Positions 1 through 64,000 of a stretch of 64,000 nt of DNA are shown piece after piece. The notes below the pieces were generated by a model. That model was not told where the DNA came from. It did no database searches and worked only from the letters and a program-made list of their open reading frames with translations. Position 1 is the first letter of the stretch. Every line of letters begins with the position of its first letter. The position numbers were made by a program, and so were the translations under genes. The DNA lies in the NCBI GenBank assembly GCA_002269645.1, contig NIVC01001660.1, positions 1 to 64,000 of the forward strand, read 5' to 3'. The DNA is from Macrostomum lignano. Lineage: Eukaryota.

Positions 1-651
1 TAACGCTGCTGCACTAAACTCGATGTGAGAGCGCGATGTCACTTTGCTTGCATTGCGTTTATAAAAATTGGTACATTATTAACTTTACTGTTGGAATTGA
101 TTTATTCATATTCGTCCGCATTCAGATAATTATATTTCGTTAAGGTTGACGAGTGACGGTGGACTCTCGCTTCGCTTGAGCATCAGTTCTGTTCTGAGTA
201 GTGAAAAACGAAGTCGGATAATTTTTTTCAAAGAAAGTTTTTAAAAATACAGCAAATGTTCTCTGATACTACTGCTAAATATTTATTGGCTGATAGGGTT
301 TTCTGGTCAGTAATTATCTGGTCAGTAATCCGGTCAGTTCCTCTGACGCAGAATTTGATTTATCAAAGTTTGACTTTAAATTGTTCAAATTTATAGATCG
401 TTTCATCGAACTATTGGCAAGTTATCAGAATTCGAAAAAAATATTTTAACCGATATGTATCGAAAAAATATAACACTGAGAAATTCCGGCTTACGGTACT
501 CTCCATTCCAAGTAAAAGTAGCATATTTTTTAAAAACTAAAGAGCAGATATTTAAACAAGGTACAATATTTCATATTAAAACGTTAATTTCGGTAGGATG
601 ATTAGCAATAAGTACAAATGGAATAATGAACGGCGTTAAAGACAAAGAATT

Positions 652-741
652 TCCGGTGAGGCGGATTTGAACCACCGACCTAAGGATCACTGCACATTTG
701 CACTCTACAGTCCTCCGCTTTACCAACTGAGCTATCACCGG
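652..741 (-). tRNA. tRNA-Tyr(GUA) with 17-nt intron (688-704)
   Basis: Minus strand reads CCGGTGA TAGCTCAGTTGGTAAAGCG GAGGA CTGTAG [intron] ATCCTT AGGTC GGTGGTTCAAATCCGCC TCACCGG A. Perfect 7-bp acceptor stem, A and B boxes, anticodon GTA at 706-708, intron after position 37, 73 nt mature. Confidence 0.93.
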
Positions 742-913
742 GGCTGACCAGAGGGAAGTTTATCCATATGTTTAAATAAGACTGTATACTATTTTCACTT
801 GCAGATCTTGAGCTGGCTTGTACTTGTTGTCTGAGAATGCCGCCGCAACAGTCAAATTTGTGAGAGGCTAGTTTATCAAGCATGACTCAGCAAATTTCCT
901 ACTCAACCGTTGA

Positions 914-1213
<300 letters not shown>

Positions 1214-1599
1214 TGAGGGTGTTGTGCTTTTTGTGAACTGCAGTTCCTGTTTGAATGTCCTCAGGGTGCACTCTGTCATCAGCACTGTGTTCAGGGGGTG
1301 CTGTCCTCAGGTCACTATCATTAGTCGGCAATGTACACTAGCCTCTCGTTAGTGCTGCGCAATGTCAGTTTGAAAAGTTACTATACTCGTATAGATACTC
1401 CGGTGATAGAAAGTTGCTATGAGCAGTATATACATGTCCGAAGCCTCAGGCAGTTGCATTCCAGGTTGCATTCCAGCTTGTGTCATGTCCTGAGTATTTG
1501 GTACGATACCGTTATCCTCTGCGGCATGGTTTTAAATGAAAAAAAACTGTACCCAATATGTCCGGGTCAAATTTATCCGGGGAGCACTATTTATAAAAG

Positions 1600-3808
1600 T
1601 GATGTAACCGCCCTTGTCGCCTGTCCGCTCCGTAGAGAGACGAACGCATGGCTAGAGGGGGCAATGACCGTAGGCTGCCTATGACCGGGCAATGACCTGA
1701 CGGACCTCCAGCACCAGACTGTCCCGCCCACATGATTAGTAGCTTTGGTAGCGCTTCGTGACCAGAGGGCCAAGGACCCACATGGACCCCACCTGTAGCC
1801 AAGGTGCAATAGTTGGTCACTCGGTCATGGTATGACCGAGTGGCTGCCACCACTCTATGTGACCTGGCGCACCTGGATCTTTCTACCAGACCTCTCGAGG
1901 CTAGAGCCCCGCCTGGATTGGTTACCAGGGGATTTAGGCTAACAGGGGAGACGCATGCAGCCGAGTACAGGGACTCTGCTTGGGGCATGATCGGGAACTC
2001 TGGGCTCAATCCTGGAGGATTTCTCAGCAGGGGATCCTTTGTGGCTGTGAGCGAGGCTGACTTGCGACTTTGATTACTAAGAGTAGTATGAGGCGAACAT
2101 GTACTGTCTACAGTTTAGATTGCTCAGGGCGAAGGGACGCGTTAGCATGGGGTTGCAACCTTCCTACTGCCATTCTGTGCCAAGACTCGCTAATCCTCTA
2201 CTGCACGCACGCGCCCCGCAGCACGCACTCACAGGCGGGCTTTGCACGGGGAGAGGCCATTAGCTTACCCAAACTTCCTTATGCTTTGCCACCCCGGGAG
2301 AAAGGCTTAGCAAGCCATGAGTGAAATGATGGTGAAAGATTGAATAATGATGAAGTTAGTTAATAGTTAATAATTAGGCCCTTAGGCAAATAAGCAGGCA
2401 ATTAGGCGGCTTCACTATTGAGTAAAATACAGCAAAAGATACGGTATCACAATTGGCTCAGCTCTCTAATCAGACAATGGAAAATAGGCAAACCCCGGAT
2501 AAGCAAAGGCAATTAGAGCACAAATTAGTAGCAGGAACTTACCGGCAGCTGCACAGAGAGAGAGAGAGAGACGGAGTGACCGAGGGCGGCTGTAGGCTGC
2601 AGTCAGGCAGACGGTGAAGCGGCGATGCGCTGGAGCGACGAGGCGCTGATGTAGATCAGGCGATGCTGATGATGGGGCGGTATCAGACCGCTGGCCGATA
2701 GGCGAGCTCACTTGGGGAGCTAAGGATAACTTGGCGGTAACAGACCGCGGACCGGCAGGGATTCGTCTTATAGACGAATGGGTCAGAACTCAATCTGACA
2801 GCAAGTCCAAAGAAGGACGAGGAGAGGAACAGAGATAAACTCAGTTGAGTATTCTCATGCCGAAATCGCTTCCTTTTATAGACCTCACAGCCGCCTCCTC
2901 AAGGTCGTTACCATGGCTCCCTCTCTCTGATTGGCTGCCGGCAGAATGACGTCAGAATGAGTCATGATGAGAAGCATGAGACCGGCATAGCAACATGAGA
3001 AATCGGGAAATTGCGCAATCCGGAGGTGGGGTGGGGGGATAATTGGCGCAGCGGGTGGTCGCGAAAGTGTTGCGCAAGCAAACATTGAGAACAATAGGGC
3101 TGGGGTCGAGAACAAAGGAATTGGAAATCGGGGATAATTGGGGAAAACTGAGAACAATGGAAAAGTAAACATTGGAGAAAAGGTGATAATTAGGTGCGAA
3201 AACGAGAACAAAAGAAAGAGAAAATCGGAGAAAATGTGATAATTGGTGGGGGTCGAGAGAACAAAAGAAGCAAAAACGAGAACAATAGAAGCGGAGGTGG
3301 GGTGGGTGTCACATGAGAAATTTGGGAAGGAGAACAATAGCGTGAGAAAAGGTTGCGCAAGAGAGGGGGATGAGTCATCGATGAGTCACCGAGGGGGAGA
3401 AGGGGTCACACGACTTGCGTCACCGTTTGGGAGTTTGAGAGGGGATGGGGAGACGGTGAGCACACAAAGTACTGTAAGTAGACACAGGGAAAGAGGGGAC
3501 AGCGCAGGAAAAGAGTGCAGAGGGAGAAAAAAAAGGAGGAGGTAGAGAAAGTACAGGAAGAATAGGGCGGGAACAGAAGAGATAGGGTAGGGGGAGGTAC
3601 AGAAAGGGGTAGGGGCTCCGGAAAGGCAGGTGTGGCGGCAGGAGAGACGGGACCAAGGCAGCAGGAGGGTGCAGCAGAGCGGGAGTCTCCAGGCCCGGTC
3701 GGAGACCTGGCCGAGTCTCGACAGCTCTGTGCAGAGGGTGCACGGGATAGGAGGCACTTTCGAAAAAGTTCCCATGCCCTATCCCGCGACCAGAGCGTGG
3801 TTACATCA
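1600..3808 (-). repeat. 3' LTR (2209 bp)
   Basis: Direct repeat of 12446-14566 with 10-bp inverted termini. Confidence 0.95.
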
Positions 3809-3821
3809 CACCCCCACTGCC
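3809..3821 (-). promoter_or_regulatory. Polypurine tract
   Basis: Minus strand GGCAGTGGGGGTG abuts the 3' LTR. Confidence 0.7.
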
Positions 3822-4866
3822 TTTTGTGACGGAACTGGTTCCGTCATCATCACTGCCCAACATGGAACCACACAGACGGGAGCGGGATCTCAACCGAACG
3901 TGAAATCACAGAATTAACAAACCGCGAGCGGGAATGGAAAAAGGCGATAAAATAGAGGGGATAGCAATAAATTCACAAACGAGATACATAGGTTGGAGTG
4001 CAATACAGAATTTCAAAAATTTCAACTGTTGCTGTGGCTAAAGTGGGAGGGGGGAAACACAGACAGCGCAATAGTAGGGAGAAAAATAGCGAATTGTCAA
4101 CAATAAATTATCATAATTGGATAGAAGCGCAGCTGGGAAAGAGAGGAAACGGGGAAGGGTGAGGGAAGTGGGGAAAAAGAAGGGGGGAAGGGTTGCTAGC
4201 ACACAGCCAAGGGCAGAGCCTCGGGGAGAATGACGATTACACAGGGGAAAAATACTAATGCAGCGCAGTAAATTAATAAGCTAATTTCGCCGGGAGTTCA
4301 ACCGCACGGAGGCCTAGCGTCCTTGAAGGCTCGGACCCCGCTTCAGCCAGTCAGAGGGCTTCGGGGCGATCGGTTGTAGGCTGGGAGGCGCCGCGCCGTG
4401 CGCTGGCCACTGTATAAAAGGCGCCACTGATAACGGGAGCCGGCTGCCTGCAACCTACACGGAGTCGCAGTTTCCAACCAAGGCACTCAGCGCGATTTTC
4501 CAAACTATACAACTACTCGGTAAGTCCCATCACCAACCTGATTTCCTTTCGCCTATACGTTAAACGAAATCTACCCACTCGCCATGCCTTTCGTTTTAAA
4601 CTGAGCCAATTGCAGTAATAATATATGGCCTTTCTTACGGTAAAAGTAGTGAGCAGCCAACACAGAGCCATTTTTAGGAATTTTTAGAATAATGACACAA
4701 CAATGACTCGTATATTGGTTATTAAAGTTTAAAAATGAATATTATGGAAGAACCGAATATTAATAGGATAATTTCACACACACACACACGACAAACACAC
4801 AACGCAAGGGGCGGAAAGGCGGGTCGGACCGGCCGGCGGACGTCGCTCAGCAGGCAGTCAGCATCC

Positions 4867-6216
4867 TTACTCGAAATGGGCCTCTTGATTTAGCTGGTAC
4901 GGGCCATATGCCGCCACCTGAGCCATGGCACTTGCCCATGCTTCCACATAACGTTGGGCTGCCGCGGCCGTGAGCACCACTCGGTGCCATCGGCTAGGCA
5001 AGATGTCGTTGCGCAGCACGCCCCTCAACTGCGGCAGAGTCGGGATGCCCAGGGCTTGGCATTGGACGACGAAGGCCGCATTCCGTACTTGTTGCAGCCG
5101 TGTCAGAGTTGGTGCAGACAGGGGCGGCTGCGCGATTGCAAAATGCTGCAAAGTGCCACGGGGCACCTCGGCCAGGCCCGCGTAGCCGGGCTCAACGTCG
5201 CCCAGGGCCGCCAACACCCACCCACAGCGGCGATTGAACCGTTGCGAGAGAGTGGCGGCCCAGGCCACTGTGGCAAACGGCGCATAGAGGAGGGGCGCAG
5301 AGGCCGGCGCGGAGGCCGCAAGAATGCCGTCGTGGATGACGAGAGCCTCTTCCCATTCGGCGCCCTCGCTCAGGAAGCCCCAGAGCAGCCCTGGCAGGTC
5401 CGCAGGAAGCATGCCCCAGCGGCTGGCCAAGCTGGCCAGGCCAATCAATAGCCGGGCTCTCTGGGTTGGCGTCAGTTGTCTAGTCATCTGAGAGGAGGCT
5501 GCGCAGCTGATGATCACCTTCTTGTAGACCGGCCGATCGCAGGTGCTGAAGATTGCTGTGATGGGGGCACAGGACGGCGGCCGGGCTGTCAGGTGTGATG
5601 GTTCCTCATCCACAACCTTGCGGAGGAACTTGGCGGCCTGCCGGACTAGGTCGCCGAGGGCGTATTTGTAGGCGCTCTGGGCCGCTGCCTCGATGTACAT
5701 TAACAGCGTATTGTCAACCAATCCCAGCAGGGCCGCTTTTGACAGGATGAGCAGACAGGGCCGGTCCAGGTTGTCGCGAAGTTGGCGCTCTAGAGTCGCA
5801 TGCCTGTCCTCGGCCTGGAGTGGGCCATGATAGGACTCAGGCCCGACCCAGTGCACCAGATCCATAGCTGTCGCCGAAGGTTCGCCAGCCACCTGACCCC
5901 AATCGACTTCTTCTCTTTGCAGGGCGATGTCCACACTTCGGCGGCTGTTGGGCAGAACATCACGCAGGCGGCGGGCCGCCTCGCCGAATTCGGCCGCCAT
6001 GTCCGAAATGTCCGCGGTGTCGCCCCCAGCATTGGCCGGGTCGATTGTCTCGTCACCTTCTTCGACCCTGGCGGAGGCCGCCGCTGGCGGCTCGGGGCCG
6101 TCCTCCGCCTCTTGGATGGCGTCACGGGGCCGCTTTCGGCTAACTGGGCTGGCAGGACGCTCAGACGGTAAGCTGGAGCATAGCTGAATTCGATTGATGG
6201 TAGGCTTCGTGTCCAT
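4867..6216 (-). CDS. Hypothetical 449-aa protein carried by the LTR element
   Basis: Uninterrupted ATG-to-stop ORF. Acidic/Pro N-terminus with SRKRPR (NLS-like) and a helical-looking remainder. No family recognised. Confidence 0.7.
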   Translation of the reverse strand: MDTKPTINRIQLCSSLPSERPASPVSRKRPRDAIQEAEDGPEPPAAASARVEEGDETIDPANAGGDTADISDMAAEFGEAARRLRDVLPNSRRSVDIALQREEVDWGQVAGEPSATAMDLVHWVGPESYHGPLQAEDRHATLERQLRDNLDRPCLLILSKAALLGLVDNTLLMYIEAAAQSAYKYALGDLVRQAAKFLRKVVDEEPSHLTARPPSCAPITAIFSTCDRPVYKKVIISCAASSQMTRQLTPTQRARLLIGLASLASRWGMLPADLPGLLWGFLSEGAEWEEALVIHDGILAASAPASAPLLYAPFATVAWAATLSQRFNRRCGWVLAALGDVEPGYAGLAEVPRGTLQHFAIAQPPLSAPTLTRLQQVRNAAFVVQCQALGIPTLPQLRGVLRNDILPSRWHRVVLTAAAAQRYVEAWASAMAQVAAYGPYQLNQEAHFE

Positions 6217-6308
6217 GTCAAGCTGGATAGTTCATAGAATGCTTCAGCGATTGAAGGACAGAATGATTTCTCTGATTGATGATTTCCAGCTCTGGCAGGC
6301 GTGGGTCT

Positions 6309-6426
6309 TCTTATAGTGCCGGGGCTGGCTTCCCATTGGTTGAGCACATTGGGAGGCACACCTGCTGCGGCCGGGGTCGCCGTTGGCTTGGGACCGCTCG
6401 CTCTAGTCTCCGTGCGCTCTGATTGG
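6309..6426 (-). promoter_or_regulatory. Internal promoter upstream of ORF449
   Basis: Minus-strand CCAAT at 6422-6426 and 6335-6339, TATAAGA at 6309-6315, about 95 bp before the ATG at 6216. Confidence 0.5.
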
Positions 6427-8136
6427 CTGGTTCCGCCGCTTCCTGTTTCCTCACCTGTGAGCAGGGGGCAGACCCGAGACCACCTCCGGTCGCGCCCGCG
6501 GCAGATCCGTACTCCAGCCGACAGAGATCGCACTCCCACCTCACATGCACACATTCAGATCAGGCACACAAATTAATTTGGTTAATATGAATAGAAGAGG
6601 GATTTGGGAGATTAGACTCCGGAGGATAAATGATGATGCGGCCCAACTCCCTTCGATTTCTTCCTTCAACGCCACGCGCACGCAGTTCTCATCCATGCCT
6701 CCGAGACCCTCATAAACTTAACAGCCGAAAGAATTCGAAAGAGGAATTAATCATTAATTTGACTGCCACCAGTTTGATGTACTATTTAAAAGAGAAAGGG
6801 GAACCTACCACCATCTTGGCGCATTACCAAAGAAAAGAAAAGGAGGATCAGCCACCATTTTGAGAGAGGTTGCTAGGGAAAACTGCCACCAATTGCCCTT
6901 CTACCAGAGGAGAGGAAGACGAAAAACTGCCATCACTTAGAGGTGTATCATTAAAAGAAGGCGGGGAAGAAGGCTACCACTACTTGATCACCTAGAGCTC
7001 AAGGAAGGAGAGGGAATGAAGAAAGGAAGAAACCCCCAGGAAGGCCACTACCACACGCCATAAAGTTAAAATCCCCATCTATCTACATCCTAATACCCGG
7101 CTAGTTCCCTACTTCTATTTCATCCCTTAAATTCTCATTTTCAGGATTCCGGCCGCTAGTAGCCGAGCCCATCCTTGAAGAGGAGTCCGACTACGAAGCG
7201 CCCGAAGACAGCCATTCAGAGCCGGACGCCCCCTCTGATTCTGGGCCGGCTGCGCCATCTGGTGCATAGGCGCCGCGGCTCCCGGGCCATGCGACCGCCG
7301 GGCCGCCAGCGAACCAGCGTCCGGGGCCGGTTGGCATCCGGTACCACCGCCGTTGTCAGCCCGAGCGCACGCTCCGCCGCCGGTCGCCGCGGTGACGCCC
7401 GTGGCTGCCGCTCCACAGCCCTTGCCAACCCCTGTGGTGGAGACCGACGGCTCCTGGCATTTGGTCGTGCTGTCGACGGCCCTAATAGCCGGTCTCACAA
7501 TGCACTGGCTACTGCTCTTGGAGCTATTTCTGCGGCTTCCCAACTGCTGATGCTGGTGGTTCTTAATGCTTACTTACTAATTCTGAACTATCTGTCCCCA
7601 TAACTTGACTTTAATTACTTACCTGACTTTACATTGACTAAACCACTGGCCTACTCTAAACTAATTGCTGCCCCATTTGCCTGATAAACTTAATTACATT
7701 GAATGCCCCCCCTATTGCCTCATCGAAACCAATTAAAAGTTTCCCAAAATCGGACTTTCACAAAGTGTGAACAAACACACGAAATCAGACCTAAAGGTGC
7801 TAATTTCCTACGGTCCCAGACTTCCATTGTTCCCAGAAAATCTTAAACAGCGGGGCAGGACCTCCTGTGGAGCAGACCCATAGAAATTTTACTAGTTTCC
7901 AAGTTAATATTTACTGATAGGGAATTAACGCATACTGTACGGGCCTAATTTTCGAGCTAAAATCTTAGATATTTAAACAACACCAACGAGCACGAGGTCA
8001 CAACATAAATTCGAGTAATAGAGGGCATACGTAAATACGCGAAAAGCGGTCTCCAACGGGGCAACACGAGCAAAATTTCGACACGCGAATCGGGGGGGGG
8101 AATTAAGCAATCACTGGCTAGCTACCGATCTGTTAC

Positions 8137-8487
8137 TCAGCGGGGGTCGAATGGGAGACTCACACCTAGCAAGTAAACCTTTTCTGTTCGATAGTCTATG
8201 ATAGCATGCGTACTGGCTAGAAAAGCACTACCCAGGAGGGAAACTGCTGCTGAATTGCCAACGACCAGAAAGAGGATTCTCACCTCTTCTAGCCCAATAA
8301 CTGCTGTGAGGGTGGCCTGGCCTAGCATCTCTAATTCATTGCCCGTGTAGGACACGGCCTTCACACATGGGGGCTCCAGGGCCTCCACACTCTGTCCGGT
8401 AATTTTAGTAAAGTCTTTGACTGTTAGCAAAGACAGCGCACTGCCCCCATCTACCAGGAGGCGGGTGGGAACATTCTCAATTGGCAA
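8137..8487 (-). CDS. Retropepsin-like aspartic protease
   Basis: TRLLVDGGSALSLL (D[S/T]G position), AVSYTGNELEMLG flap-like segment, LLGSAFL...IIDY. Followed by a stop and no RT. Confidence 0.75.
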   Translation of the reverse strand: MPIENVPTRLLVDGGSALSLLTVKDFTKITGQSVEALEPPCVKAVSYTGNELEMLGQATLTAVIGLEEVRILFLVVGNSAAVSLLGSAFLASTHAIIDYRTEKVYLLGVSLPFDPR

Positions 8488-8638
8488 CTCTACAACAATA
8501 TCTCTCCCGCGTTGTCCTCAGCTGGTCTTGGCTGATAGAAATCGGGTACCTTCTCAAATCTAAACTTCTTGCTGGGCGGACGTGGCAGGTTAAGCTGGGC
8601 CCTAGAGAGGGAACGGGGCTGAGTTCGGGCCGGGCCAT

Positions 8639-10076
8639 TCAGCCCTCCCACGGGTTTCCCGAACCCGGGGGCTCTTCAGGCGTGGAAGGAGGAGGCATCA
8701 GAGCTTGCGCGCGCAGCTGGGCGAGCCTCTCCTGCCTCTCCCTGGTAGCCTCGTCTAACATATCTCTGCCCCACTCCTCTAAATCTTGCCTATGGCGATC
8801 AGGTGGCGCACGAAGCTGCAATTGCTGCTGCTGCACACCGCCGGCGGCGCGTGGGCGCTCCTGAATTGCAAGCGGCGGGGGCTGGGGTTGGCGCCAGTTC
8901 CTACTGCTATTAGAGCCGCCCTGCCCCTGCCTCCAGTTCCTGTTGGGAGTGGCGGGGCGAGGGGGCCTCATCTGCTGGGCAGCTGGGCAACAGACTCTGC
9001 TGTCGCCTTCATAGTTTCATTGAGCTGCACCAGCTGGTTGCGCAGATCCTTTTGCGTTTGCTCTAGCGCGCCCAACCTCTCTTGCATCTCTGATAGGCCG
9101 TCACCGTCCTCCTCCGTCTCGTCAGCTTCCTGGTTCACCATCCTGACCACTTGCGAGGGGCCTGGGTGGCTGCTGAGGTTGCAGACGGACTTCGGTGCGG
9201 GACTCAGACCTGGGCGGGCCACTACTGTCCCATTTCCCGGCTAAGTCTGCGGCTTCTAACAGGGCTTGCTGCTGTTCTAACACCTGCTCAATTGTCTGCC
9301 AGCGACGGCTCAACAGATCTTGTCTGACCTGGCGGGGAGCTTAGCGTGTTCCAAGTAGGTGTACACGATTTCTTGTTCTCTCTGCTCACCCTGAATCTGA
9401 GGAAACATGGCCGTTATCTGAGATCTTATCATAGCAGCAAAAGCACTATGTGATTGGCCGGGTTTCTGGCTCAGATTCTTCAGCTTATTTCTCTTAGCCA
9501 GATCAGTGTTGGCCTCGCCCAACTGCTCTCCTAATCTAGATACGAACTGCTCAAAGGGCAATTGCCCGTCCAATCCTAAGGCTAAGTTCTGAAATTCACC
9601 TGGGAGGTGCGAGATGAGCACCTGCTTCCTAGCCTGATCTCCTACAGTTCTCTCCGCGTCCAGCTTGTAGATCATTCTCTCTACCCATTGCACAAAACAG
9701 TGTTCGCCGGGAGAGAACTTTTCTACGTAGATTTTCGGCCTCTGGGCGTCTTGGCCCATGTTTAGCTGGTTAAACGCATTGGCTATAGCGGCAACTAAGT
9801 CTCCTAGCTGCGGGACTGCCTGAGGAGGATTCTGGGCTGCGTCCGGGGGAGCAGCGGCGGCTGCTGCGCCACCCTGATTGGAGCGGGAGCTGCTACTCCT
9901 TCATCTGGTTCCTCAACTACTACTGCTTCTGGAGGCTGAGGGACCTGGTTACCAGCGGCTGCGGCCATTGCGGCTGCGGGGGCGGCAACTGCTGGGGTGT
10001 CAGCGGCCGAGGGTGGTTGACCAGGGGCGTCTGCGCACACAGCTTCTACGACCCTATCTCCACGCGCCCGTGACAT
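8639..10076 (-). pseudogene. gag: Retrotransposon gag, broken by several single-base frameshifts
   Basis: Ala/Pro-rich N-terminus, then gag-like core (VEKFSPGEHCFVQWVERM...LSQKPGQSHSAF), coiled coil and Arg/Gln-rich tail. ORFs 9804-10076, 9310-9759, 9122-9313, 8968-9222 and 8639-8971 join by frame shifts. Confidence 0.75.
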
Positions 10077-12424
10077 GTGAATGCCGGATAGCTGGGGGAG
10101 TACCCACTACCGGGAAGGAAAAGAAAAGAAAACCGGGCAACTACAGGTAAAGACCGAAAAGTTGATCCGAAACACACAAACACATCACACACACACAAAC
10201 ACAGACAAAACCACACACTTGCGGCGTCGAAGAAAACAAATTGAAAAACGGGTGGCTCCACATAATTCCATTTAGGCAGTCCTAACGGCTTCACTCGGCA
10301 AAGCACACTGACTCAAACTGCGGCTACCACTACCAGTTGTCTATGGCACATCCTGACAGGGAAAAATTGGCTATTCAGAGAGACTTGACCTTCATTTTGC
10401 GGCCATGCTAGGGAACCCAAATGCCGACCGTAAACGGACTTACGGCACCTGTACAAATTCTCCCCTAGGGTTGCGCGCCGGACCCCATTTCCTTAAGAAA
10501 GCTACTACGAAGAAGCGTTGGCGCCTGGACCCAAAAACCCAAGTGGCGGGAGCAATCCCCATGGAGGTCCTCCCACTTTACTGCCCTTGCACAGCCGGAA
10601 AACCGTCGGAGTCCAGTGGGGCTTCCACCTCAGGACTACCAATCTTGTACACGCAGCTTCACAAAAGGCGGGAATCCAGCTCCCCTACGTCTAGCAGAAT
10701 CCACAAAAACCAAGACCTCCCCCTTCTGTTCAGAGCGAAGGCGCGCAGCGGGAGTCCAGACTAAACTGTCCCCGAAGTTTTCAGGTTAGGCGGATTACAA
10801 GCCTGAAACTCTCGCCCGCTTTCCTAGGATAAACAGACCTAAGTGAGTATCTTCCTGAAATGCTTGCCCCTCCGATACTCCACCTTTGCTGCAGCTCGAA
10901 ATAGCATACTTGGGACCTTTATCTGATGGCGGAGAAAGTCCTACAGTTGTCAGCCTCTCCACTTTACTGTACTTGAACGCCCGGTTCTACCAGGAGACAG
11001 CGGTACCTCCATCTAGGTTATTCCAAGTTGCCAGAGACGTCAACCCGTCTTATTGACCTTGCGGGGCACTGGGGTGGCACTCTATGTACCGGGGCTTTAC
11101 ATTAGGGGACTGCATGCAACCCTGCGTCTAAGCGCTTAGTGGGCTGCAGTGGCCAGAGGGGAAAAGAGTTGCGCAATAGCGCCTTCCTGGGCCAGGCTGA
11201 CAAGTCGGGCAGGAGCGCCGTTCTACCGGGTCGGGCTGATTGGCACACCCACCTCCCCTATCAGACTGACAGCAGGGGGGAGGAATTACTAAAGGAGGAG
11301 AATGCAGCAGGAAACATTACGAGATCACTGGGGGCCACCAGACTTCCAGTACACCATTCCAATACTCACTGAACTCCACTATCAATAGGATACTATGGGA
11401 TCTACTATTTCCAGCCACTGCACCAGCCCAAATGCAACCAAAGCAGTTACTACCGGGTCTGCAATACAGTGGGGAGAGTCAGCAGACACGTTGGGATCGA
11501 ATCCCAGCCGTGAAGGCACCAGGGGTTACCGCAGAATTCAGGTCCGGGCTGATCGCAGGTATTCCATAGGAGGTGACACTTTTTTTAGCCCGAGATTTTT
11601 GAGTCACACTGATACCCTACAGAGATACAATCACACCGCTATTCCCATTCCTGCGAGACTTTGGTATCCCCCAATGTTTCCAAGGCCATGACTACTGCTT
11701 CCCTTACTATGCATATATAGCGAGTTCCCCATAGCCCTTGATAGCTGTTCATTCTAATGGACAAACAAAACACGCTCCGGTCTCTACGCATTTCTAGGAT
11801 TAACTGAGCGATCAGGGAGAGCGACTGTTACACTCCCCGAGTAAAAGAAAGAGGTAGGACAAAGGAAAGAAATGCTTCGCTTCCAGCTTCCCTGTGCTTG
11901 CGTGATGAGGCTTCCGTACCTGGCTGGCTGTCCACCTCAACACTCACACAGTTCTGCTGTAGGCTAGGCGAGAGAAAGAAAGGGAGGGGAAATAAAGCAT
12001 ATTACCATGAAATAGAAAGTGAGTCCGGAAAATTCACTTTCGCAGTTCTTCACACACTCCGTTACCAGGTAGCTATTCTGATTGTAATCAAATCCGCTCG
12101 TCTACCACTTCACACTTTCTAGCGCTGAAACTGATCGGCTAAATTAATTTTAAATTGAATCAGGGGCTTTTGGCGAATGAATGAATTTGGAAATTTCGAA
12201 TGAATTGAACGAATTCGCAGCCCGAAAAATTTGAAAAGTTACATTAATATTTTTGGATTTTGTTGCCTCACGCCATGGGAGAAGAGAATGACGATTGGCG
12301 ATTTTTACGATTGGTAGATTTAGACATGGCACTCTTTGCGCTTCGGCCACCATTCTGAGGGATGCCACAGGTGCGCTTGTCACATCTAAACCACCAGTCC
12401 GAAACTCAGCGCTGTTTGCACCAG

Positions 12425-12442
12425 ATCCCACCGCTGCCACCA
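12425..12442 (-). promoter_or_regulatory. Primer-binding site complementary to the tRNA-Leu 3' end
   Basis: Plus strand ATCCCACCGCTGCCACCA matches the 3' 18 nt (including CCA) of metazoan tRNA-Leu(AAG/TAG) as recalled. It lies 3 nt inside the 5' LTR. Confidence 0.85.
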
Positions 12443-12445
12443 TTT

Positions 12446-14566
12446 TGATGTAACCGCCCTTGTCGCCTGTCCGCTCCGTAGAGAGACGAACGCATGGCTA
12501 GAGGGGGCAATGACCGTAGGCTGCCTATGACCGGGCAATGACCTGACGGACCTCCAGCACCAGACTGTCCCGCCCACATGATTAGTAGCTTTGGTAGCGC
12601 TTCGTGACCAGAGGGCCAAGGACCCACATGGACCCCACCTGTAGCCAAGGTGCAATAGTTGGTCACTCGGTCATGGTATGACCGAGTGGCTGCCACCACT
12701 CTATGTGACCTGGCGCACCTGGATCTTTCTACCAGACCTCTCGAGGCTAGAGCCCCGCCTGGATTGGTTACCAGGGGATTTAGGCTAACAGGGGAGACGC
12801 ATGCAGCCGAGTACAGGGACTCTGCTTGGGGCATGATCGGGAACTCTGGGCTCAATCCTGGAGGATTTCTCAGCAGGGGATCCTTTGTGGCTGTGAGCGA
12901 GGCTGACTTGCGACTTTGATTACTAAGAGTAGTATGAGGCGAACATGTACTGTCTACAGTTTAGATTGCTCAGGGCGAAGGGACGCGTTAGCATGGGGTT
13001 GCAACCTTCCTACTGCCATTCTGTGCCAAGACTCGCTAATCCCTCTACTGCACGCACACGCGGCCCGCATCACGCACTCACAGGCGGGCTTTGCACGGGG
13101 AGAGGCCATTAGCTTACCCAAACTTCCTTATGCTTTGCCACCCCGGGAGAAAGGCTTAGCAAGCCATGAGTGAAATGATGGTGAAAGATTGAATAATGAT
13201 GAAGTTAGTTAATAGTTAATAATTAGGCCCTTAGGCAAATAAGCAGGCAATTAGGCAGCTTCACTATTGAGTAAAATACAGCAAAAGATACGGTATCACA
13301 ATTGGCTCAGCTCTCTAATCAGACAATGGAAAATAGGCAAACCCCGGATAAGCAAAGGCAATTAGAGCACAAATTAGTAGCAGGAACTTACCGGCAGCTG
13401 CACAGAGAGAGAGAGAGAGACGGAGTGACCGAGGGCGGCTGTAGGCTGCAGTCAGGCAGACGGTGAAGCGGCGATGCGCTGGAGCGACGAGGCGCTGATG
13501 TAGATCAGGCGATGCTGATGATGCTGGGCGGTATCAGACCGCTGGCCGATAGGCGAGCTCACTTGGGGAGCTAAGGATAACTTGGCGGTAACAGACCGCG
13601 GACCGGCAGGGATTCGTCTTATAGACGAATGGGTCAGAACTCAATCTGACAGCAAGTCCAAAGAAGGACGAGGAGAGGAACAGAGATAAACTCAGTTGAG
13701 TATTCTCATGCCGAAATCGCTTCCTTTTATAGACCTCACAGCCGCCTCCTCAAGGTCGTTACCATGGCTCCCTCTCTCTGATTGGCTGCCGGCAGAATGA
13801 CGTCAGAATGAGTCATGATGAGAAGCGCAAGCAAACATTGAGAACAATAGGGCTGGGGTCGAGAACAAAGGAATTGGAAATCGGGGATAATTGGGGAAAA
13901 CTGAGAACAATGGAAAAGTAAACATTGGAGAAAAGGTGATAATTAGGTGCGAAAACGAGAACAAAAGAAAGAGAAAATCGGAGAAAATGTGATAATTGGT
14001 GGGGGTCGAGAGAACAAAAGAAGCAAAAACGAGAACAATAGAAGCGGAGGTGGGGTGGGTGTCACATGAGAAATTTGGGAAGGAGAACAATAGCGTGAGA
14101 AAAGGTTGCGCAAGAGAGGGGGATGAGTCATCGATGAGTCACCGAGGGGGAGAAGGGGTCACACGACTTGCGTCACCGTTTGGGAGTTTGAGAGGGGATG
14201 GGGAGACGGTGAGCACACAAAGTACTGTAAGTAGACACAGGGAAAGAGGGGACAGCGCAGGAAAAGAGTGCAGAGGGAGACAAAAAAAAGGAGGAGGTAG
14301 AGAAAGTACAGGAAGAATAGGGCGGGAACAGAAGAGATAGGGTAGAGGGGGAGGTACAGAAAGGGGTAGGGGCTCCGGAAAGGCAGGTGTGGCGGCAGAA
14401 GAGACGGGACCAAGGCAGCAGGAGAGGTGCAGCAGAGCGGGAGTCTCCAGGCCCGGTCGGAGACCTGGCCGAGTCTCGACAGCTCTGTGCAGAGGGTGCA
14501 CGGGATAGGAGGCACTTTCGAAAAAGTTCCCATGCCCTATCCCGCGACCAGAGCGTGGTTACATCA
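12446..14566 (-). repeat. 5' LTR (2121 bp)
   Basis: Direct repeat of 1600-3808, lacking a 98-bp segment. Confidence 0.95.
13725..13805 (-). promoter_or_regulatory. LTR promoter: CRE (TGACGTCA), CCAAT, TATAAAA
   Basis: On the minus strand, in order: TGACGTCA 13798-13805, CCAAT 13781-13785, TATAAAA 13725-13731. Same motifs at 2874-2954 in the other LTR. Confidence 0.65.
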
Positions 14567-15024
14567 AAAGTTCCAATTGCACCTAACAGTAAGTGAACTT
14601 TAATTTCTACCCCCACGCAGCACTTTGGGCATGTCCTGTTCTTGTAAGGAATCTTTGGTCTCACAGTCCTCATAAGTGTTTCGCAGGCTGGTTTATGGAT
14701 TGCTAATCTAACCTGTGACAGAGTGCGCTTGAATTCTTGATTAGAGATCTCCTGTACATAATTTTCGGTTGAGTAGCAGCATTGGAAGCTTTGTATTGGA
14801 GAAGCGTGTCTTTCAAGGGTCATTAACCTTGGAGACGCCCTCGTGATGACGCCAAAACCAATGATCGCCACTCACTTGCTTTAGTCTTAGCATACTGTAA
14901 GTAGTGCCATTGTTACAAATAGCCATGTTTATAATGTTTATTTAAAAATTGCAACTAGGCACATGTCAAATGTTGTCCTAACTTTTTACTTTTGGCCCAA
15001 AAATTAACTAGTTAAATATTTCAA

Positions 15025-15155
15025 CACTGTCCTCTGGGGGGAGCAATGTCCTCAGCTGGCATTGTCCTCAGGGGCACTGTCCTCAGGGGACATGGTTCTC
15101 AGGGACACTGTCCTCAGGGGGCACGGTTCTCAGAGGGGGGCACTGATCTCAGGGG
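15025..15155. repeat. Degenerate ~15-17 bp minisatellite (CACTGTCCTCAGGGG)
   Basis: About 8 imperfect units. Related motifs occur at 1255-1312. Confidence 0.7.
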
Positions 15156-15326
15156 CGCAATCGACCAATAAGCAGACTGTTCGAATTCGAGACTATTTGG
15201 CACAATAGGTACGAGGTAAATTGGTAAATTGCAACCATCAAATCGTTGCTTATGCTTGGTCTATATGTTCCCGTAAGCCAATCGAACTTAACTGACACTC
15301 GGGCATCTCCCGACTGGTATCCGCAG

Positions 15327-15665
15327 GCACAACCTTGGCCTGTCGTGGTACCGCGGCCAGATGCCGCTCAGCCGACCCGGCGACGTCACCTTGGAGAAGT
15401 CACCAGCCTATTTCGTCACCGAGGCTGCCCCAGCTCGGGTGTGGCGCATGAACACCAGCATCCAGCTAATCCTCATTCTGCGCGATCCCGTGGCCCGCGT
15501 TGTCAGCGACTATGCGCAGCACGTGCACCGGCGAGTCTCCAAGGACTTGCCGCCCAAGCCGATCGAAAGTCTCGTGCTGACGCGCAACGGCGATGGCCGG
15601 GTGAATCCGAACGCCAAGATGGTGCAAACATCGCTCTATCACAGACATCTGCGGCGGTGGCTCAG
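15327..15665 (+). CDS. HS3ST: HS3ST-like coding exon 2
   Basis: Acceptor ccgcag|G joins exon 1 in phase 2 to give R-HNLGLSWYRGQMP...TLEKSPAYF...LRDPVARVVSDY (3'-PB motif). Donor AG|GTGAGT at 15666. Confidence 0.92.
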
Positions 15666-15962
15666 GTGAGTAAAATCGAGTGGCTTATTGGTTACCCGTC
15701 TGACTCGTATTCGTGTAACATGTGTGAGTTCAAGGCTTAGCGCAATTGGCTCCGCCACCACTTGTCTCGTGGCTCGTGGTTCCTTCACAAGTTACTGAAT
15801 CTTAATCACATTGCTTAACCAGTTCGTAACTCCTGAACCGGGTGACTTCGTGACGCGTTCTTCTCACGAGTTTCGAGTTATCGCCAACTGTATTTGGGTT
15901 TCTGAACGCTTAGAAAAAGTTTTTCTTAACAGCAAAGCCAATTGATTTCTCATACCGCTCAG

Positions 15963-16326
15963 GTACTTCAAGCCCGACCAGATCCACTTGGTGGATGGCG
16001 ATCGGCTGGTCAGTCAACCGCACTCGGAGCTGCAGCAGGTCGAGGACTTTCTCGGCTTAAAGCGGCACATTCGTCCGGAGCATTTTGTCTTCAACGCCAC
16101 CAAAGGCTTCTACTGTCTGGCTCCGTCTGTTAGCAGCGGCCGAGGTAAAAAACGCAGACAGCGCTGCCTCGGCTCCGAGAAAGGCCGCCGACACCCGAGC
16201 GTGGCTAATTCCACTCTGACGGCGCTGCGCCACTTTTTTGCTGGACACGACGAACGCCTCGTCCAGCTGACTGGGCGCACTTTTGATTGGATGCGACGGA
16301 ACGCCCAGCAGTTTGGAGAAGAGTAA
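15963..16326 (+). CDS. HS3ST: HS3ST-like coding exon 3
   Basis: Acceptor ctcag|G in phase 2. Reads YFKPDQIHLVDGDRL...FNATKGFYCL...CLGSEKGRRHP, typical of the HS3ST C-terminus. Stop TAA at 16324-16326. Confidence 0.92.
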
Positions 16327-16655
16327 ACGGTGGTGAAGCCTCTTTCAATAGCCTAATTATTAGCCGAATTCCGCTTGCTTGTCTAGAAAAAAAGAATCCA
16401 TTGTCTTACGCCATTCTGGACGCATCGAACTTTAATAAAGAGACTCAAACGATATGGGCATGGCTTTTAGAAACAAAAGGAAAGGTTTTCCATGGAAATA
16501 AACTGCCAATAGGATGGAACAGTCGTAAACGGATGATGCTTAGAGCTCAAGATAACGCAAAACAAACATTGCTGACTCAGATTACAACTCCATAGTATTC
16601 CACCGTTTGCACTGGTGCTGTTGTCCATGGTCAATATTTTGTTAGCGCAAGTGCG

Positions 16656-16792
16656 CAGATAAGCGAAATCTCACACTAAACCATAGACATCTGCACCAGT
16701 GCAGAAAAGCGAAATCTCACACTAAACCATAGACATCTGCACCAGTGCAGATAAGCGAAATCTCACACTAAACCATAGTCATCTGCACCAGT
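16656..16792. repeat. 3 x 46-bp tandem repeat
   Basis: GCAGATAAGCGAAATCTCACACTAAACCATAGACATCTGCACCAGT repeated three times. Confidence 0.9.
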
Positions 16793-17810
16793 GGCTATCG
16801 CAATTGTGCACCCACTGGCTTGACGAGTTTCAGTTCTGTTGTGGATCTAGATGAATTCTTGATTGCTGATGCAGACGCACGATAAAACTGTGCTGCGATG
16901 ACTTTTTGTTTCTTGGAATATGAACGCACATGTAAAATCCGATTTACATGTTACTTGAATCTGATTTCTCTGCAAGTATTCAATTATTGATTTATTGTTT
17001 AATTAGCTTTCTTCGTATTGCTGTGGTGTTAAAGCAATCGGTTAAACAGCTTTCGCCATTTGTAATTAACTTTTGTTTAAATGAGAGCGATCGATTTACC
17101 CTGGCTACCTATGACAGTTTTGTCAGTTGTAAATAATTTTGTTTGGTTGGTTAGCCTTTCACTTCCGATGTTTGCCCTCATTCTTATAGAAAACGAATTG
17201 TTATTGTTTCTGCATGTATACGACAGTTTTGTTTCCTGTATTAAAATCGCGCTCTCACTCTCACATCGCGCTGCTTTTGCACTGCCAGAAGTTTATAGTT
17301 TCATCCAGCCTATTGCGAGTTTAGTTTTCACTTGACTTCATTCAATATTCGTCGGAGTAAACATTCTGTTATATAAAAATACAATCAAAAAGTAACGTGA
17401 TGAGCCCAGTGATATTCTCAGTTACGTTTGTGTACTTGCTAAATATGAACTCGATCTGAATCTTTGTTACCTGACGCAACTTTTGACGCTCATTTAATAG
17501 ATTTTCAGAGCAGAGAGCTCAGAAAGTGCGAACCCGGATTCCCTTCCCTGACCTGCCCGCCTGCGGCTGCATGATAAAGAGACAGCAGAGAGACATCGTC
17601 TATGGCCAAGCGATAGCCAGTGTTGTCGGATTCAGCGCGCAGGAATGTCGTTTCCGCACTCGGTTCGCGTGCTGGAATGCAACTGTCTATGGTAAAAACG
17701 CCATTGAAATCAAGCAGAAAATCAGTGCAGGAATGATGTGCGATTCTTGCACTATAAAGGAAACGGAACATTAAAGCTTTCGACGATACTCTGGCTCGTG
17801 ATTCTATCTT

Positions 17811-18665
17811 TGGTTTAAGTGTCTATGGTCTCGTATTACTGGTCTCGGTTTAATTGTCTATGGTCTCGTATTACTGCTGGTCTCGGTTTAATTGTCTATG
17901 GTCTCGTATTACTGGTCTCGGTTTAATTGTCTATGGTCTCGTATTACTGCTGGTCTCGGTTTAATTGTCTATGGTCTCGTATTACTGCTGGTCTCGGTTT
18001 AATTGTCTATGGTCTCGTATTACTGGTCTCGGTTTAATTGTCTATGGTCTCGTATTACTACTGGTCTCGGTTTAATTGTCTATGGTCTCTTATTACTGCT
18101 GGTCTCGGTTTAATTGTCTATGGTCTCGTATTACTGGTCTCGGTTTAATTGTCTATGGTCTCGTATTACTGGTCTCGGTTTAATTGTCTATGGTCTCGTA
18201 TTACTGCTGGTCTCGGTTTAATTGTCTATGGTCTCGTATTACTGGTCTCGGTTTAATTGTCTATGGTCTCGTATTACTGGTCTCGGTTTAATTGTCTATG
18301 GTCTCTTATTACTGCTGGTCTCGGTTTAATTGTCTATGGTCTCTTATTACTGCTGGTCTCGGTTTAATTGTCTATGGTCTCGTATTACTGGTCTCGGTTT
18401 AATTGTCTATGGTCTCGTATTACTGGTCTCGGTTTAATTGTCTATGGTCTCGTATTACTGGTCTCGGTTTAATTGTCTATGGTCTCGTATTACTGGTCTC
18501 GGTTTAATTGTCTATGGTCTCGTATTACTGGTCTCGGTTTAATTGTCTATGGTCTCGTATTACTGCTGGTCTCGGTTTAATTGTCTATGGTCTCGTATTA
18601 CTGCTGGTCTCGGTTTAATTGTCTATGGTCTCGTATTACTGGTCTCGGTTTAATTGTCTATGGTC
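17811..18665. repeat. 35/38-bp minisatellite, about 24 units
   Basis: Unit GGTCTCGGTTTAATTGTCTATGGTCTCGTATTACT with optional GCT. No spacers. Confidence 0.97.
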
Positions 18666-18834
18666 CCCTTGACCCCTGCTTCCTACCACTCTTACTGTGT
18701 GCAAGAATGAATCCAACAACACTGCAATTTCCACACTCGTTAGAGTGCGGAAATATACCAGTGATGTAAGAAAAATGCTAGACTTGAAGTAGTCTCTTCA
18801 CTTGGTCTCAATTAGCATGTAGTGTCTGTGTTAC

Positions 18835-19880
18835 CAGAATGAGTGTCTGCGGCACCAAAATGAGTGCCTGAATGCGACACCAAAATGAGTGCCTGAATGC
18901 AGAGCCAAAATGAGTGCCTGAATGCAGAGCCAAAATGAGTGCCTGAATGCAGAGCCAAAATGAGTGCCTGAATGCGACACCAAAATGAGTGCCTGAATGC
19001 AGAGCCAAAATGAGTGCCTGAATGCAGAGCCAAAATGAATGCCTGAATGCAGAGCCAAAATGAGTGCCTGAATGCAGAGCCAAAATGAGTGCCTGAATGC
19101 AGAGCCAAAATGAGTGCCTGAATGCAGAGCCAAAATGAGTGCCTGAATGCAGAGCCAAAATGAGTGCCTGAATGCAGAGCCAAAATGAGTGCCTGAATGC
19201 GACACCAAAATGAGTGCCTGAATGCAGAGCCAAAATGAGTGCCTGAATGCAGAGCCAAAATGAGTGCCTGAATGCAGAGCCAAAATGAGTGCCTGAATGC
19301 AGAGCCAAAATGAGTGCCTGAATGCAGAGCCAAAATGAGTGCCTGAATGCAGAGCCAAAATGAGTGCCTGAATGCAGAGCCAAAATGAGTGCCTGAATGC
19401 GACACCAAAATGAGTGCCTGAATGCAGAGCCAAAATGAGTGCCTGAATGCAGAGCCAAAATGAGTGCCTGAATGCAGAGCCAAAATGAGTGCCTGAATGC
19501 AGAGCCAAAATGAGTGCCTGAATGCGACACCAAAATGAGTGCCTGAATGCAGAGCCAAAATGAGTGCCTGAATGCAGAGCCAAAATGAGTGCCTGAATGC
19601 AGAGCCAAAATGAGTGCCTGAATGCAGAGCCAAAATGAGTGCCTGAATGCAGAGCCAAAATGAGTGCCTGAATGCAGAGCCAAAATGAGTGCCTGAATGT
19701 AGAGCCAAAATGAGTGCCTGAATGCAGAGCCAAAATGAGTGCCTGAATGCAGAGCCAAAAGAGTGCCTGAATGCAGAGCCAAAATGAGTGCCTGAATGTA
19801 GAGCCAAAATGAGTGCCTGAATGCAGAGCCAAAATGAGTGCCTGAATGCAGAGCCAAAAGAGTGCCTGAATGCGACACCA
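18835..19880. repeat. 25-bp minisatellite, about 41 units
   Basis: Unit GAGCCAAAATGAGTGCCTGAATGCA with scattered GCGACACC variants. No spacers. Confidence 0.97.
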
Positions 19881-20791
19881 ACATGAAAAAGCAAAATCAC
19901 CGATTCCCAAAATTGCTGAGGAATTTTGTCGCGTTGAATTTTTGGGCTTTTATCCCCCACCAAAACATCCATGGCGACGCCCCAGAATTTTATTGTCAAC
20001 TAGTATTTGTGCGTCTGTCTTTCGGCCTGCTTAGAACATATAAACGCCATTCGCGTCATGTTCAATCCATTTCATCCTCTAGGTTTATGCATGCATTTTT
20101 CACTTCTTAAGCCCTGTTTCGGCCCCTGTTGGACACATGTACGAGAATTTATAGTGTGCTAGTTGACTAGTAGAAAGCGGCCGGCACTTTAAAAATGATA
20201 CCCACAATTTTTTTTATTTTCAGATTAAACAATTATCAGCATAGTGAATTTCTCTGTTGAATTTACGACTGTCCATCTGCTGCGCTACTGACCAACTTTA
20301 TCAACTGAACAAACAACTAGCGAGCTGGTTTAAACGGGATCCCTACCAAGAAGCTTCAGAAGCTGAGCAATCCAAATGCCGCAGCCACATGCTTTACATT
20401 CGACGGCTGTGCACAGACTTAAGAAGCTCGGATCTTTCAACTGAACCTCGATTGCTATAAAATAACAGCCAGGTTAATTGCATCTCAGCTTGATTTGTCG
20501 CTCTCCTCAAAGCGGCTTTCACGAAGCAGACAAACTCAGCAACTGACAGCCAATTAACATGCTTAACTTTTCTTTTCGGACGGCAAAAGTGCTAACAAAC
20601 TGAGCACAGCCGGTAGAAAAAAGGGACAGAAAATAGCCAGAGTAATAACCAGAGAATAACAGAATTTTTTTCAATAAAGCTAAAGATAAAAGGAAATAAA
20701 TATTAACTTGATGCTCGAAAATGTTTTGAACATTCTGTCAGTCCACGAGTCAAGCAGTTCAAAGACCCTGCAATCAGACTCGGTCCGAGTG

Positions 20792-21886
20792 CTAACGCAC
20801 GCTCTGTCGATTGCTGGCCGTCGAGCTGCTGCCAGAAGCGCCCGGTCGACGACGGCAGGAGGCGCAGCAGCAGCAGCACAGGGACAGCCACACTCGGCAA
20901 AACGCCTCTCGAAAGTTCCGTCCCATCAAGTACGTCACCCAGGACAGAGCGTTGTTCGCGTACAGCAGCGAGTTGAAGTGCCGCATCATCAATATGAAGA
21001 AGTTCAGTCCGAGCTAGCTTATTTAGAATTTGGACTTCGAGCAGAGCGCCGATGCTCCACGGCAGAGACGTGATCAGAAAGAAGACGTTGATGAAGACCA
21101 GCATGAGGCTGATCCGAACAAGCGACCTCTGTCGCTCTCGGTTGCTTCGCTGCTGCTGCCCAGAGCCGGCCGTGTCGGAGTGCATTCGCCGAGCGGTCCT
21201 GTTGTTCCAGGCCAGCAGCAGGCAGATGGCCACCGTGCCCGACGTCAGCGCCAGAACGAGGAACACCCTGCCGAAGTAGAACTCGGCCGGCTGGTACACG
21301 AACATAAGGTAGTTCATGCTTCGTAATCCGCAGGTGTTTGTGAAGTCATTCCACGTTCTATTCGCGATGAACATGATCGGCAGTAGAAGTGACATTGCAG
21401 TGATGAGGCTCAGCATTACCCAGCTTCTCCGATGTGTCAGAATCACCTTGGCCTTCATCGGAACCGCTACTGCAATCAGCCGATCTACCGTGAGACCCAG
21501 TTGAAAAAACTGTATCCCGCTAGCGCAAAGTATGTAAAGAAATCGTACACAATGCACCAAGCGATTCCCCAACCTCTCGGATTAGTGAACCAGGTCCACT
21601 TGTTCGTCTTCACGTAGAATGCCATATAGCCAAAGTAGTGAGTGCTCACTTTGCACGTGAGAATGAGAAAGTCACTGGCAGTGATGATGGTGAGGTACTG
21701 CCTGGTGACGTAGGGAAATGACTTCCTGTTGGACACGATCACGTAGAAGGAGACGGCGTTCGCGACCGCTCCGACCAGACAGAGCAGCGGAAAGAGCCAG
21801 ACGAAGACGTTCCAGATGAACCAGTTCCAGGTGGGGTCGTGGAACCAGGGCTCACTTGCAGCAGCTGTTGTATTGGTGCCGTTCAT
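20792..21886 (-). pseudogene. Class A GPCR paralogue, full length, about 2 frameshifts
   Basis: Highly similar to 51418-52470. Frame changes near 21520 and 21010. Acceptor-like ccacag just before the ATG. Confidence 0.8.
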
Positions 21887-23201
21887 TTTCACCTGTGGCT
21901 AGCGGTTTGAATCCATGCAAAAGTAAATTTTGCGATACGTGCTGTTGGAATAATAAATTCGCATCTTTAATGAGAAGAGTCATTTTTTTAATGCAAGGTT
22001 TCGTTCAGTGACAGAGACGAGTCAGTTTTTGCATTCGATTTGCACTGGCCAATCACATGTATTTGCAGTTTTTGAGAATACATGTTTGCCAGGATAGTAG
22101 AATGCAGTTGAATCTCATGCCAGTTGGATACATATTTGCTTATAGCTTAGTCGTTTCGTTTAAGAGTTAAAATATTGCAATGGCTGTAGACGCGGCCAGA
22201 ATTGTCAGTGAATTTTTCTCACTTGTATGGACAAACATCCCTGAAACGGATTTAATTCTAGCTAATCCACTCTCACTTGCAGGCAACTCGGTTGCTTCCA
22301 AAACAAATTTGCATAACCATGGCTTCTTTCCCGTTTGGTGAGCGGTAGCCAGCGCGACGTGTGGCAAAATATCTTTGCAAATTAGCTATTTCCGCTTAGC
22401 TTCGCCACCAGAGGACGGCTTTGCAAATGGGCTGCAATTGAGACAAAGTTGGATCGTAAAATCAAAAGTAATTTTTTGTACATGTACGTTTCCATGCACT
22501 AGTTCTAATACATGTAGCCTAAATAGAACAGAATAGTTGCACTACTGTGGAAGCTCAGTAGCGCTTCTGACTTTCGATGGAGTTCCGGGATTCGATTAAA
22601 TCATGATTCATCCGCTGAGTTGGACCTGGAGTTGGTCGTTCTGCAACGCAATCGAGTGCCAAACACCAAGACGCTGGTGTACATGCCTGACGAGCGAGTG
22701 CATGCTCAGTGGACATAACTTCTTGCCACCTCGCCGCCACAAACAAGTAACAGAATAAGCAAGGACAAGATGCACTCTAAAAAATGTCACTGCCCATTCT
22801 GCTGACTCCTCCTGAGCACATAAAAGAACGCCAATACTGTACGCAAGCACGCACTCAAAAACACGTTCACACAGGGTGCCTGCAGCAACACCTGCACAGG
22901 CCATGGGAAGTGAAACTAGCAATGGAGAGACGTCCGTAGCCCACACCAGCTCAAACCCTTGAAAATTTGGTGTCTGGCCTATGGAGTGCTCTTGCATTTT
23001 TTGTGTTGTTTTTGCGTGCGCTCTAGGCGGCCATCCCAGACCAGTTCTGGCTGGTTGGGGGGGGGGCGCTCGTCCCGGCTTGAGTCTTTCCCCGCGGCGG
23101 CCACTGGTTGGCTGGGCTTGTGTTTTTTTTTCTAGCCCCATTCAGTCGGATCTGCTCGGCGGGCGCGCTGATTGGCTGAGAGGTCATTTCTTATGTTTGG
23201 C

Positions 23202-23247
<46 letters not shown>

Positions 23248-24777
23248 CGGCCCCTCTACCCTGTTTATGTGGTATATAGTGCTCATGCCTGGCCCAGCCA
23301 GCTCCCCGCGTTTGCGCCCCGCGCCTACTACTTCAAACTAAACTAGAGATACTCAAACGAGCCGTATCGACGGTCTTTTACTTCGAGGACTCAATTGATT
23401 GCGAGCAAAATAAAGCGGTCAAGTGATGGCGATATTCGAACGAGCTCCACAGTTTCTGGCACCGGTAAGACCCCCGAGTTCATTCGCTTCCTTAGCTTTT
23501 CTGAGGCCTTGCCGTAGCAGTGGTTTGATAGCTAGAGCGTCATCACGCCAGCGACTGTGACCACTGCAGCACAGCAGCGTTGTATATTGTGTATTATTGT
23601 AGTACTGTACCGGTTACTTTATATAGTGTGTACAACCTACAGTGTCGAAACTAGAAGCACTCGAGAGTGTCACCACACCTCAAGCCGCAGCGTGAACTCT
23701 GAGTGTCACAACACCAGAGGGATCGACCCTTTATCGCAGAGCGTCGTCACGCCTGCTCGTATCCATAAAAGCACAGGCAGAGCGTCACTACGCCTGTCGT
23801 ATTACGTATAAAATATTGTACTCGGGACTGTGCACCCAAACCGACCCGGGTTACGACAAAAATTATACTCTTTCTGAAGATCTTTTAAACGCTTGGTCCT
23901 AACTTTCAACCAAACTAATAGACTTCGAAATACGGAAGCGCAGAAGCATAGTAGAAAGCTTCTCGATTAGTCTCTTTTTTAAATGTCAAATAGGTCAAAT
24001 GAGGAGAGTCAATGAGTAAATGTGTGCTTGATTTATAACAATTTCTTCCAAGAGACTGAACATCTGACAGTAGTTGCAGCTGAGACTGCTCACAGAATAG
24101 GTATAGTTTCAGGGCCCTGATCAGGCAAGGTCCGACCACCAGCACAATGGGTTGTTCAATGCCTGTCTGCACTTGTACCAGCTTTGTAGAGAACTGTTAA
24201 AATCATGCCATAATGTGCTACTTAAGGGTAACACTGTAAGAAAGTCAATTTAAATCTGCCACCTATTTTTTAAAATAGATCATGGGCAAACAGAGTGACT
24301 CAGAACCCTACAGAGGACCAACGTTTGTTTGTTCAAGGAACCGGATTTCAACAGCTATATTGGCTTAACCCCACATATGGTAATGCTTTAATGCTCACCT
24401 ACACCCTTCAAGACCAAGACGTCTGACCAAGCAAGTTATCTGATTTTGCATATACCTCGGCACTTGTCCCCCAGTGTCTACGCTCGTAGAAGTGGGAGTT
24501 TTTGAGTGACTGATCACCACTCTTAAATTCTTCAGCCTGCAAGCTTGCTGAAAAAAAATAATTTAGAAGCAAACATATGCATTGTTTAACTGCGAGCGTA
24601 GTGTCAAATTATGGGTTATAAATGTAAAGCATCAGTATAGCATATTAAATAGCAACTACACAGAAGTAGAATTGGCTATAACTTAGCAACTCCAGTCCAA
24701 GTGGGAAGATTTTTTTAAAACAGAACCTCTCAGCCAGAGCGATCGACTAAATTTTAGTTTGCATAGCCTGCAGAGAA

Positions 24778-25050
24778 GGGATTGTAGCCTAGTGGTTAGA
24801 GCGACGGACTCACGAATTGAAGGTCGGGAGTTCGATTCCCGATCACACTGGAACAGTTTGTGTCCAAGACACTGAACTCTGCATTGCTTCAGTTCACCCT
24901 GCAGTAAAATGGGTACCAGCAGTCGCTGAGGTAATTGAGGCTGTGTGTGGCGACCCCCCAGTCCTTCGACTGAACAGCCGTACGCAGCCATCAGATGCAG
25001 CTGAGCTGTCGGTTGCACATCTGGCCCAATTGGGGCAGGTGTAATAAAAA
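24778..25050 (+). mobile_element. tRNA-derived SINE
   Basis: A box TAGCCTAGTGG, B box GTTCGATTC, central CTTCAGTTCACCCTGCAGTAAAATGGGTACC, A-rich tail. Second copy inverted at 38956-39253. Confidence 0.85.
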
Positions 25051-26942
25051 AGCCTGCAGAATCGTCTTCCAGATCCTATCAGTAGCACAGCTACATGTAT
25101 AAATCTCCATCATAAATAAGGTATTACTTAGAGCATACTGGTCCTATGAGTCTCCTCTAGTGAGACATGCACTCTCCCTGATTTCTGTGGTCTAGTGGCT
25201 AATGTCTGCATTTTGACGCTATATTTTGTTTATATGCTTGCAACTGCTGGATCTGGGAAGAGAGGCTCATGGTGGGGAGAGGATTCGGGAGTGTCCTCGC
25301 GTTGCCCGTGCCCCGTACGTTGCTCTCTGTCCCCCACGCGCCCCGCCCACAACTAACCACACGCCTCACTGTACGGTCCTGTTCCAGGTCCACTGTACGG
25401 TCCACTGTACATCCGTGGCTACCTACCCCTGCACACTGCATACTGATGGATGGTGAAGAGATGGGGTGAGATGTGGGGTGAGAAATGGAGAGGCAGGGTG
25501 AGCGGTAGGGAGAGAGGTAGGGGGCGCCTGGGGTCATACATATCGGCGCTCGTGCTGTGGCTCTTGTTTAATTCACCGCTCCCATGAGGAGAGGAAATGA
25601 AAAATGGAACAGATCAGCGTTAACACAACTGCCCTAGTCTGTAAGATTCATATTATAACGGAGCCAAATTGCATCAATTTTTTTAATCCACGCTCTGGAC
25701 GTCCGCTATGCGTCTGTTGGGCTTGACTTTGATGCATTGAAGCCCAGAAATGCTGGGAAGACACTGGCCCACACGGCAATTTTATAAATAGAACCAGCAT
25801 CTATTCCTTTGTCCACAGTTTCCTCTGTTCCAGCTGCTTCTTTTTTGCCAATCCCAATCACCATCCTCGCGCTGTGGTTCCTGCTTAATTCACAACTGTC
25901 CTGCTCTGCTCCGTCAAAATCGAGAATATACCGGAGCTGCATAGAGTCAATTTAAATTTTCCAAAGCTAAAAAGTAGGCTATGTGGCGTAGAATTTGAAG
26001 CTTAATCCCACTCACTGCATTTATGGACAGGGCCAAGTTAATTTGCCTTTCTTCTTCAGTTCGTTATTTTGTATATAATTGCTTTAACTTAACACGAAGC
26101 GTGGATATTTTGCACATAAAATACGCTGCTCCGAGCAAAAAGCAAACCTCAATACAAGTTGCTCATTGTTGTTAAAGTACAACCTAGCTGTTCATTATAA
26201 TGATTCGCTGTGTACACTTTTATTTCTATTTTCAGAGGCCATTTGGAGCAAGAATTTGGTCTCGCGCTTTCCGGACGCATAAAATACTCTCTAATATTTT
26301 TTAGAGCCGCCTTATAATATGCAGAGTTGTAGTAGCTTAATGTAGCATCTTTAATTATTACTCCACACCTCGAAACCAGTGGTTTTTTAGTGAAACATCA
26401 CATTTTTCTATTTGGGGCGAGAACTTTTGAATGTGCTGGGATTCCTTCCCTCACTGGTATTTGGATTTCATCTTGGGAGACATCTTGGATCATATTTAGC
26501 TATAGTAAAATAATAGCTTGTCGCTAGTCATATGTACTAAAAATGAAAATCTTGCTTGCTTGATTTTCCATAGCGTGATTCACTGGTAGACTAAAAAAGA
26601 AGCGAGTAAAAGTATGATGTTAGAATTAAAGATAAGATGCCATTGTTGATTTTGCAATTGCTTTGGGAATGATAAATATAGAGTTAATGGGATTGTGGAG
26701 GAAGTGAAAAACTTTGTACTAAAAGCCCCCCCCTATCCTGACAGCTATACTGTTCTGGGATGGTGTCCATAGAGACGAGGACAACAAATTCTATTCGCTG
26801 GATAGCCCAGCCAGCCAACAGGAAAATACAGCTGAGACATTATATTTAGAGCTGCAACTGCTCACTGGCTTAGCGACTTTCCTGGCTTAGAAGCATCTAC
26901 CAATCTACCTCGACAACCAAGCCCTGCTGTCAGCGTCTTGGA

Positions 26943-27375
26943 ATGACACTTCACGAAGTTGCCATAACCTTGGCAGTGCTGATTTCATTCACCGACGGTA
27001 CATCTTTTGTCTTCGACAAGAGGCCGGACCTGTGCCACAATGCTAGCACTGCAGCTGACGGTCCGCGCAAACTGCTGGGCGTTGCCGATCCTCGAGTGTG
27101 CGCTGTCGAATGCGCGAGCAACACGACTCTGTGCTCAGTGTATGAGTACTCGCCTAGCAACAGGTCATGCATTCTTGGAAACAGCTGCGACCTGCTGCTT
27201 TTCTGGCAACTCAGCGGCGGACCGGCCTGCAACACGCAGGTGCTGCGAGGCGCAGCAGACTGTGAGACTGCGTCAGTGACTCCAACTACGACTTCAATTC
27301 CGATTACGACTCCTACAACGACCACTACGACTCCGACTACAACTTATACAACTCCTGCTCCACTAGCACTAACAG
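26943..27375 (+). CDS. Secreted PAN/Apple-like + short Thr-rich protein, copy A exon 1
   Basis: Signal-like MTLHEVAITLAVLISFTDG, Cys pattern C...CAVEC...C..Y.Y....C.L, short Thr tract, donor ACAG|GTAAGC. Confidence 0.75.
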
Positions 27376-27675
27376 GTAAGCATAAAAACAAGTTTACCGT
27401 ACGGATGTATCTAACTTTCCAGCTTTTCCATGATGAACCACTGGTTTTGCATCTGACATTAGTCCGATTAAGTGCGTAAAGAACAAGAAGGAATAGACTT
27501 GCAGAACCAAAAGGTGGTCGTCTGGTATTGTGGTTTGCAGGCGTTAACCTCACATTTCTCACAAGAGGAGACTCAGAGGGCCTATATGCTCTAAGCAATA
27601 ACTCTCGGCGGAGTTTTCTGGGTTTGTAGCATAAGGAGGGTTGCCAATTTTCTCCTTTGCGACATAAATTTTCAG

Positions 27676-28412
27676 TGCCAACCTCGGGTTCAAAACAACA
27701 TGGAACGCCGGTGACCTACACGCCCCCTGTGGACAATGCCTGCTATCGGTTCGAAGCGCGTGGCGCCAAAGGAGGTTCCGGAAGCGCAGCTGGTGGAAAC
27801 GGGGCTATAAAAATTGCCCACTTTATCCTGAACAGCTCTCAAACGTTGACTATTGTTGTCGGAAAATCCGGAAACGATGGCGATGGCGGCGGCGGCGGAG
27901 GCGGCACTTTCGTCTACACGAGTGGCGGCAGTCCCGTCCTGCTGCTGGCGGCCGGAGGAGGAGGCGGTGGAGGAGGCGTCAGTTCGGCTACAGGCAGCCC
28001 TGGAATCAGTTCGACCGGCGGCTGCTCCGGAAACGCGGGAAGCAACCCGTCCGGAAATAACTGTGGCGCCGGCGGTGCAGGATGGCAATCACCTGGAACT
28101 TCACCCGGAGGCAACCATTGTGGCTCAGTTGGAAGTAACTTGGCAGGAGGTGATGGTGGATGAGGAGGCGGCTTTGGTGGCTACGGTGGTGGAGGCGGTG
28201 GAGGCCGAACAAATGGAGCAAATAAGGCCGGAGGCGGCGGCGGCGGTGGCTACTGCGGCGGCTCCGGCGGCGAATCGGGCAGTCCGGGTGGCGGCGGCTC
28301 CAGCTATGCAGCTTCTTCAGCTAAGCAAGTTTCAGGATCGGATGGAGGCAACACCGAATCTGATGGCAAGGTAGACATATCTATCGTGAATGGCTCCTTC
28401 TGCACACCGTGA
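27676..28412 (+). CDS. Copy A exon 2: ALK/LTK-type glycine-rich domain, with an in-frame TGA at 28161-28163
   Basis: Acceptor tttcag| in phase 1 restores the frame. Reads YRFEARGAKGG...LTIVVGKSG..GGGGGTFV...LLLAAGGGGG, and the frame continues past the TGA to FCTP*. Confidence 0.7.
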
Positions 28413-29094
28413 TCACCCGTTGAAAACGTTACCGTGACAGAATCGCTAAAAACACATACAAACAACCCTATAGCGACTATTGTAAATTTTAGAACTGAAA
28501 CAACTGTAATTCAACGTAGAGGCGACTGTGAAATCACAAGCGCGTCACGTGAGTGTTAGATTCTTATAAGAGTCGCGAAAGAGTCGCCCACAAGTCATTT
28601 TTTTCAATAAACGCTGTTGGAATGATAAAGGCGCGGATTTGAAGGAAAGAGTCAATTTTGGTAGACAATGTTTCGTCGTATGACAGGGACGAGTTAGCTT
28701 TCACATTTGATTTTCATTGATACATTTGTGCCGTCGTGTATTAGCATGTTGAGAATTTGAGAATGTTGAGTTGTTGAGAATGCATGTTTGACAGCATTGG
28801 AGAAAGGCAGTTGAGTCACTGCTCGTTGGATATACCAGCAGAGGGTGAGGGTGTTTCAAAATTAACGATAATTTTTTTATAACTTTTGGCTGAAGGAACG
28901 TACGAGCTCGTACATTTGTTCATATGTTATTCCTCTCGCGCTAGAATTTATTTTTAGAGTAAAAATAATGAATGTGTATGGACGTGGCTATATTCCTCTG
29001 TGACATTCTTTACGTTTTCATGGACAATAAGCTTTCTCCTGTTTCAACGCAAACGGATTTGATTCTAGATAGCTCCATGTGCAAAGCCACTCTT

Positions 29095-29342
29095 TGCTGC
29101 TGGCCTGGAACAACAGGACCGCTCGGCGAATGCACTCCGACACGGCCGGCTCTGAGCAGCAGCCGCGGAGCAACCGAGAGCGACAGAGGTTGCTTGTTCG
29201 GATCAGCCTCATGCTGGTCTTCATCAACGTCTTCTTTCTGATCACGTCTCTACCGTGGAGCCTCGTCGCCCTACTTGAAGTCCCAAATCATAAAAATACT
29301 CAAACTCAACTCATTCATATTGATGATGCGGCACTTCAACTC
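29095..29342 (+). pseudogene. GPCR fragment (TM5 end to TM7 start)
   Basis: LLAWNNRTARRMHSDTAG...LMLVFINVFFLITSLPWS matches the intact copy. Confidence 0.85.
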
Positions 29343-30007
29343 CACACTTCAACTCCAGTAGCAGATTGGAGTCAGCCAGTCGATTAAAATGTTGTAAATT
29401 ATCTTGTTATTTTTGGTGCATATGAGCGTAGAAGGCTGATAAATATTAATGCCGACAATATTTTTATCATCGAATATCTTCAAACATAATAGTTTTTACC
29501 GGCTTAATCTACTAAATGAAAAACTCTCAGAACAGACTTTTCTACAGCCTGCTGATTAAATCTGTAAAGAAATCGAAAATTTATCTTAATAATCTTATTC
29601 CTTAAAATGTATTAGCATACTACTTTTACAAACTACTTGCTCAATCCTCCCATTGTTCAGTAGAGTTTATACTTTGAACAAGTTTTCTGTACGAGGCAAA
29701 TGGAAAGCAGGCTGTATACTCAGACGTTTTCAGAGCTGGCCGAAAAAATATCTTGATTTTATTAAATTCTGTCAATGAAAATCGTTAGTATAAAACTCTT
29801 CGCCGTTATAACCCACCCCGACTCCATCCTCAGTCTCAAACTGCAAAGCGATCTCACGGTCGAATCTATTCAATGCCTAAAACAACTTTCTTAACTTTCT
29901 TAACCAGTATTTCAAATATTGCATCCTGGTCTCAACGAAGTAGCTAGTAGACCATGCAGCATATCATGCAGTTTGGAAGCTTTAAAAAGCAGATTATCTG
30001 TACAGAG

Positions 30008-30165
30008 TAGGGGTGTTCGGGTTTTTTTTCGGATTCGGGTACCCCGAAACACTGACCCCGAACCCGAAACCCGACCCGGACCGAAACTCGACTTGACCCG
30101 ACCCGACCCGACCCGACCCGACCCGACCTGACCCGACCCGACCCCGAAATTTTCCTGAACGGAGA
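30008..30165. repeat. (GACCC)n tract after a TAGGGG start; hAT-like terminal remnant
   Basis: ACCCGA/GACCC pentamer run. No partner end found. Confidence 0.4.
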
Positions 30166-30799
30166 ACGCTTCATCTCAGGCTTTCTGTGATGATATTTTT
30201 TCCAAGAATGACGACTGAAGGAATTACTCGTCCTGGGGTACCTCTAGTAGTCCACTTCTCGTTCTCATTTGCAGTCCTGACTCCTTAGCTCCTATTTTAG
30301 TAAGTACAGAGTTGAGTAGGCTGCAAAGAAAACGATATACACTTCAGCTATCAGTCTATCAAAAACAGTACTATCAAAATCAGTAAGGCGCAGTGTTTCC
30401 GAAATCTTGGCACACCAGCCCGACATGGACTCCAACATTCAAAATCTTTCTTTTGCTGTTCAAATGAACAGTAGGAGTCAAATAAAAACTTGTACAGTAT
30501 CAAAACTATTTGTATTTAAGTTCACTTACTATTAGAACCTCTATCATTTCATAAAAATGCTTGTGAAATAAGAAAACCAAGTTTAAAACTCACAGAAAGC
30601 CAATGTATAATGTACAAGCATAATGAGTCATAGCATTGTACTTCACCATGGCAACCCAGCAGACATTTTAGATTAACATGGTAGATAGGAGACATGGCAC
30701 AACTGAAATGAAACCAGTGTGAGATTAGTATATATTTGATTCGTAAAGGACAACAAAATATAAGCATTTTTGCATAAAGCATATCAAGTTTTAAAGGAG

Positions 30800-31450
30800 T
30801 TGCAAGGTTGCATATAATGACATAAGTACTTTCAGCATGTAGTTTTAACTTGTTAAAGCCATAATAAATTATAAATACACCTATTCTGGAGCTTCTGAGG
30901 TTCAAATATAGTGCAGGCTTCTTTAAAACAGTCGAGTAGAATGCTTTTCTAAAGGCAAGTACCACTAAATACACGTTTGTATACAGTTTGTCCACGGGAC
31001 AGAAGTGAGGTAAACTCGCTGTTGTCGGTGGCATCATTAGAGTCTGGTGCGTCAGGGGCAGAGATCAGACTCTCCTTTATTTTTAAATAGCCATAGGTGT
31101 AGTACAGGTACGCCTTCTCATCTTCCGTGATTTCGCTTATCCGTTCGGGAACTTTGTCCATCGTATCCATCCCAGAATCTGTCATTGAAACGATGCTTGA
31201 TGCTATGGATACAACACCTCTGAGTTTAAATAACTGAAACTATGGCTGTGACTATAGGATATGGTAAATGATAGGAAATGATATCTCAACTACTACAGTT
31301 AAAGTACACCAGGTAGACAATCAAATCTACGCACGTGTGCGCCTCCTCAACTCGCTTCACTAATGGCAGACCGGCCATAAAGACATAGTAGTTCTACCTC
31401 CTGTTAAAATGAGCGATATGACTAGTGGTCCTTGACATCGACTCCAAATA
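30800..31450 (-). pseudogene. Possible P-element/THAP9-family transposase C-terminal remnant
   Basis: EDEKAYLYYTYGYLKIKE...SEFTSLLSRG resembles the LYY.GY...SEF..LSRG segment of invertebrate P-like transposases as recalled. Degenerate. Confidence 0.3.
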
Positions 31451-34400
31451 TCGGGTACAGCTCTTGTTACTGAAATGTTGTCATAGCGATTCCACTATTA
31501 TGTTTGTAGCCAGGTCCGCTACTTCATTCTAATAAAATTTACTAATCTTGTTTTTTGAGAAATCATCATTGCAGGGTATAGAGATACGAGCTATCATTGA
31601 TCCCACGCTGAATTGATCAAATTAACGTTCCATGAACATAGCGCCCTAGGCCAGTGTCGCAATTATCATGCTGAATATACAGGTAATGTACCCACAATGC
31701 ACATGTTGTGTCTAGTGTCACAATTCGCTCATCTCTATACACGAACTGGCAGTGTAGGCAACATCAATGTTCTTCTCAATGGCCTTCAAAGTATTCTGCT
31801 TTTAATGCGGTCTTTGGCTCAACGGTTTCAAGATACAGCTACATACTAGCTAGTTAGACCTCCATCATCGTATGATCAGCTTCTGTCCGAATTCCTCAAT
31901 CTGGATCATCTCTAGTCAACCTAAATGAGCAGCTAAAGTTGTTTGTCAATTGATTAAGGCTTATTGCAGAAACCACTCATAAATCTTAAAGGTACAAAAT
32001 ATATACAGACCTATACAGTGGATATAGTGGTTCTGGCCCCGGTCATTCTCATCCCCTTTCTGCTTTCTATTGGGGATGAACCCAGCGCTTCTTTGGGGGT
32101 GGGCGGAAATATTTCCGTGAAAAAAACCGCGGACAGAACAGCCCATCGAAGGCAAAACATGTCATGATTCATGTATTTCTGTTCTGTTCTGTAAATTTCT
32201 CTGTGCAAAACTAATATCTTCAGTGGCAAGCACTGGTCCTATTGGGTAGATTGGTCGCTCCAAGTCTCCCTGCTCCTGTTTCTTCTACATTTCACCTGGG
32301 AAAGTCAATTGCATGAATTTGTTAACTAGAAAGCGTCTCCTTTCTTGATGTTCCTTTGCATCTTTTATAGGTGCAGGCTGACTTCATTGTTGCTTAATGA
32401 CTTCCTGCTGTTTTTCTTAGCAACCAAAGTAACCGGGGTCCTTAATAAAGATTTATTTGTAGGCACTTCTTATGCAGGTGCTTTTTTCCTGAAACGAGAT
32501 GGCTGTCTTGAAAAATGAGTCGACAGAATTTTTAGCTTGATCAGGAAAATTAGGGGGTCGTCACCCTGACTACCAAAGTAAACTGTCGCTGCATAATACC
32601 CAGTATAGTGCTATAAGTTCACAAGGTTGGATAAAGTGGGTTGTTTAATCCCATCACATCCGCATTATTGCAAAAACCTCTGTACAATGTCATGATGGCA
32701 ATTTTGGACAATTTCAGACTTGCTACCGGAATCATCACAGCTTTATGGGTTTAGAGAAACTCGGTGGTGCTTGACGGCGGTTGGCTGGGTATTTTATCAG
32801 TATAATTTAGCTTATAATATGGATGAGGCTTGAGAGATTTGGGTGATTGAGGATTGGGCTTATTTGAAGGCAGCACTAGATTGCAACGCATAATAATCAG
32901 TCGGATTTCTTTTTTGATACAGTTGTTTAGTTATCTGATAACTGTTTTCTTAATATCTAGATAAATACCATGATAACAGTTCCAATGTCACCCCGTAGTC
33001 TAGGTTTTGTGACAAGCTGTGGCGGCCAACAAAGGGCAGTCCGATATCATTGACGAAAGCTGTGGGCCTTTTTAACGAAAGACTGGAGATGCAGAGAATT
33101 TTATCCAGAGCCGATTTGATCGCCTTCACAGCTCATTCAATTATGCTCAATGTTTTACGCTTGATTGTCAGCAAATAAAAAACTTTGCTGACATGGATTC
33201 AGAATGGATTCATAGATTCATGGATCCACTTCACAGAAATGGATTCAGTCGATTCTTATATGAATCCAAAATTCCACAGCAAGATCTGCGGCAGGTTTTA
33301 GAAGCGAACAGATCGAAAGTCTGTGCTTGCGGTTTTCTTTTTCCGGAAAATAAACTTCGTATAGGGAGGTAAAATCCAGTCGGATGAACAGGTTAAACGC
33401 GAGGTTGGCTCAAGTACGAGTGTGTTTTGTTTACTGCAAGCTTCTAACCCAACTGGCTCGGCTGCAGTACTGAAAGCTTCAATTTCCTTTCTGAAGGAAA
33501 ACGCGACTCTTATTCAAAATGAGTATGAAACCAAACCGGATGCAAACTCACGGACCGACCAAACACCTCAACTACCACACCTCGCAATCCAACTAAATTC
33601 CAGAAGCTGCTGCAGCTTGAGTTGCTTCTTGGAGCCAATCCGGCGGCTTCTGATGATGTGTCGAAGGTAAGTCAGGAACATTCTTTTGTGCCAGCAGTGA
33701 CTCGGATGATTAAGCTTTCAGATTCTACAGTCCTACAAACAAAGCATGGTAGCTTAGAAAAAATTTAACTGACTCTATGCAGCTACAGTAAATTATCGAT
33801 TTTGACGGAGCAGGCAGGACAGTTGCGATTTAAGCAAGAACCATAGCGCGAGGATGGTGTTGGGATTGGCAAAAAAGAAGCAGCTGGAACAGAGGAAACT
33901 GTGGACAAAGGAATAAATGCTGGTTCTATTTATAAAATTGTCGTGTGGGTCAGTGTCTTCCCAGCGTTTCTGGGCTTCAATGCAGTGAAGTCAAGCCCAA
34001 CAGACGCAAAGCGAAGCTTGGATGAAACTAATCGATGTAATTAAGCTCCTGTGCAATATGGATTTTTACAGAGCAGGGCAGTTGTGTTAACGCTGGTCTG
34101 TGTCATTTCCTCTATCTTCATGGGCGCCGTGGATTAGGCAACAGCCGCAGTACGAGAAACGGCCTCTTAGCATTTCATTCGGAAGTTGCGAGCGTACCTC
34201 AGCTACCATTCCCCACTATAGCTACCTTTAATTGTACGCTTGTATAACATTGGCTTTGGGAGTCGGTGATTAAGCAAAAGAAGCATTTGCGTATTAAAAA
34301 AGTCAAGCATTAAAGTCAAGCCCAATAGGCGGAACGCTGGGGTTCTGTGCTTGGATGAAGCCATTCGGCAACGGTGTAATATCGATTTTACAGAGCAGGG

Positions 34401-35204
34401 ATCGCATGCCCATTTGTTCTTTTTTTGTTATTTTCTAAACAACTAAGCAGGCCTGAAGCCAGCTGATCACTGGATTTATGGATAACGCCAAGCTGATTTG
34501 CCTGTCTTCTTCAGCTGTAATTTTGTAAATAATTTTATAACACAACCCTAAGCCCAGATATTCTGCACATAAAATAGGCTGTGCGAGCTACAAGTAAACT
34601 CCTCAATAATAGCCATATATTACTTCAGAGGTACAACCTAGCTGTTCTGATTGTCAGTGTGCACTTTCTTCCCCATTGTCATTGATTGTCCCCTTCGTAA
34701 TATGCAGAGCTGTAGCAGCTGCCATAATCATTAATAGTTACTTCATACCTTTGAAATGAATGGGCTGTGAGTGTCTGATTGATATTAAGAACATTAATTT
34801 CTTCTTGAGCCGAGAACTTTGTATGCACTAGGTGCATTCTTTCTTGCAGTGGCATTTTGATTTTTACAGTAGGTGAGGTTGGATTCAGGTAGGAGCCTGG
34901 TGAGAATATTTTATTTCAGGATTTTAGGGATCATAAATATTAAAATATTGGAATTATGGAGGAAGTGAAAAACTTTGTACTAAAAGCCCCCCCCCTATCC
35001 TGACAGCTATACTATTCTGGGATGGTGTCCATAGAGACGAGGACAACAAATTCTATTCGCTGGATAGCCCAGCCAGCCAACAGGAAAATGCAGCTGAGAC
35101 ATTATATTTAGAGCTGCAACTGCTCACTGGCTTAGCGACTTTCCTGGCTTAGAAGCATCTGCCAATCTACCTCGACAACCAAGCCCTGCTGTCAGCGTCT
35201 TGGA

Positions 35205-36663
35205 ATGACACTTCACGAAGTTGCCATAACCTTGGCAGTGCTGATTTCATTCGCCGACGGTACATCTTTTGTCTTCGACAAGAGGCCGGACTTGTGCCAC
35301 AATGCTGAGACTGCAGCTGACGGTCCGCGCAAACTGCTGGGCGTTGCCGATCCTCGAGTGTGCGCTGTCGAATGCGCGAGCAACACGACTCTGTGCTCAG
35401 TGTATGAGTACTCGCCTAGCAACAGGTCGTGCATTCTTGGAAACAGCTGCGACCTGCTGCTTTTCTGGCAACTCAACGGCGGACCGGCCTGCAAAACGCA
35501 GGTGCTGCGAGGCGCAGCAGACTGTGAGACTGCGTCAGTGACTCCGACTACGACTTCAATTCCGATTACGACTCCCACAATGACTCCTACAACGACCACT
35601 ACGACTCCTACAACGACCACTACAGTTCCGACAACGACCACTACGGCTCCTACAACGACCACAACGACTCCTACAACGACCACTACAGTTCCGACAACGA
35701 CCACTACGACTCCGACAACGACCACTACGACTCCTACAACGACCACTACGACTCCTACAACGACCACTACGACTCCGACAACGACCACTACAGTTCCGAC
35801 AACGACCACTACGACTCCTACAACGACCACAACGACTCCGACAACGACCACTACAGTTCCGACAACGACCACTACGGCTCCTACAACGACCACAACGACT
35901 CCCACAACGACCACTACGACTCCTTCAACGACCACTACGACTCCGACAACGACCACTACGGCTCCTACAACGACCAAAACGACTCCTACAACGACCACTA
36001 CGACTCCGACAATGACCACTACGACTCCTACAACGACCACTACGACTCCTACAACGACCACTACAGTTCCGACAACGACCACTACGGCTCCTACAACGAC
36101 CACAACGACTCCTACAACGACCACTACAGTTCCGACAACCACCACTACGGCTCCTACAACGACCACAACGACTCCTACAACGACCACTACAGTTCCGACA
36201 ACGACCACTACGACTCCGACAACGACCACTACGACTCCTACAACGACCACTACGACTCCTACAACGACCACTACGACTCCTACAACGACCACTACAGTTC
36301 CGACAACGACCACTACGGCTCCTACAACGACCACAACGACTCCCACAACGACCACTACGACTCCTTCAACGACCACTACGACTCCGACAACGACCACTAC
36401 GGCTCCTACAACGACCAAAACGACTCCTACAACGACCACTACGACTCCTTTAACGACCACTACGGCTCCGACAACGACCACTACGACTCCGACAACGACC
36501 ACTACAACTCCTTCAACGACCACTACGACTCCTACAACGAGCACTACAACTCCTTCAACGACCACTACGACTCCGACAACGACCACTCCGGCTACTACAA
36601 CAACCACTTCAGCTGCAACTACGACTCCGGCCACTACGACTCCGGCTCCACTGGCACTAACAG
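35205..36663 (+). CDS. Secreted PAN/Apple-like + long Thr-rich mucin stalk, copy B exon 1
   Basis: Near-identical N-terminus to copy A, about 50 PTTTTT(T/V/A) units, same PAPLALTG end, donor ACAG|GTATGC. Confidence 0.78.
35575..36630 (+). repeat. 21-bp coding tandem repeat (Thr-rich)
   Basis: Unit ACAACGACCACTACGACTCCT with codon-position variants. Confidence 0.95.
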
Positions 36664-37131
36664 GTATGCATAGAAAGAAGTTCAGGTAGCCAAGGTAGAC
36701 GAGTAGAGGAGCTCAACTTTTGCCTATTCACCGTCATAAGAGACAGGCAACCTGCTAAGACAGCAAATATAGGCGCACTTCTGGACTGCGGCCCCTCCAA
36801 TTAAAATTCCTGCGTACGCACTGACCAGCGATCAGTTATCGGTCCCTGTGGCTTCCGTCAGCGACCATTCGTTGGGCCTATTTCTTTCGTACCTGATTAA
36901 TTGAAAATTCTTTTTTTCGTCACGGTTTCTCAAGGGTTCTCAAATATTAATGCAGATCCCATAAAGCAATTTGCATATTTTAAAAGCTCAAACTTCGTAA
37001 TTTTAATCTGTACGTTGCTAAACACTCCGACGTGTGGTCATGATGCATTTTAAATTCGTCTTGATCTGACTTGACTTAGCGACAGGGGTTTCCGGGCATC
37101 CGGATACAGCAGGGAGGGGTCGCCCATTCCG

Positions 37132-37480
37132 CTAACCGCTGGCGACCACGGGCAGCTGGTGCTGGGGTGTCGCGCAGGGAGATGCGGTGTGCCGGTGTCT
37201 CTGTCCGCCGGGAGAGTGGTTCGGTGGGCCTAGCTGCGGTGCGGCACGTGGGAAAGAGCTGGTGAACATGGCGTCCAGCAATTTTCCTGGGTTCTCAGAA
37301 AGCGGGCCATCCGGTCTTTTAATTACTGAGAGAGCTTTGACATTTTTGAGAGTGAGAGCCTCGATCACGCGTCATCACGGGTGGGTGCCTTCTGACTCCG
37401 CGCAGTATTGGCGCCACTTGTCGGACTTGGCTTTCCTCGCTCTTCTTCGTCGCTATTAGTACCCAGAGAGGAACATCACG
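37132..37480 (-). mobile_element. Non-LTR retrotransposon ORF2 linker fragment
   Basis: KWRQYCAESE...LSVIKRPDGPLSENPGKLLDAMFTSSFP resembles the endonuclease-RT linker of LINEs. Confidence 0.4.
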
Positions 37481-37548
37481 AGCACAGAGAGGCAAAACAA
37501 TGGCCTTAAAAGCCAAGACGAGCAGAAAACAAAAAAGGGAAAAAAAAC

Positions 37549-38790
37549 TTAAACCAGCAACGTTAGCAGGAGACGCAAAAGAAAGTAGGTAACGCCGTTA
37601 AAACTGGACATAGACCCCCCCCCCCGAGCAAAGGAAGCAGACGCCGCCACCGCCTGACAGAGCTGCGGCAGGTACCGCTGCACCGCACTGCTCCTCCAGT
37701 CCCCGATGCGCATGACATCCGACACGGGCGGACCCAGCGCCGACACCCAGGTCGCACCCCCCGCCGCAGGCTGTGGGTGGAGAAAAACTCGCGATTGAAA
37801 TTGGCCGCGGCCAGCTTGCTGCTGAGAAAGCGGTCCAGCTGCGGGCCTGTCGGCAGACGCCGGTTGCCTCGGGCATCGCATAACGACCAGAGGGGCTGAT
37901 CGGCCGACACCAGCCGATTCTCACAGATGTGTCGCTTGAGGGCAGCGACAGGACACAGTGCCAGCCGTCGAGCCAGCCTTGGGAGAAAAACCAGATGCAC
38001 GCCGCTCCTTAAACTTGATGGTCTTTCCGAATCGCAGCGCAGGGCAAGGACCCTGGGGTACCTCTGCGTTGCATGAGTGCTCGGCCCTTAGATGTTCGAC
38101 GGAGCAGGTTAGACTTGCGGAGCATAACCGCCAGCAGCAGTTGACTGTCGCCCAGCATGCTAGCTGAAACTTGGCCCCGTCGACTTGGTGCTGCAGATCC
38201 ACCAGCATGAAGAGGGATACCGGCCACTTCTTGGTAGCTGGAAGTTCCAACTCGCGTTTGGCGCCACGTGGAAGCAGTGCCGTGGCAGCATGGTTGGTCA
38301 GGTCTAGCGCAGAGTTGACTCAGAACCAGAGCGACAGGGAGCTGGCCACAGAGGAAACACCGCTGAAGGAGCGCATCCGGGTGCCCACAAGGTCAGCCAG
38401 ATAGTTGAGCAGAGCTACTACAGGACAGTGGACCGAGTCCCAATCAAATTGCCGGCAAAACTCACGCCGACAAATTGTTGGCGCATACGAGGCGCTCAGC
38501 AGCAAGGCGTCGCGGTGGATGAGTGGGTCCGGCGCATCTTGGCGGCCTGTAAATGAAGGGAGGCGGTGGTGGCGGGGCAGAAAGGCATGCATCTGCAGAG
38601 TCGCCAGCGTCCACTGGCACAAAGAAGCATGTCAACGGAGTAAAAAAGTTTAACAACTGGCTAGGCTCATGCAGCCGAGAATTCGAATCCGCAAAAAGCT
38701 GGAACTCGCCCGATATGTGAAAGGCACAAACACTCATCCCAATGCGCAGTCATTGCCTTCCTCTTGAAGGTCTGAGGCCCTGTTGTCCAT
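37549..38790 (-). mobile_element. DIRS-type retrotransposon remnant (tyrosine recombinase plus RNase H tail)
   Basis: LCPVAAL...FSTHSLRRGGAT...IGDWRSSAVQRYL (HxxR and catalytic Y). Upstream HISGEFQLFADSNSR resembles a DIRS RNase H end. Frameshifted. Confidence 0.8.
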
Positions 38791-38955
38791 CCATTTCGAT
38801 TATGTTCTGAGTAGCGGCAGGATTTGAGTGAGAGTCCACCGGAAGTTCCGGTGTTGCAAATGTCTGATCGAGCCGCGGTACCAACCTCGGTTGGCGTTTC
38901 AGCAGCATCAATAGACGTGCTAGAAGTAATTAATATGATAATAATAATTGATTAG

Positions 38956-39253
38956 ACCTATCTAATTGGGCAGATGTGCAACCGACAGCTCAGCCGCAGC
39001 TACTGTGCGGCACATCTGAAGGCTGCGTACGGCTGTTCAGTCCAAGGACTGGGGGGTCGCCACACACAGCCTCAATTACCCCAGCTAGCTATGCTAATGC
39101 TGGCGCCCATTTTACAGCTGGGTGAACTGAAGCAATGCGGAGTCAAGCGTCTTCCTGAAGGACACATATTGTTCCGAGTGGGTCGAGAATCGAACCCCCG
39201 ATTCCAGTCCTACCAATCGTGAGTCCGACGCTCCAACCACTAGACTACAACCC
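38956..39253 (-). mobile_element. tRNA-derived SINE (second copy)
   Basis: Inverted homologue of 24778-25050 with A and B boxes. Confidence 0.85.
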
Positions 39254-40397
39254 CAAATTACAGGAAGCAATTAGAATACTCAATGAGTCGCTGAAAGGCG
39301 AATGCGTACTAAAGGTGAGAGACTGCTAGGCCGTAACCCCAAACCCAACAGCCAGCCAAAAGATAGCGACCGGGGGTGGCCTAAGCCCTTACCGGCCCAA
39401 CCGCTAGCAACCGAGAAGCTCCCCAGCTAAGAGCCCCGCTTGTAGAAACCAGAAGCCGAACCAAAGGTCCACCAGCGCGGTGCTACTCTGGGCCCTCGAG
39501 GGAGACAAGAGGGCTGTCTCCGGAGACTGGGGACTGGTCGCATACCCTGTTAGGTCAGAGGGTGATAACTGTTTCTTAGAGCCGTAACCAGATGTGCCTC
39601 ATAGGCACAAATTCCCTTCCGGGCAAAGCCGGTACCCAAAACGGCCAAGCCAAGGCCACGGATGGGTTGCCGCCGTCAATCCAGCAGCCCTAGAGCTGCC
39701 TTGAACACATGCTGTTCTGGAGTTCCATTTCTATATAATTTAGGGGTTTTTCTTGTTGTCTACTCGTAATTGTACATGCATTTTATCTCTTTAATGTACA
39801 TGAGCCATCCGCTCTCTCTTCTGCTTAACCCACCCCACGTTAAATCTCGTAAAAAGGCACGATATTTTGATTAAGTGCATTTTAGGTGTTTTTTATGCCT
39901 GCGCGAGATCGCAGGATTGGTGAAGGCAAAACCTTTTAAACATCCGATTTTTCTTTGTTTATTTTTTGTTCTGAAAATATTATTCGATTGAACATGTGGG
40001 ATGGGAACGCCTGGGTCAACTTGTGGGTCAGCTTAGAGAGAGTTCTCCCGCCATTCCTGCACGAATGGAGAGGAGTGGGAACGAGATAAAAGAGGAAAGT
40101 AGATTAAAAAGAAAAGAGCTGAGAAGAGGCACCAGCCTTGAGCAGACGGTATAGAGGATTCAAGCACCGGATACAGAGACTTTGCGGTCGGATGTTTGGC
40201 GACCCCTGATTAAAATAGACAAACGCTGCACACGCAATTCGCACAATTCGTTTTAAGCTTTCTCTGCTGCATTCGCGAGATATATGATATTCACACGTTT
40301 TCTAGCTCCAAGCTTCCAAAATTTCCCCTCTGGACTTCCGAATTTCAAATTCAATTTAAATCAATTCAATTTTCTCCTTTGCGACATAAAATTTCAG

Positions 40398-41140
40398 TGC
40401 CAACCTCGGGTTCAAAACAACATGGAACGCCGGTGACCTACACGCCCCCTGTGGACAATGCCTGCTATCGGTTCGAAGCGCGTGGCGCCAAAGGAGGTTC
40501 CGGAAGCGCAGCGGTGGCATGGGGCTATAAAAATTGCCCACTTTATCCTGAACAGCTCTCAGACGTTGACTATTGTTGTCGGAAAACCCGGAAACAATGG
40601 CGATGGCGGCGGCGGCGGAGGCGGCACTTTCGTCTACACGAGTGGCGGCAGTCCCGTCCTGCTGCTGGCGGCTGGAGGAGGAGGCGGTGGAGGAGGCGTC
40701 AGTTCGGCTACAGGCAGCCCTGGAATCAGTTCGACCGGCGGCTGCTCCGGATTGGCCAATCAAAACGCGGGAAGCAACCCGTCCGAAATTAACTGTGGCG
40801 CCGGCGGTGCGGATGGCAATCACCTGGGACTCCACCTGGGGGCAGCCATTGTGGCTCAGTTGGAAGTAACTTGGCAGGAGGTGATGGCGCATCAGGCGGC
40901 TTTGGTGGCTACGGTGGTGGAGGCGGTGGAGGCCGATCAATGGGACCAAATAAGTCCGGAGGCGGCGGTGGCGGAGGCTACTGCGGCGGCTCCGGCGGGG
41001 CGCAAGACAATCCAGGTGGCGGCGGCTCCAGCTATGCAGCTTCTTCAGCCAAGCAAGTTTCAGGATCGGATGGAGGCAACACCGAAGCTGATGGCAAGCT
41101 AGACATATCTATCGTGGCTAGCTCCTTCTGTACACCGTGA
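40398..41140 (+). pseudogene. Copy B exon 2: glycine-rich domain with frameshifts near 40515 and 40812
   Basis: Same acceptor and sequence as 27676-28412. About 2 bases missing at the first site and 1 at the second (possibly assembly error). Confidence 0.7.
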
Positions 41141-42223
41141 TCACCCGATGAAACGCTACCGTGTCAAGGATCACAAAACACATAAAATTCTAGTAACTTT
41201 GTGGCGACTCTTGTAAACTTTAACGACTCAAATGACTGTAATTCGACGTAGAGGCGAATGTGAATTCAGAAACGTGTCATGTGAGTTGTAGCTTCTTAAG
41301 AGTCGCAAAAGAGTCGTCCATGAGTCAATTTTAACAATAAACGCTGTTGGAATGATAAAGGCGCATATTTGAGGGAAAGAGTCAATTTTTGAAGGCAATG
41401 TTTCGTCGATAGACAGAGACGAGTTGGTTTTTACATTTGATTTTAATTGATACGTTCGTGCCAATCACGTGTATTGCAATCGTCGAGAATGCCATGTTTG
41501 CCAGAATGGGAGAAAGGCAGTTGAACTTCCTGGCAGTTTCCTGCCACATATTTGCTTGTAGTTTATTCGTTTTGCACACGGTTTCGCCTTAGAGTAAAAA
41601 TACCGTATTGGTTGTAGACGCGGCTACATCTATCTGTGAACTTTTTTCTCGCTTTTATGGACAATGTTTGTGGACACGCATTTGATTCCAGCTAATCCAC
41701 TCACACTTACAGGCAACTCTGTTGCTTTCAAAGCAAATTTACACACTGTAGGCAGTCAGTCAGTCTCGTGGCTCTTTCCCACTATGCTTTGCTAATGGAA
41801 TGCAATTAAGAAAAAGCTGCATCGTAAAAGTCTTAGTGATAGTTTTTTCCCAGAGACAGACCTGATAGACAGAGGCTCTGCGTTTGATGGACTCGCTCGC
41901 TCAACAAGTCAACATGCCACAGGGGTTATAAAGTTATCGATGAGGACAGCCTTTATTGACCGTTTGTCAAAGCTGAAAAGGCATCCTGGACGAGTCGCTG
42001 TGCTCGCAACACGGTCTGAAGCTTCTGAAAATTTAAAATAAATTTAGATAATTCTCCGGTGTTATACATACGCAGGTTGAAGTTCATGTAAAATTGAGTG
42101 GCGCTACTGTCCACAGCTGACTCGTGCGATCATGACTTAATGCAAATTAAAATAACGAGTTGACTTTCTAATCTGTTGGCGCCTTTTGCTCTTCCTAACT
42201 CCTTTCCTGTCTTGCTAAATATA

Positions 42224-42434
42224 AAAGATGTGTCGCAAATCGGACATGGATTGACGTCACTAATACTTGCGGATTAAGAAGTGTAAACTACCTTAAGCTC
42301 GTGTACCAACCGGCCGAGTTCTACTTCGGCAGGGTGTTCCTCGTTCTGGCGCTGACGTCGGGCACGGTGGTCATCTGCGTGCTGCTGGCCTGGAACAACA
42401 GGACCGCTCGGCGAATGCACTCCGACACGGCCGG
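42224..42434 (+). pseudogene. GPCR copy, portion 5' of the Ginger insertion
   Basis: VANRTW...NTCGLRSVNYLKLVYQPAEFYFGRVFL...HSDTAG, ending at TSD CCGG. Confidence 0.85.
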
Positions 42435-43727
42435 TGTTAGGGTTTCTGCTCTCCGGAGTTAAGGATCTCCGGCCGGCGATCCAACCAAAAAAATTACGCG
42501 ATTTTACAATCGCCCTCACGGATATCAGGAACCATGACATAAGATAAGGTTACAGATCGCCGCCATGCTAGACTCTCCGGAGTATTATTATCTTAGAAAA
42601 TTGGAAGATAAGAGATAAATTACATTTCTCTGTTTTAGAAAGCCCAGCTCGTGAGCAGCCTGTAGCTTGCGCAACTTTTTCGATGAGTTCATCCATCTAG
42701 TGCATCGTACATTTGCATGCCCTGTGAGGGCTAAATTTAGAGTTGGCCAGACTTGTGCATCATTTTTCGTCTCTGTGCATTGTCGAGGGATTTGATTGTC
42801 ATATATAAGCAGTGAAATAAAACATATTGTGAGTAATTGTCTGTTTGCGGTTATCTTTACTTTCTACTTGTCAAATGGCTACTTTGAATCAAATATTCTT
42901 TTATGTACTGAACAATGACTGCGCACAAATTCCTGTTGACTTGAACTCGAGAGAGAAAAGCAATTTGAAGAGGCGCATCAGGTAAAAGAGCAGAAATTTT
43001 AGCATTCACGATGGAGCATTGTTTTACATGGTGAAAAATAAAGATGGCAGTAAGCGCATGCGGCCCGAAGACAGACGCAAGGTGCTGTTTACGAGCAAGA
43101 AGTGCAAGTAAAGGTTTTGAGCCTTCATTCTCAAGGGAGCCATGTTGGCTTGAACAGCACCGTGAGTCTTTTCACGGCAAGGTACTATGGCCGATATACC
43201 TGTAACACCGATTGCCAAAGCTGTGGTTCAGGCGTGTGCGAGGTGCGAAATGGTCAACAAGAAGTTTTCTTCAGCGCAGAAGGAGCTGCATCCCATTGAA
43301 GTTCCAGGAATGCAGAGCGCCTCTTCGGCTTTTTGTGCATGGACTGCATCACAATGGAGGGCTCATCGGAAGTCAGAGTTTAAGGCAATGGCCTAATTGA
43401 CACTCGCGGCTACCGCTAGTGTCGCTAGTGTAGCTACCGCCGCTCGTGTCAAAGGCCATTGCCTTAAACTCTGACTTCCGATGAGCATCATTGCTTAAAA
43501 TTTCAAAACTCTTACGTAATCTACGCACTTTATGTACACTATCGTGAATTCTTATCAGTCGATGCTGCTAAGGGGGTTTGAGATAAGGTTGCCTCCACCT
43601 CGCCTATGTCTCACCTTTAAGTCGCGCACCTGAAGTCAGCCACCCCTTACTCTGCACCCACCCTAAATTAATTAAAAATATAAATATTTGCGTGTCTAGA
43701 GGTCAAATCTCAGATAGAGAAAAGCGG

Positions 43728-45909
43728 ATGGCTGCAGAGATGGAGGCACCGCTTATTAATTGGAAGTATTTGCCCTGCAGTGAGCTGGGCAACGTGACCA
43801 AGGACGAATTAAATTTTGTTTCGGAGGCTTCTTACAATGACAGAAGGGACGACGAGTTCGCTAGATTCTCGAATTCATTCAAAAGGAGCCCGAGCCCGAT
43901 GAGCATCTGCCGCTCCTGCAGGAAGGCGGCGTAGATATCAGCGCCATGGACATCGCCGAGATTGACAGCCTACCAGCAGACAGCAGGAAGCAGATGGACA
44001 GCGGTTCAAGACATTCCTCACAGAGGAAAATCTTCAGCGCAATTTACAAACCATTCCGAATTCGGTGCTCAACCAATACATTCGCTACTTCTACTTTAAA
44101 CTGAAGAAGATTGACGGCGAACCCTACTCGCCCGCATCGCTGGTGTGCATCAGGGCTGGACTGCAGCGCTATTTGCGGATGATCGAGAAGCTAACCGTTG
44201 ACATCATCAATGGAGAAGACTTTTCTTCTGCAAATAGCATGCTGCAGGTTCGAGACTTTCACCAGAGTGTGGGAGGACGCAGCAGTTTGAGCCAATCGAG
44301 GAGGGGGACATGAGGAGCTGATGATCTACTTCCAAGGCAGCACAGCTGAAGTTGAGCAGGACAAATTCTTATTCTACATCATATACAGCTTTGGCGAGCG
44401 AGGCCAGGAGCACCTCAAGTTCTTGAAGGATAGAAGCTCACTTCAATTGCACGTCGACTCTGATGGAAAGCCGTACTACTGTCTGCCTCCGTTGCCCTCG
44501 AAAAATAAGTCAGCAGATCCAGAGAAGGCCAAGAAGCAGCCCGACAACAAGCAGGCCAGAATTTACGACGTGGAAAAGGTGGAGAAATACCTCAAGCTGC
44601 TTCCAGTTACAACGAAGGACAACAATCTGTTTCCTCGTCCTTTGGCCAGCCGCAACGATGGAGGCCCTGTTTTCTCCTCGAAGCAGAACCGTGGAGAGAA
44701 TTATCTGAGTGGCTTATGAGAAACTTGAGTACGAAGGCGGGGATTGCGAAGACCTACAAGGACGACTTAAGTAGAAGGACGGAAACCTCGTTTCTTAGAA
44801 AATTTTTGAAGGCACTTTTTCCCGAAAAAATACACTGCGGAGATAGGAAATTTTCTTTTTCAGCACAAAAATTGCTATAACTTTTGATAGGAGGCAGATC
44901 AGTGTTGATCTTTTGATATGTTGTGCCTTTTTTATTGCTCTATCGATATTTATAAAGCTTTCCGTTCAGAAAATTAGGATTGTATGTTAATTTTTTATTC
45001 TACGTATATTTTCATGTGTCTTGTGCTTGAAATACATTAGAATGCCACGGCTCGGCTCTTTGTTTTATGAGTCTATTTTATCCTTCTTAACTGACTGTAT
45101 AGCAAATAGTCGTAACATAGATGATAAAATAGATTCATAAAACCAAATATTAGAGCTGTGTCATGCATTTTTGTGATTTTTAGATACAGGAAATATCCGT
45201 AGAATAAAAAATTAACATAGAATCCTAATTTTCTGAACGGAAAGCTTTATAAATATCGATAGAGCAATAAAAAGGCACAACATATCAAAAGATCAACACT
45301 GGATCTGCTCCCATCAAAAGTTATAGCAATTTTTTGTGCTGAAAAAATGAAAATTTCCTATCTCCGCAGTGTATATTTTTTCGGGAAAAAGTGCCTTCAA
45401 AAAATTTTCTAAGAAACGAGGTTTCCCGTCCTTCTACTTAAGTCGCCTTGAGACCTACACGAATCATTGCATTCGTAAGACTGATAAATTAATAATAGTA
45501 ACTTTAATTATGTTATGATACATGTTATGTTACCAATTACTCATGAATCCAACTATATAAATTTGCACTCTAAAACAGGGTCACGCGAATATGCGATCTC
45601 GAGGCGGCAGGCACAGAATGAGCGATATAATGAGCATTACTGGACAGCTGAGCGAGCGAACGACTAGGAGGTACCTAGCCAAGCGTCGCGACCGGTCGCT
45701 TTCAAAAGACGAGTGAGTCTGTTCAAGTGGCATTGAATCGTCATGATCTAGAGCAAGAAGCTGCAGCCCCCGAACATGCTGATGCTGTTTGAGATCGTCG
45801 TGAGACTGTAGTATCGACGGAGGTTAGTGTTAGCACTGAAGCTGCCTATTCTGTTGGTACGAAGTTTGCCTTCAACAATTGCACCTTTCACGGATGTTCC
45901 TTTAATTAG
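43728..45909 (+). pseudogene. Crypton (DUF3504-like) tyrosine recombinase, interrupted by a MITE and a probable intron
   Basis: LNQYIRYFYFKLKKIDGEPYSPASLVCIRAGLQRYL; YSFGERG; KAGIAKTY|TNHCIR (HxxR); IMSITGQ..RTTRRY; C-terminal FNNCTFHGCSFN. Confidence 0.78.
44757..45450. mobile_element. Foldback MITE, 694 bp, 7-bp TSD (P/Galileo-like)
   Basis: Termini CAAGG...CCTTG. Arms complementary over most of the length. TSD AGACCTA at 44750-44756 and 45451-45457. Confidence 0.88.
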
Positions 45910-47933
45910 GCATACAATCTTTACTTCTACAGGAATCAGCAAATTGTACTCGTAGAATTACTGAAAGAATAAGAACGACAGTCTAGTATATTATTTTTTA
46001 TTTAATGACTTTTAGTACTTTGCTCGACCAGTATGATGTTCATCACCGACAAAAATTTACATGATATACTGACACTGTGCTTTTTGTACTGTCGATTTTG
46101 CAATTCCTGTGCCAGTTTAATTATTTACATCTTAAAATAAACGTTTTGAATTGACTGATGCAAAATACGCTTTGCAAGATGCTGGATAAAAACTGGCTTG
46201 AATTAATTGGTTGCATTGAAATTGGAATTCTAGGCAATGGCCTGCCATCGCCATGGGTCATTGCCATGAGGAGAAATTTTGGGCAATGCCGACTACCACA
46301 CCAAACGGTTCGAAATATATCCTGACTGTATGCTGCAAGTTTACAAAATTTTCCATTTTTCGGGCGTTGCCGAACATCAAAGCGCTGACTATCGCAGCCG
46401 AGTTAAAAAGCATCTTCGCGCTTTTTGGCTGGCCATTTGTCATTCTCAGCGATCAAGTACGCGAGTTTTGCAACTCTGTCTTGGACGCCCTGCTGCAGTC
46501 CGGAGGAACGAAAAGAAGAGTGACCAGTGTTACTACCCACAGGTAACCTTAACAGTAATGTTTTATGCTTCTGATATTATGTAGCAGTGGTGCATCATTT
46601 TTAAGTACGAGTAAATAACTAATTTTCTCCAGACAAACGGTCAGACTGAGCGCCTCAACCAAACGTGCATTAATCTACTGAGAAAGCGGTGTGATTCTGA
46701 GGAACCAACTAACTGGGATTCCATGCTGAATGATGTTCAACTCGCATACAACAGCCGCCGACATTTGGTGACAGGCTTCTCGCCGTGCAGGTAAAATATG
46801 AAAGTAATAAAGTTTATAGAGAATCAAGTATATTTTATAAAGCATATTTCTATACTGTAGCAGACAATGTTAGTTCATATGCCTCCATTCATCTTTAGAG
46901 CCGCCTTTGGCTTTGAGCCATTGCTAGGCGATCATGCCGCAGCACTGGCTTCGGTTCCGGAGCCGATGGAAATCAACAGGCGATTGCTTGCCAACAAGGA
47001 CAAGAAGCGAGCCGCAGCGCGAAAACTAATTGCGCGTAGAATCAAGATCGCTCAAGAAAAGATGCGACCAAGGACCTTGGATGCGACAGCGTCACTTGGT
47101 TTCGGCTGCTGGAGCTCAAGAGCTAAAGCGAGGAGACAGAGTTCGGCTTCGAAATCTGCGGAGGAATGATCGAAAGGGTGGCAAGATGCGATACACCTGG
47201 AGTCAGCAGGTCTACATCGCGACGAGGTGCCTCGGTCGCAACGTATATCGATTAGGAGGTCTCACTAGACGTGTCAATGGCAGGCATCTCAAGAAGTGCT
47301 TTCTACAAGTACAATGGTTGAGCGAATCTCCAGTTTTTTATTAGAATCGCATGCGGGATTCTGAACTGACAGCACTCGTACGAGTATTTATCAAAGGTTT
47401 CCAGCTCGTATTTTTGCCCTGGTATGGTGCATCACAGCTGCAAAATATACTGGCTACAGTGAAACGTTAAACTACGATCTTACGGAATGTAAAATGTCTT
47501 GAAATGGAAAAAATGACTGACATTGTTAGCGATTTTTACTACCTTTTATGCTTCGATGAAAATTGTTAAACGGTTAAGAGAAGGAAACTACAACAACACT
47601 CGTTGCACGATTACGATTTCGGACTTTATAAAAATGGGGAGATCGGTAACCGGAGATCCTAAACCAAACCTTAGTTTTTGCACTCGTGACGGAGATCGGC
47701 AAACGGTGTAGAATCTCCGAGGGGATAACAGAATCTGGTTTTGCATCTCCGGATAGGGAGACCTGACCATGCCCCGGAGATCCCACAACGGTTACGGATC
47801 TCCGATTGTGGAGATCCCTAACCGTTTGTATTCTCCGAAGGAGATCCTAAACCCTTTAAGATCTCCGGTCGGAGATCCCAGCCCGTTTGCAGTCCAAAAC
47901 TGACCAGAGCCCCGGAGTTTCTAAACCGTAATA

Positions 47934-48270
47934 CCGGCTCTGAGCAGCAGCAGCGGAGCAACGGAGAGCGACAGAGGCCGCTTGTTCGGATCAGCCTCAT
48001 GCTGGTCTTCATCAACGTCTTCTTTCTGATCACGTCTTTGCCGTGGAGCATCGGCGCTCTGCTCGAAGTCCAAATTCTAAATAAGCTCAAAGTGAACTTC
48101 TTCATATTGATGATGCGGCACTTCAACTCGCTGCTGTACGCGAACAACGCTCTGTCCTGGGTGTGACGTACTTGATGGGACGGAACTTTCGAGAGGCGTT
48201 TTGCCGAGTGTGGCTGTCCCTGTGCTGCTGCTGCTGCGCCTCCTGCCGTCGTCGCTCCAATTTTGCGTAG
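47934..48270 (+). pseudogene. GPCR copy, portion 3' of the Ginger insertion
   Basis: Resumes at CCGGCTCTGAGCAG, continues through TM6 and TM7 to LCCCCCASCRRRSNFA*. Confidence 0.85.
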
Positions 48271-51200
48271 AGGGTAAAAATATAGCGCTGAACTAAAATT
48301 TCATGTTGCTGAATTAGTCACAATGAGCGTAGATGGCTTATAAATATCAAAGAAGACAACATTTTTAGTAAAAAAATAATATTTTACTGCATTGTCGATT
48401 CAGCTCTGTCCAAATATTGGTCATAGCGTTTCCAGCTGATATCGGCAAAAGAGTGTGTTTGAGCACGTCAGGAGTCGGGATACGACATCTTAGTGAGCTA
48501 GCTACTAGTGACCTAGCCTGAAGGTTAAGCTTCAGGCTTAGGTATAGAAATCAAGGTTTTGCATAGGGTTTAGGTTTTAGGGTCAAAGCAGTAAAATTGT
48601 CTCGGTAAGGTCAGACAGGTTCACAGATAATAAATTACTAGATATTTCACTCTGCATTGAGTTAAGCCATTTTTGTGTTATAGTCTGTGGCTCAAAAAGT
48701 GTCTACTCTTTGGATGAGCGTCAGTGTGCGCATAGCAAGAAAAATTGCTAGTTGCTCCAAAAAGAATTTTGACGCAAGGCACTGCGTGCCTACGGGTGCA
48801 CGCATCCATGTTCGTTCACGCTACTAACCAAAGAGTAGTTGCAAAAATCTAAACAAGAGTGAACTATCTAGGGTTATTGTATCTGTGGACAGGTTTAGTT
48901 GTTTAGTTGCATTTAGAATATATGCACCTTTTTTCATTTAAATTACGTCCAATCCTTTAGTACTGGTTTTAAGCTGTCATTATGGAATCTCTCAAGATTG
49001 GTTGCCTAGGTTTTACGAGTTTAGAGAGCCAGATAGCAAGAGATTTAAACTTGTAATACATAGCGTCTAATTGACACAATCTGAAGTTTGACAACCTCGT
49101 ATAAGAGTCATCTAATCGAGCAAGTGCATTTTTGAACTGTTGACTGCCTTTATGCTTATCTTTCATCGATACAAAGTGTTAAGGTCAGATTCTCCATAAG
49201 TGCACAGAAGCTACAGCAGCCAAGAAAGTTTGGCGCTGACAGCGAAGAAAACCTGCAATAAATTCTTCATGACACGATTAGACCTTTTATTTGAGTAGGC
49301 CATCCTTGTGTCAAGGCCAAAGTATAGACCAATTTGAGTTCAGTTCCTCCATGCCTTTAGCTCGGATATAGTATTAAGTCGGAAGAACGAAACCGCGGAT
49401 AGCAAATATCGTCCATAAATGTGATTATCAGCTTATCAGCTGCCAAAATTGTCACCTTAACTCAGCTAACGTACATGTAGAACCAGAGGATTCCGCCAGC
49501 AAGACATTATTTGTAGCCGATCTGGAACTTAATTGGTCTAAAAGTATAGCTATAACCACAATGGATCAAGAGGGCCAGAGAACTTTAATTGCAATAATAG
49601 CGAGGGTACCATAGATGGAAATTGCGGAGGTGACAGAGAAGAACAAAAGAGTCATTAAACACAGTAGATAGTACGTTTGGATGCCTTCGATACCGAGCTG
49701 ATATGAGCGAGGACAAGAAAAATTTATGAAACAACTTTGCAAGCACCGTATCGAAACAATTGTTGTGTGCTGCACTTCGGTATACTACAAGGGCACTCCG
49801 TCCTATGCGTGTACTCTTACTGGATTTTCTTTGTTTATTTACTCTAATTGTTTTGGCGTCTCGGCTCTGGCTGGTTGGCGGCGGGCCCCGGGCTGAGACT
49901 TTGTGACTTCCCCGTCAGGTGTCGCCAGCTGATTGGTTGAGCCAGGCGTTTTTGTCTCTCCCGCTGTTACTGTAACTTTTTTGCTGCTCTCTGATTGGCT
50001 AGGGGTGATGGGCGCTGGGTGTCCCTCCCCCCGGGCAGGGTGGTGGGCTGGAAGGTGTGAGCCGTTTTTAGATCCGTACATGCTGTTGAAACCCGCGGAT
50101 TTTGAACCCGTGGAATTCTAATCCTCGGAACTATTTTTGCATGTATTCTAGAATCTGAAGTCATACTAAAAAAAACTTGTTAATAGTTAGGATAGAGGTA
50201 CGTAAATATAAAATGGTGTAAATTCGTGCAAAATTAAAATTTTTGGCAAGCATTGATCTCGTTGGCTAGGGTGCTGCGCAGAATGTCAGGCAATGTCTGT
50301 CTAAAACATGTACGAGCTATTGGCAAACTCTGGCCTCTGCCTCTGCCTGTACGTCCCTCGGATCCTTGAAAACTTCTATCCTCTCTAGGGAATCCGTCCC
50401 TGGGGACACTCGCCGGGGACCCCGGGGAATTTTCACAAAAACCTACCCGGGAATTCGTATCGGGGACCCCGCGGGCAAATAGGAAAGTGAAGTAGTCACG
50501 GAAATTGATGTAGCAACATTGTTAAAGCTGTGTGCAATTAATTTTAAATGATAATGCATATACATAGTAGTGTGTACTCGTAGATTAAAAATTGCCTTAA
50601 TATATAGCCGTGAGTTAACAACTTCGGGTTGGCAATCTGCAGTACATATAACAGCATGACAGTCTATAAAGACAATAGCTATATTTTACTCAGACTACGC
50701 TCCATACTGTTTTTTACTCATCATTCAATATTCATTCAATATCATCATTCAACCTTTTGTAGTTTTTTACTGCTTCTAGCAAATCTAATAAAATTCTAAC
50801 AATGTATATGTTGTTTAACCTGTGTGAATAGTAATTTACTTCGTTTTTTGCTTGCAATCATTTAAGATCGAAATGTGACTGACTAACTGTCCAGTGTCCA
50901 GTCCCAGTGTCCACGCGTGCAAATGCAAAAAAATTATCTCATCTTTAGAAGAGATAAAATTTCTACATCTCTACAGTACCTAGCCAGTACCTTCCCATAC
51001 GCCGGCTTGTTCGTCTCGGCGCTGTGCTGAATGTGACCGTCATTACAGCGCCCAAACCACCGGGCATTGCGAGCACTCGCGTCCTGACGCAGGCGGGTAA
51101 GGACCCAGATACTAGTAGAGTACCCTGCACGCCCTCAAGGACCACCGAGGTTAGGGGTCAGGAATACAACACAATGCATAGATAAAACATTTCTGGTTCT

Positions 51201-51417
51201 TTTTTGTGAAAAAAATGCCGACGATGTATACTGCTAGTAAATCAGTAGCCACTGATAACTGGCCAAGCATGTAACGCAAGGAATCGGCTTATTCAGCAGT
51301 CTGTCATTGGCTGGCGAGAGTCGGTGAAAGTTTAGTCATCCAGAGAAGTATATGTATAAGTAGCCCCAAACTGAGACCTCAAGACAAGTTAGCTAAGCCA
51401 CAATTCAAATTTTCACC

Positions 51418-52470
51418 ATGAACAGCACCGACAATACTACTCATGTAGCAAATGATCCATGGTTCCACGACACCACCTGGAACTGGTTCATCTGGAACGT
51501 CTTCGTCTGGCTCTTTCCGCTGCTCTGTCTGGTCGGAGCGGTCGCGAACGCCATTTCCTTTTACGTGATCGTGTCCAACAGGAAGTCGTTTCCCTACGTC
51601 ACCAGGCAGTACCTCACCATCATCACTGCCAGTGACTTTCTCATTCTCACGTGCAAGGTGAGCACTCACTACTTTGGCTACATGGCATTCTTTGTGAAGA
51701 CGAACAAGTGGACCTGGTTCACTTTTCCAAGAGACTGGGGACTCGCTTGGTGCATTGTGTACGACTTCTTTACATACTATGCAGTCATGGGTGTTCAGTT
51801 TTTTCAACTGGGCCTCATGGCGGATCGGCTGATTGCAGTAGCGGTTCCGATGAAGGCGAAGGTGATCCTGACTCACCGCAGAAGCTGGGTGATGCTGAGC
51901 CTCATCACTGCAATGTCACTGCTACTGCCGATCCTGTTTGTCGCGAATCGGACGTGGAACGACGCCAAAAACTCATGCGTTCTACGCAGTAAAGACTATC
52001 TAGTGAACGTGTACCAGCCGGCCGAGTTCTACTTCGGCAGGGTGTTCCTCGTTCTGGCGCTGACGTCGGGCACGGTGGCCATCTGCGTTCTGCTGGCCTG
52101 GAACAACAGGACCGCTCGGCGAATGCACTCTGACACGGCCGGCTCTGAGCAGCAGCAGCGGAGCAACCGAGAGCGACAGAGGTCGCTTGTTCGGATCAGC
52201 CTCATGCTGGTCTTCATCAACGTCTTCTTTCTGATCACGTCTCTGCCGTGGAGTGTAAGCGCCCTGCTAGAGCGCGAGATCATCGAGCGCATGGGAGAGA
52301 AGTTCAACTCTATCATATTGTTTCACTTCAACTCGCTGCTGTACGCGAACAACGCTCTGTCCTGGGTGACGTACTTGATGGGACGGAACTTTCGAGAGGC
52401 GTTTCGCCGAGTGTGGCTGTCCCTGTGCTGCTGCTGCTGCGCTGCCTTCCGTCATCGAGTGGACACTTAG
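51418..52470 (+). CDS. Intronless class A (rhodopsin-like) orphan GPCR, 350 aa, peptide-receptor/Srw-like
   Basis: Seven hydrophobic segments, N-terminal NST/NTT glycosylation sites, GAVAN (TM1), ASD (TM2), DRL (TM3), LPW (TM6), poly-Cys tail. Confidence 0.9.
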   Translation: MNSTDNTTHVANDPWFHDTTWNWFIWNVFVWLFPLLCLVGAVANAISFYVIVSNRKSFPYVTRQYLTIITASDFLILTCKVSTHYFGYMAFFVKTNKWTWFTFPRDWGLAWCIVYDFFTYYAVMGVQFFQLGLMADRLIAVAVPMKAKVILTHRRSWVMLSLITAMSLLLPILFVANRTWNDAKNSCVLRSKDYLVNVYQPAEFYFGRVFLVLALTSGTVAICVLLAWNNRTARRMHSDTAGSEQQQRSNRERQRSLVRISLMLVFINVFFLITSLPWSVSALLEREIIERMGEKFNSIILFHFNSLLYANNALSWVTYLMGRNFREAFRRVWLSLCCCCCAAFRHRVDT

Positions 52471-52964
52471 GGCAGCAGCTCGACGGCCAGCACTGGGCAG
52501 GGCGCTCGTTGGAGCCCAAAACCTGACTCGGAGGCTGATACCTAACACATTTAGCTCGTTTGATGGACTAACTGGATCGCTTTAGAGCAGCTTGACTTGC
52601 ACAGATTTTTCATCGCAATCAGTGCATGCGAACAAAAGTGGCTGCAGTCTGCGGTTGATGGCACTGGTATTGAGATAATTCAAAAGCAAACAGCAGCTAG
52701 GTGTATGCGTTGTAGTTTAATGAAAAATGATTGATTGAAGCCTCTTTTTTGTCGAGTGCAAATAAGTATAGCTAAGTATAGCTACGATAGGAATTCAAAT
52801 TGCGAAGCCCAGAGACGAGAGAGAATGCTAGTACGGCATCAAAGAAAATGACGTCGAAGAAAGCGAAAAACGATTTTGCTCTGCGCGCATTGCAAATAAC
52901 TATTGCTGTGTGCCCATGGCAACTATTACCAAGTTCCTTTTAGTCTCTGTCTGCACTAGTAAAT

Positions 52965-53711
52965 ATAGCTTTTTGCAGCCCATTTGAGCCTACGCGCACT
53001 AAATTTAATCTAAGATACGTTTGCCAATGTAACGGAGCTTTTGTCTATGGTAGCAAGGCTGCCACAGCGGCATTTGATTTGGTCCAACAAGCATCAATTT
53101 GGTCCAAACCTCGTGAGCCATTCGGGAAATTCTTGCCTTCTCGCAACCGTCTGCAGGTTGTTCCGTACCGCTGGAATATCAGCGTCTCTACCAACAATTT
53201 TCAGTCGCTTTTTCATAGCCCTGCCAATAGTCGAAATCCGATAACCAACTGTAGCTGTTCCTTCAACTTCTGCTGCATTTTTGCTCCGTTAACAAAGGGT
53301 TCGTGTCAACTGCATCGAGTAGCAGTTGGACCTGAGGCTCTCGCAACTTGCCTTGGCGATTTCCACCCTTTCGCAGGCGACCTCTGCCGCCAGTGGTTTC
53401 AACGCGCTGATGGATGCTGTAAACCATCTTTTCCGCAGCCTCGCAATGTTTTTTTGGTGTTCACCTCTGTCGAGTGCTTCGATCACAAGCCAATGGTTCA
53501 ACAGCCTAGCACATGGTCCACAATTCTGGGGCTGATCTTGCTCCTCCGCAGCAGTTGCAAATGAAGCTATGGACCGAATTGATGCTTGTTGGATCAAATG
53601 AAATGCTGCTGTGCCAGCCTTGCTACCATAGACAAAAGCTCCGTTACATTGGCAAACCTATCTTGGATTAACTCCAATGCGCGTAAGCCCAAATGGGCTA
53701 CAAAAAGCTAT
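52965..53711. mobile_element. Non-autonomous DNA transposon with ~140-bp imperfect TIRs and an HTH-like internal remnant
   Basis: 52965-53104 is the reverse complement of 53572-53711. Minus-strand internal fragments (IEALDRGEHQKNIA; STIGRAMKK..VARRQEF) resemble a Tc1/IS630 N-terminus. Confidence 0.6.
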
Positions 53712-55165
53712 TTTTGTGTGATTCGTAAACCTAAGCTGCAGCTTTTAGAGGAAAACCAACACTAATTAGCACCTAATACACTGTTCCCTGTAAATAACTT
53801 GATGCTATATTCTAATGATATTCATCGACTCTATCAACTGATTTATGCAACATTTATCCAGGACTTACAGCCATTACTATACAAAAAGTCAGTATCCATG
53901 CCTTTTTGCGAGCGCGTAAAAACCCTTTAACAATGAGAGTTTTATTCAGTCCAAATGCATAAATTTTGCTCCAAGTGAGCGGGTTAAAAGAAAAAATCTG
54001 CGATTACTTTTTTGGAAAAGACTTTCAGAAACTTTTCCTGATGAAGACAAAAATCTGGTTCCGTCAGAATTGAACGGCAAACAGTCCGCTTGTCAGCATT
54101 GTCCGCCCAACTCCGGATAAACCGGCTGAATCGTTCTTAGCAAAGTTTTTTCTCTCCGGCTTGTATCGATTTATACGTTTGTTTTACTAGGCCATGCTTC
54201 CTGTGGAGTTCAACTTTTGAGCAACTCAAGTTTCTGTTGACGCACGATTAACTGACTCTCGCTGACGCGTCAATTAAAACTTATTTGCACCAATGAGGAA
54301 GTAATTTCTAAAGACAAATAGTAACCTTTAAAAATGACGATTTGTCGAATGCTGAGATAATTTCCGTAGCATTGTCGCAGCCTGACTTACGACTGATTCC
54401 CGTCGTCAAGCTAAACAGCTTTTTGTGTGCCGCACTGCCACCTACCCAAGCTTGTCTTCCAAGCGACCCCTATCATCTTCGTCCGTCTTGTTGATTGAAG
54501 TTCAAGACTTGCACAGCAGCCGTGGCAACTTGTACCTACCTGTGAGATCAAGGTGGGTCGATGATTTTTGCAGCCATCTAAGGCCATGCATAGCTTGGAG
54601 CGCGCTTTTGCGCGAGGCTCTGTCTGCAGTTTATTTCGTTCTTTCTGATCGTTTCTGTCTGATTTCTGTTTAGTTCCTTCGTGGCCTTTGAGCCTGCTTT
54701 TGTTTGGTTGTGCGTTTGAAAGACTTAATGACGAGCATCCGGCCCCGCTGATCGAATTCTTGTGCTAGTTTGATGCTTTTCGTTTCCTCATTGCGAAGGA
54801 GATGCAATTGCGAATGAAGTCTCATTGCTAAGGGACTTCCACATGGACATACCAGTATCCATGTACTATAACAAACTACTATAAAATTTATGGTTACACC
54901 AGGACGTAAGTTTTCTGTTACTTAGCACTAAATTGGAAACCTCTTAGCATTGTGGCTTCGAGAAGTGCAAAATGTGCATTTAAAATCTTACATGCTAGAG
55001 AATGAAGAGTTCCACAACTAAAAAAACAATTAAAAACCGAAATTGCTACTTTAAGTAAAATATTAAAATATCTGAGCATTATTCTTTAGACAATAAAAGT
55101 GGAATCAGTAAAGTCTCACCTTTTACAACTTATCAAATGCGCTCATATTCAGCAAAGCAAGCGAT

Positions 55166-56038
55166 TCTCATTCTCACGTGCAAGGTGAGCACTCATTACT
55201 TTGGCTACATGGCATTCTAGTGAAGACGAACAAGTGGACCTGGTTCACCAATCCGAGAGGTTGGATACTCGCTTGGTGCAATGTGTACGACTTCTTTACC
55301 TACTATGCTGTCATGGGTGTTCAGTTCTTCCAACTGGGTCTCACGGTAGATCGGCTGATTGCGGTAGCGGCTCCGATGAAGGCCAAGGTGATCCTGACTC
55401 ACCGCAGAAGCTGTCTGATGCTGAGCCTCATCACTGCAACGTCACTGCTACTGCCGATCATGTTCGTCGCGAATCGGACTTGGAACGACGCCAAAAACTC
55501 GTGCGTTCTACGCAGTGAAGACTATCTAGTGAACGTGTACCAGCCGGCCGAGTTCTACTTCGGCAGGGTGTTCCTCGTTCTGGCGCTGACGTCGGGCACG
55601 GTGGTCATCTGCGTGCTGCTGGCCTGGAACAACAGGACCGCTCGGCGAAGGCACTCCAACACGACCGGCTCTGAGCAGCAGCAGCGGAGCAACCGAGAGC
55701 GACAGAGGTCGCTTGTTCGGATCAGCCTCATGCTGGTCTTCATCAACGTCTTCTTTCTGATCACGTCTTTGCCGTGGAGCATCGGCGCTCTGCTCGAAGA
55801 CCAGCTGGTTAATGAACTTGGAGTCAACCCTTTTATATTGATGATGCGGCACTGCAACTCGCTGCTGTACACGAACAACGCTCTGTCCTGGGTGACGTAC
55901 TTGATGGGACGGAACTTCCGAGAGGCGTTTCGCCGAGTGTGGCTGTCCCTGTGCTGCTGCTGCTGCGCCTCCTGCCGTCGTCGACTGGACGCTTCAAGCA
56001 GCAGCTCGACGGCGAGCACTCGACAGAGCGTACGTTAG
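55166..56038 (+). pseudogene. 5'-truncated GPCR paralogue (from TM2), one frameshift
   Basis: Homology begins abruptly at LILTCKV. The rest closely matches the copies at 20.8 and 51.4 kb. Confidence 0.85.
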
Positions 56039-56901
56039 AACTCAGACCGAGCATGATTGCAGGGTCTTTGAGCTGCTTGACTCGTGAACTGACAGAATTT
56101 TTAATACGTTTTCGAGAATCAAGGCAATCTTTATTTGTTTTTTGGCTTCAGCTTTAATGAGAAAGTTTCTGTAAATCTCTGGTTATTACTCTTTACTGGC
56201 TATTTTCTGTCCTTTTTTCTTCTGGCTGTGCTCAGTTTGTTAGCGCTTTTGCCGCCCGAAAAGGAAAGTTAAGCATGTTAATTGGCTGTCAGTTGCTGAG
56301 TTTCTCTACTTGTGCAAGCTGCTTTGAGGAGTGACAAATCAAGCTGAGATGCAATTAACCTGGCTGTTATCTCTTATAACAATTGAGGTTCAGCTGTAAG
56401 ATCCGAGTTTCTTAACTCTGTGCACAACGTTCGAATGTAAAGCATGTGACAACTGGTCACATATCGTTAGATCGCCTGGCCTAAAACTTACGTTGCACTG
56501 CTGACTTACAGTGTGCGTAACAGGTAAGAAGTCAACAACTTTAAATTGATAAAATAGATTGGAGTAAATTCATGGATAAAATCGACAGAGAGAAAAGATC
56601 AACAATGGAATTATACCTATCTCTAAGACAAGTGCGTCTCTATAGAAGTTTCCCTTATCGAGTTCAGCGCCTTTTGTCGATATCGAGCAACCTTTTTGTC
56701 GAGAGTTCGCTGGAGCAACTAAAGCATTTGGCATTTGGCAAGGGTCTTTGCAGTCAGCTCTGGGCAAGAGCTCTTTCCCTGGCACTCATCAGCTATCACC
56801 AGCAAGTTATGTAGCTATCAACTTTCATGTGAATTTATGCTAAAAATTACAGAGCCAACCTAATTAGTAAAACGTAGCCTTAGTTTATTTTCGATAATTT
56901 T

Positions 56902-57210
56902 TCATATGTGAATACGAAAAAATAGGGCTTTATTGTACGACTTTACATCCCCGATTAGGTTTTTTAGTTGTTTTTTAGTTAGTTTTTCAACCAAAAATTC
57001 TCTCATTTCCTGATCGGCCTTGCACAATCCTTTTTTCCGAACACCGCGACGAAGGGATTCCACTCTGCCATCGAATCGAAAGTTGGCAGCGATTCGGAAT
57101 GCGGTTGTTTTTCTGATTTGCAAGATTCTTGCAGCTTCTGCGATGGATGACCATTGTTTAATCGCATCAATCAGCCGCTGGCGATCTGCTACAGGAATTG
57201 GTGGCACCAT
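56902..57210 (-). pseudogene. Tc1/mariner-like transposase N-terminal HTH fragment
   Basis: DRQRLIDAI..SIAEAARILQIRKTTAFRI...GRVESLRRG resembles a paired-like HTH. No DDE domain follows. Confidence 0.5.
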
Positions 57211-57361
57211 TGGATGGGGTCGCTTTCAGGCCAAAGACGGGCAAACAGGGGAGTGAGGGACAGAGAGCCATAAAATCTCAGTCCGATTCCCGTACTTTTC
57301 CCGTATTGAATGTCCAAAGTTATTGTCTATGGCTAAGCCTCGCTCAGTAGACATAGACATT

Positions 57362-57555
57362 GGGCCGTATGCAGAAAGCTCTGTCTAGGGTAGTCCGGTC
57401 TTGAAAAGCTAGTCTGGACTTGGATTTGGTATGCAGAAACACAAAGTTAGATCGATCTACTATAGACAGAACTAGGGTAGCTAGACCATAGACCATAGAC
57501 TGAACTACCCAAGTCCGGACTAGCTAGTCTGGACTAAGCTTTCTGCATACGGCCC
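57362..57555. mobile_element. PIF/Harbinger-like MITE, 194 bp
   Basis: 19-bp TIR GGGCCGTATGCAGAAAGCT and 3-bp TSD ATT on both sides. Confidence 0.85.
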
Positions 57556-59593
57556 ATTGCTAAACTGCTAAAGTCCATGACTAGGGTGTGATCTGAGGCC
57601 TGGCTTGAATGTCTTTGGCATCCCATCTTGATATTGTCCAAATTCCCATTTATATCGTCAGAAGCGAGACTATGGATTGCTCATCGGAAATAATCTATGG
57701 TCAATTTGGCTTCTCGAAACTTGGAATTTACCTCCTTAGGTATCTATTGGCTGATGAAAGTTGAAAATAATCCCCCGTAGGGTTTGACTCGCTTTTGAGT
57801 CGTCAGGATGGGGAAATCCAAAGATCGGGGTGTGAGCTTGACTTTCGATTTCATAGAATATTGTTGCAGTACACAGATAAGCAGCCAAGCTGAAGTTGCT
57901 CCCTCAAGCTCAACAACTCAGAGACATGCACGCTGATGGGATCGCTCGAGTAACATGTTTACTCGAGGTGACGTTGGCCTGATGCACCTACATAGAATAC
58001 ATGTACATGTACACGTATACTTTCAAAATCTGTGACACACATGAGGCACTAATACAACCTTGTAGGCTCGTGCATACATTTAAATCATCGCACCAAACGA
58101 ACCGTGACCACACCCATGCAGGTCCCTAAGGCACATCCTGTGACGCTGTTTTTTCGTCTCTTTTTAAGACCTTTTGTACTCGTACGTGTAGCAGTGTGTG
58201 TGTGTTTTGCGGCTGCTACTTGTACGTCTCAAGTTATTAAACTAGTATAGGTTCATTTATCGCTATTCTATTCATACTACAGCTAGATTGTCTAACTACT
58301 GAAGCCAGTCATCCACAAAAATTAGGCGTTAAAAATAAAAAAATCGCGATTAAACTGATTATCTGAAGCAAATGTGCTAAACAATTCTGTTTTTATTACG
58401 TCTGCACATTAAGGAGTGAAAACCTGATGCCATTAATCGTGCACTGACTGCCCCCAGTTCGGCTTTGGAAACAAAGTGTCTCAAAGAACATTTCAGTTGG
58501 AGGTCGTCGTGGTCTTCACCCCGTCATGTACCAGGAATGGCCTCACAACAGTGCGGACCAGATCATGATTCCACTGCCTTTTTTATGATATGCACGTGCA
58601 TGGTTATAGGAGTCTAACCGGATGGCGCCCAGCTCTGGCCCAGCCATCAGTCTTGAAGTCCCTCTTCCATTTCAGACGCCTGTCACGATAACTTTTGGTC
58701 TGCAACGGCCTTGGCAAAGATCGTGACATGCTGTGCGATACTGCCCCTTCGGCCCCTCCGGCTCAAACAGGGTCTCACTGCACAGAACACAGGCAACCTC
58801 TTGCTTGATCTGACACCGAGACACTAGCTTGAATTTTTTGGAGACAACGTTGCCCATCCTGCTAGCGTCAGCGAACTTGATTGTTTATCAAAATTAGCGG
58901 ACTTAGCGGATGAGCGGTACCTTCGATAGTTTGGACCTAATTTCGAGGTCTGCGTCTTCTTATAGTGCGGTCCAATACAAAATTTTAAAATAGACAGCGG
59001 ACAATCAGCTACAAAAGTCAGCGTTCTTCAACTTTGGTAACGATCCCGCTGCCTCTGGCGAACGCACCATGGGGCTCGGTCAATCTGAGCTTTTTTGGAC
59101 AGTGCCAGGTTTTTCGCTTGCCCATTATGGCTCCTGGATGTTGTCAGAGTCGTGATTGCGATAACACTCGTAAATTCCTATCATATTAAACTGCGCAAAA
59201 GCTTAAGTTTGAGCAAGTTTCGGAAATAAGGTGCGTGAATGTATAGAAATCAATGTATGCAATATGAACACTACATGTACATGCTAATTGAGACCATGTG
59301 AAGAGATTACATGCAACTTCAAGTCTAGCATTCTTCTCACATGACTTGGCTATCGCTTGGTCATAGACCCTTAATTCCTTAATTGTACCATGACCTCTTT
59401 ACCCTTTGGGCATATAATGTCGCCCATCGATTCCAAGCTCTCGTTACCACCCAAAAAAGTGACAGGAGTAAAGCAAAAAATGGGACAAAGACATGTCTAT
59501 GGCCGAAAACTCATTATCTTGCAAGTACAGCAACGCCTAGACCACGAGTGCGCGTCGCACATCTACCCACATCTCCCAATAGTACTCGTATAT

Positions 59594-59695
59594 TAACGCC
59601 TAACGGCGCCCTCTGATTTCCCATTTACGCCCCTAAAGCATGGGTATTACTATACTGCATTAATACCCATGCTTTACGCTCGTAAAGGCGTTAAT
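59594..59695. repeat. Small hairpin/palindrome
   Basis: AAAGCATGGGTATTA...TAATACCCATGCTTT (15-bp stem), nested in TAACGCC...GGCGTTA. Confidence 0.7.
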
Positions 59696-61739
59696 GGAAC
59701 GCCGCAGGCGGGCAGGTCAGGGCCAAGATCAGAATCACGCAAGATCTAGGCCACGCATTAACCACTTAATGTGGCGATTGAAGCTAATGTGAAAAAGTTT
59801 TTGCAACTTGCGACTACTGAACTGTAGAGGCTACTTTCGTCAGTAGTCTCTAAAATTCCCCTTATTACCGCAATACAAAGTGGCCTATCTAGAGAATATA
59901 AGATCCATGGGCAGGGGAACGGTAACAAAGATTCAGAACAATCAGAGTTCATATTTAGCAAGTACAGAAACGTAACTGAGAATATCACTGGGCTCATCAC
60001 GTTACTTTTTGATTGTATTTTTATATAACAGAATGTTTACTCCGACGAATATTGAATGAAGTCAAGTGAAAACTAAACTCGCAATAGGCTGGATGAAACT
60101 ATAAACTTCTGGCAGTGCAAAAGCAGCGCGATGTGAGAGTGAGAGCGCGATTTTAATACAGGAAACAAAACTGTCGTATACATGCAGAAACAATTACAAT
60201 TCGTTTCCTATAAGAATGATGGCAAAAGTCGGAAGTGAAAGGCTAACCAACCAAACAAATTATTTACAACTGACAAAACTGTCAAAGGTAGCCAGGGTAA
60301 ATCGATCGCTCTCATTTAAACAAAAGTTAATTACAAATGGCGAAAGCTGTTTAACCGATTGCTTCAACACCACAGCAATACGAAGAAAGCTAATTAAACA
60401 ATAAATCAATGATTGAATACTTGCAGAGAAATCAGATTCAAGTAACATGTAAATCTGATTTTACATGTGCGTTCATATTCCGAGAAGCCATAAGTCATTG
60501 CAGCACAGTTTTATCGTGCGTCTGCATCAGCTATCAAGAATTCATCTAGATCCACAACAGAACTGAAACTCGTCAAGCCAGTGGGTGCAATCACAATTCG
60601 CTATCAATAAGACTGGCAATGTGTCAGGGTTTGTAAAAGCGAACAATTTATGAAAAAGCGATACAATCCTACTAAATTAGTCACTCGACTTTGTAAGCTT
60701 TACTTAAAAGCACTTTAAAATTAAACTGCCTACAAAGAAAAGCGTATTAAGGTTGTGCTGCAGTGGAGCTGGTGATACACAAATACCTCTCGATCAGGAC
60801 TGCAAATTGGACAGAAAGACCGACATGAACGAAGCCAGTCAGCAAACGGCCGGGGCGCAACGTGATGAAACAACCATGAGAGCATCATGATGTACCAAAA
60901 ACTGACTTTCGAAGCACTCGAGGATCTGCTAAAGGATCTGCGCTGCAATAACCAGCTATATAATGGGTTGGTATCACCCAGCAACTCTCTAGAGACTTTA
61001 GACATGGGATCGGCAAACCTTTTTACCTGGAGGGCAAGATAGAGAATCCAAGATCATGACTGTTTGCCAGATGAGAGAGGAAAGGAGAGGGAATAGAGGA
61101 GAGAGAAAAGGAAAGATAAGATGAAATATGAGATGGTAGAGAAGATAAGAAGAGAGAAAAAGGGAAGAGACATTGGAGATTAGAAAAAAGAAAATAGAGG
61201 GAAGAGACGAGAGAGAAGTTTCGAAGGACCTAAGGAATGGAGAGAGAGGCCAGAGGCCAGAGTCCAGAGCTTGTAACGCATGTTTAGACAGATGTTGCCT
61301 GTCATCGACATCATTCCGCGCGGCACCCCAGCCGAAGAGATCCAATGCTTGCCTCAAATTTTGCATCTGTGGCAATCAGTTAAAAAGCTGCAATTGGGAA
61401 CCAGCATTAGGGCCGCAGTTTATGGGGATAAAACGGCTTATATCAATTTTGAGTCCCAAGAATGAAACAAGCATAACTTTACATTTGAGCGAATCTCTAG
61501 GAGATGATTCTAAGCCCGATCAGACAGGAATATGTTTTAAGAATGTATGCAAAAACAGTCCCGGGATTGGAATTCAACGGGTTCAAAATCAAGCTTGTCT
61601 ATAGAAATGAATACTCTGTCTGTCTGTGTGTCTGTGTACAAAGTTGATCACTATGGACTCCCAAACCGCAAATATTGTAGTGTAATAAAATTATTGAATT
61701 CAGACAATCACTGCCTAGTGCTGCCTGGAGGGCCATTAA

Positions 61740-63175
61740 CCAGCTGACTGGCAGGAAGCCCAGGCTCAACATAATATTCGGTGCTGATTCCACCGAGCAC
61801 CGCAAGGCCTTGCTGGCCACCCACTACCGCGAGGTGCTCAACGCGCGTCTTCTGCCAATCCCAGACTTCGCTATAGCCCAGGCAGGTGCCTTCAACACCG
61901 GCCCCTTCACTTCAGGCGAGGTTGGCCGAGCGCTGACGACCATGCGAGCTGATGCCGCTTCTGGGGTTGACACCATCCGTCCCAGGGTCCTGAAGCTGCC
62001 TGAGCTCCACTCCAAGCATCACCAGCTTGCTGAACAAGCACTGCAGCCTTGGAGGCAACGAGGCTGCCCCAGCTCCTCAGCAATGGCGCACCTCCAAGAT
62101 TGTCTCCACCAGCCTCCACCAGCCTGGACAACCAGCGGGGCATCGCTCTGGAATGCACAACGCCGAAGCTGCTGACCGCAATTCTGCACATCCGCCTCCT
62201 GCCCGGCCTCAACCCGCTGCTGCTGAGCCAACAAAGCGGCTTCCGTCCAGGCAGGTCCACCACCGAGCAGGTTGTCACCATCCGCTCTGTCATCGAGGCC
62301 TGCAAGACTTGCCAGCGTTCCGTGTCAATAATCTTTGTCGACTTTCGCAAGGCGTTTACACGATGGGTGTCCAGGCCTGCAATCGGGTGGCTTCTATCTC
62401 ACTATGAAGAAACTGCTGCGCTGGTGAGCGCGGTGATGGACCTCTACCGCGACTCCAGGGCCTTTGTCGATCATTTCGAGCGATGGCATCACAGAACAGT
62501 TCGGCACCAGCTCAGGCGTCCTTCAGGGCGACACGCTGGCTCCCCTGCTTTCCTTCGTGGTTGTGGACTACATTTACGTGCTTCGTCGGTCCCTTCGCGA
62601 GGATGACAGCTACTTGCTGGTCTCACGCCGAAGCTCCAGACGCCCTGCTGTTTTGCTTCCCGCTCTCCGTATGCTGCCCAGTGGGCTCTCACAAGGCTCT
62701 GCGACGTGGGTGCCCGTGTTGGGCTGCTGGTGAATTCTCGCAAGACAAAGGTGCTGCACGTGGGCACGAATACCGCCCCAAACTCTCACGCTGCGGTATG
62801 CGAGGACTTCCGGTACCTCGGCGCACTGGTGATGAACCTCGATGCGATTTTCTCTGACAGAAAGAACCAGGCCTGGCGCGCCGCGCACCTCCTCAGGAAC
62901 ATCTTCGATTCAGCTGCCAGAGACGACCTGAAGGTCTGACCTGTTCTGTTCGGCCGTAGAGCCGATCCTCTTGCAGGGCATGGAGGCGGTGCGGCTGACC
63001 GTCACGCGAAGGCGAGCCCTGGACGCGCTCTACCGATCGCTGCTGCGCTACGCGCTGGGCGTGCACCACGCGGAGCGCCAGCCGACATGCGCTGGAGCAC
63101 CACCCTGAGCGCTATCCTGCGCCGGCGTCGTCAGATGCTCCTGGGCCACTGCCTACGGACCCTGGACCGCGGTGT
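61740..63175 (+). mobile_element. Degenerate non-LTR retrotransposon RT (RTE-like)
   Basis: NQRGIAL, QQSGFRPGRST, IFVDFRKAF, GVLQGDTLAP, GLLVNSRKTK, FRYLG, LLGHCLR across frameshifts. The YADD region is missing. Confidence 0.85.
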
Positions 63176-63544
63176 GCAACAGACAACAGAAAACAGGAAA
63201 CAGACAGCACAGGTAGCTCCGCACAGGCCAGCAGATCGAGTGCAAGTGCGGCAGAAGGAGAGCAAACCCAGAATAGAAGCCCTCGATCACAGAAAAGATC
63301 AATCCCGTCGGCTCAAGGTTGGTGTTATTTTTCAGCTCGCTTTTTTCTATTCTCTTCTTTCTCCCCACTCTCCTCAATCCCCTCTTCTCTTATCTTATCT
63401 TCTATCTTTTCTGTCATCTCTCGCCTCTCTTCTCTTCTGTCATCTCTTATCTTCTATTCCCTACCCTATCCACTCTCATCAGATCTGCAGCCATGAGCTG
63501 GATTCTTTATCTGGCCCATGACGTAAAAAGCTTGCCTATCCTTG

Positions 63545-63710
63545 CTCCACTGGAGCTTGCGGGAACGCCATCGCCGCACAACCTCCAGTTAAAAGTGGGT
63601 GCACCAATTATACTACTTACTGCGCAATGTAAATGCCAAGCAACTCTTTTCGAATTGGATTGAGGCAAAAATCGTGACAGAATCTGGCAAAGGGAAATCT
63701 TTGTCTCTGA
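63545..63710 (+). pseudogene. Helitron/PIF1 helicase fragment
   Basis: LELAGTPSPHNLQLKVGAPIILL...WIEAKIVT resembles the PPHxLxLKxGxPIxLL motif of Helitron helicases. Confidence 0.6.
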
Positions 63711-64000
63711 CTTAGCTGAGCTGGTGGGTTGAAATGATCTGACGGAGTCGATGACTTGCAATAATTGCGCCTATTCTGACTAATGAAGCTTCTGTTGAAT
63801 GTAACTATGCTGTTCCATCCTTGGAGTCACAAAGTAATCATTTTGGATCTTTTCTATAACGCCATCGGTGCCACATTGAGAGTGTTTGAGTTGATAGAGC
63901 GGATCACAAATAGCAATCACAAATGTTTAAGAATCCTCTCGAATCCTTGATCAGGAGATTAAAAAGCTATTTTTACTGGAAAGGTTTTAACGGGAAAATA

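Follow-up and report, generated by a model that had tools for sequence, protein, structure and literature searches.

Non-autonomous LTR retrotransposons normally depend on a complete partner, and the dependence is not returned. In wheat, the gag-protease-only, 'semi-autonomous' gypsy elements RLG_Sabrina_SA and RLG_WHAM are described with a co-evolving RT/integrase partner, RLG_Wilma, and Sabrina variants carry unique short ORFs (PMC9744471). For RLG_Quinta the partner RLG_Cereba has its own protease and a full Gag, and the dependence runs one way (PMC11302176). Elements without gag or without pol that are complemented in trans, BARE-2 with BARE-1 and TR-GAG, and the gag-protease GAG/PROT families of sugar beet are further cases (PMC4350172, PMC13570524). 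In the accessible portions of these papers, the mobilising partner of the plant pairs is complete (PMC9744471, PMC11302176, PMC4350172, PMC13570524). Both extra ORFs and semi-autonomous elements with gag and protease have already been described, mainly from plants, and the arrangement described below is categorically new only if obligate reciprocity holds.

Extra genes in LTR elements also have precedents. Bdelloid (PMC5408684) and plant Retand (PMC11963269) elements carry modular extra ORFs, sense or antisense, before the 3′ LTR; those described in the available text are named enzymes, env-like proteins and TRP28, whereas the ORF studied here matches no Pfam family and lies on a pol-less segment. 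CERV, a novel nuclear accessory protein of the gypsy-type element Cer1 of Caenorhabditis elegans, is required for the export of unspliced RNA (PMC10309623). It is a functional analogue for the proposed role of the ORF only, with no sequence link found; as described there, the element behind CERV is autonomous and expresses the protein from a spliced mRNA. Troyka is reported to have non-autonomous copies, and the accessible part of that report mentions no such pair (PMC12440569). A survey of Macrostomum lignano starts from RT, its main text contains neither 'protease' nor 'non-autonomous', and its supplement 1 has no domain table (PMC12801592); a preprint scores copies without any one domain as truncated, in the part accessible (10.1101/2024.12.18.629116). 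No reciprocal pair of LTR elements was found in the open literature, a scope that leaves out subscription journals and Repbase Reports.

The locus described here occupies part of a 64-kb window, the whole stretch of DNA analysed (64,000 nucleotides), and contains an LTR retrotransposon of a family termed A (Table 1). The most probable reading, to which we assign a probability of about 0.62 weighted towards the architecture, is that its 449-aa ORF is an accessory gene on the gag-protease half of a complementing LTR-element pair, likely encoding a trans-acting nuclear regulator.

Table 1. Features of the window, with positions counted from its first nucleotide (C100, a diverged family A copy; partner, the RT-integrase element sharing the LTR).
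Feature	Position	Strand	Remarks
LTR retrotransposon family A, gag-protease segment	1600-14566	minus	12,967 bp; 4-bp target-site duplication
5′ LTR	12446-14566	minus	about 99.3% identical to 3′ LTR; lacks about 97 bp of it
Primer-binding site	12425-12442	minus	common to partner and family B
Leader	10077-12424	minus	2.3 kb; about 98.7% to partner, plus first ~45 gag codons
gag	8639-10076	minus	capsid-like core and C-terminal half; single-base indels break window copy
Slippery heptamer	8654-8660	minus	before −1-frame protease
Aspartic protease, DGG motif	8137-8672	minus	−1 frame; then stop, no pol
Promoter-like module	6309-6426	minus	CCAAT at 6426, 6352 and 6339; TATAAGA at 6315
Accessory ORF	4867-6216	minus	449 aa, 1350 bp; N-terminal part acidic and variable, with a basic patch; core conserved
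Polypurine tract	3809-3825	minus	
3′ LTR	1600-3808	minus	99.86% identical to LTR of RT-integrase partner
Antisense TATA box and splice-donor-like site	4413-4525	plus	candidate; conserved in C100; within 3′ region common to partner
Antisense GT-AG intron	6168-7144	plus	donor at codon ~16 of accessory ORF
Antisense coding exon	7145-7550	plus	acidic, Pro/Ala-rich, hydrophobic C-terminal segment; broken in window copy
Host sulfotransferase exons	914-1212, 15325-15659, 15957-16326	plus	Pfam sulfotransferase
GPCR gene	20706-21581	minus	
GPCR gene	51397-52467	plus	
GPCR gene	55112-56035	plus	
GPCR gene fragments	near 29095, 42232, 47933		
Minisatellite array	17761-18711		35-38 bp
Minisatellite array	18712-19990		25 bp
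Minisatellite array	35442-36700		21 bp
RT fragment of another retroelement	62034-62603	plus	

The element has the hallmarks of Ty3/gypsy retrotransposons, namely an LTR pair with TG...CA ends, a target-site duplication, a primer site, which we take to be of the tRNA-Leu type, and a polypurine tract. Its gag and protease, homologous to those of complete elements, gave weak Pfam matches below cut-off (PNMA and gag-asp_proteas), and the protease would be made by −1 frameshifting at the slippery heptamer. RT, RNase H and integrase are absent from the window element; the Ty3/gypsy order RT-RNase H-integrase is found instead in the partner that shares its LTR. The element thus resembles known gag-protease elements in having no RT or integrase and in sharing LTR ends and primer site with its mobiliser. 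No pol follows the protease at any of 20 further loci, chosen mainly for a gag/protease match without an ORF match; these loci include one partner copy, four copies that end early or are truncated, and one interrupted by an unrelated element. The pol-less protease has a dN/dS of 0.06 in family B, a sister family described below, indicating purifying selection; within family A it shows only seven differences, too few for an informative ratio. Young LTR pairs with target-site duplications occur in gag-protease and partner segments alike.

The partner, termed partner A, is represented by ten copies, one of them partial, which share with family A the LTR, primer site, 2.3-kb leader, first ~45 gag codons and 3′ region. 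Over LTR, leader and 3′ region alone the identity is 97-99.7%, and the shell of LTR, primer site and leader is 98-99.9% identical. Between these shared ends lies one 1543-aa frame, consisting of a capsid-like domain (25% identical to the family A capsid), a proline-rich linker, a stretch preceding RT that is presumably a dUTPase-like remnant, RT, RNase H and integrase. The YIDD motif of RT and the acidic motifs of integrase are retained; the C-terminal half of Gag is missing. Sharing of the whole LTR and leader between both segments, at about 99%, sets the pair apart from Sabrina/Wilma as described in the accessible text, as do the animal host and a partner with neither a detectable protease nor half of Gag; the combination of a gag-protease-only element with an RT/integrase partner is common to both systems (PMC9744471). 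BARE-1 is complete, and the available text on it describes no reciprocal pair with one LTR (PMC4350172).

The protease was sought in two ways. Partner A contains no D[STG]G[AS] motif, and a profile based solely on the proteases of families A and B found nothing in six frames of eight partner A and two partner B copies. In a leave-one-out control the profile recovered the protease of a third family at E 4e-7; its failures, a degraded type of element (C550, E 0.5; C757, E 2.9) and two of 16 relatives, weaken the argument for reciprocity. These relatives, drawn from 120 database matches and four genomic relatives, have the same pre-RT stretch and at least 170 residues upstream of it; 14 of the 16 carry a protease upstream of that stretch, where partner A has the capsid-like domain instead. 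A plain autonomous helper was dropped as an identity for partner A after this test, and a complete mobiliser with protease, of the Sabrina_SA/Quinta type, was not found among the eight partner A and two partner B copies. A search of the genome for LTR-primer junctions gave 86 matches, only part of which were opened, so that a rare complete element may still exist. C550 and C757 belong to another gypsy family with a tRNA-Leu-type primer and a frameshifted pol, either degraded or likewise protease-less.

We consider it likely, from this gene content, that the two segments depend on each other reciprocally. The partner could nevertheless use the protease of a different gypsy family or manage without any processing. 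One-way parasitism of that kind, with a self-sufficient RT-integrase element that uses an unprocessed polyprotein or a borrowed gypsy protease, and a gag-protease satellite whose ORF serves the satellite itself, for example by favouring its own RNA, would match the semi-autonomous gag-protease elements described in plants, such as wheat Sabrina with Wilma, as far as the accessible text goes (PMC9744471). It would accommodate the capsid-like domain and intact enzyme motifs of the partner, the excess of gag-protease over partner loci (57 versus 10) and the confinement of the ORF to the gag-protease element. We nonetheless judge it unlikely, because the two partners, which group as a clade, have neither the protease nor the C-terminal half of Gag, implying an old common loss, and because close relatives mostly retain the protease at that position.

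Reciprocal dependence gains context from a second pair. Family B has a different LTR and a gag core 42% identical to that of family A. Its own partner, partner B (C3095 and C1757), has LTR, leader and 3′ region in common with it at 96-98%. Identity between partners A and B is 56-65%, and partner B likewise has no detectable protease; both fetched copies are frameshifted in the capsid-like part, a point against complementation. Partners A and B form a clade in an RT tree (100/100, 40 rows) and in a capsid tree (100/99, 8 rows), in which the six capsids are all separated from the two gags used as outgroup. Derivation of partner A from the gag of family A was rejected (p-AU 0.004). The partner clade suggests that the split between gag-protease and pol predates the divergence of A and B, and each pair would have kept a common shell since then. 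Two degraded elements, C251 (L289-L290) and C1491, have an LTR and leader 75-79% like those of family B; C251 holds partner-type pol pieces and is possibly a third pair.

The initial annotation had drawn attention to an undisrupted ORF with the NLS-like motif SRKRPR, and such an ORF is present. It had also contrasted the intact ORF with the broken neighbouring gag, a contrast that proved specific to this copy: gag is intact, at 479-481 aa, in six of nine other fetched copies of family A, and the indels of the window gag (around 8837-9333) do not appear in contigs of the sequencing runs, including DNA-like ones, in which that stretch is covered. Across the genome, 16 of 37 loci have a whole ORF and the gag frame is open for at least 489 codons at 25 of 57, so that neither is more intact than the other; the argument for selection from a broken gag beside an intact ORF fails on these counts and on the gag of the other copies.

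Selection is instead evident from substitution rates. C100 is a young copy, with LTRs 99.5% alike, whose ORF region differs from that of the window by 20-34% in DNA. The ORFs of the two are 77% identical, with dN 0.14, dS 1.34 and a dN/dS of 0.11 (bootstrap 0.07-0.14), a single-pair value, like the other ratios here, at a dS near saturation; the comparison among copies proposed at the outset thus points to a selected gene. The ratio is lowest in the C-terminal part. For gag, the same pair gives a dN/dS of 0.10 at a dS of 0.16. The cassette at ~4500-7700 is far more diverged between window and C100 than the LTR, leader and protease (2-7%), which would reflect module exchange by recombination between copies.

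The ORF of family B, 363-391 aa, occupies the same place, is colinear with that of family A at 22-24% identity and has a dN/dS of 0.10 (0.07-0.15) within the family. A profile search of 1.84 billion proteins returned two matches, and the cluster of one of them yielded, from public contigs, a full-length homologue of 437 aa that is 30% identical. Residues H295, G297, Y311, A312, P313, W319 and A320 are invariant in the seven alignment rows. The ORF represents a new protein family, marked by an invariant core of H-x-G / YAP / WA. The basic patch of the family A protein was not found in family B, nor by pattern in the homologue P0009. Searches of the genome with the 449-aa protein, its family B sister and two outside homologues gave only matches of 26-100% identity that, where examined, belong to the two LTR-element families; the suggestion of a captured host gene is not borne out, no named protein having matched.

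An env-like nature had been doubted for want of a signal peptide or membrane anchor, and a hydropathy scan, the sole test of this, agrees: the N-terminal maximum is 0.31, with no hydrophobic N-terminus, and the best 19-residue value, 1.71, is borderline and not kept at that position in the homologues. The 'env position' assigned to the ORF holds in that it lies downstream of gag-protease, but the term is loose for an element that has no pol and in which an antisense exon intervenes. To judge from its sequence, the ORF is a real, selected, non-env accessory gene inside LTR elements. At 14 of the 20 further loci it is deleted, 11 of them sharing one breakpoint, and about 6-7 different flanks surround the form with the deletion; this suggests that the form moved after losing the ORF, which would then not be needed in cis.

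The fold of the protein gives few leads. Pfam and PDB sequences held no match, PHROGs gave a single one at E 0.45, a word-indexed protein search restricted to near lengths returned no named homologue, and the Atlas held nothing usable. Structure models reached pLDDT 37 and 38; from such a low-confidence model, VIA-align retrieved only generic helical bundles (residues 181-297), Foldseek found no viral match under E 0.001, and the core is predicted to be mostly helical with short strands at 293-300 and 332-335. No named family and no usable fold came out of these searches. The motif of nucleases of the YqaJ/lambda-exonuclease kind is PDG...EIK...Q, which the HDG...YAP...WA block resembles by eye; together with the short strands and weak Atlas leads to PDDEXK_3 and PDDEXK_11 (0.76-0.77, below the useful range), this would fit a captured, degenerate PD-(D/E)xK nuclease that binds nucleic acid. 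Such an origin is very improbable, since neither Pfam nor PDB nor PHROGs supports it and the E-x-K residues of these nucleases are absent. A YqaJ identity was likewise not supported: a profile-profile comparison with 18 YqaJ proteins gave a probability of 0.06 and a score below the shuffled median. The YqaJ family had no match in the element's own genome at first look.

Upstream of the ORF, a promoter of two CCAAT boxes and a TATA box had been proposed; the boxes and TATAAGA are present, but the CCAAT boxes number three. Shuffling the 300 upstream bases produces such a module in 0.6% of cases, yet the window has 11 of them, which makes conservation a better argument than rarity. C100 keeps the TATA box and the CCAAT boxes at 6426 and 6339, with that at 6352 changed; divergence is greater from the TATA box to the ATG than in the boxes. 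Eight runs were compared; by their cover of host introns, X9 and X14 are RNA-like and X15 and X18 DNA-like, and X1, X4, X6 and X8 have no silent control and give unstranded contigs over the ORF. Both RNA-like runs cover the ORF in unstranded contigs; in X9 one contig spans it (3820-7173) and gag cover is almost nil. Run contigs extend across the promoter region, the leader (10282-12435) is uncovered in three of the four runs of the first set (X1, X4, X6, X8), and no sense splice joint in the element was found in the contigs of the eight runs.

On the opposite strand, a spliced antisense gene overlaps the ORF. The GT-AG joint from 6167 to 7145 appears in contigs of two of the eight runs, from two studies, and not in those of the other six, which include both DNA-like runs. 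The joint is deep in X6 and X8, where much of the ORF cover may be antisense RNA. The donor is kept in C100, the exon is full-length and open in five of nine other copies, and its dN/dS is 0.20 in its own frame; the opposite frame sharing third positions gives 0.29, with stops, and other frames are not low. In family B the donor lies at the same ORF codon and in the same phase, and leads to an unrelated-looking exon product of 174 aa with no hydrophobic tail. The hydrophobic C-terminal segment of the family A exon scores 2.15. This tail, the company that the ORF keeps with gag and protease, the helical core predicted at low confidence and the basic patch not conserved in family B would suit a two-segment system in which the 449-aa protein serves in the cytoplasm as an adaptor for particle structure or packaging, with Gag or the common leader as its target, or acts in particle trafficking with a membrane-anchored antisense product. 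We regard this role as decidedly unlikely, given the conserved promoter-like module of the ORF, its lack of fusion to Gag and the tail-less antisense product of family B.

A complementing pair with a trans-acting regulator could work as follows. Gene content, the common shell, selection, co-divergence and the loss of the ORF in mobile copies are read from the sequences themselves; particle, packaging and maturation steps are modelled on standard gypsy biology. Gag of segment 1 would build the particle, with protease supplied through the −1 frameshift, and the capsid-like domain of segment 2 would co-assemble into it, carrying RT, RNase H and integrase. The segment 1 protease would release the segment 2 enzymes and mature both. 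The common leader and primer site would allow packaging and copying of both RNAs, and template switching would maintain a homogeneous shell around inner cassettes that diverge. In the weakest step, the 449-aa protein would be made from the internal promoter, enter the nucleus and raise full-length RNA output of both segments, through RNA export or protection from silencing, so that individual copies can lose the ORF. By analogy with CERV, a trans-acting nuclear role in regulating how much full-length RNA is produced is a tentative assignment, somewhat less probable than its negation, and the absence of a family match, models of so low a pLDDT and a basic patch not found in family B speak against it. 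That the whole forms an obligately segmented animal retrotransposon, in which neither half moves alone, which has co-diverged into two pairs and whose accessory protein and antisense gene govern the partnership, we put at even odds.

A pol of the genome studied is almost identical to a protein assigned to Macrostomum lignano, so that this flatworm is very likely the host. The element lies inside an intron of the sulfotransferase gene, presumably heparan-sulfate 3-O-sulfotransferase-like, and RNA-like runs show the exons on either side spliced together. The GPCR genes of the window form a rhodopsin-family cluster of single-exon members about 90% alike, some partial. The stretch at about 650-740 (minus strand) resembles, to the eye, an intron-containing tRNA-Tyr gene; ARAGORN reported no tRNA in the window. 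DNA-like runs cover the 5′ LTR roughly 20-50 times more deeply than the interior, and, although depth is not copy number, this suggests many solo LTRs or further families with the family A LTR. Tandem element copies with a common LTR occur in C546, C4958, C3414 and C254. Contigs C2239 and C2895, and dozens like them, are 77-84% identical to a family A protease fragment and adjacent DNA with no gag nearby, and possibly represent an older short derivative.

A reciprocal split, if true, would amount to a segmented genome among retroelements, in which the ratio of Gag to enzymes would be set by the copy number and expression of two elements, not by a frameshift. Annotation that starts from RT would miss the gag-protease half of such a system, and its counterpart would be classed as damaged. 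The likely host, a flatworm, is tractable to transgenesis, which places RNA analysis, localisation, knockdown and particle proteomics within reach.
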